DNA of 64,000 nucleotides from an uncultured Candidatus Binatia bacterium. GTDB lineage: Bacteria > Desulfobacterota > Binatia > Bin18 > CBDCRK01. Below, piece after piece: positions 1-64,000 of this stretch. The translations under genes and the position numbers were made by a program. Numbering within the stretch: position 1 is the stretch's first letter; each line of letters starts with the position of its first letter. The stretch lies in NCBI GenBank assembly GCA_965220955.1, contig CBDCRK010000004.1:23277-87276 (forward strand), given 5' to 3'. The notes under the pieces are model-generated. The model did not search any database. It saw only the letters and a list, made by a program, of their open reading frames with translations, and had not been told where the DNA came from.

Positions 1-9299: not shown

Positions 9300-9328
9300 A
9301 AAAAAAGGGGGCCAATAGTAGCCCCCTT
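9300..9328 (-). terminator. Rho-independent terminator after the tpx / prx / SnoaL operon
   Basis: On the minus strand: AAGGGGGC-uacuauug-GCCCCCUU followed by a U run (plus-strand A run 9300-9306). It lies about 20 nt after the SnoaL stop. Confidence 0.8.
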
Positions 9329-9347
9329 CTTAAGGGCCGGTGAGGCA

Positions 9348-9741
9348 CTAGCTGCAGAGCACGTCGTTGGCGTGCATAGTGTCGAGGTACTCGCGCACCG
9401 CCTGGATCTTGCCGTCGCGGACCTCAATCAAGAAATGGTACTGATTCTGGTAGATCTTGCCATTGGCATGCTTGCCATAGGACTCGGCCTCTACAGCCAC
9501 CCGATCTCCCTCGGCAATTATTCCCTTGGGGGTTAATCTCAGCCCCTCGGGGCAGGGCCGCAGCCATGCCTTTAAGCCCCTCGGCAAATTGCTGTTTGGT
9601 CACGGTGCCGGAAAGGGCAAAGTTGCCAGCCACCCACCAGGTAGCGTTATCGGCCATGGCACCCAGGGCTTCCTCGGGTTTGCCAGCGGTGAAATTCTCA
9701 AAGAACCCTAGCACAATCTTTTTGTTGTCCTCTACGCTCAT
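9348..9741 (-). pseudogene. SnoaL-like / NTF2-fold protein with one frame break (extra base in a C4/G4 run at 9550-9553)
   Basis: N-terminal part MSVEDNKKIVLGFFENFTAGKPEEALG...GLKGMAAALP in one frame. C-terminal part EGLRLTPKGIIAEGDRVAVEAESYGKHANGKIYQNQYHFLIEVRDGKIQAVREYLD in another. Removing one C from ctgCCCCgag joins them. A GGAGGG site precedes the ATG at 9741. Confidence 0.7.
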
Positions 9742-9775
9742 AAGACCCTCCTTATTAGTATTTTGCTCTAGAGGA

Positions 9776-10258
9776 TTATGGCAATCCCTTGAGCACATCT
9801 TTAATTTTGGCAAAATCGGGCATTTCCGCCGGGCTTCCCGGCACCCAGGCGTAACGAACCACTCCCTGTTTATCCACAACAAAGGCCGAGCGATTGGCCA
9901 CGCCCTTTAGACCTAAGATCTCTGGCAGCAGCACCTCATACTGCTCGGCTACGTCCTTGTTAAAATCGGCCAAGAGCGGAAAAGGCAGGCTTAGGTGTTG
10001 GGCCCAGGCCTCATGGCAGAAAACACTGTCCACGCTAATGCCCAGTACTTCGGTATTGAGACCCTGATATGCCGCATAGTCATCCCTCACCGAGGAAAGC
10101 TCGTTGGTTCAGCCTGGACTCCAGTCCAGCACATAAAACAAAAGCAGGGCATTTTGTTTCCCCTGATAAGAGCTCAGAGAAATAGTGTCCGGTTGGGGCA
10201 TCTTGAATTTTACCGGCAGGGTAAAATCAGGAGCCTGTTGTCCTTCTGCTAGAGCCAT
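9776..10258 (-). CDS. PrxQ/BCP-like peroxiredoxin with an in-frame TGA (candidate selenocysteine) at the peroxidatic Cys position
   Basis: ATG at 10258 preceded by GGAGGTGG. The translation reads MALAEGQQAPDFTL...LLFYVLDWSPG-TGA-TNELSSVRDDYAAYQ.... The TGA at 10111-10109 is in frame (147 nt from the ATG) and replaces the C of the D-x-[ST]-P-G-C-T motif. The ORF track reports only the 3' part (9776-10090). Confidence 0.8.
10083..10097 (-). promoter_or_regulatory. Candidate bacterial SECIS hairpin
   Basis: On the mRNA: UGA-ACCAACGAGCU-UUCCUC-GGU-GAGGGA. The stem is 6 bp including one G-U pair, the apical loop is GGU, and the loop lies about 18 nt 3' of the UGA. Confidence 0.5.
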
Positions 10259-10289
10259 AATCCACCTCCAAAAGAGTTTTTAGTACGTT

Positions 10290-10823
10290 TTAAGCGCTGG
10301 CTGCCTGTTTGGCCGCGTTAAGTGCGGCTTCGTAGTCTGGCTCGTTAGCAACTTCCTTGACATACTCAACATGCTTGACCTTGCCGTCTTTGCCCACAAC
10401 AAAAACGGCCCGAGCCTCTAAACCGGCAAGCGGACTATCCTTAACCAGCACTCCGTAGTTCTGGCCAAACGAGCGCTCGCGAAAGTCCGACAGAGTCTTT
10501 ACCCGCTCCACACCCGCGGCACCACACCAGCGTTTCTGGGCAAAAGGCAGATCCAAACTGATGGTCCATACCTCAATGCCCTCGCTGAGCTTAGACGCTT
10601 CTTCGTTGAATCTCCTTGTCTCTGTATCGCAGACCGGCGTGTCTACTGATGGCACAGAGCTAAGGACGACAACCTTGCCCTTGGCCTCGCTCAGACGAAC
10701 GGGCTGAAGGTCGTTATTCAAGGCGGTAAAGTCAGGCGCATCCTGGCCAGGTTTAATCTCAGGACCAATAAGCGTGATCGGGTTGCCTCTCAAAGTGACT
10801 GCGCCGCTTCTTTCTTCTGCCAT
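10290..10823 (-). CDS. tpx: Thiol peroxidase (Tpx, atypical 2-Cys peroxiredoxin)
   Basis: VTLRGNPITLIGPEIKPGQDAPDFTA...VLSSVPSVDTPVCDTETRRFN is the canonical Tpx signature. Start taken at Met 10823, after AGGAGGAGG. The ORF is open to 10859. Confidence 0.85.
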   Translation of the reverse strand: MAEERSGAVTLRGNPITLIGPEIKPGQDAPDFTALNNDLQPVRLSEAKGKVVVLSSVPSVDTPVCDTETRRFNEEASKLSEGIEVWTISLDLPFAQKRWCGAAGVERVKTLSDFRERSFGQNYGVLVKDSPLAGLEARAVFVVGKDGKVKHVEYVKEVANEPDYEAALNAAKQAASA

Positions 10824-10892
10824 TTCCTCCTCCTTCTCATTGCTATTTTTTGTCACCACTGTCTAACGGTGAGATAGTGGGTATTCTAGCCG

Positions 10893-10904
10893 TTCTAATT
10901 AGAA
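10893..10904. promoter_or_regulatory. Perfect 12-bp palindrome TTCTAATTAGAA upstream of tpx (candidate operator)
   Basis: Seen directly, 70-80 nt upstream of the tpx start in the divergent tpx / nitroreductase intergenic region. An ATTCTAG half-site-like sequence lies 5 nt upstream. Confidence 0.3.
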
Positions 10905-11170
10905 TTGCAAACGCAAAAACGAGGTTACTCTACTACAGGCCAAACCCACAACACAAGAAGACCATAGGCAAGGAAGGAGAGCGTTTGACAACCTTGTTGC
11001 GTCCGGGGTAAGCTGCCGACAACTCTGAAGAAACTCGGCACAAGATTGACAAGGGTAGAGAGAAAACGGTAGACAGTCAGAATGTAAAGGCGGCCTTTTA
11101 TGGCTGCCCTCCTGCTCTTGTTGTAGAGAGCCGGGGATTTTTTCCTAACTAAAGTAAGGAGGGTGTACTT

Positions 11171-11815
11171 ATGGCAGAGCCAGGAATTTTTGAAATCATC
11201 TATTCGACCCGGGCAATGCGCCGGCTAAAACCCGATCCCATTCCAGAGGAGACGCTTAAGAAAATTGTTGACGCCGGCACCCGCGCTCCCAGCGGTGGCA
11301 ACACGCAGGACTGGGCCTTTATCCTGGTGCGGGACCCAGAATTAAAGCGGTTTATCCGCGATTACTACTGGAACAGCTGGCAGCAGATACGGGCCGGGGG
11401 AACTATTCCCACCGATATGCCGCCCCCCCAGCAACGCATGCTCAATGCTGCCGCCCATCTGGCTGCCCACATGGACGAAGTACCGGTGATTCTCTTGGCC
11501 TGCATGCTGAAAGAATACCCACCCCTGACCCCGCTGAACAACCAACGGGCCAATGCGGGCGCGGTGTATGGCTCGATTTACCCGGCAGTGCAAAATATTC
11601 TGCTGGCTTGTCGCGCCCTAGGAATTGGCACCACGCTTACTACCCTGCACTGTTTCTTTGAGGAGGACCTTAAGCAGAAGCTGGGTATTCCCGAGAACAT
11701 GGAAGTCTCCGCACTCTTACCCTTGGGATATCCCCAGGGAAAATTTGGTCCTACTTCTCGTAGGCCCGTAGAAGAGGTGATCCACTGGGACCGGTGGGGG
11801 AATCAGAAAGCTTAG
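11171..11815 (+). CDS. Nitroreductase family protein
   Basis: RAMRRLKPDPIPEETLKKIVDAGTRAPSGGNTQDWAFILVRDPE is a typical nitroreductase N-terminal motif. AGGAGGG site upstream. Confidence 0.8.
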   Translation: MAEPGIFEIIYSTRAMRRLKPDPIPEETLKKIVDAGTRAPSGGNTQDWAFILVRDPELKRFIRDYYWNSWQQIRAGGTIPTDMPPPQQRMLNAAAHLAAHMDEVPVILLACMLKEYPPLTPLNNQRANAGAVYGSIYPAVQNILLACRALGIGTTLTTLHCFFEEDLKQKLGIPENMEVSALLPLGYPQGKFGPTSRRPVEEVIHWDRWGNQKA

Positions 11816-11833
11816 ATGGGACCCTCACCCCAG

Positions 11834-11861
11834 CCCTCTCCCGCGCTCTTGCGGGAGAGGG
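11834..11861 (+). terminator. GC-rich hairpin just after the nitroreductase stop (terminator or REP-like)
   Basis: ccctctcccgc-gctctt-gcgggagaggg has an 11-bp stem. No clear U-tract follows. Confidence 0.4.
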
Positions 11862-11990
11862 AGTAGAGAATAGCCAGGATTTTAGTTCTGGTGAGGGGGG
11901 AGAAAAAGAGTTCCCGTATAGACTCTTAGTGAGGGGTTTTGCTTGTCACTCAGATTTACAAGCACTAACTAAGGCAACATAGAGGGGGAC

Positions 11991-13082
11991 ATGCCTATGG
12001 CAACGGTCAGGAATTCTATAGAGGATGACCCTATTGAGATGCTCTTTGAGCGGGGGGCCTCGGATGGCCTGCCCGTGGTTCCACCCACACGTGGGCGTGT
12101 TGAGCGCATGCTGGCGGGCGCGCCTGACCGTCGTCCAGACGAGCTGATTGGCACAGTAGGACCCTGCTACGGCCAGGCAACGGTGGAGAAGGTAGCCATC
12201 AATGCGGTCATGGCCGGCTGTAAGCCGGAATACTTCCCGGTGGTCCTGGCTGGTGTCGAAGCGCTATGTGACGAGCGCTTTTGCGCCCATGGTCTTAACG
12301 TCACCCTCTTTTCAGGAGCACCGCTGGCCATCATCAGTGGTCCGGTGCGCCGTAAGATTGGTCTGAACTGTGGCCATAACGCACTTGGCCATGGCTTTCG
12401 TGCCAATGCGACTATCGGCAGAGCGCTGCGCCTGATCATTATGAATATTGGCGGTGCCCGTCCGCACGGGATCACCAAAGCAGTAATGGGACATCCCGGC
12501 CAATACACCCTGCTAGTGGCCGAGGATGAGGAAACCTCCCCCTGGGAGCCATTCCATGTTGAACGCGGATTTCAGAAGGAAGACTCAGTCGTCACCCTTT
12601 TTCCTGCTGGCTCCCCCCAGCAGATCAGCGATCTCCGGAGCCGTACAGCTGAGCAACTGGTAGCCTCGTTGGGCTGGACAATGGCCGGGGGAGTCTGGAA
12701 CCACAAGGACTATCCGTTGATTTGCGACGCCGTCCTGGTGCTTAACCCGGAGCATGCCAGGACCATTGCCCGGGACGGCTGGTCCAAGCAGGATGTTCGC
12801 CAGTTTCTTTATGAGACAATCAAACGGCCCACAGCAGAGCTGGAGCCGGGCAAGGACGGAGGGGGAGGCTTAAGCGAAAGCCTGCTGCGCAGCCAGCGGA
12901 TGAGCGGTCTAGTGGTGGAGGGCTATGTGCGCAAATTCCGCTCACCGGAGTCGATTCTTGTTGTTGTGGCCGGGGGAACGGCCGGCGGCATGTCGATGGT
13001 CATTCCGGGGTGGGCGTCAGGAGACTTCGATGGCAGTACCCCGGTCAGCCAGCGTATTCAACTTAATGGTGAAGGCGGATAG
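11991..13082 (+). CDS. Conserved hypothetical protein, family not recognised, upstream neighbour of the UGSC (seleno)protein
   Basis: 363-aa ORF with an AGAGGGGGA site upstream and protein-like composition (LPVVPPTRGRVERML...TVEKVAINAVMAGCKPEYFPVVLAGVEAL). I cannot name the family. Confidence 0.6.
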   Translation: MPMATVRNSIEDDPIEMLFERGASDGLPVVPPTRGRVERMLAGAPDRRPDELIGTVGPCYGQATVEKVAINAVMAGCKPEYFPVVLAGVEALCDERFCAHGLNVTLFSGAPLAIISGPVRRKIGLNCGHNALGHGFRANATIGRALRLIIMNIGGARPHGITKAVMGHPGQYTLLVAEDEETSPWEPFHVERGFQKEDSVVTLFPAGSPQQISDLRSRTAEQLVASLGWTMAGGVWNHKDYPLICDAVLVLNPEHARTIARDGWSKQDVRQFLYETIKRPTAELEPGKDGGGGLSESLLRSQRMSGLVVEGYVRKFRSPESILVVVAGGTAGGMSMVIPGWASGDFDGSTPVSQRIQLNGEGG

Positions 13083-13111
13083 CTCCTCACCCTAGCCTTG
13101 TTTTCAAAAAT

Positions 13112-13141
13112 GTAGGGGCGGGTTTGAAACCCGCTCCCTAT
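13112..13141. repeat. REP-like palindrome (family copy 2, imperfect)
   Basis: gtaggggcgggtttgaaacccgctccctat, intergenic. Confidence 0.7.
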
Positions 13142-13201
13142 TTTCTGAAGGGGAGAGGATTTTAAAATACACTCTAGATTACTCAGTAAGGAGGAAGCAC
13201 T

Positions 13202-13753
13202 ATGGCAGAAGAGATGCTCGATCCTATGGGATTTGCTGAGCAAACCACAAAGCCGCTGGCCCCGCGGCTTACCGACCTGCGGGGAAAAACTATTGGCCTT
13301 TTGGACATTGGGTTCCCCAACGGAAACCTTTTCCTTGACCGGGTAGAAGAACTGCTCCAGGAGCGCTATGGGGTAGCTGAGGTCATCAGGCATGCCAAGC
13401 CCAGTCCCACCCGGATGGCAAAGAAAGAAGTGAGGGAGGACATTCTCTCACGCTGTGACGCTGTCATTGAGGCCCTAAGTTCTTGAGGGTCGTGTATATC
13501 GTGCAGTTCGCACGATGTTGCCTATTTTGAGGGGCAGGGGGTGCCAACGGCCAATGTTGCCACTACGGAGTTTATTGAGGCCGCCCGCCTCCAGTGTAAG
13601 AACCTGGGCATTCCTTCCTACGAAGTGGTTACCGTTCCACACCCGGTTGCATCACTCACCAAAGAGGAGACACGGGCACGGGCCGATGCTGTTATAGAGA
13701 CCATTGCTGCCCGGCTCATCGCTGGACAGGTAGCACAGGCGGCCGCCCTTTAG
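13202..13753 (+). CDS. UGSC-motif (seleno)protein with an in-frame TGA followed by GSC
   Basis: ORFs 13202-13486 and 13541-13753 share a frame. Read-through gives ...DAVIEALSS-TGA-GSCISCSSHDVAYFEGQGVPTANVATTEF.... The TGA at 13484-13486 creates a U-G-S-C motif. From memory, an NCBI family is named UGSC family (seleno)protein. Confidence 0.75.
13498..13516 (+). promoter_or_regulatory. Candidate bacterial SECIS hairpin
   Basis: AUCGUGC-AGUUC-GCACGAU is a perfect 7-bp stem. It starts 11 nt after the UGA, and the apical loop contains GU. Confidence 0.6.
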
Positions 13754-13851
13754 AAGCGTAAAAATTCCCTGCTCCTGTGAAGGCTCCCGGGGGTAGGTAT
13801 GAGCTAGTAGCCCCTCAACAAGATTAGCGTGGCTGCTTTCACCCCCATCCT

Positions 13852-13886
13852 CCTTCCCCCATCAAGGGGGAAGGGACCTATTTTTT
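13852..13886 (+). terminator. Rho-independent terminator downstream of the UGSC gene
   Basis: ccttccccc-atcaa-gggggaagg followed by gaccta and a TTTTTT run. Confidence 0.65.
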
Positions 13887-13964
13887 CGGGAGGGAGAGTC
13901 AGAGAGGGGGTGAAAGTCGGTCCCCTTTTCCGCCGGATCCAGAGGAAGAGAAAGGCAATAGCAA

Positions 13965-14321
13965 ATGAAAAAAGATGCGACCAAGATCACCGGTTTTCAT
14001 GCTCATGTTTACTACGATCCCGAGAGTCGCGTTACGGCTGCCCGCATACGCAGAGGGTTAGGCGCCAGATTTGACGTACAGCTTGGGCGCTGGCACGACA
14101 AACCCATTGGCCCGCACCCCAAATCCATGTATCAAGTCGCGTTCTCGCCGGATCAGTTTGACAAGGTCGTCCCCTGGTTAATGCTCAATCATAGGGGGAT
14201 GGATGTTCTCATTCACCCTTCAACGAGCGCGCATGTGGAAGACCACTCGGGTCGTGCCCTGTGGCTAGGAAAAAAACTGGAGCTTAATTTCGAGGTCTTC
14301 CGAAAGCAGGAAGACACCTAA
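13965..14321 (+). CDS. DOPA 4,5-dioxygenase family protein
   Basis: 118 aa. ITGFHAHVYYDPESR...GPHPKSMYQVAF...VLIHP matches the small DOPA-dioxygenase-like family pattern as I recall it. Confidence 0.6.
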   Translation: MKKDATKITGFHAHVYYDPESRVTAARIRRGLGARFDVQLGRWHDKPIGPHPKSMYQVAFSPDQFDKVVPWLMLNHRGMDVLIHPSTSAHVEDHSGRALWLGKKLELNFEVFRKQEDT

Positions 14322-15466
14322 CCACGCTCCCCTTCGTACAGGCGGCATGAGGTGGCCTTGATGACCAGGAACACCTTGCTGTTGGGTTGGAGTGCTAACT
14401 CGCCGAATGTTGTCCCGGTAACCTCGACTGTTAGGGGAGGAAGGCTGCTGGCGATCTCGGCCGTGACCAGTCCTACGGAACCCACTGTTCGTAGCTGGAT
14501 GATCCGCGCGGGGAGGATGTTGCGGGCTGAGAGTCCTGTGGGTCTATTCGTGGCGATTATGATGTCGTGAGCGGGGATACCAGCCAACATCAGATCGCCG
14601 GGCTCCGTCTCCGCTTTCACTGTAATTAACTCGACAGAGCTTACATTTGGCTCCGTACTCTCTCCTAGACGCACCCGGGAGGTGCTTCCTTGGTCGCCCA
14701 CCAAGCGACAGGGAAGAATGTTTTCAAAGCCTTCCTGTGCAGCCAGAGGAAAAATCTCAGGATCGGTCAGCACCTCCCGGGGCTCACCGTAGGCGATTGC
14801 GGAGCCGTCCTTAAGCACAATGAGATCATCGCAGAGAGCCTGGACCTCGAGGGGGTCGTGAGACACGAACAGCATAGGAATGCGGAATTCGGAGCGGACC
14901 CGGCGGAGGAAGGGCAAGAGCTTACGGCGAAGGGGAAGGTCCAGGGAGGCAAATGGCTCATCAAGGAGAAGAAGACGTGGGCCCGAACAGATAGCGCGAC
15001 CCAGGGCCACCCGTTGACGCTCACCTCCAGAGAGCGTGGCCACGGCTCGGTTGAGGAGGGGTTTCAGTTCTAAGATCTCGGTCACCACCTCCAGGGTCTC
15101 CTGGAGAGGATGGCCGTTCCGCAGAGCCCGCTTGCTTCCGGACAGGAGGTTCTGGTGGACGTTCTTGTGGGGAAAGAGCAAACCATCCTGGGGAACGTAT
15201 CCTATGTGTCTCCTCTCCGGTTTCACAAAAGTACGGGCGTTGCTGTCCAACCATAAGTGGTCGCCAAGGCGAATCGTTCCCTTGGCCCTGCGACGCAGCC
15301 CGGCAATGGTTTCAAGCAGACTGGTCTTACCGGAACCCGAGGCCCCGAAGATGCCCGTCACCTGCCGGCGGGTGGTCAAGTCTACAGCTAGGTCAAAGCG
15401 ATCTAATGCCAGGCGTATGCGCACCGAGAGCGCAGTGAGCGAAATAGAGTCAAAAGGATCCATCAT
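14318..15466 (-). CDS. modC: Molybdate ABC transporter ATP-binding protein ModC
   Basis: Walker A GASGSGKTS, ABC signature LSGGERQRVALGRA, Walker B LLLLDEP and a C-terminal TOBE-like domain. Overlaps modB by 4 nt. Confidence 0.85.
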   Translation of the reverse strand: MMDPFDSISLTALSVRIRLALDRFDLAVDLTTRRQVTGIFGASGSGKTSLLETIAGLRRRAKGTIRLGDHLWLDSNARTFVKPERRHIGYVPQDGLLFPHKNVHQNLLSGSKRALRNGHPLQETLEVVTEILELKPLLNRAVATLSGGERQRVALGRAICSGPRLLLLDEPFASLDLPLRRKLLPFLRRVRSEFRIPMLFVSHDPLEVQALCDDLIVLKDGSAIAYGEPREVLTDPEIFPLAAQEGFENILPCRLVGDQGSTSRVRLGESTEPNVSSVELITVKAETEPGDLMLAGIPAHDIIIATNRPTGLSARNILPARIIQLRTVGSVGLVTAEIASSLPPLTVEVTGTTFGELALQPNSKVFLVIKATSCRLYEGERG

Positions 15467-16143
15467 CGGGCTGGGCCGTGAAGGGAGTGACCTTGTGAGA
15501 GAAGTTCCGAGCTGATGATGGCAATAAAGCCCATCACCATGGCCACAATCATAAGAAAGTAGGCCTGACCCTCATCGCCTACCTGCTGGGCACTAAAAAT
15601 AGCCAACGCCAGGGTCTGGGTGCGTCCCGGAATGTTACCGGCAATAGTGACCGTGGCGCCGAACTCTCCCAGCGCACGGGTGAAGCCAAGAATGACTCCA
15701 GCCAAAAGGCCGCGTTTGGCTAAGGGCAGGCTGTAACGGAGAAAGGTTGTCAGGCGACTGTGCCCCAGGGTTGTGGCCATCATTTCCAATCGAGGATCAA
15801 TGCCCTCAAAGGTAACCCTGGCAGTCCGCACGACCAGCGGGAGGGACATCACCGCCGCCGCAATCACCGCTGACTTCCAGTTCAGCAGCAGATCCAGATC
15901 TACCCCTAGGGTCTCCCGACCCAGAGGTCCGTCTATGGCCAGGAGGCGCAGAAGAAGGAAGCCCACCGCGGTAGGGGGAAGAACAAGAGGAAGCCCCACC
16001 AAGGCCGAAAGCATATTCTTTCCCTGGAAGTTGTAGCGAGCAAGCACATAGCCAAGCAACGTTGCCGGCACTACAACAAAGATTGTGGCTACAGAAGCAA
16101 CCTTAAGGGTGAGGAGGATAATGGAGAACATTTCCGGGGTCAT
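15463..16143 (-). CDS. modB: Molybdate ABC transporter permease ModB
   Basis: 226-aa membrane protein with a binding-protein-dependent transport motif region (ALGEFGATVTIAGNIPGRTQT), located between modA and modC. Confidence 0.85.
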   Translation of the reverse strand: MTPEMFSIILLTLKVASVATIFVVVPATLLGYVLARYNFQGKNMLSALVGLPLVLPPTAVGFLLLRLLAIDGPLGRETLGVDLDLLLNWKSAVIAAAVMSLPLVVRTARVTFEGIDPRLEMMATTLGHSRLTTFLRYSLPLAKRGLLAGVILGFTRALGEFGATVTIAGNIPGRTQTLALAIFSAQQVGDEGQAYFLMIVAMVMGFIAIISSELLSQGHSLHGPAR

Positions 16144-16162
16144 TGACGCTTGCCTCCGGTCC

Positions 16163-17005
16163 TTAACTCGTTACAAACCCATATTTCTTGTAGATCACTG
16201 TGGCGCCTTCGCTCCCGAGGAAATCGAGAAAAGCCCGGGCGAGGTCCAGCTCAGACCTCCCTTTTACAGCGGCAGCACAGTAGGTGATCGTCGGATGTAA
16301 GGCAGGGGGAACCTCATACAGCACTTTAATGCTTGTCGAGGTAGCAGCATCTGTTCGGTACACAATGCCTACAATAGTCGGATCGGACTCCACCAAGGCC
16401 AGTGCTGCCCGGACGTCGAGAGTAGGGGCTACCTTCTCTCCTACTATGTCCCACAGGCTTTGGTTTGCTACTGAAACCACTTGGAGAAACGCCTTCGCGT
16501 AGCGGCCCGCTGGCACCGCCTCGGGATTGGCTAGTGCCAGGAACTTGAAGTCGGCATTCTGGAGCTGAAGCGGGTCCGTAATTGCGAACTCTGTGTCGTG
16601 TCGACTAATGAGGACCAAGCCGTTGGAAAGAAAATTTCTTCTTGAGTCGGAAAGGATCCGGTCGGCTTGTTCAAGAAAGTCAACCCACCGCACATCGGCG
16701 GACAGAAACACATCGGCCGAAGGCGAGGCTTTGATCTGCTGGGCAAGCGTATTTGAGCCGGCAAGGTTGTAGACCAGCTCTACTTTGTGATCTTGCTCGA
16801 ACGTCTCGCCCAGCTCTTGCACCACATCCCGGAGACTGGCGGCGACAAAGAGCACTAGGGTCGGCTTCTTCCCCTCCACGGGTACAGCTTTCTCGCAGCC
16901 ATTTATTACGGCCGAAAGCATCACCAGAAGAAGAACCATTACCCAGAGAAGCTTCAGAGGAGACGGGAATTGACTTGGCTGGACAGAAAGTAAGGCGTCG
17001 GGCAT
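16163..17005 (-). CDS. modA: Molybdate ABC transporter substrate-binding protein ModA
   Basis: Signal / lipoprotein-like N-terminus followed by LVLFVAASLRDVVQELGETFEQ...NLAGSNTLAQQI..., which is typical of ModA. Confidence 0.8.
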   Translation of the reverse strand: MPDALLSVQPSQFPSPLKLLWVMVLLLVMLSAVINGCEKAVPVEGKKPTLVLFVAASLRDVVQELGETFEQDHKVELVYNLAGSNTLAQQIKASPSADVFLSADVRWVDFLEQADRILSDSRRNFLSNGLVLISRHDTEFAITDPLQLQNADFKFLALANPEAVPAGRYAKAFLQVVSVANQSLWDIVGEKVAPTLDVRAALALVESDPTIVGIVYRTDAATSTSIKVLYEVPPALHPTITYCAAAVKGRSELDLARAFLDFLGSEGATVIYKKYGFVTS

Positions 17006-17131
17006 GCCAGGACTATAGAGAATTCACACCGATCTTCAAGTAGCCACCGGCCGCATGCTATTTGGGAGTTTCCCAGGGTCTGGAGAATTTGCTTAGAGTT
17101 CTGGCCTATTGTCCGTGCTTATTCCCTGGGA

Positions 17132-17497
17132 TTAGGATAACGCTCTATAAGATCCCACAGCCAAACGCCCCCGCTTGTCCAGGGAAAACGTTTGTTCCCC
17201 TGCATGGATGACATCCAGGCGATACAATTGGAGGTCGGAGAGCGCACTCCGCATCGACGGCGTAATAAGCGGCGGAGTGTTGTCGAGCCAATGGTGACAC
17301 CCAGTTGGGGGAGGTCTCTTTCTAGAAAAGGCCGGATGAATCTTCGACGCTATTCGTTGCTCTCGGCATGCGAACGAGCCAGGTACGGCCGAGGAAACCC
17401 TCCTCAGAGTCACAAACGTCTATGGTTCTTGGCTTCTACCTCCTCCAAGGAGAACCCGCCTAACTCCTGGTACAGCATGCGGCCTGCGAGGGTTTGA
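17132..17497 (-). pseudogene. Decayed remnant of an AAA ATPase with DUF4143 (COG1373-like)
   Basis: The minus-strand reading gives ...RRL*L*GGFPRPYLARSHAESNE*RRRFIRPFLERDLPQLG.... The three in-frame stops sit where the family has W, R and W. A frameshift follows, and the C-terminal piece is LYRLDVIHAGEQTFSLDKRGRLAVGSYRAL. The AAA domain and central region are missing. Confidence 0.6.
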
Positions 17498-17531
17498 TCT
17501 CCCTGGTGGAGTGCGGAGGTTTAGCGGAAGT

Positions 17532-18218
17532 TTAAAGGAACAGTAGTCCTGCACTGCGAAAGCTGAAAACCTCATCCTTGGTCACAATCACATGGTCAAG
17601 GACTTTGATCTGCAAGGTGGCGGCCGCATGGACTAGGGCCTGTGTAAGGATCTTGTCCTGATCTGAAGGGGTAATGTCGCCGTTGGGATGGTTATGGACA
17701 AAAACGAGCGCAGCAGCATTTCTCCGCAGAGCCGCATCCATGACCCGCCGAGGATATACTACGGCACGATCAATGGTTCCTTCTTCAAGGGTTTCATCCC
17801 CCAGAATCCGGTAACCACTATCAAGATAAACAACCTTAAAGGCCTCATGTGGCAGACTACCTAGCGCCGCCCGACAGTAGTCGTAAAGAGCCTGTGGGTC
17901 TAGCAGAGAGGGTTGCTGTTGGCTCCTTTGCTGTAGATAACGGTTAGCCGCCTCCCGGACAATGCGAAGAGCCGTGGCAGCAACTTCTCCACATCCGGGG
18001 ATCTTGCACAGCTCGTCCGGGGGGGCATCAAGCACTCCACGAAACGAGCCGAATTTTTCCAGGGCGAGTTTGGCAGGAATTTTTACGTCTTTACGGGGAA
18101 TAGCCAGTGTGAGTAATAGCTCAACCGCTTCATAATCCTGGAACGGTTCAAGACCATGCTGGGCAAATCGTTCGCGCAGCCGCTTTCGGTGTCCGTAATA
18201 ATGTTTGCCCTCTGGCAT
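17532..18218 (-). CDS. radC: RadC-family JAB/MPN domain protein
   Basis: N-terminal HhH region (GHRKRLRERF) and a JAMM motif HNHPNGD. Confidence 0.85.
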   Translation of the reverse strand: MPEGKHYYGHRKRLRERFAQHGLEPFQDYEAVELLLTLAIPRKDVKIPAKLALEKFGSFRGVLDAPPDELCKIPGCGEVAATALRIVREAANRYLQQRSQQQPSLLDPQALYDYCRAALGSLPHEAFKVVYLDSGYRILGDETLEEGTIDRAVVYPRRVMDAALRRNAAALVFVHNHPNGDITPSDQDKILTQALVHAAATLQIKVLDHVIVTKDEVFSFRSAGLLFL

Positions 18219-18269
18219 AATACAGCTAAAACGTTATTATTCATTCTCATCCTATACTTTCCCATTCAC

Positions 18270-18299
18270 ATTGACAAACAGCTCCCCATCCAGGTAGAC
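18270..18299 (+). promoter_or_regulatory. Possible sigma70-type promoter for the SMP-30-like gene
   Basis: TTGACA (18270-18275), an 18-nt spacer, then TAGACT (18294-18299), about 48 nt upstream of the ATG. Confidence 0.3.
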
Positions 18300-18346
18300 T
18301 CACCCTGCTTTGCGCTTGAGAACAGAGAAAAAAGGAGGAAAAGATA

Positions 18347-19261
18347 ATGGCGACCTATTCAGTCGACCAAGTCGAGATCTTTGGCCATGGCATCCGCGAG
18401 GTCTGCGAGGCCGAGGGCGTTGTTATTGACAAAGAAGGGAACGCCTATGGTGGAGGCCGTAATGGTGTTATCTACAAAGCCGATCCTGAAGGGAAAGTAA
18501 GCGTACTCACCACTTTGCCCTCTGGTTCCATTCCCAACGGTATTACCATGGATCGCCAGGGCAACCTGGTCTACTGCGATCTGGGTAAAAAAGCCATGAT
18601 GCGGGTAACCCAGAGCGGGCAGGTGTCCATGATAGCCGACCGAGTGGGCGACCTGGCCCTGACCATGCCCAACTTTGCCAGCTACGACGCTGAGGGCAAC
18701 CTTTACGTATCTAATTCGAGCACAAAGGATATTAACACTGCGCTGGAGGAACTCTCGAATCCCCAGCCTAACGGAGCCTTGGTCCGCATCCGGCCCGATG
18801 GCAAGGGTGACATTGTGGCCACGGGCATTTACCTGGCCAATGGCACAGCCATTGACCCCAAGGAAGAGGCGGTCTACGTTTTGGAGAGCACTCGTAACGA
18901 CTGCTTACGCATTGAAATCAAAAAGGACGGGACTTTTGGTAAGCCTGAGGTCTGTACCAAGGACTTTCCCGCACTACCGGACGGTATGGCTTTTGACACC
19001 GACGGCAACCTTTACATTACCCTTCCGGCCAAGGTCCAAGGCGGCAGTTTTAATCCGGCCAATCAGGTCATCAAGGTTGATACCAGTGGAAACTGGACCA
19101 TGTTCATTGATGACCCAGCAGGGGAAAAGATGTTCTTCCCCACCAACTGCGCGTTTGGTGGTCCAGGGCTGCAGTATCTCTACATTGCCAACCTGCAGGG
19201 CGACCACTTTAGCCGCGTCCATACATCAGTTCACGGCCACCCCCTCTATCACCAGAGGTAG
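18347..19261 (+). CDS. SMP-30 / gluconolactonase / LRE-like beta-propeller protein
   Basis: 304 aa with repeated propeller-like segments (PNGITMDRQGNLVYCD, ANGTAIDPKEEAVYV, PDGMAFDTDGNLYIT). AGGAGG site upstream. Confidence 0.65.
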   Translation: MATYSVDQVEIFGHGIREVCEAEGVVIDKEGNAYGGGRNGVIYKADPEGKVSVLTTLPSGSIPNGITMDRQGNLVYCDLGKKAMMRVTQSGQVSMIADRVGDLALTMPNFASYDAEGNLYVSNSSTKDINTALEELSNPQPNGALVRIRPDGKGDIVATGIYLANGTAIDPKEEAVYVLESTRNDCLRIEIKKDGTFGKPEVCTKDFPALPDGMAFDTDGNLYITLPAKVQGGSFNPANQVIKVDTSGNWTMFIDDPAGEKMFFPTNCAFGGPGLQYLYIANLQGDHFSRVHTSVHGHPLYHQR

Positions 19262-19283
19262 GTGAGGTGGCAGGAGAGAGGTA

Positions 19284-20624
19284 ATGCCTATAGCTGAAAC
19301 AGACAACCATCGTACGGTTCGTGGTCTCTATGACTTTATTAGTGATAACCTATACCTGAACCGGCCTGACCTGGAGGTCGAGGGAGAAAAATTTAACTCG
19401 GCCCTTCTTTTTAGCCTCCTTACTGCCCTCATTGGCGGCAAGGAGCTTATCATTGGCGAGCCTGGATTAGGGAAGACTACTTCTGCCGAATACGCCTGCG
19501 CGCTTCTTTACCGTATTCCGCTAGCTGTGCTCTGGGGAAGCGAGATTGCCGGGCATCCCGAGCAGACGGAGGAGAAGATTGTGGGTCGGCCTGATCTAGG
19601 CAAGCTCAACCGTGGTGAGGAGCAGGTAGTATGGAGCAACTTTGCTCAACTCCCAGTGAAGATTGTTGACGAGATCAACCGTTTGCCGGAGACCAAGCAG
19701 AGCCTTATCTTGGATGGTGTGGACCGGGGAAACTGGGAGTACCTGAGCCATCTTCTTCTCCACGAGGAATACTGCTTCTTTGCGACTGCCAACTACCAAG
19801 ACCCAGGGGCGCAGACACTGATTCCTCCACTGCTCGACCGCTTTGATGTCACAGTGGAGTCTAAGCATCCGGGTGCTAACCTCTCCTTTCTCATTGGCCA
19901 GCAAGAGAGGAAAGATTATCTCTTGCGCGACCCCGAGTGCGAGCAAGAGTTCTATGCGGTAATCTTAGACAAAATCGCACCAGCAGATAAGGAACCCAGA
20001 CTGGAGGAGGTTGGTGGGCGCTTTGCCAAGCTGCTGCGCGAGCAGCATAGCTTAGTCACCCTGGGTAAAGAGGAACGGCAGGCGCTACGCACAGAGATCG
20101 GCGGCATAGAGTTCAGCCTTGAGGCCAATGCTTTTATGCGCACGGTCCTGGCCGAGATTTCCTTTTGCTGCATGTACGGGCAAAGGCGCTCCAATGAGGA
20201 ATGCCCAGAGGGCTGTCACTATACCGGCTACCTCTGCTACCAGGTGCGCAACTGTGCCTCGAACCGCTTACCGACCTCGCTACGCAAGTATGCCCAGGCT
20301 CTGGCTTGGCTATTAAAAAACAGTCGGGTCGAGGCCGAGCATGTGCATCAGGTGCTGCCTTATGTTATGGCTCACCGAGTACAATGGCGGGATACCTATG
20401 TTTCCACTCGGGAGCGTGAGGAGCGCCGCGACCCCCTGCAGATTTACCTGGCCAAGCAAGCGGTCTCTGAGATCTGGCACCGCTTTGCTGAACAGCGTCA
20501 GGAGATTCAGGCCGCCCTGGCTAGGGCTGGCCGTATTCTAACGGGGGAGGATCTTAAGCCTCTAGAGGGAGACCATCCGGTATATGCCGAGATCAAGCGG
20601 GATTTGGGGAGCGAAGGACCATGA
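19284..20624 (+). CDS. MoxR-like AAA+ ATPase with a C-terminal Cys-rich segment
   Basis: Walker A GEPGLGKTT and Walker B KIVDEINRL. Cys cluster CCMYGQRRSNEECPEGCHYTGYLCYQVRNC. Translationally coupled to the next gene by a 4-nt overlap. Confidence 0.7.
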   Translation: MPIAETDNHRTVRGLYDFISDNLYLNRPDLEVEGEKFNSALLFSLLTALIGGKELIIGEPGLGKTTSAEYACALLYRIPLAVLWGSEIAGHPEQTEEKIVGRPDLGKLNRGEEQVVWSNFAQLPVKIVDEINRLPETKQSLILDGVDRGNWEYLSHLLLHEEYCFFATANYQDPGAQTLIPPLLDRFDVTVESKHPGANLSFLIGQQERKDYLLRDPECEQEFYAVILDKIAPADKEPRLEEVGGRFAKLLREQHSLVTLGKEERQALRTEIGGIEFSLEANAFMRTVLAEISFCCMYGQRRSNEECPEGCHYTGYLCYQVRNCASNRLPTSLRKYAQALAWLLKNSRVEAEHVHQVLPYVMAHRVQWRDTYVSTREREERRDPLQIYLAKQAVSEIWHRFAEQRQEIQAALARAGRILTGEDLKPLEGDHPVYAEIKRDLGSEGP

Positions 20625-21307
20625 TCAATCCATTCCGTGAATTTCAGGGCTACCAGGGAAAAGAGAGAGAAATTCCTCTGGACCGCATTATTGCAGCCAA
20701 GGACCTTATTCTGGATCAGTTAGTCACCGGGTATCACAAGCTGGTAGAAGCTGAGGTGCATAACCTGGTCTGGATGGTCGAGCATGGCACGCTCTTGCGG
20801 GTATATGCTGCGGCTGAGAAGGCCATTACTGAGCTTAGCTTTACTGTGGAGGATATTGAGGACTTTTGCTTTGCCCTGGAGAATGCTCAGCGTTTTCCCT
20901 TTGCCTTGGGCGGACCCTCTGGCCTTTACCTCTCCGCTCTCTGCAACCGGGTAGAGTCTCCAGAGATCACGCTTAGGCTGACTGGACTCAAGAGCCGGGT
21001 GCACTTGCTTGGCTACCGACTACCAGAGGGCAAGCGGCTCACTATAGAGGGGAGTTGTGGAGATTTCGTTGGCGCCGCTATGGAAGGTGGGGAAATTATT
21101 GTACAAGGGAGCACTGGCAATTGGACAGCCGTCGGCCTGAGGCGGGGGAAGATTACCATTCAGGGAAATACTGGTGAACGCACCGGCGAGTGGATGGAGG
21201 GTGGGGAACTCCACGTAGGAGGACGGATTGGCAGCCTTGGCCGGGTAGACAATGGCAAAGTCTATGTGGGAGAAAGGCAAGTTGCTCCAGTAAAGGAAAC
21301 AACATGA
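20621..21307 (+). CDS. GXGXG-repeat domain protein (GltB domain 3 / FwdC-like)
   Basis: IEGSCGDFVGAAMEGGEIIVQGSTGNWTAVGLRRGKITIQGNTGERTGEWMEGGELHVGGRIGSLG matches the GXGXG beta-helix repeat pattern. Confidence 0.65.
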   Translation: MINPFREFQGYQGKEREIPLDRIIAAKDLILDQLVTGYHKLVEAEVHNLVWMVEHGTLLRVYAAAEKAITELSFTVEDIEDFCFALENAQRFPFALGGPSGLYLSALCNRVESPEITLRLTGLKSRVHLLGYRLPEGKRLTIEGSCGDFVGAAMEGGEIIVQGSTGNWTAVGLRRGKITIQGNTGERTGEWMEGGELHVGGRIGSLGRVDNGKVYVGERQVAPVKETT

Positions 21308-22875
21308 ATCTCCAGGAAATTATTGCCGATATGTGGCCGCGGGTGCGGCGCAAGCATTTCTTTCCAGAACTACCTATGCCCCAGGTGGGAGAGAGTGAAA
21401 AGAAGGCCGCGGTTGAGATGAAAAATAAGCAGATTGTTGTGGACGCGGCCTTCTGTGAGCAGCTTGCCGCCAACATGCCCATAGAGGAGGTTGTGGAAGC
21501 ATCCCTTGACCACGGAGTCGCCCACTACACCCGTTGTCCTTGGGACTTTGCTACCCACCTGCGACTTCATGCGGCAGCCAAAGAAGTGCTCAAAGAACCA
21601 GACATGGCACAGCGAGCTACCGACACCTTTATTGACGCAGTTGCAGACACTTATTGTGTCAAGGAGTTGGAGACGGCATTACCCAAGCTTTATCAACACA
21701 TTGAGCGCAACCCGCTTGACGAGGTTATGACTGCTCTTTACAGCCGCATCTGGGGGGTTGACCTTGAGGGCTCTGGTCCAGAGGCGCTTATCCGCCGACT
21801 TTCTCGCATCCCCTATCTTGATCGGTCAAAATGGGAGCAGAGCTTGCGCCGTTTCTGCCAGCTTATTCGTCCACTTTTGGAAGAGGAAAAACAGCAGGAG
21901 CAGGGAATGTCCTCGGCTCCGCTGGGTCAGCATGGCCTGGCCGGGCACTCCCAAAGCGAGGTGGATCAGGGACTTAGGGAGTTTGCTCAGAATACAGCCA
22001 ATCCGCGGCAGTTCCGGGAGACCGTGTCCGATTTTGCCGAGGAACTGGCCGAGATGGGCTATGCCACAGAACAAGAGGGAATGGGACGCGGACGGGGCAA
22101 AGAAGTTGATACCGACATTCTCTATTACATGAAGTTGGCGGAGAGGTACCATCTGCCCGTGCACAAGGCACCACAGCAGAAGAGTAGCTCTTATGATCCC
22201 TATGCGCACACCCCTTGGGAGTTGGGCAAACCTATTCAGGACATTGACGTATGGACAAGCTTTGGCAAGATCTTGCCAGGAATAACCCAGACCTGGATAC
22301 GCCGGCAGGGAGAAACAGTGGGCCGTCGTGAGGGCGTGCCTGATTGTATTATAGTTATTGACTCTTCGGGTAGCATGACGAATCCCAGGCATCTTCTCAG
22401 TCATGCCATTCTGGGGGCCGGGTGCGCTTGCGAAGCCTACCTACGCGCTGGGGCTGAGGTGGCGGTATATAACTTCAGCGATGCCCCCAAGGGAGGAAGG
22501 CTGCTACTTGACTTTACTGATGACCGCAAGCGCATCTACCAAGCGCTCTGCCGCTACTTTGGTGGGGGAACTGCGCTTGCTCTGGAAGAGCTGGAAGGTC
22601 TCCGCCACAGAGCCCGCCGTGCTGCTCCCGATGTTTTCCTGATCACCGATATGCAGATCACCAACCTGGAAACGGTTATTGCCTATCTTTCTCAGCTGGA
22701 GGGTCGCCTCACTGCGGTCCACATTGGCGAAACGACCTCTGCTCTGCAGTTTAAGAAGGCTACTGCCGGGTGGAAGAATGTCAACGTGTTTGCTGTTAAC
22801 CGGCGAGAGGACATCCCGCGGATCATCCTTGGCCAGGTCAAAGAGTACCTGTACGTTGGACAACTTCGCAAGTAA
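21304..22875 (+). CDS. von Willebrand factor A (VWA) domain protein
   Basis: ATGA start/stop overlap with the previous gene. MIDAS motif in CIIVIDSSGSMT. The N-terminal region of about 340 aa has no recognised family. Confidence 0.7.
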   Translation: MNLQEIIADMWPRVRRKHFFPELPMPQVGESEKKAAVEMKNKQIVVDAAFCEQLAANMPIEEVVEASLDHGVAHYTRCPWDFATHLRLHAAAKEVLKEPDMAQRATDTFIDAVADTYCVKELETALPKLYQHIERNPLDEVMTALYSRIWGVDLEGSGPEALIRRLSRIPYLDRSKWEQSLRRFCQLIRPLLEEEKQQEQGMSSAPLGQHGLAGHSQSEVDQGLREFAQNTANPRQFRETVSDFAEELAEMGYATEQEGMGRGRGKEVDTDILYYMKLAERYHLPVHKAPQQKSSSYDPYAHTPWELGKPIQDIDVWTSFGKILPGITQTWIRRQGETVGRREGVPDCIIVIDSSGSMTNPRHLLSHAILGAGCACEAYLRAGAEVAVYNFSDAPKGGRLLLDFTDDRKRIYQALCRYFGGGTALALEELEGLRHRARRAAPDVFLITDMQITNLETVIAYLSQLEGRLTAVHIGETTSALQFKKATAGWKNVNVFAVNRREDIPRIILGQVKEYLYVGQLRK

Positions 22876-22977
22876 GCGGGGCAGAGACAGAGAGTCGAGA
22901 CAGAGATAGATTTCTTGACGCTAGGATAGCAATGAGTATAAAATACTGTTCAATTTCGCAGAAAGGAGGGTAAAATT

Positions 22978-24084
22978 ATGGCAGAATATCGTATCATTTC
23001 GGGGGATTCACACTTTGTTGAACCCCCCAACATGTGGGCGGAGCGCATTGATCCAAAATTCCGTGACAAGGCCCCGCACACAAAACGAGGGCATGAGGAT
23101 AAAGAGGGGGAATTTTTTGTCTGTGAAAACATTAATCCCATACAGGTAGCCGGGTTTTTTGGTTCGGGCAAAAGCGCTGAGGAGTTACCTGAGCACGTCA
23201 AAAAAGGATTTGAGGTCGCACCCAAGAGCATATGGGACCCGGCCGAGCGGCTCAAAGAGCAAGATGCCGATGGAGTAAGTGCTGAAGTGCTCTACACCTC
23301 CATGGGTATGCTCCTCTTTGGTCTCGATGATGCCGAGCTCAGGGCGGCCAGCTTTCGGGCATTCAACGACTATGCGGCCGAGTACTGCAGCTATGATCCC
23401 AAGCGGCTCATTGGGCTGGGGGCGATCACACTGGAGGACATTCCGGCGGCAGTGGCAGAGCTGGAGCGTATTGCCAAGAAGGGACTGCATGGAACACTGA
23501 TTTGGGGAGCTCCACCCGAAGACAAGCCCTATAGCCTAGCCGACTATGACCCCTTCTGGGCAGCCGCTCAGGATCTGGATATGCCCCTAAGCCTCCACAT
23601 TCTCACCGGACGAGGCGGAGTACGGTTTGACTTGCGTCGCGTGTTGTTTGGCTACATGAGGCTACCCCAGGAAATCCAGCTAACCTTTGCCGATATTATT
23701 ACCGGAGGGGTGCTGGAGCGTTTTCCGCGTCTCAAGCTGGTGTCGGCCGAGAATGACATTTCTTGGGTACCTCACTTCATGTATCGGTTGGATCATGCCT
23801 ATGATCGACTGCGGCATTTTGAGGGGCTGAGCCTGCCCATGATGCCCAGCGAGTATATGAAGCGTAATGTAGTGGCCACCTTCCAGTTTGAGACTACCAA
23901 TGTAAACTTCACCCGGCAGATTTTTGGGGCGGAGAATATTATGTGGTCGTCGGACTATCCTCACACCGACTCTCCCTGGCCCCGCTCTCGGGATATCATT
24001 GATGAGGCTTTTAAGGGTATTCCTGAGGCGGATGTGCAGAAGATTGTGGGCGGCAATGTTGCCCGCTTCTATGGAGTCAGTTAG
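22978..24084 (+). CDS. Amidohydrolase-2 family protein (ACMSD-like metal-dependent hydrolase/decarboxylase), paralog 1
   Basis: MAEYRIISGDSHFVEPPNMWAERIDPKFRDKAPH... and ...WSSDYPHTDSPWP are typical of PF04909-type proteins. AGGAGGG site upstream. Confidence 0.75.
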   Translation: MAEYRIISGDSHFVEPPNMWAERIDPKFRDKAPHTKRGHEDKEGEFFVCENINPIQVAGFFGSGKSAEELPEHVKKGFEVAPKSIWDPAERLKEQDADGVSAEVLYTSMGMLLFGLDDAELRAASFRAFNDYAAEYCSYDPKRLIGLGAITLEDIPAAVAELERIAKKGLHGTLIWGAPPEDKPYSLADYDPFWAAAQDLDMPLSLHILTGRGGVRFDLRRVLFGYMRLPQEIQLTFADIITGGVLERFPRLKLVSAENDISWVPHFMYRLDHAYDRLRHFEGLSLPMMPSEYMKRNVVATFQFETTNVNFTRQIFGAENIMWSSDYPHTDSPWPRSRDIIDEAFKGIPEADVQKIVGGNVARFYGVS

Positions 24085-24118
24085 CAGCGGGTAAGCAATA
24101 CAAAAGGAGGGTGGAAAC

Positions 24119-25225
24119 ATGGCAGAGTATCGCATTATTTCAGGGGATTCACACTTTGTTGAGCCTCCGAACATGTGGGCGGAACGCATGGACTCCAAAT
24201 TTCGTGACAAGGCCCCGCATACAGTACAGGGACATGAGGGCCAAGAGGGGGAGTTTTTTATCTGTGAGAACGTTAGCCCCATTCCGGTCGCAGGGTTTTT
24301 TGGCTCGGGTAAAAGCGCTGAGGAGCTTCCCGAACACCGCAAGCGGGGATTCGAGGTGGCACCCAAAAGTGTGTGGGACCCGGCCGAGCGGCTCAAAGAA
24401 CAGGACGTTGATGGAGTAAGTGCTGAGGTGCTCTACACCTCCATGGGTATGCTTCTTTTTGGCCTGGACGATGGGGAGCTAAGGGCAGCCTGTTTTCGGG
24501 CTTTTAACGACTATGCAGCCGAGTATTGCAGCTATGATCCCAAGCGGCTTATCGGCCTTGGAGTAATCTCGCTAGAGGATATTCCCGCAGCAATGGCAGA
24601 ACTGGAGCGCATTGCCAAGAAGGGACTGCATGGAGCACTGATTTGGGGAGTCCCACCGGAAGACAAGCCCTATAGCCTGCCCGACTATGACCCCTTCTGG
24701 GCCGCAGCCCAGGACCTGGACATGCCTCTAAGCCTCCATATCATTACCAGCCGCAAAGGACTGCAATTCGACCCACGCCGGGTGCTGTATCGCTACATGA
24801 GGCTGCCCCAGGAGGTCCAGCTCTCCTTTGCCGACCTAATTACGGGCGGAGTGCCCGAGCGCTTTCCGCGTCTTAAGCTGGTGTCGGCAGAAAACGACAT
24901 CTCTTGGATTCCTCACTTCATGTATCGGCTAGACCATGCCTATGATCGACTGCGGCACTTTGAAGGGCTGAGCCTGCCCATGATGCCCAGTGAGTATATG
25001 CAACGCAATGTGACGGCTACTTTCCAGTTTGAGACTACCAATGTGGATTTCACCCGGCAAATTTTTGGGGCGAAGAATATTGTGTGGTCATCGGATTATC
25101 CACACACGGACTCTACCTGGCCTCGCTCCAAGAATATGATTGCCGAGGCTTTCAAAGGCATGCCCGAAGAGGATGTGCAGAAGATTGTGGGTGGCAACGC
25201 TGCTCGCCTCTACGGCGTCAATTAG
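24119..25225 (+). CDS. Amidohydrolase-2 family protein, tandem paralog 2
   Basis: Same length (368 aa) as paralog 1, with 14 differences in the first 100 aligned residues by hand count. Confidence 0.75.
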   Translation: MAEYRIISGDSHFVEPPNMWAERMDSKFRDKAPHTVQGHEGQEGEFFICENVSPIPVAGFFGSGKSAEELPEHRKRGFEVAPKSVWDPAERLKEQDVDGVSAEVLYTSMGMLLFGLDDGELRAACFRAFNDYAAEYCSYDPKRLIGLGVISLEDIPAAMAELERIAKKGLHGALIWGVPPEDKPYSLPDYDPFWAAAQDLDMPLSLHIITSRKGLQFDPRRVLYRYMRLPQEVQLSFADLITGGVPERFPRLKLVSAENDISWIPHFMYRLDHAYDRLRHFEGLSLPMMPSEYMQRNVTATFQFETTNVDFTRQIFGAKNIVWSSDYPHTDSTWPRSKNMIAEAFKGMPEEDVQKIVGGNAARLYGVN

Positions 25226-25255
25226 CGAATCATCCCGCCTGTACCTTGCCAGTTT

Positions 25256-25280
25256 AAGGGCAACCCTTGTGGTTGCCCTT
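25256..25280 (+). terminator. Hairpin after amidohydrolase paralog 2
   Basis: aagggcaacc-cttgt-ggttgccctt is a perfect 10-bp stem 30 nt after the stop. The downstream U-tract is weak (cttctcc). Confidence 0.5.
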
Positions 25281-25440
25281 CTCCACCCATACGAGCAAGC
25301 CGATTTACGTATTCAAGCCTGACCCTTGAGACACCCCTCCGATTATCTCTGCCTACTGCTCCGTCTCCTCCAACTCGTTTCTGATGTATTGAGTAGAGAA
25401 CAATAGATGAGAAGCTGTTGGAAAAGCCTTGTTCAGGGAG

Positions 25441-25486
25441 GAGCGGGGAGATTTACAGCCGAGCGCTGAGGGAAATCCCCCCGCTC
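25441..25486 (+). other. Strong imperfect hairpin in the 5' region of the CoA-transferase gene
   Basis: gagcggggagattt...aaatccccccgctc: 8 bp, an A-C mismatch, then 5 bp, with an 18-nt loop. About 150 nt upstream of the start at 25638. Confidence 0.4.
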
Positions 25487-25637
25487 TATACGCGCCCCTA
25501 CACGGGCTAGAGCAACAGGGCTACTTTCCCTTGGAGGCGGTTCTCGTTAGTATGTGCTGGCAATTTTACCAAAGAGTGCTCAATAGTCTTTCAATACGTC
25601 AGTCCCGGTGGGTCTGGCAATGCAAGAGGGAGGAGTT

Positions 25638-26795
25638 ATGGGAGTCTTATCCGGTTACAAGATAGTCGAATTTGCAGGGATCGGTCCTGCCCCCATGTGT
25701 GCCATGTTGCTCTCGGACATGGGGGCCGAGGTACTGCGGATTGACCGGGCCGAGGACGCGAGCCTGGGGATACCAACAGATTCCAAGTATAATCTGCTGG
25801 GACGTGGTCGCCGTTCGGTGGCAATCGATTTGAAGCGTAAGGAAGGCACTGAGGTTGGGCTCAAGCTGGTTGAGCAGGCCGATGCGCTGATTGAAGGGTT
25901 CCGCCCTGGCGTGATGGAACGCTTGGGACTTGGGCCAGAGCCATGTCAGGCTCGCAATCCTCGTCTGGTCTATGGGCGGATGACCGGCTGGGGCCAGGAA
26001 GGGCGGTTGGCCCCGGCGGTTGGCCACGATATCAACTACATTGCCTTGGTCGGGGCCCTGCACTCGATCGGGCGCAAAGGCGAAGCACCGGTTCCACCAC
26101 TCAATCTGGTTGGCGATTTCGGCGGCGGTGGTGTGTATCTTGCGCTGGGGGTAGTGGGCGCGCTACTAGAGGCGCAGAAGTCAGGCAAAGGCCAGGTGAT
26201 CGACGTGGCCATGATCGATGGGGCCGCTTCGTTAATGACTGCCATTTATGGGTTACGTGCGGCCGGGCGATGGACGGATCAACGGGGGGATAATATCCTG
26301 GACACCGGAGCCCATTATTATAATGTGTACGAAACGCAGGATGGGAAATACATCTCCGTTGGTTCGATCGAGCCCAAGTTCTACACTGAGTTACTCCGCT
26401 TGACTGGACTGGAAAATGAGGAGTTGCCCCGTCAGAATGATAAGCCTTCGTGGCCCACGTTCACAGAGCGATTGACGGCCATTTTCCGGACCAAGACCCG
26501 CGACGAATGGTGCGCTATCCTGGAGGGAAGCGATGTATGCTTTGCCCCTGTTCTCAGCATGCAGGAGGCGCCCAGTCACCCCCATAACCGCGAGCGCGGG
26601 ACCTTTATAGAACTCGAGGGTGTGGTGCAACCAGCCCCGGCTCCGCGATTCAGCCGCACTCCCAGCTCCATCCAGAGACCTCCGGCTAACCCAGGAGAGC
26701 ATACCAAGGAGGCGCTGCGTGATTGGGGTTTTGATGCTTCGGAGCTAGAGCAGCTCCAGGGATGCGGCGCCATTGGCACCCGCACCCCGTCATAG
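25638..26795 (+). CDS. Family III CoA-transferase (CaiB/BaiF; alpha-methylacyl-CoA racemase-like)
   Basis: MGVLSGYKIVEFAGIGPAPMCAMLLSDMGAEVLRIDR is the canonical N-terminus. Start taken after GAGGGAGGAG. The ORF is open from 25608. Confidence 0.85.
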   Translation: MGVLSGYKIVEFAGIGPAPMCAMLLSDMGAEVLRIDRAEDASLGIPTDSKYNLLGRGRRSVAIDLKRKEGTEVGLKLVEQADALIEGFRPGVMERLGLGPEPCQARNPRLVYGRMTGWGQEGRLAPAVGHDINYIALVGALHSIGRKGEAPVPPLNLVGDFGGGGVYLALGVVGALLEAQKSGKGQVIDVAMIDGAASLMTAIYGLRAAGRWTDQRGDNILDTGAHYYNVYETQDGKYISVGSIEPKFYTELLRLTGLENEELPRQNDKPSWPTFTERLTAIFRTKTRDEWCAILEGSDVCFAPVLSMQEAPSHPHNRERGTFIELEGVVQPAPAPRFSRTPSSIQRPPANPGEHTKEALRDWGFDASELEQLQGCGAIGTRTPS

Positions 26796-26844
26796 TAGAA
26801 TACGATTTGTCCTTTCAGTGGTTAGCAGCAGTGCTTTTGGGGGA

Positions 26845-26871
26845 AATGCGCCGGTCCTGTATCGGCGCATT
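26845..26871. terminator. Hairpin between convergent genes (possible bidirectional terminator)
   Basis: aatgcgccg-gtcctgtat-cggcgcatt is a 9-bp stem between the CoA-transferase stop (26795) and the MaoC stop (26874). Confidence 0.5.
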
Positions 26872-26873
26872 CA

Positions 26874-27308
26874 CTAGCTCCGTGAGGGTAGTGCAGCCTT
26901 AAAACCGCCCTGAATGGTGACCTGGCCCTTTTGGTTGGTCATCTGCAAATCACCTTCAATAATCTTATCCCCGTTCTCAGTGTCTTTCTTTGTCACCTTG
27001 CCGGTGCATGTCACCGTATCGCCCGGCCACACCTGGGTGGCAAAGCGCACCTTATACTTGCGGAGATTTTCCCTACCCACATAGTCGGCAATGCACTTGC
27101 TGAGAAGACCAGCATTAAGCATCCCCATAGCAAAGACAGTGGGATATCCGGCGGTATCGGCAAACGTCTGGTCATGGTGGATGGGGTTAAAATCGCCCGA
27201 GGAACCAGCATAGCGGACAAAATCGGTACGCGTCAAATTCTCCACTACAAAAGGGGTAATTTCATCCCCAACGTTCACATTCTCGTAGTACAACTTCTTG
27301 CCTGCCAT
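26874..27308 (-). CDS. MaoC-like (R)-specific enoyl-CoA hydratase, hot-dog fold
   Basis: FVRYAGSSGDFNPIHHDQTFA is the MaoC dehydratase motif. Confidence 0.8.
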   Translation of the reverse strand: MAGKKLYYENVNVGDEITPFVVENLTRTDFVRYAGSSGDFNPIHHDQTFADTAGYPTVFAMGMLNAGLLSKCIADYVGRENLRKYKVRFATQVWPGDTVTCTGKVTKKDTENGDKIIEGDLQMTNQKGQVTIQGGFKAALPSRS

Positions 27309-27355
27309 AGTTCACCTCTTCTGACTTCTACTGCAATTGCAAAGCTCCCAATTTT

Positions 27356-27811
27356 CTAGCTCTGTACTGCCTGCCCAGTCTCAATGGTGGTTGAGCGGGT
27401 GAGTGCCACCAGGTCCCCTCTTTGGTTTTTGTATTCTGTCTCCATGATCACAAAGGTCATAGTACCACCTCGGGAGCCAGCTTTTTCGTACACATCAGTT
27501 ACCCGGGTTATGGCTGTAAGCACGTCACCAGCATAGATTGGCTTGAGGTACTCAAACTCCTGCTCTCCGTGCAGTACACGACGTAAGTCCATCTGTACGT
27601 GGGGGCGGCCTTCCCCTTCATCCCAGTGAGCCAGAGTCATGAGAAAGGTTGGTGGGATCATGACCCCCCCAACTTCTTTCTTGGCATGCTCCAGGTCATA
27701 ATAGATAGGGTTGGGATCTTTGATAGATTTGGCAAATTCCCGGATTTTCCCGTATTCCATGTGCATAGGGATAGGCTTGCCGGCTTTGCCAATGTCACTC
27801 TTGTCTGCCAT
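27356..27811 (-). CDS. MaoC_dehydrat_N-type hot-dog protein (partner subunit of the hydratase)
   Basis: 151 aa. IREFAKSIKDPNPIYYD...LHGEQEFEY is typical of the N-terminal half-domain family. Adjacent to the MaoC gene, suggesting a heteromeric arrangement. Confidence 0.7.
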   Translation of the reverse strand: MADKSDIGKAGKPIPMHMEYGKIREFAKSIKDPNPIYYDLEHAKKEVGGVMIPPTFLMTLAHWDEGEGRPHVQMDLRRVLHGEQEFEYLKPIYAGDVLTAITRVTDVYEKAGSRGGTMTFVIMETEYKNQRGDLVALTRSTTIETGQAVQS

Positions 27812-27823
27812 GAGGTACCTCCG

Positions 27824-28948
27824 CTAACGGTCTAATGTATACTGCGCCACTAGCTCACGATTCCAGGTAGCATCACCAAAGGTCACTTCCGAGGATTTAG
27901 CCCGCTTGAAGTAGAGGTGCAGGTCATGTTCCCAGGTAAAGCCAATGCCGCCGTGCACCTGAATACCCTCGCTGGCTACCTGCCGGTAGGCATCGCTGCA
28001 GCAGGCCTTGGCCATGGCCGCGGCTAAAGGAGCCTCAGGAACATCGTTTGCCACTGCCCAGGCAGCATAGTATGTTGCCGATTTCGCGTTTTCCACCTGC
28101 AGAAGCATGTTGGCACACTTATGTTGAATGGCCTGGAAGCTGCCGATAGGCCGGCCAAACTGCTCCCGCACTTTGGCATAGTCCACACTCATGTCCAGCA
28201 CCTTTTGCGCTCCTCCGCACATTTCGGCACAGAGGGCCACTTTTCCTCGGTCGATCACCCGGGCCAGCACCTCCCATCCTTTGCCCAGAGTTCCCAAGAC
28301 TGCCTCAACACCCACCTGCACATTATCAAAGGTTACCTCGCAGAGCTTACGAGTCTGGTCCATGGTCTTAAGCAGCTCAAGGTTAACTCCGCTCTGCTGC
28401 CTCTCTAGCAGAAAGAGCGAATTGCCTTCGTCAGTTTGTGCTGCCACAATCAGAAAGTCCGACACATGGGCATCGGGGACAAAGAGTTTGGTTCCGCTTA
28501 AACGATAGCCGCCTCCGTTCTTCTCCGCCCTAAGGGTTATTCCTTCAGCATCCCAGCGGGCTGTTGGCTCAAGCAAAGCAAGCGTCACCTTGGTCTGACC
28601 GTTTACTAGACCAGGTAGAATACGTCTTTTCTGCTCCGCATTTCCTGCCTCCAGAAGAGTGGCTCCGCCCAGTGTAATAGTGGAGAAGAAGGGACCGGGC
28701 ATGACCACCTTGCCCATCTCCTCAAGTACTACAGCTAGGTCAACCATACCGAGCCCAGAGCCGCCGTACTCCTCAGGATAGATGAGTCCCAGCCAGCCCA
28801 TCTCGGCCATCTTTTGCCAAAGCTCCTCAGAATGCCCTCTGTCATCCTCCATCATCTGGCGGACGTAGGTCATAGGACACTCTTTGACAAGAAAATCCTC
28901 CGCGGTCCGACGCAACAGCTCCTGTTCCTGGCTAAAACCAAAATCCAT
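27824..28948 (-). CDS. Acyl-CoA dehydrogenase
   Basis: 374 aa. MDFGFSQEQELLRRTAEDF..., ...GGIGFTWEHDLHLYFKRAK... and a C-terminal catalytic region are typical of ACADs. Confidence 0.85.
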   Translation of the reverse strand: MDFGFSQEQELLRRTAEDFLVKECPMTYVRQMMEDDRGHSEELWQKMAEMGWLGLIYPEEYGGSGLGMVDLAVVLEEMGKVVMPGPFFSTITLGGATLLEAGNAEQKRRILPGLVNGQTKVTLALLEPTARWDAEGITLRAEKNGGGYRLSGTKLFVPDAHVSDFLIVAAQTDEGNSLFLLERQQSGVNLELLKTMDQTRKLCEVTFDNVQVGVEAVLGTLGKGWEVLARVIDRGKVALCAEMCGGAQKVLDMSVDYAKVREQFGRPIGSFQAIQHKCANMLLQVENAKSATYYAAWAVANDVPEAPLAAAMAKACCSDAYRQVASEGIQVHGGIGFTWEHDLHLYFKRAKSSEVTFGDATWNRELVAQYTLDR

Positions 28949-28956
28949 GTTTTTTC

Positions 28957-30099
28957 CTAACTATTGGCCAGGATGGTTACACAGCCAACCGACCCCGGGC
29001 CACCGAGGTTATGGGCTAACCCGACCTCAGCATCCTTGACCTGCCGGGCACCAGCTTTGTCCCACAGATGCTGGGAGACCTCATAGATCATGCGAATGCC
29101 GGTGGCTCCGATGGGATGACCAAAAGACTTGAGTCCTCCGCTCGGGTTCACGGGAACGTCGCCGTCAAGCGCTGAACGCCCTTCCTCAATATACCTCCAG
29201 CCTTCTCCCTTCTTGCAAAGACCCAGGTCCTCATAATTCAAGATTTCGGTAATAGTGAAGCAGTCGTGACATTCAACAAGGTCAATGTCTTTGGCCGTCA
29301 TTCCTGCCTGCTCGTAGGCGGACTGTGCTGCCTGCGCGGTAGCAGGAAAGCCAGTATAAGCAAATCCCGGCTTTAGGTAGGGCTCTCCTGAGGTGACGGC
29401 AAGACCGACGCCTTTTACATAGAGCGGGTCAGGACGAAAGTTCTTGGCCAGCTCTGCCCGACAAATAATGACCGCTGCTGCACCATCAGTGGTAGGACAG
29501 CAGTCAAACAGGCCTAGGGGGGTACAAATCATAGGAGCTTTAACAACCTGATCCTCAGTCACTTCCATCTGGAAGTGGGCCTTGGGGCTCATGGTGCCAT
29601 TATGGTGGTTCTTCATAGCCACCTTGGCCAGAGTGGTTTTGTCAATGCCATAGGTCTTAAAATAACGGGTGGCCGCCATGGCAAAGAGGCTGGGGGCAGT
29701 GGTGCCATAGCCAACAACCGGATGGCTGCCAAACGTCCCCAGACCTCGCTGCCCGGAATCGCGCAGCTTCTCAAATCCCAGCGCCAAAACCACATCGTAC
29801 ATGCCCGCGGCCACAGCCATACAGGCGTTGCGGAAGGCATCCATGCCGGAGGCGCAGTAATTCTCCACGCGGGAGATAGGAATGTTGAAGAGCTTGAGCG
29901 GGTCAGCCAAGGCGTTACCTGCATTAGCCGAGCTAAGCGTGCCCACCCAGGCGGCCTGAATCTGACCGGGCTCAATTTTGGCGTCCTCATACGCGTCATA
30001 TGCCGCTGTTACCACCATGTCCTCAGCGCTCATGTCATAATTTTCACCGAATTTACTACAGCCCGCTCCAATCACCGCCACTTTATCCCTAATGTTCAT
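28957..30099 (-). CDS. Thiolase-like protein (SCP-x / lipid-transfer-type thiolase)
   Basis: MNIRDKVAVIGAGCSKFGE..., an active-site region VENYCASGMDA, and C-terminal NPSGGLKSFGHPIGATG. Start taken at Met 30099, after GAGGAGG. Confidence 0.8.
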   Translation of the reverse strand: MNIRDKVAVIGAGCSKFGENYDMSAEDMVVTAAYDAYEDAKIEPGQIQAAWVGTLSSANAGNALADPLKLFNIPISRVENYCASGMDAFRNACMAVAAGMYDVVLALGFEKLRDSGQRGLGTFGSHPVVGYGTTAPSLFAMAATRYFKTYGIDKTTLAKVAMKNHHNGTMSPKAHFQMEVTEDQVVKAPMICTPLGLFDCCPTTDGAAAVIICRAELAKNFRPDPLYVKGVGLAVTSGEPYLKPGFAYTGFPATAQAAQSAYEQAGMTAKDIDLVECHDCFTITEILNYEDLGLCKKGEGWRYIEEGRSALDGDVPVNPSGGLKSFGHPIGATGIRMIYEVSQHLWDKAGARQVKDAEVGLAHNLGGPGSVGCVTILANS

Positions 30100-30571
30100 A
30101 GAGCACCTCCTCTTTTGTCTATCATCGACAGTCTGCCCCGGCATTTAACCATATCCCAAAGGGAAGGACAACTGTTTATTATGGCTAAAAGGTGAGCAAA
30201 GCCTCAAGGAGAATATCCCCAGGCATGCCTCTCAGGTATTAGCTAAGGGGATGAAGTTTTCCACTGGCACGATGCCGAGGGCTAGAGGGGGTAGTGAAAG
30301 CAGCCCTGCGAGGGTGCAGAGTGAAGGTGACAGGGCTGTGGTTGGTGGGCAAAGCAACTCCATTGCCCCCACAGCACCGCTTTTATCAAGCCCACACACT
30401 GAGAAATCGTGTGGTCTTGTCGATCCTCTTCAGTGCTTTGCAGATGATAAACAACCCACGGCTGAGCCTGAGAAAACACGATAGGCTTGCTGCTGCAAAA
30501 GTCTTGCAGGATATTGTTCAAGCACCTAAGAGTGACTATTAATTTTGTGGGGATCCCTCAGGCTCTGGCCC

Positions 30572-32131
30572 CTATTTTTCAGAAAAACTAAGGAGTCTCA
30601 AGTATTCCTCAGGAGAAACAGCCACAAGAAAAGTGCCAAGCCGCGGTCCTTTATCTCGACCAAAGAGTAGATTGTAAACAATCTCAAAAAACCGCCGCTG
30701 TGCAGCTTTCTGCTCTGCTTCCGTCATGTCTGCCTTCTTAGGTATAGCATAGAGCTTCTCGGTTGCCTCTGCCAAACCGAACTCGGAGGCCTGCAGCCAC
30801 TGATATAACTCAGCAACCCATTGCTGCTCATGGGGAGCAAGGGTCTGGAAATAGTCAGCATTTTGCTGGCAACACAAAGTGGTACGCTGATCGGGCGCAT
30901 AATACTCAAGCCAGTTCTCGGCCTTTTGCAGACGCTCCGCAAAGTGCTCCTGTGAGCAAGGGTCGCCAATACGAGCGAAGATGGCTTCGAGGGCTTGACG
31001 GTTGCCCTGAACCACACCGGAAAAACTGGCCAACTGTCTAAAGGATACCGAGTGAACTTGACGTTCCGGAATTTTGGCCAACTCTAGGGATCTCTGATCG
31101 GTAGCAGAGTTTGAGCCTAACTGGGCCTTGTCAAATTCTTCGTATATGCGCTGCACCTGCTCGTCAACCGCCAGATCAAAGGCGCGGGTCGGAGGGGTGC
31201 GAGCAAATACCCAGAGCAAGACCTCAGGCTGATAAATTGCCAGCACCTCGTCGGGGGTGAGAAGCTCGCCGGAGGAACTGCTCATTTTTCCTGTGAGCCC
31301 CTTGATGCCAATAAATTCGTAGGGCTGGAACACTGGTGATCGGTAGTGATAAATCTGTTTGGCAATCTCCCTGGATACCTCAAAGCTGCCGCCAGCAGTG
31401 GCATGATCCTTCCCTCCGGGTTCAAAGATAACGTTTTCATGCCGCCACCGCATCGCCCAGTCAACCTTCCAGGGAAGCTTAACGTTGGTGGCTGTGCGGA
31501 GGTCTACAACCCCTGGATGCTGGCACAAGGAGCAAACGTAAGACAGCTCCGTCTCTGAGGCATCAGCAGAAAGAATCTGCGTTGTATCCCGGTCGCAAGC
31601 CTCACAGTAAATCGTGATTGGGAAATAGCCCTCACGCTCTTGCTCGGATCCTCCCTGGGTACGGTAGCCAGCAATAATGTCATAAATAGCGTGGCGGGCA
31701 GCAACAGCCTCAAGAATGCCTTCTCGATAAACGCCGCTCTGGTACATCTGGGTCTGATAGCGAAACGCAATGTCGATACCTAATTCGCGCAGCGACGCTT
31801 CGAACTCATGCTCATAGCATGCGGCATAGGAGTCATAGCTACCGGACGGGTCCGGAATATGGCTCAGCGGCTTGCCAATGAACTCAGCATAGGGCTCAGG
31901 TATTCCCTTGGGAACTTTGCGAAAGCGATCATAATCATCCCAGGAGTGAAATAGATAGACCTTTTTCTTTTTGTCCTGCAGGGCTTTGCCTACCAACCAA
32001 ATAGTGACAATGTCCCGTAAATTGCCTACATGAACCGGCCCGGAGGGACTGATTCCTGAGGCACAATAAAAGATATCCTGATAGGGATAACGTTTAATAA
32101 GATTGTCAGCAATTTTATCTGCCCAATGCAT
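30572..32131 (-). CDS. lysK: Lysine--tRNA ligase, class I
   Basis: 519 aa. Class I signature HVGNLRD (HIGH-like) in ASGISPSGPVHVGNLRD, and KMSSS in GLTGKMSSSSGE. Confidence 0.85.
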   Translation of the reverse strand: MHWADKIADNLIKRYPYQDIFYCASGISPSGPVHVGNLRDIVTIWLVGKALQDKKKKVYLFHSWDDYDRFRKVPKGIPEPYAEFIGKPLSHIPDPSGSYDSYAACYEHEFEASLRELGIDIAFRYQTQMYQSGVYREGILEAVAARHAIYDIIAGYRTQGGSEQEREGYFPITIYCEACDRDTTQILSADASETELSYVCSLCQHPGVVDLRTATNVKLPWKVDWAMRWRHENVIFEPGGKDHATAGGSFEVSREIAKQIYHYRSPVFQPYEFIGIKGLTGKMSSSSGELLTPDEVLAIYQPEVLLWVFARTPPTRAFDLAVDEQVQRIYEEFDKAQLGSNSATDQRSLELAKIPERQVHSVSFRQLASFSGVVQGNRQALEAIFARIGDPCSQEHFAERLQKAENWLEYYAPDQRTTLCCQQNADYFQTLAPHEQQWVAELYQWLQASEFGLAEATEKLYAIPKKADMTEAEQKAAQRRFFEIVYNLLFGRDKGPRLGTFLVAVSPEEYLRLLSFSEK

Positions 32132-32226
32132 GGGGTTAGACTTTCCTGTTTCTTTCTGACCGTGAGATATTGTAGGGTGACCCTTGCGTGGTTGCCTCGG
32201 AGCAAGGCAGGCACAGAGGCCCGTCT

Positions 32227-33636
32227 CTACTGGGCTGCAGGCTTAGCCTTCCAAAAGTAATTCTTCAAACCAAATCCTTCGTGATACTTACGAAATGTCA
32301 GCTCCACAGGCATATCTATTTGCACCTGATCGGGCTCACAGTCGGTCATCTGGACATAGAGCCGCCCGCCGCCGTTAAGATCGACTACAGTATGAGTAAC
32401 CGGCGGATCAGGGGATTCGACTAGGTAGTCATGGGTAAAAGTAAAAACCTTGCCCTGGCGGGGCAGTTTGACCTCCTCTAATCCTTCCCGGTACCCACAC
32501 TCAGTGCAGATGCGGTGAATGGGAAACTGAACGGTGCCACACTGCGCGCACTTGCCGCCATGCAGGGGTAGGATCTCTTTCTGGTCGCGCAAGAGCACTA
32601 CTGGGGTAGAAGTGTCGGTAGTAGAATAGTCCTTGCGCATGAGTTTGCGAAACCGGGCATATTTCCCGTATGAGGGCAGAGTGCGTTTGACCTCGATCTG
32701 CGAGTACACGCTGCGTGCCACCTGGAACTGGATAATGGCGTCAGTGACTTTAAAGACGGCGGCGTCCCCACCGTCCCCATAGCCTATCATAAGGATCAAA
32801 TCCCCAGGCTTAGCCCGTTCCAGGGCCGCGGTCAGCAGCATAAGGGGCTGCGCCGTACCCGCATCCCCCACCGTGGTCCAAAAGGTGTCCTGCACCTGAT
32901 TTTTTACATCCAGACCCAAACCCCGTAGTGCTCCTTGTAGGGCCCGCTGGTTCGGTGCGGCAATGGCAGCATGGGCAATTTGTTGGGAAGTAAGCCCACA
33001 TTTCTTCAATATCCCTTGTACTACCGTGGAGATGAAGCGGTTGTAGCCGAACCTGGTCTCAAAAGCTCCACCAAAGGAACGAGTATAGTCCTGCTCCTCT
33101 GTCCGCCAGGTACCAAGGAACTCCTGGCTGACCGTGTAAGTATCTACTACCTCGGCAATAACATTGTTGTTGCCAATGAGAATCGCCCCACCCGCATCTC
33201 CATAGCTCTGTTCCTGGACAGAGTCCGGCTCACTCATGCGAGAGTCACCGGCACACACAAGGATATTCTGTCCCCCCCTACCTTGGAGAATATCAACGGC
33301 AGTCAAGATTGCCGATGTCCCCGCCCTAAGCGTATCGGTGAAATCCATGGTGCGGATTTCTGGATTGGCATCAAGGACCGCCGCCACAGTGACTGCCGCC
33401 TGCTTTTCGCGATACGGGGAGGTTGTAGAGGCAAAAAATACGCCGGCCAAATTCCCAGGATCACGGCTTCCCATGCAGTTTAAGCTCGCATTCACCGCCA
33501 GGGTCAGGCTGTCCTCATCATGGTTGGCGATTGCCCGCTCCCCACCCATTGACGCAGTACCCCACTCTTTGGCAATCACATCGCGAGGCAGGCGATAAGT
33601 TGGAACATAGGCACCATACGAGACAATACCGGCCAT
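32227..33636 (-). CDS. HMG-CoA synthase-like (thiolase-fold) protein fused to a DUF35 zinc-ribbon/OB-fold domain
   Basis: The N-terminus MAGIVSYGAYVPTYRLPRDVIAKEWG is archaeal-type HMGCS-like. The C-terminus has CAQCGTVQFPIHRICTECG followed by an OB-like segment, matching the DUF35 pattern. Start taken at Met 33636, after GAGGAG. Confidence 0.7.
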   Translation of the reverse strand: MAGIVSYGAYVPTYRLPRDVIAKEWGTASMGGERAIANHDEDSLTLAVNASLNCMGSRDPGNLAGVFFASTTSPYREKQAAVTVAAVLDANPEIRTMDFTDTLRAGTSAILTAVDILQGRGGQNILVCAGDSRMSEPDSVQEQSYGDAGGAILIGNNNVIAEVVDTYTVSQEFLGTWRTEEQDYTRSFGGAFETRFGYNRFISTVVQGILKKCGLTSQQIAHAAIAAPNQRALQGALRGLGLDVKNQVQDTFWTTVGDAGTAQPLMLLTAALERAKPGDLILMIGYGDGGDAAVFKVTDAIIQFQVARSVYSQIEVKRTLPSYGKYARFRKLMRKDYSTTDTSTPVVLLRDQKEILPLHGGKCAQCGTVQFPIHRICTECGYREGLEEVKLPRQGKVFTFTHDYLVESPDPPVTHTVVDLNGGGRLYVQMTDCEPDQVQIDMPVELTFRKYHEGFGLKNYFWKAKPAAQ

Positions 33637-33749
33637 GGCTGACTCCTCAGAACTTGCGGGCGAATACAAAATTCGCCCCTATCTTGGTCAAAATCATATC
33701 GCGTTTTGTAGCGGCAATCCTTGTGATCGCCCAAACCGAGGTCAAAACT

Positions 33750-33791
33750 CAGATGCCGTTACGCATCTTCCAGATGCCGTTACGCATCTTC
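33750..33791. repeat. Perfect tandem duplication of a 21-mer (cagatgccgttacgcatcttc, 2 copies)
   Basis: Read directly. Copy 1 is 33750-33770 and copy 2 is 33771-33791. It abuts the SDR stop codon in the SDR / HMGCS-like intergenic region. Confidence 0.9.
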
Positions 33792-34585
33792 TATCCTAGC
33801 CGGCTTCCTGAGCGACCCGAACCCAGCACACAACCATCCACCTGCAGGTTCACCCCGGTGATATACCCAGAGGCCTCGGAAGCCAAAAATACGCACGGCC
33901 AGGCAATTTCTGGACCAGTGCCAAAGCGCTTAAGAGCAGTGGAGTTAATCGCTCCCTGCTGTAGCTCCTCGGTTGGCCACAGCACTTCTTTGACCCCTTC
34001 GGTCTCAATCGGCCCTGGAGAAATGCAATTGACACGGATCTTATGAGGGGCCCACTCAATGGCCAGTGTACGGGTTAGATTGATCACTCCAGCTTTAGAC
34101 GCAGCATAATGGGACATATAGCTCGACCCGTACACCCCGGCATCCGAGGAGATATTAATGATCTGGCCACCGGTTTTCCGTTCAATCATGACCTTAGCCA
34201 CTGCCCGGGAAAACAAAAACGTGCCATTCAAGTTGATAGCCACAATGGCACTCCAGCCGTTAGGAGAGATATCCTCCGACTTAGCCACAAAGCTGGCCCC
34301 GGCGTTGTTGATAAGCACATTAACCCCGCCAAAAGCCTCAATGGTTTTTTTGACTACCGCTTCAATTTGGTCATTGTGCCGCACATCACAAACCATGGCC
34401 TCAACCACCCCGCCCTCTTGGCGAATTCCCTCAGCCACCGGCCCAAGGTGATCCATGGTGCGGCTGGTAATCATTACTTTGGCTCCGCGACGGCAAAACT
34501 CCCTGGCAATATCTGCCCCGATACCGGTTCCGCCTCCAGTAACAATTGTGACCTTTCCCTCAACGCTAAATACTTTATCTGTCAT
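33791..34585 (-). CDS. SDR-family oxidoreductase (FabG-like)
   Basis: TGGGTGIG cofactor motif, catalytic YAASKAG, and an NNAG motif. Confidence 0.85.
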   Translation of the reverse strand: MTDKVFSVEGKVTIVTGGGTGIGADIAREFCRRGAKVMITSRTMDHLGPVAEGIRQEGGVVEAMVCDVRHNDQIEAVVKKTIEAFGGVNVLINNAGASFVAKSEDISPNGWSAIVAINLNGTFLFSRAVAKVMIERKTGGQIINISSDAGVYGSSYMSHYAASKAGVINLTRTLAIEWAPHKIRVNCISPGPIETEGVKEVLWPTEELQQGAINSTALKRFGTGPEIAWPCVFLASEASGYITGVNLQVDGCVLGSGRSGSRLG

Positions 34586-34594
34586 ACAACCTAC

Positions 34595-34618
34595 GAGCGG
34601 GTGGCAAACCCGCCCCTC
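34595..34618. repeat. REP-like palindrome (family copy 3, degenerate)
   Basis: gagcgggtggcaaacccgcccctc shares the aaacccgcccct arm with copies 1 and 2. Confidence 0.5.
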
Positions 34619-34670
34619 CTTCCAATTAAAGATAATAGCCGCATCCCAGCCCAGCTTAGGCTGTCAATCA

Positions 34671-35719
34671 TTAGCCAATCGACGGCAACCAGGTATCGCC
34701 CCCATCGGTAGTGTGAAGAATTAAGCCGTATCCTCCCAACAATCCAGCCATTCTCTTCGTCAAAAAAGTCCACGGCTCGCAACCAAGTATAAACCTCCAT
34801 CCCTAGATCCGCTTTCTTCCACTCCCCGTCCTGAGAGTGCATGACTATACCTGATGACCCCACCACCCAACCCTTCCCATTAGGGAAGAGATGAAGAGCA
34901 TAGAGAGGGTCGGGCATGAAAGCATAAGGATCCTCTGGGGCAAAGGTCCACTTTTGTCCACTATCCGTGGTTGACGCAATCTTCTCATCCAATCCTACGA
35001 CCACCCCCTCCTGGGGACTAATAAAGTGAACACCAAAAAAGGTTGGCATCTCAAACGCATCGAAGACTCCACCCTGACCCAGAAGACGGTTCTGTTGCTC
35101 CTGCCAAGTAGCTCCCGCCGTCTGTGGTATGAAAGATCATACCAAACTCCCCTACCATCCAGCCCACCTGAGCATCAAGAAAGTGGATGTCATAGAGGAT
35201 AGGGTCCACTATTGCCAGGGCCACGTCTTCTCTAATCCCTTCTAGGGAAGGCTGGATGTAATGACTCTCCCAGCTCTCTCCTCCGCTGGTAGTCTTGAGA
35301 TAAGTAGCTCTATCCCCTACCGCCCAGCCATGGGTTTTATCCAGGAAAAAGAGGGAAAAGAGGGAGACCTCAGTACTACTCTGCTGTTCTTGCCAGCTCT
35401 CTCCCCCATCGGTGGTGTGAAGAATAAGCCCCTCTTGCCCGGAGATCCATCCGGTTTGCTCGTCAACAAAGTGGACCCCATAAAGAGCCATCTCGGTTCC
35501 ACTAGATTTTACCTGCCAGCTCCTGCCCCCATCCGAGGTCATGAGGATCTTACCTCTATAGCCAACTACAATGGCCTTATCCGGGGAAAGGGCGTGAACA
35601 TCGTAGAACCTATCCCTTATCGAGATCTTGGGATCGATGAGAGGAACATCCTCTATCTCTGTGTGACAAGAGGTAAGGAGTAAAACCATTAACCCTAAGA
35701 AGGTGAGGAGCTGTCGCAT
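34671..35719 (-). pseudogene. Ycf48/BNR-like beta-propeller lipoprotein with two frame breaks (G/C runs near 35114 and 34735)
   Basis: Lipoprotein signal MRQLLTFLGLMVLLLTSC. Repeated TSDGGRSWQ / TTDGGESWQ / TTSGGESW blades. Removing one base at each break restores ...HTTDGGATWQEQQNRLL...FEMPTFFGVHF... and ...GWIVGGYGLILHTTDGGDTWLPSIG-stop. Confidence 0.7.
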
Positions 35720-35732
35720 AGTCCCTACCTCA

Positions 35733-35828
35733 CTAGGCTACTCTATCCATAAGAGCGTTTTCAACAATCTCGATCTTGGCCCCGTCTTCAGGAACCGTTA
35801 GTTTGTCAAACTTGGGAACATCTGCCAT
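35733..35828 (-). pseudogene. Possible 31-codon N-terminal remnant of a homodimeric-type isocitrate dehydrogenase
   Basis: A GGAGGTGA site, then MADVPKFDKLTVPEDGAKIEIVENALMDRVA-stop. The K-[IL]-T-V-P-x-D-G-x-K-I pattern resembles the start of dimeric NADP-IDHs as I recall it. The expected PIIPFIEGDG segment is absent. Confidence 0.3.
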
Positions 35829-35996
35829 GCTGCTTACAGGTCACCTCCGCTAAAGAGATCATTAACGCAAATGTCAACAAGAATGAGATTCCTCTACACT
35901 TTCACCGGCAAATTTGCAATCGGGGCAGGCCGCCGGGGCATAGGGCCGCCCTGCTCACTTTTCAGGCCGGAGCCTCTATAAAGGGAAAAACTGTCG

Positions 35997-36005
35997 TGGT
36001 ATAAT
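35997..36005 (+). promoter_or_regulatory. Extended -10 promoter element (TGGTATAAT) upstream of icd
   Basis: TGnTATAAT match about 32 nt upstream of the icd ATG. No good -35 element. Confidence 0.35.
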
Positions 36006-36037
36006 CCGCGCAAATTTAGCGAAACAAAGGACAGCAT

Positions 36038-38266
36038 ATGGCAACATCAAAAATTACGTGGACAAAGATTGATGAAGCGCCGGCATTGGCAACATACGCT
36101 TTACTCCCTATTGTTCGGGCCTATACAAAAGGGTCCGGTATTGAGGTTGAAACAAGCGACATCTCTCTTGCCGGTAGAATCATTGCTAACTTTCCCGACA
36201 AACTGACCGAGGAGCAAAAAATTCCCGATTGTCTGAGGCAACTGGGTGAGCTGGCAGAGACTCCAGAGGCCAATATCATTAAGCTGCCGAATATCAGTGC
36301 TACCATTCCTCAGCTGCAAAGCACCATCAAGGAGCTGCAAGAAAAAGGATATGATATTCCTGACTATCCGGAAGAACCCAAAAACGATGCGGAGAGGGCC
36401 CTGCAAGCCAGATTTGCCACAGTTCTCGGTTCGGCCGTCAATCCTGTCCTGCGGGAAGGCAATTCTGATCGCAGAGCAGCGGTTTCAGTCAAGAAGTTTG
36501 CCCAAAAGAATCCTCATAAAATGATGCAGGCCTGGCCGGAGACGGGGTCTAGGGCACGTGTTGCCCACATGGATCATAGTGATTTCTTCGAGAGTGAGAA
36601 ATCCACCACAATGGCAAAAGCGAGCAATGTCCGGATCGAATTTATTGGCAATGATGGAAAGGTCACCGTCCTGAAAGAAAAGCTCTCTCTTCTTGAGGGT
36701 GAAGTCATCGATGCGTCCGTCATGAACGTGGCTGCGTTGCGTAAGTACTATGCTGAGCAGATGGAGGCGGCAAAGAAAGATGGGGCGTTACTGTCTTTGC
36801 ACCTCAAAGCAACCATGATGAAAGTCTCTGATCCCATCATGTTCGGTCACTGTGTGTCTGTGTACTACCAAGAGGCTCTCGACAAGCACGCAGATGTCCT
36901 CAAAGAGATCGGGGCCAATGTCAACAATGGTCTGGCTGATGTTCTTGCCAAACTCGATCGGCTTCCCCCTGACAAAAAAGCCGAGATCGAAGCGGACATT
37001 GCCGCGGTGTATGAGAATCGTCCGGCTCTTGCGATGGTCAATGCAAGAAGAGGCATCACCAATCTGCACGTCCCGAATGACATCATCGTTGATGCGTCCA
37101 TGCCCAATGTTGTACGTGACGGTGGTCGGATGTGGAATAAGGACGACGAGCTGCAAGACTGTATCGCCATGGTGCCGGATCGTTGTTATGCGACCATGTA
37201 TCGGGAAATTCTTGAAGACGCGAAGAAGCATGGACAGTTTGACCCTGCAACAATGGGCAATGTCTCCAACGTCGGTCTGATGGCTCGGAAAGCGGAAGAG
37301 TACGGTTCTCATGACAAGACCTTCGAAGCGCCTGCTGACGGAAAGATTCGCGTTGTCGACGCTTCAGGTACCACGCTCCTTGAGCAGTCCGTGGAAGTCG
37401 GTGATATCTTCAGAATGAGCCAGACCAAAGATGCTCCTATCCAGGACTGGGTGAAGTTGGCAGTGAGAAGAGCAAAAGCGACCGGAGCACCGGCGATTTT
37501 CTGGCTAGACGAGCGCCGAGGACACGATAAGGAAATCATCAAGAAGGTGAACAAATATCTGCCGAATCATGACACCACAGGCCTTGACATTCGCATCATG
37601 AAGCCTCAAGAAGCGATGAAGGTTTCCCTAGAAAGGATCCGGATAGGAGAAGATACGATTTCGGTTACGGGTAATGTTCTGCGTGATTACCTGACCGATC
37701 TGTTCCCGATTCTGGAGCTGGGAACCAGCGCACGGATGCTGTCGATTGTCCCTCTGCTGAATGGTGGCGGACTATTCGAGACAGGCGCTGGCGGTTCGGC
37801 TCCCAAGCATGTGCAGCAGTTCCTGCAAGAAGGTCACCTGAGATGGGATTCCCTGGGTGAGTACTGCGCTCTCGTCCCGTCCCTTGAGATGATAGCCGAA
37901 ACCACCAAGAATGAAAAAGCAGCGATTTTGGCAGAGACGCTTGATCAAGCAGTCAGCAAATACTTTGAAAAGGCAAAGTCTCCTTCCCGTAAGGTGAATG
38001 AGATCGATAACAGAGGCAGCACCTTCTATCTTGCCATGTACTGGGCACAGGCGCTGGCTGCACAGAACAAAGATGCGTCAATGCAGGCTCGTTTTGCCAA
38101 GGTGGAAAAAAAACTCGAGGAGAATGAAGCCAAGATCACTGAAGAACTTCTCGCCGCTCAAGGCGAGCCTGTTGATATTGGTGGTTACTACCTCCCAGAG
38201 CCAATAAAGGCAACACAAACGATGCGTCCCAGCCCTACCTTTAACGAAATTATTGACGAGATGTAA
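36038..38266 (+). CDS. icd: NADP-dependent isocitrate dehydrogenase, monomeric type
   Basis: 742 aa. The N-terminus [26 protein letters not shown] and the overall length are characteristic of monomeric IDH. Confidence 0.85.
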
Positions 38267-38274
38267 ATGTAAAC

Positions 38275-38913
38275 ATGTACACCCCCAAAGCTTTTGCAGT
38301 CTCAGATGTGTCTGTGCTGAATGACTTTATGGTGAGCAATAGCTTTGCGACGCTCATCAGCACCGTGAACGGCCTTCCCTTCGCAACCCATCTGCCGCTG
38401 ATTCTCGACCGCACTGAGTCGCCACAGGGGACCCTCTTGGGACACATGGCCCGCGCCAATCCGCATTGGCGTGCGTTCGATGGGCAGCAAGAAGCGCTCG
38501 CCATTTTTCACGGTCCTCATGCCTATATTTCGCCTAGTTGGTACACCACCTCCCCGGCTGTACCGACGTGGAACTATGCGGTTGTGCATGTGTCCGGCGC
38601 GCCTCGGGTTGTCGATGATATAGAGTGGTTATCTCGCTTTGTAGATCGCCTGGTGACCATCTACGAAGCGGGGCGGGCACAGCCGTGGCTCGGAGTGCTC
38701 CCAGCCGAATTCAAGAGCGATTTGCTGAAAGCGATTGTGGGCTTTGCCATGCCCATTGAGCGAGTGGAAGGGAAGTTCAAATTGGGCCAGAACCGTCCAG
38801 TGGCAGACCAGCAAGGCGTCGTGCGCCATCTGGAAGCCAGTACCGATCCCGTGGCGCAAGCCTTAGGGGTACTGACGAAGAGCCATCTGAGCTGGGACGA
38901 TGAGGCCCGCTAA
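38275..38913 (+). CDS. FMN-binding negative transcriptional regulator (PaiB family)
   Basis: MYTPKAFAVSD...FATLIS...THLPLILDR...GTLLGHMARANPHW...ISPSWY matches the PaiB pattern. Confidence 0.75.
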   Translation: MYTPKAFAVSDVSVLNDFMVSNSFATLISTVNGLPFATHLPLILDRTESPQGTLLGHMARANPHWRAFDGQQEALAIFHGPHAYISPSWYTTSPAVPTWNYAVVHVSGAPRVVDDIEWLSRFVDRLVTIYEAGRAQPWLGVLPAEFKSDLLKAIVGFAMPIERVEGKFKLGQNRPVADQQGVVRHLEASTDPVAQALGVLTKSHLSWDDEAR

Positions 38914-39041
38914 CCATGCGCTGCATCGCATCACCGCCATGTGGCGGCTTGGGGGAACCTGAAAGGACACATCTTGGCGGCTCGCGGTGAGCTGGGCCGT
39001 TAGGCTGCAAAAACCAATGGGTTGGAAGGTGTCTAACTGAA

Positions 39042-40055
39042 ATGTCTGCGGAGAATGCCACTATCGATCAGGCGATCGCATGCCATGCAACAGGTCAGCT
39101 GAACGAGGCCCTCAAGCTCTACGTGCAGGCACTCCAAATAAATCCGCGGAACCAGGTTGCAGCAGACCTCATATCGGCCATACTACGGACACACTTCGAA
39201 TTGGCACTCATGTTGATGAAAGTGGGGCGTAACAAGGAAGCGATTCTGAGCTTCCAGCGTGTCCTTGCAATACAACCTGATGAGTCTGTTGTACATGCGT
39301 ATCTCAGTCGACTCTTCATCTCGTGTCATGATTTACAACAGGCCACTATTCACCTCCACCACTATCTCCGTTTGGTACCGGAGGATCCCATCGGGGCCAG
39401 GATGCTCCTCGCCTATACTGGCGCAGAGGCGATCCCGGAAAGGCCCGCGCCATCCTACATTCAACGCTTCTACGACAATTACGCGAACTCTTACGATCAG
39501 AAGCTGGTCAACGGCCTGCAGTACCAATCTCCACAAATTATCCTTGCGGCATTACAGAAGCACTGCCAAGAAAAAGTCGATATTCTTGACCTTGGTTGCG
39601 GTACCGGCTTATGCGGTCAAGCTGTGCAACAGATGGCAAAGCGCCTTGATGGTGTGGATTTATCACCACAGATGCTCGCCAAAGCGAAACAGCTCAATAT
39701 CTATAACCAGCTAGAGGTTGCAGACATCTACCCATTCCTGGAGAAAAAAGCAGGGTGTTATGATGTGATTGTTGCCGCTGGCTTATTTGAGCATATTGGT
39801 AACCCCCGTCAAGTTTTCACTGCTGCGTTCAGAGCACTGAAGGACCGTGGCTTCTTCATTTTTACGGCCGAAGACAACCGGACTCAGGACCTGAGCGTGA
39901 ACAGCTCCGGTTACTACATGCATAGCCGACGCTACCTGGAAGAGCGAGCGACTCGGTGCGGCTTCACCGTCAATTCTCTTGAACCGGCTGTGATGTGGAT
40001 TGAAAACGGCACACCAGTACAGGGACTCTCTGTTGTTCTCAGCAAGCCCCAATAA
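39042..40055 (+). CDS. Class I SAM-dependent methyltransferase with an N-terminal TPR-like region
   Basis: SAM motif I ILDLGCGTGLCG. The N-terminal 130 aa have helical TPR-like repeats. Confidence 0.7.
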   Translation: MSAENATIDQAIACHATGQLNEALKLYVQALQINPRNQVAADLISAILRTHFELALMLMKVGRNKEAILSFQRVLAIQPDESVVHAYLSRLFISCHDLQQATIHLHHYLRLVPEDPIGARMLLAYTGAEAIPERPAPSYIQRFYDNYANSYDQKLVNGLQYQSPQIILAALQKHCQEKVDILDLGCGTGLCGQAVQQMAKRLDGVDLSPQMLAKAKQLNIYNQLEVADIYPFLEKKAGCYDVIVAAGLFEHIGNPRQVFTAAFRALKDRGFFIFTAEDNRTQDLSVNSSGYYMHSRRYLEERATRCGFTVNSLEPAVMWIENGTPVQGLSVVLSKPQ

Positions 40056-40198
40056 TGTAAAGAGAGCCAGCCAGGAGCATGGGAATAAGGGACGTTATAC
40101 CCCACCAATATTAGGCGCCACCGCAAGGGAGGAAGCATGGTTCAAGGGGCTCCAATGGGTCCTTCTGGTAGGGTGTCGATTACTATCAGGGAGCAAGT

Positions 40199-42082
40199 AT
40201 GGCCGAAACGACGTTCGACAGCACAAAAAGATCGCTGCGAGAGCTTATGACAAAGGCGGAATCCGGGGCAATTCAACTTCCAGATTTTCAGCGCGGCTGG
40301 GTCTGGGGTGATGAGGACATTCGCGGCCTTCTCGCATCTATTTCTCAGTCATTCCCAGTGGGCGCACTGATGACGCTCGAGACCGGCGGCAAGATCAACT
40401 TCAAACCGCGCCCAGTAGAGGGTGCGCCAACCTACGCCCACTCGGCAACGCCCGAGGCGCTTCTTCTTGACGGTCAACAGCGCATCACTTCGCTATTTCA
40501 GACGACGCTTCGCCGAGTCGTTGTCGAAACAGTCAATGCGAAGAAGAACGCAATCAAGCGCTGGTATTACATCAATATCGAGAAGGCCCTCGATCCGGAC
40601 GCAGACCGAGAGGAAGCTATTATCGGTCTCCCGGACAACAAACGCCTAACTAGCAATTTCGGACGCGACGTGCACCTCGACCTATCTACTCCCGAAGCCG
40701 AATTCGAGAACTTGATGTTTCCGGTCAACCAAATCTTCAACGACCGAGATTGGGAGCATGGCTTCGAAGATTACTGGCGAGACTGCGGAGACCCTGACAA
40801 GCGCAGCGTCTATCGGAAATTCTATGAAGAGGTCATCCGCGCATTCGATCACTACCAGCTGCCCGTGATCACTCTTGCCAAGGAAACGCCGAAGCAGGCG
40901 GTGTGTCTGGTATTCGAAAAGGTCAACACCGGTGGCAAGAAACTCGACGCTTTCGAGCTTCTGACGGCCATCTACGCTGCGGATGAATTCGAGCTGCGCA
41001 AAGACTGGCATGGCGACCCAAAGACGGATGTCGAAGGCCGTCTTGTCCGTCTCTGCAAATACGACACTCTGAAAGAGATCGCCAGCACGGACTTCCTGCA
41101 AGCGCTCGCGCTACTCAGTACCCGCAACCGTCGTCGTGGTGCGGAACGGGAAGGGCGGATAGGAAGGGAGCTTCCCGCCGTTTCCTGCACGCGGGCAGCA
41201 ATTCTCGATCTACCCCTCAGTGATTACAGGCGCTACGCAGACCAGGTCGAACATGGATTCGTTCTCGCTGCTCGTTTCCTGAGAACTCAAAAGATCTACC
41301 GTGTCAAAGACGTTCCCTACAGGACACAGATAGTTCCGCTCGCCTCTGTTCTTTCCGATCTTGGCGATCTCTGGGATCAAGAGACGGTCAAGGCCAAGAT
41401 CCGGCAATGGTTCTGGTGTGGCATTTTTGGAGAACTCTACGGTTCCGCCATTGAGACCCGTTTCGCCAAAGACTTCATTGAAGTCCGCAACTGGATCGAC
41501 GGTGGCGCGAAGCCAGAAACGGTCAACGAAGCGAACTTTCAACCCGACCGCCTCGACACTATGCGCATGCGACAATCCGCAGCCTACAAGGGCGTTCATG
41601 CGCTTCTGATGCGCGCGGGTGCACGGGACCTTCGTTCGGGTCAGACTATCGACGACACAGTGTTCTGGGATGAGAATGTCGATATCCATCACATCTTTCC
41701 GCAGGCTTGGTGCAAAAAGGCAGGTATTCCGAAGGTCTACGATGCCGTCGCAAACAAGACCCCGCTTACGCGATTGACCAACCAGATCATAGGAGACGCC
41801 GCGCCGTCGGAATATCTCTCGAAACTTGTTGGACAGGGCGCGATCGATCACGCAACACTTGATGAGTGCCTCGCGTCTCACATGATCAATGTCCCACTCC
41901 TGCGTGCCGACGACTTCGAGGCGTTTTATCGTTCGCGCAAGACCGCGCTTTTATGTCTCATTTCCGAGGCCATGGGCAAGTCCACCGACGAAGGCATGGT
42001 TCTGGACGAAGATGAAGGGGATGTAGTCCTGGAACCCGAAGAGGCCATCGAGAGCCAGCGTGATGGAGTACCGGGTCATTAG
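40199..42082 (+). CDS. DUF262 / DUF1524 protein (GmrSD-like type IV modification-dependent restriction enzyme family)
   Basis: N-terminal IQLPDFQRGWVWGDEDIRGLLASISQSFPVG and DGQQRITSL (DUF262, ParB-like). C-terminal DIHHIFPQAWC with a downstream N-K-T-P-L-T segment (His-Me/HNH-like, DUF1524). Confidence 0.8.
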   Translation: MAETTFDSTKRSLRELMTKAESGAIQLPDFQRGWVWGDEDIRGLLASISQSFPVGALMTLETGGKINFKPRPVEGAPTYAHSATPEALLLDGQQRITSLFQTTLRRVVVETVNAKKNAIKRWYYINIEKALDPDADREEAIIGLPDNKRLTSNFGRDVHLDLSTPEAEFENLMFPVNQIFNDRDWEHGFEDYWRDCGDPDKRSVYRKFYEEVIRAFDHYQLPVITLAKETPKQAVCLVFEKVNTGGKKLDAFELLTAIYAADEFELRKDWHGDPKTDVEGRLVRLCKYDTLKEIASTDFLQALALLSTRNRRRGAEREGRIGRELPAVSCTRAAILDLPLSDYRRYADQVEHGFVLAARFLRTQKIYRVKDVPYRTQIVPLASVLSDLGDLWDQETVKAKIRQWFWCGIFGELYGSAIETRFAKDFIEVRNWIDGGAKPETVNEANFQPDRLDTMRMRQSAAYKGVHALLMRAGARDLRSGQTIDDTVFWDENVDIHHIFPQAWCKKAGIPKVYDAVANKTPLTRLTNQIIGDAAPSEYLSKLVGQGAIDHATLDECLASHMINVPLLRADDFEAFYRSRKTALLCLISEAMGKSTDEGMVLDEDEGDVVLEPEEAIESQRDGVPGH

Positions 42083-42097
42083 GACTCGGCGAAGCTG

Positions 42098-42480
42098 GTG
42101 TGCGAGTTATGTCGCGCACGATATTCGGCTCAGGCATTCGGGAATGTGTCTTGTGTCAACTGTGAAGCATGCGAATGTCATTTTACACTCACGTACTTGA
42201 GCGGCTGGCCTAGCTATCATCTGGTGTGGCCCATCCACGGTGGCTTGAACCGTGCGGAGAACCGGGTACTGCTCCATCCCAACTGCCACGCCCAGGTCCA
42301 TAGCCAAGGATTGACCGTGGTGAAACCGCGTCCACAAGTAGGTGTTAGCAAGGCTTGAGCTGCCTGAGGGAGAACTTTCACGAGCAGTTCTGAGGGGGCT
42401 TGGCGGGAGCAATCTCGCCCGGCTACCCGGCGGGCGGTCCGCAAGGGCTGTCCCTACCGCGACGAAAGCACCGGGTGGGA
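42098..42480 (+). mobile_element. 5'-truncated group II intron fragment: IEP C-terminal HNH (En) domain plus flanking 3' intron-like sequence
   Basis: CELC...GWPSYHLVWPIHGGLNRAENRVLLHPNCHAQVHSQGLTVVKPRPQVGVSKA-stop matches the conserved end of bacterial group II intron maturases. The downstream sequence translates to ELSRAVLRGLGGSNLARLP, a pattern I recall commonly following such ORFs. The RT and X domains are absent, and I could not identify domain V. Confidence 0.55.
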
Positions 42481-42654
42481 CTTCATGGAGGAGTTTTGGT
42501 TGTTGACTTCTCGTCACGTCAGGCATAAAGGTCTGCGTAATGACGCCCTGAGATTGCTGATAACGGGCAGTAGGCAAAACTGCCTGAAAACCCTGCCAAT
42601 ATCACATTATCAGGGCAAAATGGCAAGTGAATCAATGGTTAGCCAACAATCGCT

Positions 42655-43893
42655 ATGGGGGGTCGCATGGGCACATTGCAAAGCGCGCTCGACCAAACAC
42701 TGCAGCATGCTCCTTATCAGCTCCTTGCTGACATAGTGTCGGACAAAATAGCCGCGCAAGATGTAACGTTGACCGCCCGCGAGCGTGAACAGTTGCTCAA
42801 CCATATCAGGTCGGACTCCGACGACGTCTTCTGTCTCCGGAGATGGCGCTGGTGGGAGAACCAGCAATTAAAAATCGAGCTCACGGAAGAGGATGCTGAA
42901 GCGGTCCATGATCACTTCACCGAGTTCATTGATACTCAATTGCCGGAATTGATCGCCTCGGCGGTCGAGGACCTGTCGGTCAGTATTCTTCTCACGCTCC
43001 ATCGTAATTGGCGAGCAGAATTGCGGCGTCAGGCCCGAGAGCGTCGGGGTTTCGACAAACGCCTGCAACAGCGGTGGGGTGAGGCAATCAGCCTTCTACG
43101 CATGATGCTCACGGTTTCCCGAGAGCTTGGCGAAATGACGCGCAACTCGATCGCAGATGATCCAGATTTCGCATCTCCCCACCTTCTGGACGTGCTCACA
43201 CGCTTACATGCACGAGCATGCCAGGTGACGGATGAGATAGCGTGTCTTCTCACCTCCGGTTTCGCGGATGGGGCCATAGCGCGCTGGCGGACGCTCCACG
43301 AGATCGCGATTGTCGCCTTCTTCGTCCAAGAGCACGGCGAGGACCTTGCCAGACGGTACACTGACCACCAAGTGGTCGAGTCGTTCCAGGCGGCCAAGGA
43401 CTACCGCGAGTGCTCGGAGCGGCTGGGCTACGAGCCCATGACAGAATCCGAGTTCGATGAGATCCGACAAGCATACGAGGAGATAGTCCAGCGCTACGGA
43501 GGTATGTTCAAGACGCAATATGGCTGGGCGGCTGATGCTCTGGGTCACAATCGGCCTTCACTGAAAGACATCGAACGATCCGCTGGAATCGATCACCTCA
43601 GAGCGCACTACAGACTGGCGAGCCATAATATCCACGCCAATCCCAAAGGTGTGTTTTTCAAGCTTGGCTTGTTCGAGGAAGTCGACGTGCTTCTTGCCGG
43701 TCCCAGCAATGCCGGTTTGGCAGGCCCAGGTCATAATGCCGCAATCTCGCTTTTGCATGTCTCTGTCGCCCAGGGACTGATTCAGCCGAATTTCGATTCA
43801 CTTGTTGGTTTACGGATACTGAGCAGACTGACAGACGAGATAGGCGAGGCCTTTCATAGAGCCCATCGGCAACTCGAAGAGGAAGCTGACTAA
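42655..43893 (+). CDS. Hypothetical protein, possibly DUF5677-like
   Basis: 412-aa ORF. The central ...HARACQVTDEIACLLTSGFADGAIARWRTLHEIAIVAFF... resembles the DUF5677 helical domain as I remember it. It lies between restriction genes. Confidence 0.45.
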   Translation: MGGRMGTLQSALDQTLQHAPYQLLADIVSDKIAAQDVTLTAREREQLLNHIRSDSDDVFCLRRWRWWENQQLKIELTEEDAEAVHDHFTEFIDTQLPELIASAVEDLSVSILLTLHRNWRAELRRQARERRGFDKRLQQRWGEAISLLRMMLTVSRELGEMTRNSIADDPDFASPHLLDVLTRLHARACQVTDEIACLLTSGFADGAIARWRTLHEIAIVAFFVQEHGEDLARRYTDHQVVESFQAAKDYRECSERLGYEPMTESEFDEIRQAYEEIVQRYGGMFKTQYGWAADALGHNRPSLKDIERSAGIDHLRAHYRLASHNIHANPKGVFFKLGLFEEVDVLLAGPSNAGLAGPGHNAAISLLHVSVAQGLIQPNFDSLVGLRILSRLTDEIGEAFHRAHRQLEEEAD

Positions 43894-43903
43894 CAGGCTA
43901 ATC

Positions 43904-43976
43904 AAGCTGACGAGCAAACCGCGTGGCGGTTCTTCAGCGTTTCCTGTAGTTCTATGGCCCGGTTTGCTCGCAGCTT
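43904..43976. repeat. Long inverted repeat after the DUF5677-like gene
   Basis: aagctgacgagcaaaccg (43904-43921) pairs with cggtttgctcgcagctt (43960-43976). 17 bp with one bulged A and a 38-nt loop. Confidence 0.7.
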
Positions 43977-44012
43977 ATCGGCAGCGTTAGCCGGGGGTCG
44001 GAGGTCCGAATC

Positions 44013-44571
44013 ATGATCCGAGTAGACGTCTTATTCTGCACAGTTTTTCTGCTAGTTGCTATTATGGAGCCGGCATGGGCGGCCCCTGGCGACAAGCTCT
44101 ACATCCAGAAGAACGGTGTGAACGTACGTACCGGCCCGGGCACGAACAATCCCGTTCTACTCAAGCTCAACAAAGGACACGAGCTCATTGAGTTCTCGTC
44201 AGGGCAAGTGGATCAACGTCGGAATTGCCCGAACAGGTGGGAAGGACGATTGGATTCATTCCTCCTTGGTTGCGTCCATGTCCCCAGGAGGTACGACAGT
44301 CGCCCCCGCTGATTCTCGTTTCGACGCCTTCGTACGTGACGTCGAGAAACTGAACAACAAGGTCAAACCCATCTCGGGCTTTCCCTTCTTTACCAGGGTG
44401 GAGAACCTCGGCGATGGCATCGTTCAACTCACGGCACCGCGGAACGGTCGCGAGAGCAACCTCAATACGCTCTTCAACCTCTGGTCTGCACACGAAGCGT
44501 CGGGGCTGCCTATCGCTGTCTACATTGTTGATTCCCAAGGCAATATCGTCATGAAGAAGGCGCGCCGTTGA
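44013..44571 (+). pseudogene. Secreted SH3b-domain protein with one frame break near 44190
   Basis: Signal peptide MIRVDVLFCTVFLLVAIMEPAWA, then YIQKNGVNVRTGPGTNNPVLLKLNKGHELIE in one frame. SRQGKWINVGIARTGGKDDWIHSSLV... continues in the next frame to 44571. Confidence 0.6.
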
Positions 44572-44594
44572 AGGCCAATGGCTAACAAGGAGAT

Positions 44595-44623
44595 GGAGCT
44601 GACGGGTGACAGCATGGTTTTTT
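44595..44623 (+). repeat. Left copy of an imperfect direct repeat flanking mrr
   Basis: ggagctgacgggtgacagcatggtttttt. 17 of the first 19 nt match the right copy, and both are followed by T runs. Confidence 0.5.
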
Positions 44624-44735
44624 CTCCAAATCGACCGTCTCATTCCTGTCACTCGCCGCTCATCTCTGACGTTAGGTTCACATTACTAAAGGGTTCAAAG
44701 CTGTCCATAAGATCACCTCAGGTTCTGGAGCATTG

Positions 44736-45614
44736 ATGGAAACGCCACAGTTCTACGAATTCATGAATCCTACTTTACAAGCGATGCGCACAGGCGGCGG
44801 AACCCTGACAAACGGGGAGATCGTCGAGGCGGTCGTGACCCTCATGCAGTTGCCAGATGAGGTACTCGACCGCAAACAACACGGCCACAATCTCGGCGAG
44901 GTTGAGTATCAAATAGCCTGGGCAAAGTCGTATCTCAAGAAAGCCGGCTACCTCACGCAGAGTGCCCGAGGGGTCTGGGCTTTGACGCCCCAAGGCAAAG
45001 AGACGGACAGCGTGGATGGGCGAGCGCTCATGACCGAGATACGCCGAGAGTATGTCGCCCGCCGGAAGGAAAAATCCACCCTCCAAGCCTCTCAGGAACC
45101 ACCGGAGAAAAGTGACGAGGAGGCGTCGGCAGAGGAGGAAATCGAGGAAGAACTCGGTTGGAAGCAACACGTGCTGGCAACCATCCTGACGATGTCCCCG
45201 GATGCCTTTGAACGTCTCAGCCAACGTCTGCTGCGTGAGTGTGGGTTCACCCAGGTGGAGGTCACGGGGCGATCGGGGGATGGCGGTATTGACGGCAAAG
45301 GGGTGTTGCGGCTTGGTGGGCTCATCAACTTTCAGGTGGTCTTTCAAAGCAAGCGCTATGCTGGCACGGTGAGTGCGAGTACGGTTCGGGACTTTCGCGG
45401 TGCCATGATTGGGCGGGCAGACAAAGGGCTCATCCTCTCCACCGGGACCTTCAGCCGCGATGCACGTGCCGAGGCCATCCGCGATGGAGCACCGGCCATC
45501 GACCTCGTGGATGGACAGGAATTGGCCGACCTCCTCAAGAAATACGAACTCGGGGTCAAGACAGTCATGGTAGAAAGGGTCGCAGTGGACGTGGATTGGT
45601 TCAATACGATCTAA
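44736..45614 (+). CDS. mrr: Mrr-family restriction endonuclease (Mrr_N winged helix plus Mrr catalytic domain)
   Basis: The N-terminus PQFYEFMNPTLQAMR...GEIVEAV is Mrr_N-like. The C-terminus has GRSGDGGIDGKGVL...VVFQSKRY, a PD-(D/E)xK Mrr core. Confidence 0.8.
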   Translation: METPQFYEFMNPTLQAMRTGGGTLTNGEIVEAVVTLMQLPDEVLDRKQHGHNLGEVEYQIAWAKSYLKKAGYLTQSARGVWALTPQGKETDSVDGRALMTEIRREYVARRKEKSTLQASQEPPEKSDEEASAEEEIEEELGWKQHVLATILTMSPDAFERLSQRLLRECGFTQVEVTGRSGDGGIDGKGVLRLGGLINFQVVFQSKRYAGTVSASTVRDFRGAMIGRADKGLILSTGTFSRDARAEAIRDGAPAIDLVDGQELADLLKKYELGVKTVMVERVAVDVDWFNTI

Positions 45615-45699
45615 GAGTGACGTGAACCTGGCAAGACAGAGGTCGGGACGGAATCGATTTTCTTCGACGTTCTGCAGTAGCTTAACCTAACATGTCGTC

Positions 45700-45729
45700 G
45701 GAGCTGACTGGTCACAGCGTACGCTTTTT
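45700..45729 (+). repeat. Right copy of the imperfect direct repeat flanking mrr
   Basis: ggagctgactggtcacagcgtacgcttttt. Confidence 0.5.
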
Positions 45730-45796
45730 GTCCATTCTCAGGGAACTTGAGGGTCAGGCTTTTCAATCTTAACCACACCCTGTTCCCAGGCACTAG

Positions 45797-46488
45797 TCAT
45801 ACAGGCCAGATAACCCGGTGCTCTTCGGCAACAAAGCTAACAATAGAGCTCTGATCAATAAATTTAGCCCCGTCTGGCCACGCTTCCTCTGTAAATTCCG
45901 GTGATGCCATCATCTTCTCCATGGCCTGGGTGCTGTCGAACCAGATTTGCGCTACCCCGTCGAATCTTGGCTCTCCGTCCTTAATTAGGATGAATCAAGG
46001 GCATGACACTGGACATAGCGACGCAGGCCCGGAAGTTTTAGTACAATGGGTCCGTGCACCTCTTTCCAATACTGGCGGAAATCGGCCAGGGACATGCCAG
46101 GCTTGCGCTTAAGTAAAAAAATTCCTTTAACTAAGCGGGTATCCTGTTTAATCGGAGCTCCTGCTAGGACCACATGGTCGGTTGCGCGCACCCACAGCAC
46201 CTGGCTCATGTCAATAAAGTTGGACTCATCGGCCAAAGCTCCTTCGCGGTACTCTGTACTCTGTACGGATTCCTGCCCGGCCTGCTCGCTGTCAAGCCAG
46301 GCCTCGGCCACCCCGTCAAAAGGAGAGTCCGCGGGTTCCTGACCAAAGGGGATCTTGTGGCTCTGCACATAAGCCCTCAGTTGAGGAATCTTGCTGGCTA
46401 TTGGTCCATGTACCTCCTTCCAGTAACGATGGAACTCTTGTTGAGCCATCCCCGGTTTGCAACGAATAAAATAGTGAATATGAATCAT
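45797..46488 (-). pseudogene. Tandem EthD-domain protein with one frame break (GG/CC run near 45988)
   Basis: Two EthD-like halves (KPGMAQQEFHRYWKEVHGPI... and KPGMSLADFRQYWKEVHGPI...). The second continues in another frame as LIKDGEPRFDGVAQIWFDSTQAMEKMMASPEF...EEHRVIWPV-stop. Confidence 0.65.
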
Positions 46489-46650
46489 GGGGCTGCCCTC
46501 CTTAATACATTCAGCAATACTCAGCCTTCAGCCATTACTAGGTTTCTAGCCTATTTGGTCTTTCTCGACAAATCCCAAGACCACCCCTTTCCTGGTAGCC
46601 TATTCCCGGCTATAATGCCTTTCTTCTCAGGAAGTAGAAAGGTCATATGT

Positions 46651-48400
46651 ATGAAGATTCTGGTTGCTGAAACCGCGGGCTTTTGCTGGGGCGTCCGCCG
46701 CGCCCTTGATCAGGCAGTAGACTTGGCCAAGAAAACCGATGGCCCTGTACAGACCTTCGGACCACTGATCCATAACGCCCAGGTCATGGAAGAGCTGACC
46801 GACCAAAACATCCATGCCCTGGAACAGGTCGAGGACGTCCGTGGAGGTCCGGTGTTGGTGCGAGCCCATGGGGTTAGGGCCTGAGGTCTTTGACCAGTTG
46901 CGAGCAACCGGGGCCGAGGTGTTCGACGCTACCTGTCCACTGGTCCGTAAAGTCCAGAAGATTATCACCAAATATGAGGATCAGGAATACGACATTGTTA
47001 TTGTTGGAGACGATCACCATGCAGAGGTAGTAGGACTCAGAGGCTATGCGCGTGACCGCTGCTATGTTGTTGCGGATGAAAACGAAGCTGACCAACTCCC
47101 AGAGTTTGACAAAGTATGCGTTGTCTCCCAAACCACACAGAATGACGGGACATTTGATCGGGTGGTAGAGAAAGTGAGAGAAAAAGCCCGGGTGGTACGA
47201 GCAATGAACACCGTTTGTGAACCCACCCGCGACCACCAGACCGAAACTATAGACCTGGCCAAGCGGGTGGACCTTATGGTGGTGGTTGGCGGCCACCATA
47301 GCGCCAATACCTGCCGCCTGGCCACACTAGCCGAGGACGAAGGGGCTCAGGTCCTCCACATTGAGACCGATGGCGAGATAACCGAAGAGCAGTTTCAAGA
47401 TTGTAACACTATAGGCGTAACTGCCGGTGCTTCTACTCCGGAGTGGATGATCAACCGGGTAGTGGAGAAGATTGAGTCGTTTAACCGTGAGCCCGCGAGT
47501 CGTCTACACACACTGGTAAAGAAGGCAGCTGCCTTCATTGTTGCCACTAATGTCTACGTGGGAGTTGGTGCCGCGGCCCTGACTCTTGCCACCACCCTTC
47601 TTCTCAATCCGGCAACCGCTTCGGCCCTGCTCCTCTCCCTTATGATCATAGCTGGATTTCATGTCCTGGCTACCCACTCTATTGGCCGTTACGGTGAACA
47701 TTCCTATTATAGTGGACAGGGGACCTTGTCTCCTACTGCCCACAAGCGCTTCCAGAAGATGGTGATGGGGGTGGGGATTGTTGCTATGGGCGTGTCCTTG
47801 GGGCTTGCCGCCTTTCTGGGACCCATTCCGCTTCTTGTAGTCCTGGCCGCCGGACTCCTGAGCTCCCTCTATGGGGTTAAGGTTATCCCGTTGCGCTGGG
47901 CCAGGCATGTCATGGGAGTACGTCGCATTAAAGACTTGCCTGCTTCCAAGGACATCTCGTCTGCCCTGGGATGGACCCTGGTAGTAGGGGTGCTTCCTTT
48001 AGTTAGCGTGGGAACATCCTCATGGTTAAGGGCCTTAGGGGCGCTGGCGTTTGTCTTCCTGCTTGTCTTTGTCCGCTCAGCACTGCTGGGAGTCCGCGAC
48101 GCGCAGGGAGACAAGATTATGGGGATGGAAACTATTTTTAGAGTGGTGGGTAAAAGAAGAACCAAAGAAGTGCTTATTACTCTGACAGCCGCTCTTACCC
48201 TTATCCTTTTTGCTCTGACCCTCCCCTGGAGAGGTCTCCCCCTGGCGGTTTTTCTTCTGGCTGTGGTTCCCTACGTCTGTGGGGGAAGCTGGTCCTATCA
48301 CCGTCGCCTTTTGCCTAAAGGGGCGGCAGGAGAGCTGCTTGTAGATGGGCAGTTTCTTCTTGCTGGATTTATGACCCTGTGGTGGCGAATGTATAGTTAG
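46651..48400 (+). pseudogene. ispH: IspH (HMBPP reductase) fused to a C-terminal polytopic UbiA-like membrane domain, with one frame break in a GGG run near 46877-46879
   Basis: MKILVAETAGFCWGVRRA...VRAHGV then (frame shift) PEVFDQLRATGAEVFDATCPLVRKV...SQTT...VVGGHHSANT...GVTAGASTPEW are the IspH hallmarks. About 250 further residues form 7-8 hydrophobic helices and carry RIKDLPASKD and DAQGDKIMGMETIFRVVG (UbiA-type second Asp-rich motif). Confidence 0.75.
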
Positions 48401-48412
48401 TTTCTTTATCTG

Positions 48413-48709
48413 GTGAAGCGCTTCTCTCCGTCTTACAAAGCCCGCTGCCTTACCGCCTTAGAAAGCTTTGCCCGGTCAAGTGACCGGATTGTTCGCCTTC
48501 AGCCTTATACAGACCCAACGGCAGTCTGTGTCCTATGTGGCAAAGAAGCAATCATTCGCTGTGTGCCTTTGCACAATACCCGCACCGGTGAACAAATCAT
48601 TGTTGGCTCTGAGTGCGCGCAAAATTACCGGGTGTTTCTGCGTGAGCTGCGCAAGCGCCAGAGAAACCGGCGGGCGGCGTACCGCTTGCAGGAAGAAAAA
48701 ACTCCCTAG
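48413..48709 (+). CDS. Small hypothetical protein with a zinc-ribbon-like Cys pattern
   Basis: 98 aa, GTG start. CVLCGKE...GSECAQNY. Its basic C-terminal tail (RNRRAAYRL) is encoded by one copy of the 15-nt motif. Confidence 0.4.
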   Translation: MKRFSPSYKARCLTALESFARSSDRIVRLQPYTDPTAVCVLCGKEAIIRCVPLHNTRTGEQIIVGSECAQNYRVFLRELRKRQRNRRAAYRLQEEKTP

Positions 48710-50954
48710 AGCGGTTTGCGCTTGAGCTTATCAACCGCTATACCAATTATTCCCCAAGGGTTTATTAGACTCTTGCCAATCTCCCTTATAGTTTGTTCAC
48801 CTGAGTCGGTCTCAATCATCCAACAATTGATCATCAGAGAGTGAGGAGAAGACATGTCTAGACTTCGCCCAACTCTCGCCTATATAATAGTATAATCAAT
48901 CGGGCGGCGTACCGCTTCGGCGGGCGGCGTACCGCTTGTGGTGTGGTGTGGGAGGATGCCATGAAAAAATACGCCCGGACGGCGTACCGTGGGCGGCGTA
49001 CCGCTAGTGCTGAAAATATTCTTCCTGCGGACCTCGGCAGCGAAGCTGAGGCACGCTACTTAAACTACGCCCTAAGCGTTATCACCTCGCGGGCATTGCC
49101 TGACATACGTGACGGGCTTAAGCCAGTACAGCGCCGTCTACTCTTTGCCATGCATCAAAATCTACATCTGTCAGCCGAAGCCAAGCCGCGCAAGTCCGCA
49201 GCGGTAGTAGGGGAAGTCCTGGGGAAATACCATCCTCATGGTGATCAGGCTGCTTATGAGGCTTTGGTCCGCCTGGCTCAGCCCTTCTCTCTGCGTTATC
49301 CACTCATCCATGGAGAAGGCAACTTTGGTTCTATAGATGGGGATAGGGCTGCGGCCATGCGTTACACCGAGGCAAAGCTCACCCTTTTGGCCCAAGAGCT
49401 ATTTGGCGGCGGGCGGCGTACCGCTCTGCAAGAGATTACAGTCCCCTTCCGTCCTAATTACGATGCCACTCTCGAAGAGCCGGTGGTATTGCCTGCCGCT
49501 ATCCCCCAACTGCTTATAAACGGTTCAACAGGCATTGCCGTGGGCCTGTCCACCAACATTCCTCCCCATAACCTCTCTGAGGTGATTGACGGGCTTATAG
49601 CCCTGATTGACGATCCCGAGATCTCCATCCAGGGATTGCTCAAGTACATTAAGGGCCCTGATTTTCCTACTGGAGGAGAGATTCTCACAACCAAGCGAGA
49701 GCTTCGCCAGATTTATGAAGCCGGCCAGGGGACACTACGGCTCCGTGCCAAGTGGCAGATAGAATCACTGCCTCGGGGCAAACAGCAGATTATTATTACT
49801 TCTCTCCCCTACACGGTGAATAAAGCACAGCTGGTGGAAAAAATCGCCGAGTTGGTAGGAAACCGCAAACTTCCCCAGGTGGTAGACGTACGCGATGAAT
49901 CTACTGAAGAGGTACGCCTTACTCTAGAGCTCAAAGGAGACACCTCCGCTGAACTAGCCATGGCCTACCTCTTTCGCCATACTCCCCTGCAGATCTCGTT
50001 TCCCATTAACCTTACCTGCCTTGTGCCCACGGCAAACTCACTGGTAGGGCAGCCCGCACGGGTAACCCTAAAAGAAATGTGCCGCTACTTTCTTGACTTC
50101 CGCATGGAGGTGGTCAGCAAGCAGCTAGAGCACGAACTACAGGAATTAGAAAAACGCTTGCACATTCTTAAGGGGCTCGAACTCATCTCCGGCCGCCTGG
50201 ACCAGGTTATCCAGCTTATTCGCTCGGCTGCCTCGCGAAAAGAGGCACGGGAAAAACTGACGGGCGGCGTACCGCTTGCATCCGGGCCGGTACGCCGAAG
50301 CGGGCGTACCGCTTTCCACCCGGGCGGTGTACCGCTTGACGAGGTCCAAGCCGAGGCCATTCTGGAAACCCGCCTCTACCAACTTGCCCGTCTGGAGCTG
50401 GACAAGATCGAAAAAGAACAGGCAGACAAAGAGAAGCAGGCAAAAGAGCTGAGGAAACTTTTGGGGGACACCCAGAAGCGCTGGTGGCTGATTCGAGAGG
50501 AGTTGCTGGCACTCAAGCAGCACTATAGAGACAGACGCCGTACTAGCCTGACCGCTGGCGAAGAGCTGAGCTATGATCCCGAGGCATACATCGTCCACGA
50601 GGAGGCAACGGTGGTCTTAAGCCGCGACGGCTGGATCAAGCGGGTACGGGAGCTTAAGGATCCTACTAGTACCCGTTTGCGTGAGGGAGATGCCATTCGG
50701 GCGATTCTCTCTGGGACCACCCGTGACCGTCTGGCCCTGTTTACCAACTATGGTGGGCTCTATGTTATAAAAATATACGATGTGCCCGCTTCGACCGGCT
50801 ATGGCGAACCTATTCAGACCATCCTCCGCTTTCAGGACGGCGAACAAGTAGTAAGCGCCAAGCTTGTAAGCGAGCCACCCCAACAGGGGAACGGCAAAGT
50901 CAATGGTCAAGTGAACGGCACGGATCAAGAGAATCTTTCGGGCGGCGTACCGCT
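48672..50954 (+). repeat. Dispersed family of a 15-nt GC hairpin motif GGGCGGCGTACCGCT (about 10 same-strand copies)
   Basis: Exact copies at 48672, 48902, 48922, 48991, 49411, 50262 and 50940. Variants at 48977 (ggacggcgtaccgt), 50302 (gggcgtaccgct) and 50322 (gggcggtgtaccgct). A partial inverted copy is at 50287-50297. No copy was noticed elsewhere in the window. The core GCGG-CGUA-CCGC can form a 4-bp GC stem with a tetraloop. Confidence 0.9.
48859..48888 (+). promoter_or_regulatory. Possible promoter of the topoisomerase operon
   Basis: TAGACT (48859-48864), an 18-nt spacer, then TATAAT (48883-48888). A second TATAAT is at 48891-48896. Two tandem motif copies lie between this region and the GGGAGGA Shine-Dalgarno. 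Confidence 0.3.
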
Positions 50955-51468
50955 CTCTTCTCCGTCTGCGCCACTCGCAGAAGAGGCCACAGATTCGACA
51001 AACTCCCTGCAGAGTTACCTCCTGGCCACCACCAAAGGCCTGGGTTTTCGTTTTCAGCCAAATTTTACCGAGACCAATCGTAACGGCAGAAAGGTAGCCA
51101 GGGTGGCGGAAGGCGACGAGATCGTCTCTATTGAACCCATTACCAGCCCACTGGCGGTATGTGTCACTGCCCAGGGTCGGATAACAACCTTTCCCGTGAA
51201 CGAGGTGGCTGAGCTTTCCGGTCCAGGGCGGGGGGTAATCTTGATGCGTCTTGACCGGAACGACCGCCTGATTGGTGCTGTTACTACTACTCCGAGTGAG
51301 GGCATTACTGTGGTGGACACTGAGGGCAACGAATGTGAGGTGCCTTTGAGGAAGATTTCTCCAGGACAGCGGGCAAGCAAGGGACAGAGAGTCATAAAAC
51401 GCCTAACCCTCACGGGGGTGCGGAATAAGGTTGCGGAGGGAGGGATGAACAGTCATGACAACGCTTAA
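48961..51468 (+). CDS. Type IIA topoisomerase subunit A (GyrA/ParC family; ParC-like, since no canonical GyrA box was seen)
   Basis: [23 protein letters not shown], active-site [29 protein letters not shown]. The C-terminal domain begins [12 protein letters not shown], without a QRRGGKG-type box. Start taken at ATG 48961, after GGGAGGA. The ORF is open from 48943. Confidence 0.85.
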
Positions 51469-53380
51469 AAGTGAGGCAAATGGTTATACCGCCAAAGACA
51501 TCACCGTCCTTGAGGGCTTGGAACCTGTTCGTAAACGCCCGGGCATGTATATTGGCGGGGTAGACAGCCCTGGTCTTCACCACTTGGTGTGGGAGCTCCT
51601 AGATAACGCTGTAGACGAAGCCATCAACGGGTACGCAAGCCGCATTGAGGTCAACCTGCACAAAGATGGCTCCACCATTACCGTTACGGATAATGGCCGG
51701 GGGATTCCCGTTGACATGCACCCAAAGTTCAAAAAAACTGCTCTGGAGCTAATCCTTACTACGTTGCACGCTGGCGGCAAGTTTGCTGACCATCTCTACT
51801 CTCATGCTGGCGGGTTACACGGTGTGGGCGCATCGGTAGTCACGGCGCTTGCGGATAAATTGATTGCTCAAGTAAAGCGTGATGGATTTATCTGGGAACA
51901 GACCTTTTCTCGGGGAAAGACTACTTCACGCCTCAAGCAAATCGGCAAAGCACAGGATACGGGAACCACCATTACTTTTCACCCAGATCAGGACATTTTT
52001 CCTTCTATTACTTTCAAGCCCAGGCTGATTGCCGAACGACTAGAGGCAAAGTCATACCTGCATAAAGGGCTGAGGCTGACTTTCCGCAACGAGCAAACCG
52101 GAGAGGAGACTCGCTACTATCACCAGGACGGGCTTAAGGCCTACTTAGAAAAAGTTGTTAAGGAAAGAGAAAGAAAGCCAGTCATTGGCGAGGTTTTCTC
52201 TCTAGAACGCCGCGAAGAGCCACCGCTGGAGTGTGTACTGACCTGGACCGAAGCTACAGACGAAACCATGCTTACGTTTGTCAATGGAATTCCTACGCCA
52301 TTTGGAGGAACCCACGAAAGCGGGCTAAAGAGCGGGTTGGTCAAAGCAGTGCGCAACTACCTCAGCGTTCACGATCTTATCCCCAAAGGGCTCACTGTGA
52401 CCGCCGAAGACATCCGTGAGGGACTGGTTGCCATTCTCAGTCTCTATCTTACCCTCCCTCAGTTCCAGGGGCAGACCAAAGAAAAACTGGGCAACCCTGA
52501 GGTGACAGCCCAGATCGACGGGCTTATCCGCACCTCTCTGGAGAACTTTCTGTTGCACAACCGCTCGCTTGCCGATGCCATTGTTAACCGCATCATTCTT
52601 GCGGCCAAAGCCCGCACCGCCTCGCGAGCAGCAGCGGAAACGGTCAAAGGTAAAGGCTCTGTCTCCCACCGCCTTAACCTCCCTGGCAAGCTTGCCGACT
52701 GCACCTCAACCAATCCCGCAGTCAGCGAGCTGTTTATTGTTGAAGGGGACTCGGCCGGTGGTTCTGCCAAACAGGCACGCGACCGCGGATTTCAGGCGGT
52801 TTTGCCGCTGCGAGGCAAGGTGCTCAACACCGAGCAAGCCTCTCTTGCCAAGGTGCTCACCAACAAGGAACTCACCGACCTGGTTTCAGCCCTGGGGTGC
52901 GGGGCAGGCAAGAGCTTCTCACTGGAGAAACTCCGTTACCACAAAATCTGCCTGCTTATGGATGCCGACTCTGATGGCAACCACATCTGTACCCTGCTTC
53001 TTACTTTCTTCTACCGTCACCTTCCTGAGCTTATTCACCAGGGTCACCTCTACATTGCCCAGCCCCCGCTTTACAAGATCGAGGCAGGTAAAGAGACTTT
53101 CTGGGCACGCGACGATGGAGAAAAGGAGAGCATCCTGAGTAACCGCAACGGAAACCGAGAAAAGACTCAGGTACAGCGCTTCAAAGGCTTAGGGGAGATG
53201 AATCCACGGACACTCAAGGAAACAACCCTTGATCCCCAAAGTCGCTCGCTGCTGCGCGTGACCATTGATGACGCCGCCCGCACAGAGGCCAGCATTCAGA
53301 CCCTTATGGGCCGGGAGGTCCAGCCCCGTTTTGCCTTCATTATGGGGCGGGCACCCAAGGTCGAAGAGCTGGACGTGTAG
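51455..53380 (+). CDS. Type IIA topoisomerase subunit B (GyrB/ParE family)
   Basis: [24 protein letters not shown], the Toprim segment [31 protein letters not shown], and [10 protein letters not shown]. Overlaps the subunit A gene by 14 nt. Confidence 0.9.
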
Positions 53381-53388
53381 GATCTCAC

Positions 53389-53643
53389 ATGCAAAGCAAG
53401 GTATCGGTAAGAGGACAAACCGTTATCCCCTGGGAGATCCGCAAGACCCTGGGCATCACCCCCAACACAGTCCTTCACTGGCAGGTCCAGGACGGAGCCA
53501 TCCTGGTGTACCCAGTGCCGTCCGACCCCGTGAAGGCCTCTCTAGGTATCCTCAAGGGCAGGGGCACTTTCCAGGAGTTCCTTCGAGAACGGAATGAAGA
53601 GCGGGCCAGGGAACTTCGCCTCCCCTATAAAGCCCGTCGCTAG
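53389..53643 (+). CDS. AbrB/MazE/SpoVT-family antitoxin-like DNA-binding protein
   Basis: MQSKVSVRGQTVIPWEIRKTLGITPNTVLHWQVQDGAILVYP is a SpoVT-AbrB swapped-hairpin domain. It starts 9 nt after the subunit B stop. No cognate toxin ORF follows. Confidence 0.7.
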   Translation: MQSKVSVRGQTVIPWEIRKTLGITPNTVLHWQVQDGAILVYPVPSDPVKASLGILKGRGTFQEFLRERNEERARELRLPYKARR

Positions 53644-53706
53644 TCCTATCCTAAGGTAGCCGCCTTCCACAGTGACCTGAGCAAAAAAGGGCAAGGAGAG
53701 GAAGGG

Positions 53707-56700
53707 TTGGCTGACTTAAACGATAACCTCGCAAGACTCAAACCGGACGTCATTGTCCGGGGACCGATCTTCCCTGAGCCGGTTCAAGTGATTGTAGCGG
53801 TCCCGATGGGTGACTCCGTCAAGCTTGTTGGTAAGGGACTCAACACCGGTCAGGTCCACGAGCCAATCCTCAATGCTGAGCAACTGGCACAGTTAGAGGC
53901 TACCCCAGACAAGGAGCCGTTTGACGGCGACCCGAAAAAGTTCCGTATTGGGCTCGAGGCATTGCGCCTGGCTTTGGCCTATGAGTACGATCCCTATTTC
54001 TCGCTCTCTATTGCGCGGGTGGACCCTCTCCCTCATCAGCTTGAAGCGGTCTATGACTATTTTCTGAAGCTGCCCCGTATCCGCTTCCTACTTGCCGATG
54101 ACCCTGGTGCAGGCAAAACCATCATGGCTGGCCTGCTCTTGAAGGAACTTAAAATACGAGGGCTGGTTCAGAGGACGCTCATTGTCACACCCGCCAACCT
54201 TTCGTTCCAGTGGCAGCGGGAGATGAAAGACAGATTTCGAGAGAGCTTCGAGGTCATCCGCAGCGACATTCTGCGGGCAAACTATGGCTCCAACCCCTGG
54301 CAGGAAAAAAACCAGGTGATTACCTCAGTGTCCTGGGTCTCGCGCATTGAGGATGCCAGGGAAAGTCTCCTGCGCAGTCACTGGGACCTCATTATTGTGG
54401 ACGAGGCGCATAAAATGAGCGCCTATAGTGCGGATAAAAAGACCCTGACTTACCAACTGGGTGAAGCCCTTTCCACAATGACCGACCATTATCTGCTGAT
54501 GACGGCAACGCCCCACAAGGGCGACCCGAAGAATTTTTGTCTCTTTCTCGAACTCCTGGACCGCGATGTCTACGGTGACGTGAAGAGCCTCGAAGAGGCT
54601 ATGCGTCGCAACAATGCCCCCTTCTATCTACGCCGGACCAAAGAGGCCCTGGTCACGTTCCCCGACCCGGACACCGGTCAAATCAAGAAGATCTTTACCA
54701 ACCGCGATGTCCAGACCGTCGAGTTTCACATTGATGAGGATGAATGGGATTTCTATGATGCTCTGACCCGCTACGTTGAAGACCAATCCATCAAGGCGTC
54801 AGTGGATGATTCCGCACGTGGCCGGGCGCTGGCGTTTAACATGGCCATGCTACAACGCCGATTTGCCTCCAGCATCTATGCGGTGCGGCGTAGCCTGGAG
54901 CGCATGCGGGATAAGCGCCAGAAAATTCTCGACGATCCAGAAGCTTACCGGCAGGAGCAGATCACCAGGAGGCTCCCGGACGACTTTGACGAGCTTCCCG
55001 AAGAGGAACAGCAGGAAATCATTGAGTCTCTGGAGGGAATGGTTGCCTCGGTTGAACCCGCTGCCCTCAGGGAAGAAATACTCCAGCTTAGTGAGCTCAT
55101 CGACCAAGCTGGGGTTCTGGAGAAGCGCGAGGTTGAATCAAAGCTAGTGAGACTCAGGCAAGTCCTCACCGAGCAGGGCATCTTTCAGAACCCTAAGATG
55201 AAGCTCCTGCTCTTCACGGAGCATAAGGAGACTCTCGACTACCTGATTGGCAAGCTTCAGGAATGGGGACTGTCCGTTACCCGGATCCATGGCAGTATGA
55301 AGATCGGAGATCGGGATACCCCAGGTACTCGCATCTATGCTGAGCGGGAATTCCGAGAAGAATGCCAGGTCATGGTGGCTACCGAAGCGGCAGGCGAAGG
55401 CATCAACCTGCAATTCTGCTGGTTCATGATCAACTATGACATCCCGTGGAACCCGGTGCGCCTGGAACAACGGATGGGACGCATCCACCGTTACGGCCAG
55501 GAGCACGACTGCCTGATCCTGAACTTTGTTGCCATCAACACACGCGAGGGACGTGTCCTGCAAAGACTCCTGGAACGGCTGAGGGAAATCCGCAAGGAGC
55601 TGGGAACCGATCAGGTTTTTGACGTGGTGGGTGAGGTCTTCCCGGCTAATCTGCTGGATAAGATGTTCCGGGACCTGTACGCCAATAAGGTGGATGTACC
55701 AGATATAGAAGCCCGTATTGTCCAGGATATCGACGCTCGGAGGTTTCGGGCAATCACCGAGTCAACCCTGGAAGGACTGGCCAAACGTGAACTCAACCTC
55801 TCCGTGCTTATTGGTAGGTCTGCTGAGGCCCGTGAGCGTTGCCTCGTCCCTGAGGTGATCGAGAACTTCTTTGCCCAGGCTGCCCCTCTGGCCGGAATCC
55901 ACCCCAGGGAGACCAGGGCAAACACGCATGTCTACCGAATCGGCCGGGTTCCCCGGACCTTATGGCCCATTGGCGAGCGCCTGGAACCGCGCTTTGGCAA
56001 GCTAGGCCGTGAATACCGCCAGATCGTCTTTGACAAGGCATTGTTGTTGAAAGACGCCACATCTGAATGGGTGACACCAGGCCACCCCCTATTCGAGGTG
56101 GTACGCGAAGATGTGATTGAGCGTGTTCGCAATGATCTACAACGGGGCAGCCTTTTCTACGACCTTCACCACAAAGAGCCTTATCGCTTGGATGTTTTCA
56201 CCACTTCAATCAAGGACGGTCGTGGGAACCTCCTGCACCGGAAGCTCTTTGTTGTCCAGACCGACCTGGACGGCTCCATGTCGATCAAGCAACCGACCCT
56301 TTTCCTCGATCTTGCGCTTGCACCCCAAGGCACGCCAGTCCCAGAAGAAGCTAGCCTCCCTGACCGGCATGTTGCTGAACAAACCTTGATCGAAAAGGCA
56401 CTCAACTCTTTCTTGGCAGACGTAGCTGCTGAACGAGAGCGAGAGACAGCAATGATTGCCGAGCACATCGAGATCAGTCTCAATGAGCTGATCCACCGCC
56501 AGAACCTCAGGCTTGCAGATCTGCTGGAACAACAGCAGAAAGGCGACACATCACCCCTACTTGCCGCCAATATGAAGCAGATTGAAGACCGGCTCGATGA
56601 GCTCAATGGTCGTCTGGAACGCAGGCGGGTAGAACTCCAGCAGGAACAGCAGTGCACCATTGGCAACATTCAGCACATCAGCCGGGCCTGGGTACTGCCG

Positions 56701-57132
56701 CACCCAGAACGCCAGTCACCTGGTATCGCCCCGATGGTGAGGGACAATGAGATTGAGCGGATCGCGGTCGATACTGTGACGGCATATGAAGAAGCACGAG
56801 GCTGGCAGGTTGAGAGTGTGGAGAAGGACAATCGTGGCTTTGACCTCATCTCACGCAAACCCCACCCAGAAGATCCAGAGACTGCCATCGAGGTACGGTT
56901 TATCGAGGTCAAGGGCCGGGCAACCGTCGGCGTGGTTGCGCTGACAACTAACGAGTATAAAACCGCCGAGCGGCTCAAGAAGGATTACTGGCTCTACGTG
57001 GTCTTCAACTGTACCTCGGCGCCTGAGGTCCACTCAATCCAGGACCCGACACGTCTAGGTTGGAAGCCGCTGGTGAAGATCGAGCATTATCATGTAGGGG
57101 CAGAAGAAATTCTCTCAGCAGAGGAGAATTGA
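53707..57132 (+). CDS. SNF2-family helicase with a C-terminal DUF3883 (restriction-endonuclease-like) domain
   Basis: 1141 aa, TTG start. LADDPGAGKT (motif I), IIVDEAHKM (DEAH), helicase C motifs ...ATEAAGEGINLQ... and ...NPVRLEQRMGRIHRYGQ. The C-terminus has RGFDLIS...IEVKGR...LTTNEYKTAERL...YWLYVV, typical of DUF3883. Confidence 0.85.
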   Translation: MADLNDNLARLKPDVIVRGPIFPEPVQVIVAVPMGDSVKLVGKGLNTGQVHEPILNAEQLAQLEATPDKEPFDGDPKKFRIGLEALRLALAYEYDPYFSLSIARVDPLPHQLEAVYDYFLKLPRIRFLLADDPGAGKTIMAGLLLKELKIRGLVQRTLIVTPANLSFQWQREMKDRFRESFEVIRSDILRANYGSNPWQEKNQVITSVSWVSRIEDARESLLRSHWDLIIVDEAHKMSAYSADKKTLTYQLGEALSTMTDHYLLMTATPHKGDPKNFCLFLELLDRDVYGDVKSLEEAMRRNNAPFYLRRTKEALVTFPDPDTGQIKKIFTNRDVQTVEFHIDEDEWDFYDALTRYVEDQSIKASVDDSARGRALAFNMAMLQRRFASSIYAVRRSLERMRDKRQKILDDPEAYRQEQITRRLPDDFDELPEEEQQEIIESLEGMVASVEPAALREEILQLSELIDQAGVLEKREVESKLVRLRQVLTEQGIFQNPKMKLLLFTEHKETLDYLIGKLQEWGLSVTRIHGSMKIGDRDTPGTRIYAEREFREECQVMVATEAAGEGINLQFCWFMINYDIPWNPVRLEQRMGRIHRYGQEHDCLILNFVAINTREGRVLQRLLERLREIRKELGTDQVFDVVGEVFPANLLDKMFRDLYANKVDVPDIEARIVQDIDARRFRAITESTLEGLAKRELNLSVLIGRSAEARERCLVPEVIENFFAQAAPLAGIHPRETRANTHVYRIGRVPRTLWPIGERLEPRFGKLGREYRQIVFDKALLLKDATSEWVTPGHPLFEVVREDVIERVRNDLQRGSLFYDLHHKEPYRLDVFTTSIKDGRGNLLHRKLFVVQTDLDGSMSIKQPTLFLDLALAPQGTPVPEEASLPDRHVAEQTLIEKALNSFLADVAAERERETAMIAEHIEISLNELIHRQNLRLADLLEQQQKGDTSPLLAANMKQIEDRLDELNGRLERRRVELQQEQQCTIGNIQHISRAWVLPHPERQSPGIAPMVRDNEIERIAVDTVTAYEEARGWQVESVEKDNRGFDLISRKPHPEDPETAIEVRFIEVKGRATVGVVALTTNEYKTAERLKKDYWLYVVFNCTSAPEVHSIQDPTRLGWKPLVKIEHYHVGAEEILSAEEN

Positions 57133-57134
57133 CA

Positions 57135-58600
57135 ATGACTTTCTACCACTGGCAACCGATTGAGGATCTTCCGTACTCTTGGCAGGAATTGGTGTCCACC
57201 GACTTGGCAAGCTTGGCATCTATATGGAAGGATCAATCGAAGAGACTTCAACAGTCCGATGCCCTGAAACAGTTTAACGAGCGCCTTTGCCGTGAGTGGG
57301 CTATTGAAACCGGTGTTATTGAAAATCTCTACTCCATTGATCGTGGAATTACACAAGTGCTAATCGAGAAAGGTATTGAGGCTAGCCTGATTCCGCATGG
57401 AACAACAGATAAACCAGTGGAGTTAGTTATTCCTATTCTCAAAGATCAAGAGGAAGCTCTAGAGGGGCTTTTCGACTTTGTCAAACAGCAAAGAGCCTTA
57501 TCAACGTCTTATATAAAGCAACTCCATCAAGTTTTTACCCGTCACCAAGAAACGGTCCCGGCCATCAATGGTATAGGACGCCCAACGGAAGTGCCTCTTC
57601 TCCGTGGAGAATGGAAAAAATGGCCTAATAATCCGAATCGCCCTGACGGAACAATTCATGAATACTGCCCCCCCGAGCACGTAGCGGCTGGAGATGGACC
57701 GGTTAATAGAGATGCATGAACGACATATAGCATGAGGGTATTTCGCCCGAAGTGCAAGCGGCTTGGCTACATCATCGGTTTACGCAAATCCACCCCTTTC
57801 AAGATGGAAACGGCCGCGTTGCTCGTGCCCTTGCTTCGTTGATCTTCCTGCGTGCAGGCTGGTTTCCGCTTGTCATCAACCGGGACATTCGAGAGGAATA
57901 TATCCGTGCTTTAGAACACGCCGATCAAGGCGAGTTGCAGTCTTTGATTGGACTTTTCACCAGAATTCAGAAAAAAGCATTCGTAACTGCATTTAGCATT
58001 TCGGAAGATGTGCTTAGGGGTCGGGAACCGCTCCAGCAAATGATTAGTGCCGCAGCGGAGCGTCTACGGGCTAGGGCAGAGATGAAAATTCAAGAGCGGC
58101 GAAAGGTGTTCAGTTTCTCACAACGCCTGGAGGAAATGGCTCGAACACGCCTACAAGAGATAGCAGACATTTTGTCAAGTGAATTGAGACAAGTGGATAT
58201 CCAATACCTCGTGACTGCTGACAGAAGCGACTCTGACACGGACCATTGGTTCAAAAAACAAATCGTAGATATAGCGAGGGATCTGGATTATTATGCCGAC
58301 ACACGAAGCTATCGTACCTGGGTGCGGTTAAAGATCCGCGAGGAACGGCAAGCTGAGTTGGTGATCACGTTTCATTCTCTTGGAGTCGAGTTTCTTGGGA
58401 TTATGGCAGCCTCCTCGTTCATGGAATACCGGGATAGGAGTGAAGACGGCGAAGTAACGATAGAGGGACCTTATCCTGTGTGCAAGGATATTTTTCAGTT
58501 TTCCTATAACGAGCAGGAGCAAGAAATAGTTGAGCGTTTTCAGCAATGGTTGAATGATGCGCTCCTAGTAGGACTTGACCAGTGGAGAAGGCAGCTTTGA
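57135..58600 (+). pseudogene. Fic-domain protein with two frame breaks (near 57690 and 57733)
   Basis: The Fic motif HPFQDGNGRVARA is in the 57752-58600 frame. The N-terminal part (MTFYHWQPIEDL...) is in another frame. The bridging segment EMDRLIEMHERHIA is readable in the third frame. Confidence 0.7.
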
Positions 58601-61600
58601 TTGATACAAACAATCACCCCAAACGCCTTATCGAGGTGGACCTTCCTATCAAGCGCATCTCTGCACATGCACGGCGAGAGAAGAGCATTCGCCACGGGCA
58701 CATTTCGACGCTACATATTTGGTGGGCTAGGCGGCCCCTAGCGGCATGTCGGGCGGTGATTTGTGCAGCCCTTTGGCCCGATCCTGCTAATGAACACTGC
58801 CCACAGGCGTTTCGGGAGAAGGCGGCAGAACTCGTCACGACGTTTGCCATCAAGGCTGCCTCGACGGGGAAGTTGGCGGACAGTTGTTCCCAGGAGTCAA
58901 TTGCCCGCTGGCTCACTCTGGCCAAGCCTGAAAATCACCTTGATCTAAACAACCCCTCACACCTCAACGTCTTGCGTTTCGCTCTGCTCGATTTCATCGC
59001 CGATTTCGCCAATTGGGATAACTCGACCAAAAAGGAATATCTGGAGGCCAGCCGGGCCTTAACCCAGGCTGCGCATGAGGCGTTGGGTGGCGATCCTGGT
59101 ACTAAACCTTTGGTGGTGGACCCCTTTGCTGGTGGTGGAGCTATCCCGCTAGAAGCATTGCGGGTGGGGGCAGATGCCTTTGCCAGTGACCTCAACCCGG
59201 TAGCTGTACTGCTCAACAAGGTGGTGCTGGAATATATCCCCAAGTATGGCCAGCGCCTTGCTGACGAGGTCCGCAAATGGGGCGAGTGGATCAAGAAGGA
59301 GGCCGAGAAGGAGCTGGCCAAGTTCTATCCTAGAGACCCAGATGGGGCGACGCCGATTGCCTATCTGTGGGCGCGGACAATTACCTGTGAGGGGCCAGGA
59401 TGTGGTGCTGAAGTACCGCTAATGCGCTCCTTCTGGCTTGCAAAGAAAGGAAACCGCTCTGTAGCTTTGCGCATAATTTCCAGACCGAAAGCCAAGCAAG
59501 TAGAGTTCGAGATTATCGAGAATGCCCAGATACGAGATATCAGCGAAGGAACGGTTCGACGCGGGAGCGCAACCTGCCCGGCGTGTGGCTTCACCACGCC
59601 AGTTGGCTCAGTACGACAGCAGTTGAGGAAGCGTCGAGGCGGCGCTGTTGATGCCAGACTGTTCTGCGTGGTTATGACGCGGCCAGGTGCCCAGGGGAGA
59701 TTCTACCGTCTACCAAACGAGAAAGACTGGCAGGCAGCGTATGCCGCAGCCAAGGAACTGGAACGATGCGAACGGGTATACAAGGGTAAACCAAGCATGG
59801 TGCCGAATGAAAGATATCCGGATGAAACCGGTTCCGGTGCCTTGAGTTCGTCTGTCGTTTATGGTCCGCGAACTTGGGGAGACCTCTTCATCCCTCGTCA
59901 GGCACTGGCCCTGACGATGCTGGTGAAGCTGGTGCGAATAGCGGGAGAGAAGATGACACAGGAGGGTGAAACGGGCCTAGCACTAGCGGTGCAGACATGT
60001 TTGGCAATGACCGTGGACAGGGCGGCTGAACACGGTTCATCTCTCTGCCGCTGGAACGCGAATGGCGAGAAGCTCCAGGCTACGTTTGGTCGGCAAGCCT
60101 TGCCGATGACCTGGGATGTCTGTGAAACTAATCCCTTCGGAAGCTCTGTCGGTTCCTTAAGCTCCTTGCTTGAGCTAGTTCAGATAACAATCAAGACGGC
60201 ATCATATTTACCTTCTGAGGGCACCACAGCAGCTGCCTCCGCGACCATTCACTCACTACCCAACGATTTCGCACAGGGGTTTTTCACCGATCCACCCTAC
60301 TACGACGCTATAGCATATGGCGACTTGTCTGATTTCTTTTTTGTATGGTTGAAGCGCACTATAGGAGATCTTTATCCGTCATTATTTTCAAGCGAATTGG
60401 TGGACAAGACAGATGAGATTGTTCATCTGTCTCAGCGATTTAGAGGACCCTACTCTCACAAGACGAAAGAATATTTTGAGAAAAACATGCAGTTAGCCAT
60501 GGAGGAAGGGCGACGTGTGTTGGCACCCGACGGTGTGGGCATTGTGGTCTTCGCGCACAAATCCACTGGTGGTTGGGAGGCTATGCTACAAGCAATGGTC
60601 GATGCTGGCTGGGTGATGACCGGCTCCTGGCCCATCGACACGGAGATGGGAACGCGGATGAACGCTATGGGAGCTGCAACCCTTGCCTCTTCTATTCATC
60701 TCGTCTGTCGCCCCCGTGAAAATGCCGACGGCTCGCTACGAACAGACGATATCGGCGACTGGCGTGACGTTCTTGCGGAGCTGCCGAAGCGTATCCACGA
60801 ATGGATGCCGCGCTTGGCCGCTGAAGGTGTAGTAGGAGCAGACGCCATTTTTGCCTGCCTCGGTCCTGCTCTGGAAATCTTTTCTCGTCACTCACGTGTG
60901 GAGAAGGCCAGTGGTGAGCGGGTTACCCTCAAGGAATATCTGGAGCTTGTCTGGGCTGCTGTCGCCAGGGAGGCCCTAAACATGATCTTCGAGGGCGCTG
61001 ATGCAACTGGCTTTGAGGAGGATGCTCGCCTGACAGCCATGTGGCTATGGACTTTATCTACTGGCACCAGTGGAAATGGCAGTGGGGACAGTGAAGCCGA
61101 AAGTGAAGAAGACGAAGGGGCTTCTATCAAGAAAGCCAAGACGAGCGGCTTTGTCCTGGAGTATGACGCAGCCCGTAAGATCGCCCAGGGTCTCGGTGCA
61201 CACCTGGAGCACTTGGCCAGCTTGGTAGAAGTCAAAGGAGACAAAGCCCGGCTTCTACTCGTGTCGGAACGTACTCGCGCTCTTTTCGGCAAAGATGAGG
61301 GTAAGGCTCCAGCAAAACGCAAGAAGAAAGCTACCCAACTCACCCTTTTTGGTGCCCTGTCTGCCGGCAGGCAGGCCCTTGGCGAGGTCGAAGAGGAAGG
61401 AGATGGTTGGGGGGAAAAGAATGCTCCACAACTGGGGAATACAGTCCTCGACCGCATCCATCAAAGTATGATTCTCTTTGCCGCGGGTCGTGGTGAAGCG
61501 CTCAAACGGTTTCTAGTGGAAGACGGTGTCGGACGTGACCAGCGTTTCTGGCGCTTGGCTCAGGCTCTTTCGGCGCTGTACCCTGCGGGCACGGACGAGA

Positions 61601-61650
61601 AGCGTTGGGTGGATGGCGTGCTTGCTCGGAAAAAAGGACTGGGGTTTTGA
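58582..61650 (+). CDS. DUF1156-domain N6-adenine DNA methyltransferase with a Zn-ribbon (COG1743-like)
   Basis: N-terminal LIEVDLPIKRISAHARREKSIRHGHISTLHIWWARRPLAACRAVI (DUF1156). Cys pairs CEGPGC...CPACG. Catalytic FFTDPPYYD (DPPY). Confidence 0.85.
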   Translation: MEKAALIDTNNHPKRLIEVDLPIKRISAHARREKSIRHGHISTLHIWWARRPLAACRAVICAALWPDPANEHCPQAFREKAAELVTTFAIKAASTGKLADSCSQESIARWLTLAKPENHLDLNNPSHLNVLRFALLDFIADFANWDNSTKKEYLEASRALTQAAHEALGGDPGTKPLVVDPFAGGGAIPLEALRVGADAFASDLNPVAVLLNKVVLEYIPKYGQRLADEVRKWGEWIKKEAEKELAKFYPRDPDGATPIAYLWARTITCEGPGCGAEVPLMRSFWLAKKGNRSVALRIISRPKAKQVEFEIIENAQIRDISEGTVRRGSATCPACGFTTPVGSVRQQLRKRRGGAVDARLFCVVMTRPGAQGRFYRLPNEKDWQAAYAAAKELERCERVYKGKPSMVPNERYPDETGSGALSSSVVYGPRTWGDLFIPRQALALTMLVKLVRIAGEKMTQEGETGLALAVQTCLAMTVDRAAEHGSSLCRWNANGEKLQATFGRQALPMTWDVCETNPFGSSVGSLSSLLELVQITIKTASYLPSEGTTAAASATIHSLPNDFAQGFFTDPPYYDAIAYGDLSDFFFVWLKRTIGDLYPSLFSSELVDKTDEIVHLSQRFRGPYSHKTKEYFEKNMQLAMEEGRRVLAPDGVGIVVFAHKSTGGWEAMLQAMVDAGWVMTGSWPIDTEMGTRMNAMGAATLASSIHLVCRPRENADGSLRTDDIGDWRDVLAELPKRIHEWMPRLAAEGVVGADAIFACLGPALEIFSRHSRVEKASGERVTLKEYLELVWAAVAREALNMIFEGADATGFEEDARLTAMWLWTLSTGTSGNGSGDSEAESEEDEGASIKKAKTSGFVLEYDAARKIAQGLGAHLEHLASLVEVKGDKARLLLVSERTRALFGKDEGKAPAKRKKKATQLTLFGALSAGRQALGEVEEEGDGWGEKNAPQLGNTVLDRIHQSMILFAAGRGEALKRFLVEDGVGRDQRFWRLAQALSALYPAGTDEKRWVDGVLARKKGLGF

Positions 61651-61666
61651 CAAACGGAGGAATCTT

Positions 61667-61918
61667 ATGCCCACAGTTACTCTGAATCTACCTGAAGAAA
61701 TCTTTTCCGCCTTGCGTCGATCCCCAGAGGAGTTTGTGCGCGAGCTTCGCCTTGCTGCCGCCATCTACTGGTACGAACGGGGCGAGGTTTCGCAGGAGAA
61801 GGCAGCCCATGTTGCGGGTCTGGATCGTACCGACTTTCTGTTAGACCTGGCACGCGAGCGTGCTGATGCTTTCGTTGTAGATCTTGACGACCTGAAGCGG
61901 GAGATCGACCGTGGCTGA
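61667..61918 (+). CDS. UPF0175-family antitoxin
   Basis: 83 aa. VTLNLPEEIFSALRRSPEEFVRELRLAAAIYWYERGEVSQEKAAHVAGLDRTDFLLDL is typical of UPF0175. GGAGG site upstream. Confidence 0.75.
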   Translation: MPTVTLNLPEEIFSALRRSPEEFVRELRLAAAIYWYERGEVSQEKAAHVAGLDRTDFLLDLARERADAFVVDLDDLKREIDRG

Positions 61919-61967
61919 ACATCGGGCCGTCAATGCCTCGCCCCTGATTTTTCTGTCTGGAGGATGA
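61911..61967 (+). pseudogene. 18-codon remnant of the cognate DUF3368 (PIN-like) toxin
   Basis: The GTG overlaps the antitoxin stop (GTGGCTGA). VAEHRAVNASPLIFLSGG-stop matches the N-terminal D/N-[AT]-S-P-L-I motif of DUF3368 proteins and then ends. Confidence 0.5.
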
Positions 61968-61973
61968 TAACCA

Positions 61974-62225
61974 ATGGATGAGAAGAAACTTTTGGAACGG
62001 ATCACAGTGAGCCCGAAGATTTTCGGCGGTAAGCCAATCATTCGTGGGCGCCGTCTGGCCGTTGAACATGTTCTCGGGATGCTAGCAGCCGGTGACATGA
62101 CCGAAACCATTCTTGAGGGTTATCCTTGGTTAGAACCAGAAGATATTCAGGCATGCCTTGTCTACGCCCGCAGGCTGGTCGGTCACGAGCGGGTTGAGCC
62201 ACTCCTTATCGAGACCGATACATGA
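61974..62225 (+). CDS. DUF433-family antitoxin
   Basis: ITVSPKIFGGKPIIRGRRLAVEHVLGMLAAGDMTETILEGYPWLEPEDIQACLVYA is the canonical DUF433 pattern. Confidence 0.8.
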   Translation: MDEKKLLERITVSPKIFGGKPIIRGRRLAVEHVLGMLAAGDMTETILEGYPWLEPEDIQACLVYARRLVGHERVEPLLIETDT

Positions 62226-62575
62226 AGCTTCTTCTGGATACATGCGTGTGGGGAGGAGCCCGCAAAGAACTGGAGGCTGCTAGCCACGATGTCTTGTGGG
62301 CTGGAGAGTGGACTGAAGACCCAGGTGATGAAGAAATCCTGGCACGCGCTTATAACGAGGGCCGTGTCCTGGTGACTCTGGACAAAGATTTTGGTGAACT
62401 AGCTATTGTTCGTGGACGACCTCATTGTGGGATCTTGCGTCTTGTCAACCTAGCAGCCAAGCAGCAGGGACCTGTCTGTTTACAGGTGCTTACTCTTCAC
62501 GGAGAGGAACTCCAATCAGGTGCAATCATCACGGCGGAGCCAGGTAGGCTCAGGATTCGTCCACCCAGCACATAG
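62222..62575 (+). CDS. DUF5615 / Mut7-C-like PIN-fold toxin, partner of DUF433
   Basis: MKLLLDTCVW...DEEILARAYNEGRVLVTLDKDFGEL. 4-nt overlap with the DUF433 gene. Confidence 0.7.
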   Translation: MKLLLDTCVWGGARKELEAASHDVLWAGEWTEDPGDEEILARAYNEGRVLVTLDKDFGELAIVRGRPHCGILRLVNLAAKQQGPVCLQVLTLHGEELQSGAIITAEPGRLRIRPPST

Positions 62576-62587
62576 GAGGGCTGAAAA

Positions 62588-64000
62588 ATGGCGATCAAGC
62601 CCTGGTACAAAGTAGCAACACCTCGTGAGGATCTGCGGGAAGGCAAACCCCTCGATGCCTCCGAGTTCGCGGTTCACCTTGGCCAGGTTCGTGATAATCG
62701 GGCTCCTGATGTTTACCAGAACCCGGAGCAATTTTTTGAACGTACCTACCTGACACAGAACCTAACTACACTGGCCGCTGAGGCAGTCCGCCGTCTCTCC
62801 GGGGAGAAGACCGAGACCTCCGCCGTCTTCAACATGGCAACCCAGTTTGGCGGCGGAAAGACCCATGCCCTGACCTTACTCTATCATTTGGCAAAGCACG
62901 GCCCCGAGGCGGAGCGTTGGTCTGGTATTCAGAGGATCTTGGATCAATCCGGTATGTCCACCGTACCTCGCGCAGTAACTACGGTCTTTGTAGGGACCGA
63001 GTTTGACTCTCTCGTTGGTCGCGGTGGGAACGACGGGACACCTCTGCGTAAGACGCCCTGGGGAGAGATCGCCTACCAGCTTAGCGGTAAGGAAGGGCTT
63101 GAAGTCCTTGCCGAACACGAAAAACAGATGACGGCCCCTGCGGGCGATGTCATCCGTAAGTTCTTACCCAAAGATAGGCCCTGCCTCATCCTCATGGACG
63201 AGCTGATGAACTACGTTAGCCGCAGCCGTAAGAGCGGGATGGCCACCCAGCTATATAGCTTTCTCCAGAACCTTTCGGAGGAAGCCCGCGGGCATGACAA
63301 CATGGTCCTCGCCGTTTCCATCCCGGCCTCTGAACTGGAGATGAGCGCCGAAGATCAGTCAGACTACGAACGTTTTAAAAAACTCCTCAACCGCCTGGGT
63401 AAAGCAGTGATTATGGCTGCCGAGACCGAAACGGCCGAGATTATTCGTCGCCGGTTGTTTGAGTGGGAACCGCGAGTCGTCACTCAGGATGGAAGGGTTT
63501 TGCTGAGCCGGGAGGCGCAACAGACCTGTAACGAATACGCGGACTGGGTTGTTGACCACCGCCAGCAGATTCCGAGCTGGTTCCCCATCGACAACGCGCG
63601 GGAGGCGTTTTATGGCACGTATCCCTTTCACCCAATGGTGCTCTCAGTGTTCGAGAGAAAGTGGCAGGCCCTACCCCGGTTTCAGAGGACCCGTGGCATC
63701 TTGAGACTCCTGGCTCTTTGGGTTTCCAGGGCCTACCAGGAGGGCTTTAAGGGGGCACACCGTGACCCGTTGATTGGGCTGGGTACAGCCCCGCTCGATG
63801 ACTCCATGTTCCGGGCAGCTCTGTTCGAGCAGTTGGGAGAGCCCCGGCTTGAGGGTGCGGTCACCACCGATATTTGCGGCAAGAAGGATTCTCATGCTCT
63901 CCGTCTGGATAAAGAGGCGGTGGACACAATCAAAAAAGCGCGGTTGCATCGCAAGGAGGCAACAACAATCTTTTTCGAGTCAAACGGAGGGCAGACCCGC
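62588..64000 (+). CDS. DUF499-family ATPase (COG1483-like), 3' partial. Not in the supplied ORF track because it runs off the window.
   Basis: Hand translation from ATG 62588 is open to base 64000: MAIKPWYKVATPREDLREGKPLDASEFAVHLGQVRDNRAP...FNMATQFGGGKTHALTLLYHL (Walker A)...CLILMDELMNY (Walker B-like)...FHPMVLSVFERKWQALPRFQRTRGILRLL. This is the characteristic DUF499 N-terminus. Confidence 0.85.
   Translation, partial: MAIKPWYKVATPREDLREGKPLDASEFAVHLGQVRDNRAPDVYQNPEQFFERTYLTQNLTTLAAEAVRRLSGEKTETSAVFNMATQFGGGKTHALTLLYHLAKHGPEAERWSGIQRILDQSGMSTVPRAVTTVFVGTEFDSLVGRGGNDGTPLRKTPWGEIAYQLSGKEGLEVLAEHEKQMTAPAGDVIRKFLPKDRPCLILMDELMNYVSRSRKSGMATQLYSFLQNLSEEARGHDNMVLAVSIPASELEMSAEDQSDYERFKKLLNRLGKAVIMAAETETAEIIRRRLFEWEPRVVTQDGRVLLSREAQQTCNEYADWVVDHRQQIPSWFPIDNAREAFYGTYPFHPMVLSVFERKWQALPRFQRTRGILRLLALWVSRAYQEGFKGAHRDPLIGLGTAPLDDSMFRAALFEQLGEPRLEGAVTTDICGKKDSHALRLDKEAVDTIKKARLHRKEATTIFFESNGGQTR

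Follow-up and report, generated by a model that had tools for sequence, protein, structure and literature searches.

What has brought the same short hairpin motif ten times into 2.3 kb of DNA in and around one topoisomerase gene of a Candidatus Binatia bacterium, and why did the gene survive it? In the stretch of DNA analysed here (64 kb, hereafter the window, out of a genome of ~5.5 Mb), we found the exact 15-mer GGGCGGCGTACCGCT seven times on the forward strand (at 48672, 48902, 48922, 48991, 49411, 50262 and 50940), together with one match carrying a single mismatch (50322) and two degenerate copies (48977, GGACGGCGTACCGTG; 50299, AGCGGGCGTACCGCT) on the same strand; an inverted partial copy lies at 50284–50298. 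Ten of the 11 copies in the window fall within the locus 48672–50954, and 8 of the 11 are located in coding DNA. Allowing up to two mismatches, 9 matches are observed vs 0.09 expected from shuffled sequences, and none of 100 shuffles attained 9. All counts refer to the window; the contigs matched by its proteins (26 kb and 11 kb) reach ~2 kb beyond it. The initial annotation, which had reported about 10 forward-strand copies within 2.3 kb and placed every one of them correctly, saw the motif nowhere else in the 64 kb and took it to be confined to one essential locus. However, a copy with one loop mismatch (GGGCGGCGTTCCGCT) is present at 6844–6858 on the reverse strand, antisense inside an ORF at 6603–7040, whereas ~0.005 one-mismatch matches of this kind are expected by chance. 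As this near-perfect copy is 42 kb away and on the other strand, the element is not strictly confined to the locus.

Copies of the 15-mer along the locus

Copy 1 (48672–48686, exact) is found in a small Cys-rich ORF of 98 aa (48413–48709, forward strand) upstream of parC, for which there is no NCBIfam or Pfam family match, and reads as an in-frame 5-aa insertion, (R)AAYR, near the C-terminus. Further downstream, a sigma-70-like promoter (TAGACT-18-TATAAT) is predicted at 48859–48888 on the forward strand, and the promoter block TCTAGACTTCGCC..ACT.TCGCC is kept in both close relatives. Between the TATAAT box and the Shine-Dalgarno sequence, where the predicted 5' UTR begins, lie copies 2 and 3 (48902–48936, both exact) with a period of 20 nt; at their position one close relative (L084) has nothing and the other (L083) an unrelated 38-nt hairpin insert. 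The topoisomerase gene itself (48961–51468, forward strand) starts with an ATG at 48961 that is conserved in the relatives together with the Shine-Dalgarno sequence, and encodes a type IIA topoisomerase A subunit of 835 aa. Though first labelled gyrA, it is ParC/topoisomerase IV-like: in an alignment to E. coli GyrA a gap stands in the place of the GyrA box (QRRGGKG), and the A subunit is therefore not a canonical gyrA product. Its score of 686 bits fails the cut-off of 877 of the GyrA equivalog model TIGR01063, it passes only the subfamily model PRK05561, and its best NCBIfam match is a generic topoisomerase II/IV A-subunit model. The gene for the B subunit (ParE/GyrB-like, 641 aa; 51455–53380, forward strand) overlaps the A-subunit gene by 14 nt and holds no copy of the motif.

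Within the first 15 codons of parC, the degenerate copy 4 (GGACGGCGTACCGT) abuts the exact copy 5 (48977–49005), the two forming a 30-nt/10-aa N-terminal insertion. Copy 6 (49411–49425, exact) is a clean 15-nt/5-aa insertion after ELF that is read as GRRTA. A cluster of four copies (50262–50336) opens with the exact copy 7 (50262–50276; read as GGVPL), the first unit of a 45-nt insertion, continues with the inverted partial copy on the reverse strand (50284–50298, core GGCGTACCG) and with the variant copy 8 (50299–50313; read as SGRTA), which forms a 7-bp stem with its flanks (z = -3.2), and closes with copy 9 (50322–50336; one loop mismatch, C7T), which is an insertion of 15 nt in its own right and again gives GGVPL. 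Copy 10 (50940–50954, exact) adds another 15 nt, likewise translated as GGVPL, to the variable linker of the C-terminal domain (CTD). The initially reported frames (AAYR/TAYR, GRRTA twice, GGVPL three times) are right, and SGRTA can be added to them.

The copies occupy seven separate sites spread over 2.3 kb and use three reading frames; they adjoin one another only in the 5' UTR pair and the N-terminal pair, and this scatter does not correspond to a head-to-tail tandem (VNTR). Their orientation is near-uniform. The 15-mer has the length of five codons, is free of stops in all six frames and carries neither a GTAG nor a CGTC tag at either end, CGTA being its loop. Its core stem measures 4–5 bp and extends to 6–7 bp when flanks and G.U pairs are included in the folding, the variant at 50299 still reaching 7 bp. 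The inverted partial copy and copy 8 together form an inverted repeat that pairs perfectly over 9 bp around a 6-nt loop; apart from this REPIN-like doublet (50284–50313), all copies are single or direct.

Insertions relative to homologues and their age

With 795 aa vs 835 aa, the A subunits of the two closest relatives (86% aa identity) are 40 aa shorter, and all copies are missing from them as well as from 42 further homologues. The gaps in the parC alignment measure 30, 15, 60 (45+15) and 15 nt and that in the small ORF 15 nt, every insert in coding DNA having a length that is a multiple of 15. Residues at the three N-terminal-side blocks are present in 0 of 44 homologues, and at the linker block in 1 of 44. 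The small ORF has a homologue of 97 aa in L084, which is ~93% identical up to ...RKRQRNR, and deletion of the 15-mer yields the junction ...RNR|L... found there. In 1.32 Mb of related loci no copy at one mismatch or fewer was detected, and no similar repeats were found in L083 and L084, the latter being syntenic with the window on both sides of the locus. No junction shows a target-site duplication; since a shift of the 15-nt deletion by 0 to -3 nt alters the fit to the empty sites by only 1–2 mismatches, the placement of the junctions is precise only to about 3 nt. At the protein level, the insertions fall into the N-terminal tail, two loops and the linker of the C-terminal domain. This placement of loops rests on the alignment to the solved E. 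coli GyrA, a poor structure model of ParC (mean pLDDT 51.8) having been left out of the argument.

The insertion sizes given in the initial annotation are borne out by comparison with actual sequences (+5 aa after ELF, +20 aa before the conserved helix), and in the alignment of orthologues that it had proposed each coding copy indeed corresponds to a lineage-specific insertion. Its notion of nucleotide-level, frame-preserving insertions into tolerant loops agrees with the use of three frames and with the absence from 44 homologues, and a nucleotide-level element rather than a peptide motif is thus supported by the comparison. An origin in place by point mutation, as for HIP1, uptake sequences or Chi, does not apply, as the copies add 15 nt or multiples thereof.

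parC remains under purifying selection (dN/dS 0.10), with a dS of 0.70–0.79 to the relatives. By our own arithmetic, the branch leading to the window amounts to ~0.49 synonymous substitutions per site, so that a neutral 15-mer of that age would be expected to carry ~7 changes. The observed numbers are 0 in seven copies, 1 in one and 3 in two. That seven copies have remained identical against a dS of 0.7–0.8 to the relatives shows them to be recent; judged by these substitution counts, the copies arose long after the lineage had separated from its nearest relatives, which points to a series of insertion events, most of them recent.

How the copies may have arisen

The best explanation, to which we give an about even chance, is a lineage-specific miniature hairpin repeat of 15 nt, selfish or neutral and similar to REP, REPIN and small dispersed repeats (SDRs), that would have entered the small ORF, the 5' UTR and the parC coding sequence by repeated, recent copying. 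Copying would proceed in discrete quanta of 15 nt, which came to lie singly, doubly or as a triple with one inverted unit. The unit may have propagated as a single-stranded hairpin in a copy-and-paste manner with a strong bias to nearby re-insertion, the agent most likely being a trans-acting enzyme encoded outside the window, HUH/RAYT-like or other. Insertion might favour sites just 5' of CT or CTG, a preference that is only tentative because the junctions resolve to ~3 nt. Copies would persist in the gene because each adds five stop-free codons and because the sites hit were the N-terminal tail, two loops and the linker; any effect on expression, e.g. through the pair of 5'-terminal mRNA stem-loops, would be incidental and not the cause of the copies. 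Dispersal beyond the locus is supported by the opposite-strand copy at 6844, which has TTC..CT flanks in common with copy 10, although the homologues of ORF 6603–7040 are too divergent to class this copy as an insertion or as native. The packing of 10 of the 11 known copies into 2.3 kb counts against such an element; no transposase, RAYT, reverse transcriptase or integrase is encoded in the 64-kb window, and we know of no mobilising enzyme for an element as small as 15 nt with a stem of 4–5 bp. Only tentatively do we put forward a more far-reaching proposal: as an autonomous-looking 'nano-element', the 15-mer would be smaller than any other DNA unit known to multiply by insertion, and a host or orphan enzyme would move it in the form of a single-stranded hairpin, with strong local hopping. 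That it prefers a topoisomerase gene would then belong to the general bias of hairpin repeats towards genes of DNA metabolism.

Local insertion of templated patches, which needs no dedicated element, appears rather unlikely to us. A nascent strand would switch to a nearby copy at microhomology (C.., ..CT/CTG) during replication restart or break repair and then return; only patches that are multiples of three would survive in coding DNA, and the repeat would therefore grow in cis around its first copy. The extreme clustering, the uniform orientation and the lack of target-site duplications, with junctions that slide over common C or CT bases, are all in line with this, as are the 20-nt instead of 15-nt period of the non-coding 5' UTR pair and the 9-bp perfect palindrome made with the inverted partial copy, which looks like the product of snap-back synthesis. 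Flanks also seem to have been carried over: the 21-nt CGGCGGGCGGCGTACCGCTTG stands unchanged at both 48668 and 48918, and the motif plus TGCA recurs at 48672 and 50262, two copies whose surroundings agree in 27 of 30 nt and which each have a native left flank. Such common flank bases (CGGC..TG at 48672 and 48922; ..TGCA at 48672 and 50262) are explained by a template in a neighbouring copy no less well than by an element of fixed length. However, frame-filtered patches of variable length should also yield insertions of 12, 18 or 21 nt, whereas the four resolvable single events are all exactly 15 nt and the composites 30 and 45 nt. The near-perfect copy on the opposite strand 42 kb away is difficult to reconcile with growth in cis, and to our knowledge there is no bacterial precedent for ten repeats of one templated patch.

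Less probable still, and in our judgement improbable, is a recently selected array of cis-acting sites useful to the topoisomerase operon, whether as stabilising 5' stem-loops, internal RNA hairpins, sites for RNA- or DNA-binding regulators, or binding/cleavage sites of the topoisomerase. Selection of this kind could explain why seven copies stayed identical despite a long branch, why all copies of the locus are on the sense strand, G.U pairs in the RNA extending the stem there to 6–7 bp, and why degenerate copies still pair (A-T for G-C at 48977, an alternative 7-bp stem at 50299). The two copies situated just where the mRNA is predicted to begin, a spot at which L083 has a different hairpin, would fit as well, and so would published work on REPs, which describes them as gyrase-targeted and reads G-T pairs as an indication of an RNA-level function (PMC3733652). 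The copies are, however, missing in relatives of 86% aa identity that have the same promoter and Shine-Dalgarno sequence, and for this reason they do not form a conserved regulatory system; as a conserved device, the autoregulatory binding-site array initially suggested is thus unsupported. Moreover, the intragenic positions follow permissive protein loops and not a regular spacing, the 5' UTR folds no better than shuffled sequences (z = -0.59), a search of Rfam for known RNA families gave no match, and a function would leave the arrival of the 15-mer at ten sites unexplained, an insertion process still being needed. An artefact of sequencing or assembly, or a chimeric contig, is very improbable: the locus is known from metagenome assemblies, but three differently made assemblies agree on every copy (an ENA metagenome contig and the Logan assembly of ERR13605531 contain all copies at 99.9% identity to the window, without differences within 48.4–53.4 kb), the insertions preserve the frame in two genes, include diverged copies and coincide with loops, synteny with L084 is unbroken on either side, and the motif resembles no adapter sequence known to us.

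Relation to known small repeats

The GTAG/CGTC-tagged REPs (Di Nocera et al. 2013, PMC3733652), with REPINs (PMC3116915), resemble the miniature hairpin repeat favoured here in being short G+C-rich stem-loops with G-T pairs in their stems that in some cases insert in frame within genes, singly, as inverted dimers or in clusters, without target-site duplication and in a species- or strain-specific manner; the one inverted doublet (50284–50298 plus 50299–50313) with its perfect 9-bp stem recalls REPINs in particular. Unlike them, the unit is only 15 nt long (REPs measure 20–40 nt or more) and lacks a terminal GTAG/CGTC tag, nearly all copies within the window are intragenic or in the leader, in one orientation and at one locus, whereas REPs are numerous, scattered and mostly extragenic, and a RAYT gene is absent among the genes of the window. 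REPs of E. coli are binding and cleavage sites of gyrase. Intragenic REPs favour genes of DNA replication and repair, are sometimes clustered and in some cases tag a single coding sequence of a species (PMC3733652); the present locus would add a further case of this DNA-metabolism bias from a poorly known phylum.

The resemblance to Rickettsia palindromic elements (RPEs) noted at the outset is apt as an analogy, as both make frame-preserving insertions in coding DNA: RPEs are palindromes inserted in frame in genes, also essential ones, at surface-exposed sites of host proteins that stay functional. However, they comprise ~100–150 bp (30–50 aa) and are dispersed over many genes, several per gene being the exception. 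Features of RPEs and MITEs (70–300 bp, terminal inverted repeats and, for MITEs, target-site duplication) are not found in the 15-mer. Insertions by template-switch (quasi-palindrome) mutagenesis or end joining share with our copies the local copying, junction microhomology, perfect inverted repeats and independence of a transposase, but are known as single idiosyncratic events and not as ten copies of fixed length. The small dispersed repeats SDR4-6 of Nostocaceae were reportedly described by Elhai et al. in 2008, in Genome Res 18:1484. In cyanobacteria, small dispersed repeats insert precisely (PMC5861425, PMC4390886). SDRs are, like the 15-mer, tiny repeats far below the size of MITEs that insert precisely in conserved sequence, are absent from close relatives and have no known enzyme or mechanism; in contrast to it, they measure 21–27 nt instead of 15 nt and occur in many dispersed copies per genome, while the copies of the 15-mer known so far cluster in one locus, SDR5 targets the HIP1 octamer, and they are known only in heterocystous cyanobacteria, whereas the host here belongs to the Binatia.

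In our best reading, the 15-mer works like REP and SDR repeats and ranks among the smallest repeats so far observed to act as mobile DNA. Should this be confirmed across the genome, the lower size bound of DNA that spreads by insertion would drop to 15 nt, and its identical, one-mismatch and three-mismatch copies would provide a datable series of events for studying how tiny repeats move, a question standing since SDRs and RPEs were reported. The locus also offers a natural map of permissive sites, in which a type IIA topoisomerase, although strongly constrained by purifying selection, tolerates eight five-residue insertions at four protein sites (N-terminal tail, after the ELF helix, in the loop before the QAxAIL helix, and CTD linker). 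Gene callers and phylogenies built on alignments can be misled by repeats of this type, which could also be used to mark strains.

Other candidate sources were examined and rejected. None of 26 CRISPR spacers matches the motif or parC; the window carries a cas6-cas4-cas1-cas2 locus and an array of 27 repeats. For a phage origin, the 16-mer gave 42 single hits in IMG/VR, never two per contig, which by a rough estimate is about the chance level. A metagenome scan for the tandem pattern had a sole match (L085), a 27-nt coding tandem repeat (QSGTPPSA) in an MscK-like gene with 66% G+C, which we judge to be unrelated and to contain the 15-mer by chance; its TTGCA flank resembles that of two copies in the window. 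Ordinary GTAG-headed palindromes, unrelated in sequence to the 15-mer, are present in intergenic DNA of the window at 7311, 13112 and 34590.

Copies of the 15-mer and their host genes

Searching the 64-kb window for GGGCGGCGTACCGCT, we found seven exact matches (at 48672, 48902, 48922, 48991, 49411, 50262 and 50940), all on the + strand, and one further + strand match with one mismatch at 50322; dinucleotide-preserving shuffles predict only 0.09 matches with up to two mismatches. Two diverged + strand copies at 48977 and 50299, and an inverted partial copy at 50284-50298, came to light with the 9-nt core GGCGTACCG. All copy positions in the initial annotation and all peptides translated from them were correct, but its statement that the motif occurs nowhere else in the 64 kb needs amending: a remote copy with one mismatch lies on the - strand at 6844-6858, and as we estimate a chance expectation of ~0.005 for such a copy, the motif is not strictly absent from the rest of the window. 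In a k-mer census the 15-mer is the sole repeat family of this kind in the window besides the CRISPR repeats.

The ORF at 48961-51468 encodes the A subunit of a type IIA topoisomerase, for which only the subfamily model PRK05561 passed, with scores under both the GyrA and the ParC equivalog cut-offs. Aligned to E. coli GyrA, the window protein has a gap at the GyrA box region; we therefore call the gene topo IV/ParC-like (parC in the following) rather than gyrA, as it had been labelled. The gene of the B subunit (51455-53380) overlaps it by 14 nt, and the closest genome matches are Candidatus Binatia MAGs with at most 69% amino acid identity. A promoter-like element, TAGACT-18-TATAAT (48859-48888), lies in a block conserved in the two closest relatives (contigs L083 and L084) and puts the tandem copies 48902 and 48922 right at the predicted start of the 5' UTR. 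Both the ATG at 48961 and the GGAGGA Shine-Dalgarno sequence are conserved in the relatives as well, so that the two N-terminal copies are translated. Just upstream of parC lies a small Cys-rich ORF (CxxC ... C ... C; 48413-48709 in the window, 870-1163 in L084, absent in L083) with no Pfam or NCBIfam match, possibly a zinc ribbon. The operon is flanked by defence-type genes, upstream at 40199-45614 (GmrSD_N, DUF5677, Mrr) and downstream at 53389-64000 (a MazE-like antitoxin, an SNF2/NOV_C helicase of 1141 aa, Fic, DUF1156 of 1022 aa, UPF0175, DUF433, DUF5615 and DUF499).

Empty sites in the closest relatives

A protein search matched the window's own ParC-like protein in a 5.54-Mb contig. The proteins of the two relatives comprise 795 aa versus 835 aa in the window and are 86% identical to it over aligned residues. 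When L083 and L084 were aligned to the window at the nucleotide and codon level, the site was empty at every copy, the lineage-specific insertion that an alignment of orthologs had been proposed to reveal. Compared with both relatives, the window gene carries 30 additional nt at the N-terminus, 15 nt at 49411 (after ELF), 45 and 15 nt flanking the conserved (S/A)F(H/Q) at 50262-50336, and 15 nt at 50940. This bears out the suggested insertion in multiples of 3 and adds up to 120 nt, i.e. eight 15-nt units, equal to the 40-aa length difference. The use of all three reading frames, also noted initially, holds within parC itself; the unit, read directly, is stop-free in all six frames. L084 conserves the small upstream ORF as well; deleting the 15-mer from the window version restores ...RNR directly followed by L..., so that a second gene brings the in-frame events to six. 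In an alignment with 44 homologues (63-86% identity), the first three inserted blocks are empty in all of them, whereas the block in the variable linker is occupied in one.

Outside the coding sequence, the 5' UTR of the window holds ~36-38 extra nt, and L084 has none at the same place. At the position of the window's two 15-mers, the L083 5' UTR (about 1085-1125) instead carries an unrelated 38-nt hairpin insertion with an 8-bp inverted repeat (AGCGAAGC..GCTTCGCT); the parC leader position thus seems to collect hairpins.

Mean pLDDT of the AlphaFold model was 51.8, too poor for placing the insertions, and positions were mapped by alignment to the solved E. coli GyrA (6RKS). The first insertion falls in the N-terminal tail, ahead of the first residue aligned to E. 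coli GyrA; the second follows immediately after the helix ending in ELM/ELF, a point at which the E. coli sequence is gapped too; the third lies in the loop preceding the QAQAIL helix, the site of a separate and much longer insertion in E. coli GyrA; and the fourth falls within the variable portion of the C-terminal domain. parC is functional, as its dN/dS against either relative is 0.10-0.11, the same as between L083 and L084. Taken together, these facts demand a lineage-specific, recurrent and mostly local copy-and-paste process at the nucleotide level, along with a filter retaining only harmless insertions.

Age, junctions and hairpin structure

With a dS of 0.70-0.79 between the window and the relatives, the three pairwise values give by our arithmetic ~0.49 synonymous substitutions per site on the window branch, and a neutral 15-mer as old as this branch should have accumulated ~7 changes. 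Seven copies show none (105 nt), one copy shows one and two copies show three. Those seven would therefore be younger than ~6% of the branch, and so insertion was spread over a long period with most copies recent, unless the 15-mer itself is under selection. Homogenisation is unlikely, since RecA-dependent gene conversion needs stretches longer than 15 nt.

Compared with the empty sites, the junctions show no target-site duplications. Sliding a 15-nt deletion by 0 to -3 nt alters the fit to the empty site by only 1-2 mismatches, since native bases match those at the two ends of the element (C..., ...CT). All six resolvable sites allow their native sequence to be read as N^CT (CGG^CTG, GAC^CTG, CGG^CTA, AGG^CTC, CAG^CTT and CTC^CTC), tentatively a target preference. 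Identity between copies can extend beyond the 15-mer: 48672 and 48922 share CGGC..TG (21 nt of identity), and 48672 and 50262 share ..TGCA (27/30 nt identical). These flanks are native at 48672 yet lie inside inserted DNA at 48922 and 50262, which hints that at least some copies were templated from a neighbouring one.

The bare unit is predicted to fold into a 4-bp DNA stem (-4.7 kcal/mol). As sense-strand RNA with two flanking bases per side, nine copies form stems of 5-7 bp including G.U pairs (-7.3 to -9.7 kcal/mol); the variant copy 50299 retains a 7-bp stem (z = -3.2), and the degenerate copy 48977 has A-T in place of the consensus G-C. Copy 50299 and the inverted partial copy form a perfect 9-bp palindrome resembling a REPIN doublet. 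The whole 5' UTR folds no better than shuffled sequence (z = -0.59), and a search of Rfam returned no family.

Candidate processes and distribution

The 15-mer fails the defining tests of several known systems. It differs in size from REPs and lacks their GTAG or CGTC tag; it differs in size from MITEs and RPEs and lacks target-site duplications; HIP1-type motifs arise by substitution, whereas each copy here adds length; and, in contrast to tandem repeats, the copies occupy separate sites in three frames. Precise insertion and absence from close relatives are shared with SDRs (PMC5861425, PMC4390886), but the 15-mer is shorter and its host belongs to another phylum. REPs inside genes show a preference for those of DNA replication and repair; some form clusters, and in some species no other coding sequence is tagged (PMC3733652).

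We give even odds to a miniature hairpin repeat, REP/REPIN- or SDR-like, which would be mobilised in trans in its single-stranded hairpin form. It is favoured by the insert size quantised at 15 nt, the absence of target-site duplications, the inverted doublet, the remote copy on the opposite strand and the published preference of intragenic REPs for replication and repair genes. Its main rival, to which we assign about half that weight, is enzyme-free template switching from neighbouring copies: it gains support from flanks shared between copies, from the non-coding pair being spaced at 20 nt and from the tight clustering, but is weakened by the constant 15-nt insert size and by the copy at 6844-6858. 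A selected array of cis-acting sites appears rather improbable; an insertion process is needed regardless, and the relatives share the promoter without the copies, which leaves the initially proposed binding-site array for autoregulation unsupported as a conserved system. A recent effect on mRNA stability or topoisomerase binding is still conceivable. An assembly artefact can practically be dismissed, as two other sequences, ENA metagenome contig ERZ25067264 (26 kb) and the Logan assembly of run ERR13605531 (11 kb), contain this locus (99.9% identity) and all of its copies, and their few differences from the window all lie outside 48.4-53.4 kb.

No copies with up to one mismatch were found in 1.32 Mb of related loci, nor any comparable repeat in L083 or L084. 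IMG/VR gave 42 single hits to a 16-mer, about chance level, and the JGI metagenomes one tandem match. It lies in an unrelated MscK-like gene of 66% G+C (Ga0315553_10000886, 398-480), whose coding sequence holds three tandem 27-nt units encoding QSGTPPSA(A/V); their antisense strand reads the exact 15-mer followed by TTGCA, like the TGCA flank of two window copies. We judge this a coincidence.

None of the genes in the 64-kb window codes for a transposase, RAYT, reverse transcriptase or integrase. Intergenic DNA at 7311-7339, 13112-13140 and about 34590-34618 contains palindromes headed by GTAG (GTAGGGGCGGGTTTGAAACCCGCCCCTAC and variants), whose sequence is unrelated to that of the 15-mer. They resemble a conventional REP-like family, suggesting that a RAYT may be encoded in this genome as well. 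A CRISPR-Cas locus spans 1351-6507 (cas6 1351-2265, cas4 2392-3030, cas1 3039-4040, cas2 4089-4364), with an array at 4562-6507 of 27 37-nt repeats in two variants (..CTCTGTAAGAG.. and ..CTCCGTAGGAG..); its 26 spacers match neither the motif nor parC, nor any other part of the window. Two adjacent - strand ORFs (34591-35049 and 35051-35719) both match Ycf48/BNR-type PSII_BNR and may be one gene broken by a stop codon or frameshift, and two tandem paralogous Amidohydro_2 genes (22978-25225, 368 aa each) have exact 13-14-mers in common.

Against L081, a contig of the same locus from another assembly, the window shows a cluster of substitutions with two 1-nt indels at 57690-57737. Fic is a single 487-aa ORF in L081 and two ORFs in the window (57060-57719 and 57752-58600), which means that the allele is disrupted or the assembly is wrong here. 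At 46877 a G-run is one G longer in the window than in L081 and in L082, a further such contig, possibly through a homopolymer error or a frameshift; the run lies near the start of a LytB-UbiA fusion gene, whose ORF has 528 aa in the window and 582 aa as called in L081.

What the first reader, a model, noticed from the sequence alone, without database searches (positions are those of the whole stretch)
53389..64000. SNF2-DUF3883 helicase / DUF1156 adenine methylase / DUF499 ATPase defence cassette interleaved with Fic and toxin-antitoxin genes
Three large same-strand genes form the core:
- a 1141-aa SNF2 helicase ending in a DUF3883 nuclease-like domain
- a 1022-aa DUF1156 methylase with a Zn-ribbon and DPPY motif
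- a DUF499 P-loop ATPase that continues beyond the window

To my recollection, this COG0553 / COG1743 / COG1483 combination was flagged as a predicted restriction-modification-like defence system in comparative-genomic surveys of defence islands. I believe related components occur in the recently named methylation-associated defence system (MADS). I cannot verify gene-by-gene correspondence from memory, and the mechanism is essentially uncharacterised.

What is unusual here is that every junction between core genes is occupied by small addiction or toxin-type genes:
- an AbrB antitoxin-like gene before the helicase
- a Fic gene between helicase and methylase, whose 3' end overlaps the methylase start by 19 nt
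- UPF0175 (plus a toxin stub) and DUF433-DUF5615 between methylase and ATPase

The whole unit begins 9 nt after the topoisomerase subunit B stop.
Basis: partly seen in the sequence, partly recalled or inferred. Interest (0 to 1): 0.75.

Follow-up and report, generated by a model that had tools for sequence, protein, structure and literature searches.

The report
Hma defence operon with embedded toxin genes
This is an ordinary example of the already named Hma (DUF499-centred, BREX-related type 1) anti-phage operon, and carrying toxin-antitoxin and Fic genes between its three core genes is the usual state of such operons, not an oddity.

Summary
The three large genes match the PADLOC models HmaA (E 1.9e-186), HmaB (7.9e-133) and HmaC (7.2e-89). 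That makes this the Hma system of Payne 2021, renamed "Type-1 DUF499-centred BREX-related system" in 2026. It is not MADS: the only hit is a 16-bit match to mad2.

Interleaved genes are the norm for Hma. Published counts are 62.7% and 66.5% of operons. In my 60 related loci, 48 (80%) have at least 200 bp of extra DNA, enough for a gene, in at least one junction.

Three corrections:
- The Fic gene is broken in the window by two extra bases (57690, 57730). A 99.92%-identical contig carries it intact at 487 aa.
- Fic belongs to a free-standing family. None of seven homologue contexts lies in Hma.
- The AbrB/MazE-like gene does not recur upstream of hmaA (0 of 50 loci).

One small new point: DUF433(-DUF5615) PIN-type modules recur at the hmaB-hmaC junction. 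Eight of 10 hits fall there, in 8.5% of the non-hma DNA.

On the near-identical contig, HmaC is frameshifted near its 3' end, beyond the window.

Verdict: new member of a known kind, low interest.

The parts
53389..53643 (+). AbrB/MazE-like (SpoVT-AbrB fold) small gene with no toxin partner. It is an orphan antitoxin-like DNA binder and not a conserved Hma part.
   Evidence: PF04014 E 6.4e-7. No PADLOC hit. No homologue in 80 Hma loci. None of the 50 ORFs directly upstream of hmaA in other loci hits PF04014.
53707..57132 (+). hmaA: SNF2 translocase (DDPGAGKT 131, DEAH 232, QRMGRIHRYGQ 588) fused to a C-terminal PD-(D/E)xK NOV_C nuclease (D1046, E1067-x-K1069, E1083). This is the effector.
   Evidence: PADLOC HmaA E 1.9e-186 over residues 8-1101. 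Pfam SNF2-rel_dom, Helicase_C and NOV_C. The catalytic D/ExK/E pattern corresponds to D1084/E1104/K1106/E1121 of the tested Halomonas HmaA (PMC11232893).
57135..58600 (+). Embedded Fic gene (class II-like AMP-transferase fold, HPFQDGNGRVAR, inhibitory-helix pattern TGVIEN). In the window it is disrupted by two single extra bases and reads in three frames. It is intact (487 aa) in contig L001.
   Evidence: The structure model matches FICD, BT_2513 and the Shewanella Fic SO_4266 (3EQX/3ZEC). PADLOC PDC-S04 5.9e-23, SoFic 4.9e-22. G+C is 0.48-0.49 here against about 0.55 around it.
57690..57737 (+). 48-bp polymorphic patch inside Fic. It holds 10 of the 12 differences from the near-identical contig, including the two frame-breaking extra bases.
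   Evidence: A third assembly (L088) ends at about 57687.
58582..61650 (+). hmaB: DUF1156-type N6-adenine DNA methyltransferase (motif I DPFAGGG 180, motif IV DPPY 570) with an inserted Cys4 zinc-ribbon module.
   Evidence: PADLOC HmaB E 7.9e-133. Pfam DUF1156 4.5e-23. The motifs and Cys residues are invariant in 21 homologues.
61667..61918 (+). UPF0175 (COG2886) antitoxin, now without a functional toxin.
   Evidence: PF03683 3.4e-23. PADLOC PDC-S70 6.7e-8.
61911..61967 (+). 18-codon remnant of the cognate PIN-like toxin (I take it to be DUF3368-type; no Pfam scan was run on it), cut off just before the next module.
   Evidence: Translation VAEHRAVNASPLIFLSGG*. It matches the N-terminus MRVANASPLIHLARV of the full-length toxin that follows UPF0175 between hmaB and hmaC in L086.
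61974..62225 (+). DUF433 (COG2442) antitoxin of the second TA module.
   Evidence: PF04255 2.4e-22. It recurs at the hmaB-hmaC junction in 7 loci, plus L014 directly after hmaB.
62222..62575 (+). DUF5615 (PIN/Mut7-C-like) toxin. It overlaps DUF433 by 4 nt and ends 12 nt before hmaC.
   Evidence: PF18480 1.5e-16. The same pair lies directly upstream of hmaC in L026, L042, L047 and L082.
62588..64000 (+). hmaC: DUF499 ORC/Cdc6-type AAA+ ATPase (GGGKT 88, LMDE 202). The first 471 codons lie in the window and the gene continues beyond it.
   Evidence: PADLOC HmaC 7.2e-89 for the window part and 2.3e-126 for the 823-aa ORF in L001. Pfam DUF499.

Best explanation
The region is one co-directional, tightly packed Hma operon (also called a Type-1 DUF499-centred BREX-related system). 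Independent toxin modules have been inserted into its two inter-gene junctions.

Likely working of the core (inferred, nothing assayed for this locus):
- HmaC (AAA+ ATPase) loads HmaB on DNA.
- HmaB marks host DNA by N6-adenine methylation of a short motif.
- When unmodified motifs are met on incoming DNA, the HmaBC complex licenses HmaA.
- HmaA translocates on DNA with its SNF2 motor and nicks or cuts with its C-terminal PD-(D/E)xK domain.

The embedded genes are not parts of this machine. Fic, UPF0175 with a dead PIN toxin, and DUF433-DUF5615 are self-contained toxin or TA modules that landed in a known insertion hotspot. They are probably co-transcribed with the operon. They act, if at all, as separate back-up abortive-infection or addiction modules. 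They turn over quickly: one toxin is reduced to 18 codons, and Fic is frameshifted in this strain.
For: Identity of the core:
- The PADLOC Hma models are by far the best hits. HmaA scores 1.9e-186 against 1.7e-29 for the Gao_RL PLD-helicase. HmaB scores 7.9e-133 against 2.7e-43. HmaC scores 7.2e-89 (2.3e-126 full length) against 6.1e-18.
- All catalytic motifs are present.

Conservation:
- A-B-C order and strand are kept in nearly all of 80 loci from many phyla.
- HmaA is present in 60 of 64 loci and HmaC in 51 of 53 where the flank allows.

Embedding is typical:
- 48 of 60 loci have at least 200 bp in a junction. Median gaps are 908 and 608 nt. The window has 1449 and 937 nt.
- The embedded content elsewhere is ABC ATPases, GmrSD, Schlafen, OLD-TOPRIM, TIR, RES and DarT. 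Small TA genes also occur: DUF433, DUF5615, DUF2283/DUF4258, HepT/MNT, PIN, HicB and MqsA.
- Literature gives 62.7% embedded, with 7 of 9 embedded candidates giving phage defence on their own, and 66.5% with insertions.

Fic is autonomous:
- In seven contexts of 58-67% identical homologues, none lies in Hma.
- Its G+C is lower than that of its neighbours.

Turnover:
- The toxin stub compares with an intact pair in L086.
- The Fic frameshifts.

Mechanism:
- Halomonas HmaA alone protects against T4 and needs its Mn-dependent nickase domain.
- In MANTIS, the DUF499 ATPase loads a homologous MTase for hemimethylation, and the complex triggers the helicase-nuclease.
- A Type-1 model was proposed in PMC12839542.
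Against: - No methylation, restriction or toxicity was measured for this locus.
- In Halomonas, overexpressing HmaB did not change T4 sensitivity, and HmaA worked without HmaB or HmaC. The restriction-modification-like logic of Type-1 systems is therefore still unproven.
- Type-1 systems lack the MtsB co-factor that MANTIS needs for methylation.
- HmaC on the near-identical contig is frameshifted before its C-terminal domain, so the system may be impaired in this lineage.
- Co-transcription is inferred only from spacing. The promoter and terminator scans were no better than shuffled sequence.
Confidence: 0.82

Rival explanations
1. The DUF433-DUF5615 pair (and similar RNase toxins) is a functional accessory of HmaC rather than a passenger. 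In this reading it is a back-up suicide RNase placed directly upstream of hmaC, playing the role that the N-terminal HEPN fusion plays in more than half of Type-1 systems.
For: - DUF433 hits are concentrated at the hmaB-hmaC junction. Eight of 10 hits fall in 8.5% of the non-hma DNA (binomial p about 1e-7), and none falls in the A-B junction.
- The pair sits no more than 31 nt from the hmaC start in L026, L042, L047, L082 and the window.
- It occurs in two HmaB subclades, at about 44% and 50-65% identity to the query.
- HEPN-DUF499 fusions occur in 1370 of 2446 taxa.
Against: - Only 7 of 64 junctions carry it, so most Hma systems do without it.
- DUF433-PIN pairs are very abundant, mobile TA modules in Cyanobacteria and Chloroflexi (PMC2701414).
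- The same junction also hosts unrelated modules.
- The counts are not corrected for shared ancestry of cassettes.
- PADLOC has no model for the pair.
Confidence: 0.12
2. The cassette is decaying in this lineage and is no longer a working defence system. The packed toxin genes and their remnants are debris.
For: - Fic is broken by two frameshifts in the window.
- The PIN toxin is reduced to 18 codons.
- AbrB is an orphan.
- HmaC in L001 has a frameshift that separates its last ~115 residues (linker and C-terminal domain) from the rest.
Against: - hmaA and hmaB are full length with every catalytic motif.
- The window part of hmaC is open.
- The two contigs differ at only 2 positions outside the Fic patch in 15.4 kb.
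- Each frameshift is seen in one assembly only and may be a consensus error. L001 is a 7x contig, and a third assembly breaks at the Fic patch.
- Halomonas HmaA works alone.
Confidence: 0.15
3. The cassette is a MADS, DISARM or BREX type-3 system rather than Hma.
For: - HmaA also hits DrmD (1.2e-131) and BrxHI/BrxHII (2.5e-106 and 5.9e-89) through the shared SNF2 core.
- HmaB weakly hits PglXI (6.7e-6) and mad2 (7.6e-4).
- HmaC weakly hits BrxC (0.0087).
Against: - The Hma models score far higher over the full length.
- The Pfam and PADLOC hits of the called genes include no PglZ, BrxA/BrxF, DrmA/DrmB (DUF1998), PLD DrmC or further mad genes. This covers the cassette and 1 kb beyond hmaC on L001, and upstream back to 36 kb. 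The EthD ORF and the small ORFs between 43.9 and 46.8 kb have only precomputed Pfam annotation on L087 and no PADLOC scan.
Confidence: 0.02

Closest known systems
Hma system (HmaA/HmaB/HmaC; Payne et al. 2021, PMC8565338), also called Type-1 DUF499-centred BREX-related system (PMC12839542)
   Same: - The same three proteins in the same order and on the same strand.
- The SNF2 helicase carries the C-terminal active PD-(D/E)xK nuclease (present in 79% of Type-1 systems).
- A DUF1156 N6-MTase with a nested zinc-ribbon/TRD insert.
- A DUF499 AAA+ ATPase without a HEPN fusion.
- Junctions occupied by embedded genes, as in most members.
   Different: - Only the cargo differs: a 487-aa Fic, a UPF0175 antitoxin with a dead toxin, and a DUF433-DUF5615 pair.
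- The most common cargo elsewhere is ABC-ATPase modules (Septu, HEC-01 to 04) or GmrSD.
- Fic is frameshifted in the window, and hmaC is frameshifted on the sister contig.
MANTIS / Gao_RL (Type-2 BR system; bioRxiv 10.64898/2026.09.23.753747)
   Same: - A DUF499 AAA+ ATPase, an N6-adenine MTase related to HmaB (PADLOC's Gao_RL model is named DUF1156_MTase) and an SF2 helicase-nuclease.
- It is the only relative whose mechanism has been reconstituted: ATPase-loaded hemimethylation of asymmetric 6-bp sites, and restriction triggered at unmodified sites.
   Different: - No MtsB (DUF3870) gene here.
- The nuclease here is a C-terminal PD-(D/E)xK domain, not an N-terminal HKD/PLD domain.
- The Gao_RL PADLOC models score far below the Hma models.
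Hma-embedded candidates and PDC candidates ('guilt by embedding', Payne et al. 2024, bioRxiv 10.1101/2024.01.29.577857)
   Same: - The same phenomenon: autonomous toxin or defence genes nested between hma genes.
- The Fic gene hits PDC-S04 and SoFic, and UPF0175 hits PDC-S70.
   Different: - DUF433-DUF5615 has no PADLOC model.
- None of the cargo here is one of the nine tested HEC systems.
PIN-COG2442 (DUF433) and PIN-COG2886 (UPF0175) type II toxin-antitoxin families (Makarova et al. 2009, PMC2701414)
   Same: - Antitoxin-first two-gene modules with a 4-nt overlap.
- These families are most abundant in Cyanobacteria and Chloroflexi.
   Different: - Here they are nested inside a defence operon.
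- The UPF0175 module has lost its toxin.

Membership tests
Hma / Type-1 DUF499-centred BREX-related system | SNF2-family helicase (HmaA), in most members with a C-terminal NOV_C PD-(D/E)xK nuclease | tested here: met
   PADLOC HmaA 1.9e-186 over residues 8-1101. Pfam NOV_C 1.3e-20. D1046, E1067-x-K1069 and E1083 are present.
Hma / Type-1 DUF499-centred BREX-related system | DUF1156-type N6-adenine methyltransferase (HmaB) | tested here: met
   PADLOC HmaB 7.9e-133. PF06634 4.5e-23. DPFAGGG and DPPY motifs present.
Hma / Type-1 DUF499-centred BREX-related system | DUF499 AAA+ ATPase (HmaC) | tested here: met
   PADLOC HmaC 7.2e-89 for the window part and 2.3e-126 for L001. Walker A GGGKT and Walker B LMDE are present. 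On L001 the last ~115 residues (linker and C-terminal domain) are in another frame.
Hma / Type-1 DUF499-centred BREX-related system | Three genes co-located in one orientation, with at most a few embedded genes between them | tested here: met
   Order A-B-C on the + strand, with 1 embedded gene in the first junction and 3 in the second. The same order holds in 80 related loci.
Hma / Type-1 DUF499-centred BREX-related system | Anti-phage activity and DNA methylation | not testable with these tools
   Needs cloning with phage challenge, and methylome sequencing.
MANTIS / Gao_RL (Type-2 BR) | [quoted passage not shown] | tested here: not met
   No ORF in the cassette hits DUF3870 or PLD in Pfam. 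The PADLOC PLD_Helicase hit covers only the helicase C-terminal lobe, at 1.7e-29.
MADS (methylation-associated defence system) | The mad gene set (mad1 to mad8 models in PADLOC) | tested here: not met
   The only hit is HmaB to mad2 at E 7.6e-4 and 16 bits, over the SAM-binding region. No mad model is among the 4 HmaC families, or among the 25 of 55 HmaA families shown.
BREX type 3 | PglZ phosphatase plus BrxA/BrxF alongside BrxHII, PglXI and BrxC | tested here: not met
   The Pfam and PADLOC hits of the called genes on L001/L087 (about 10 kb upstream of hmaA to 1 kb beyond hmaC) include no PglZ or BrxA/BrxF. A TPR gene follows hmaC.
DISARM | DrmA helicase, DrmB (DUF1998) and DrmC (PLD) | tested here: not met
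   Only the SNF2 core resembles DrmD. No DUF1998 or PLD gene is present.
Class II Fic AMP-transferase | HPFx(D/E)GNGRxxR active-site motif and an N-terminal inhibitory (S/T)xxxE(G/N) helix | tested here: met
   HPFQDGNGRVAR at residue 219 and TGVIEN at 59. The fold matches FICD, BT_2513 and the Shewanella Fic SO_4266 (3EQX/3ZEC). The TGVIEN segment has low model confidence (pLDDT below 50 for residues 62-92).
Class II Fic AMP-transferase | Uninterrupted reading frame in this window | tested here: not met
   Extra bases at 57690 and 57730 split the gene into three frames. It is intact in L001.
Type II TA, PIN-like toxin with DUF433 antitoxin | Adjacent antitoxin-toxin genes of the two families, translationally coupled | tested here: met
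   PF04255 2.4e-22 and PF18480 1.5e-16, with a 4-nt overlap at 62222-62225. Toxicity and neutralisation were not tested.

The most novel reading that the evidence does not exclude
DUF433-DUF5615 (PIN-like RNase) modules may be a position-specific, recurrent accessory of the hmaB-hmaC junction. They may act as a detachable equivalent of the HEPN domain that is fused to the N-terminus of DUF499 in many Type-1 systems. In this reading, HmaC controls a back-up RNase when restriction fails. A second point is also open: the 48-bp hypervariable patch in Fic may mark a site of strain-level diversification rather than an error.
Probability: 0.12. Interest if true: 0.45.

Novelty: new member of a known kind. 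Interest (0 to 1): 0.25.

Why it matters
It adds little that is new. The locus is one more Hma operon, and nesting of toxin genes inside Hma is published and has already been used to discover defence systems.

Its modest value is as a clear snapshot of cargo turnover at the hotspot:
- an intact TA pair sitting next to the 18-codon stump of an earlier toxin;
- a free-living Fic gene captured between hmaA and hmaB, alive in one strain and broken in another.

The enrichment of DUF433-type modules at the hmaB-hmaC junction is a small testable lead. The question is whether some cargo is tied to HmaC.

Tried and rejected
- **MADS, DISARM and BREX-3 membership.** Rejected on PADLOC scores and missing signature genes.
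- **Diversity-generating retroelement as the cause of the Fic patch.** Rejected. The differences are transitions of both purines and pyrimidines, not adenine-specific, and the window holds no second copy to act as donor or template.
- **Programmed frameshifting in Fic.** Rejected as implausible. It would need two +1 shifts 40 nt apart, and the sister contig is in frame.
- **Mobile-element borders around the cassette or its cargo.** No meaningful direct or inverted repeats in 53000-64000, and no tRNA genes in the window.
- **Promoter and terminator scan.** Counts were no higher than in shuffled sequence, so I gave it no weight.
- **AbrB as a conserved Hma regulator.** Rejected.
- **Fic as an Hma-specific component.** Rejected: 0 of 7 contexts lie in Hma.
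- **Metagenome scan for Fic relatives.** It gave only 4 loci and added nothing.
- **Retrieving the window's own 90-kb contig, or its 5.5-Mb relative, downstream of 64000.** This failed. The downstream part therefore rests on the 99.92%-identical contig L001.
- **Supplementary tables of the Hma-embedding and BREX papers.** They are held only in truncated form and show no DUF433, DUF5615 or UPF0175 entries. I cannot say whether these families were already listed there.

Full report
**1. What is in the sequence**

From 53389 to the window end, all real genes lie on the + strand and are tightly packed:

| Gene | Coordinates | Spacing to the previous gene |
|---|---|---|
| AbrB/MazE-like | 53389-53643 | 8 nt after the ParE/GyrB-like stop at 53380 |
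| SNF2 helicase (1141 aa) | 53707-57132 | 63-nt gap |
| Fic | starts 57135, ends 58600 | 2-nt gap |
| DUF1156 methylase (1022 aa) | 58582-61650 | overlaps Fic by 19 nt |
| UPF0175 | 61667-61918 | 16-nt gap |
| 18-codon ORF | 61911-61967 | overlaps the UPF0175 end |
| DUF433 | 61974-62225 | 6-nt gap |
| DUF5615 | 62222-62575 | 4-nt overlap |
| DUF499 ATPase | 62588 onward, off the window | 12-nt gap |

The expected motifs can be read directly:
- **Helicase:** DDPGAGKT at 131, DEAH at 232 and QRMGRIHRYGQ at 588, plus a PD-(D/E)xK set D1046, E1067-x-K1069 and E1083.
- **Methylase:** DPFAGGG at 180, DPPY at 570 and four cysteines (269, 274, 332, 335). The cysteines are invariant in 21 homologues.
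- **ATPase:** GGGKT at 88 and LMDE at 202.

**2. Identity of the core**

Against PADLOC-DB the three large proteins hit HmaA (1.9e-186, residues 8-1101), HmaB (7.9e-133) and HmaC (7.2e-89 for the 471 residues in the window). Every alternative scores far worse. These are the SNF2 cores of DrmD and BrxHII, the Gao_RL set (PLD_Helicase 1.7e-29, DUF1156_MTase 2.7e-43, DUF499 6.1e-18), PglXI, BrxC and mad2 (7.6e-4, 16 bits).

The history of the name:
- Hma was named by Payne et al. 2021 as a helicase-methylase-ATPase operon, found 1,638 times in 26 phyla.
- A 2026 survey renames it the Type-1 DUF499-centred BREX-related system (2,446 taxa). It traces earlier sightings to 2013 and 2020.

The suggested link to MADS is not supported.

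**3. The rest of the cassette**

The window's own 90-kb contig could not be retrieved. A 26-kb metagenome contig (L001/L087) is 99.92% identical over window 48580-64000. On it hmaC is an 823-aa ORF, followed after about 600 nt by a TPR gene. There is no fourth hma-like gene, no DUF3870/MtsB, no PglZ, no kinase and no extra nuclease.

Homologous HmaC proteins are 935-1001 aa. Their last ~115 residues align to L001 in the +1 frame, at 16504-16842. This points to a frameshift between 16472 and 16504 that detaches the C-terminal domain. It lies outside the window and is seen in one low-coverage assembly only.

**4. Fic is broken in the window**

The window and L001 differ at only 12 positions in 15.4 kb. 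Ten of these lie in 57690-57737. They are eight transitions plus two extra bases in the window, at 57690 and 57730.

As a result the window's Fic reads in three frames:
- 57135-57689
- 57691-57729
- 57731-58600

In L001 it is an uninterrupted 487-aa protein with a full Fic domain. With the two bases set aside, the window allele reads EMDRLIEMHERHIHEGISPEV. This fits the family consensus at least as well as the L001 allele. The patch is therefore a real allelic difference in the most variable part of the protein. A third assembly ends exactly at the patch, which suggests a population polymorphism. I cannot tell without reads whether the two extra bases are real or a consensus error.

**5. What the Fic gene is**

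- It carries HPFQDGNGRVAR and an N-terminal TGVIEN pattern of the (S/T)xxxE(G/N) inhibitory type.
- A model (mean pLDDT 76) matches FICD/HYPE, BT_2513 and the Shewanella Fic protein over the first ~290 residues.
- A confident C-terminal alpha/beta domain (358-487) stays unassigned.
- The family is about 488 aa long and 57-79% identical across Nitrospirota, Chloroflexota, Acidobacteriota, Cyanobacteria and others.
- In seven genomic contexts examined, none lies inside Hma. Most are single genes tucked between housekeeping genes. One sits among transposases, and one sits in a TA/TIR/Wadjet island.
- Its G+C (0.48-0.49) is below the local 0.55.

Fic is thus an autonomous module captured here, not an Hma component.

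**6. Are occupied junctions unusual?**

No. The literature reports embedded genes in 931 of 1,485 Hma systems (62.7%). Seven of nine tested embedded candidates defend on their own. A second study reports insertions in 66.5% of systems and calls the operon an insertion hotspot.

I checked this independently on 80 genome loci carrying HmaB relatives:
- The A-B-C order is kept.
- HmaA lies upstream of hmaB in 60 of 64 loci with enough flank. HmaC lies downstream in 51 of 53.
- Of 60 loci with both junctions, 48 have at least 200 bp in one junction and 35 in both.
- Median gaps are 908 and 608 nt, against 1449 and 937 nt here.
- Larger cargo is dominated by ABC ATPases (17 of 101 ORFs). DprA-like, DUF4276, GmrSD, Schlafen, OLD-TOPRIM, ThsB-TIR, RES and DarT also occur.
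- Small cargo includes DUF433 (6), DUF5615 (4), DUF2283/DUF4258, HepT/MNT, PIN, HicB and MqsA.
- Fic-motif genes of other subfamilies sit between hmaA and hmaB in L066 and L069.

**7. The hmaB-hmaC junction**

L086 carries an intact UPF0175 gene plus a PIN-like toxin directly upstream of hmaC. The toxin's N-terminus (MRVANASPLIHLARV) matches the window's 18-codon ORF (VAEHRAVNASPLIFLSGG*). The window therefore holds the stump of an earlier toxin, cut off where the DUF433-DUF5615 pair begins.

DUF433 homologues are strikingly placed:
- Eight of ten hits in the 80 loci fall in B-C junctions. These make up 8.5% of the non-hma DNA (binomial p about 1e-7).
- A ninth hit follows hmaB at a contig end.
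- None lies in the A-B junction.
- The complete pair lies no more than 31 nt from hmaC in four loci.
- This holds in two HmaB subclades.

The test does not correct for shared ancestry. DUF433-PIN pairs are abundant mobile TA modules. I treat this as a lead, not a finding.

**8. AbrB**

No homologue occurs in the 80 loci. Among the 50 ORFs lying directly upstream of hmaA in other loci, none hits the MazE/AbrB Pfam family, and no family recurs among them. It is an orphan antitoxin-like gene, possibly a local regulator, and not part of Hma.

**9. How it probably works**

Shown elsewhere:
- Halomonas HmaA alone protects E. coli from T4. [quoted passage not shown]
- In the Type-2 relative MANTIS, the DUF499 ATPase (with MtsB) loads the methylase for hemimethylation of asymmetric 6-bp sites. 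The complex on unmodified sites then triggers the helicase-nuclease.

Inferred here:
- HmaC loads HmaB, HmaB marks self DNA, and HmaA restricts unmarked DNA.
- The cargo genes act separately, as abortive-infection or addiction modules.

Caveats:
- Type-1 systems have no MtsB.
- HmaB overexpression did not alter T4 sensitivity in Halomonas.
- Nothing was measured for this locus.

**10. Surroundings**

Upstream lie three more defence-type genes:
- a GmrSD_N/DUF262 protein (40199-42082, resembling HEC-05/BrxU);
- a DUF5677 protein (42655-43893);
- an Mrr type IV restriction enzyme (44733-45614).

They are separated from Hma by EthD, an IspH-UbiA fusion and the ParC/ParE-like topoisomerase pair. 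This is a loose defence neighbourhood interrupted by housekeeping genes.

**11. Verdict**

The feature flagged as unusual is the norm for this system. I rate it a new member of a known kind, of low interest.

Noticed in passing
window 57690-57737: A 48-bp patch in Fic holds 10 of the 12 differences from a 99.92%-identical contig: 8 transitions and 2 extra bases. A third assembly ends at its edge. It codes for the most variable stretch of the Fic family.
   Followed up: partly
L001 16472-16504 (beyond the window end): hmaC on the near-identical contig is frameshifted. Its last ~115 residues (linker and C-terminal domain), which are fused in homologues of 935-1001 aa, are in the +1 frame.
   Followed up: partly
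window 40199-45614: Three further defence-type genes lie upstream. They are a GmrSD_N/DUF262 protein (HEC-05/BrxU-like, also PDC-M55C), a DUF5677 protein and an Mrr type IV restriction enzyme.
   Followed up: partly
window 39042-40055: A TPR plus SAM-methyltransferase protein hits the PADLOC mad2 model at 3.4e-14. This is probably only the shared methyltransferase fold.
   Followed up: no
window 48943-53380: A topoisomerase pair lies in A-then-B order with a 14-nt overlap. The A subunit has a weak C-terminal propeller signal, which suggests ParC/ParE. The Hma block starts 9 nt after its stop, so read-through transcription is possible.
   Followed up: no
proteins P0142, P0179, P0182, P0207 (HmaB homologues): Some HmaB homologues carry an additional domain: NADAR (PF08719) or DUF559/Vsr-like (PF04480). 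Where it sits in the protein was not checked.
   Followed up: no
L001 8556-10019 (Fic, residues 358-487): The ~488-aa Fic family is 57-79% identical across distant phyla. It has a confidently modelled C-terminal alpha/beta domain that was left unassigned after a whole-chain PDB fold search dominated by Fic-domain hits.
   Followed up: partly
L034, L061, L019, L086: Several related Hma loci from long-read MAGs are shredded by many frameshifts. This is probably sequencing error, and it warns against reading single frameshifts as pseudogenes.
   Followed up: no
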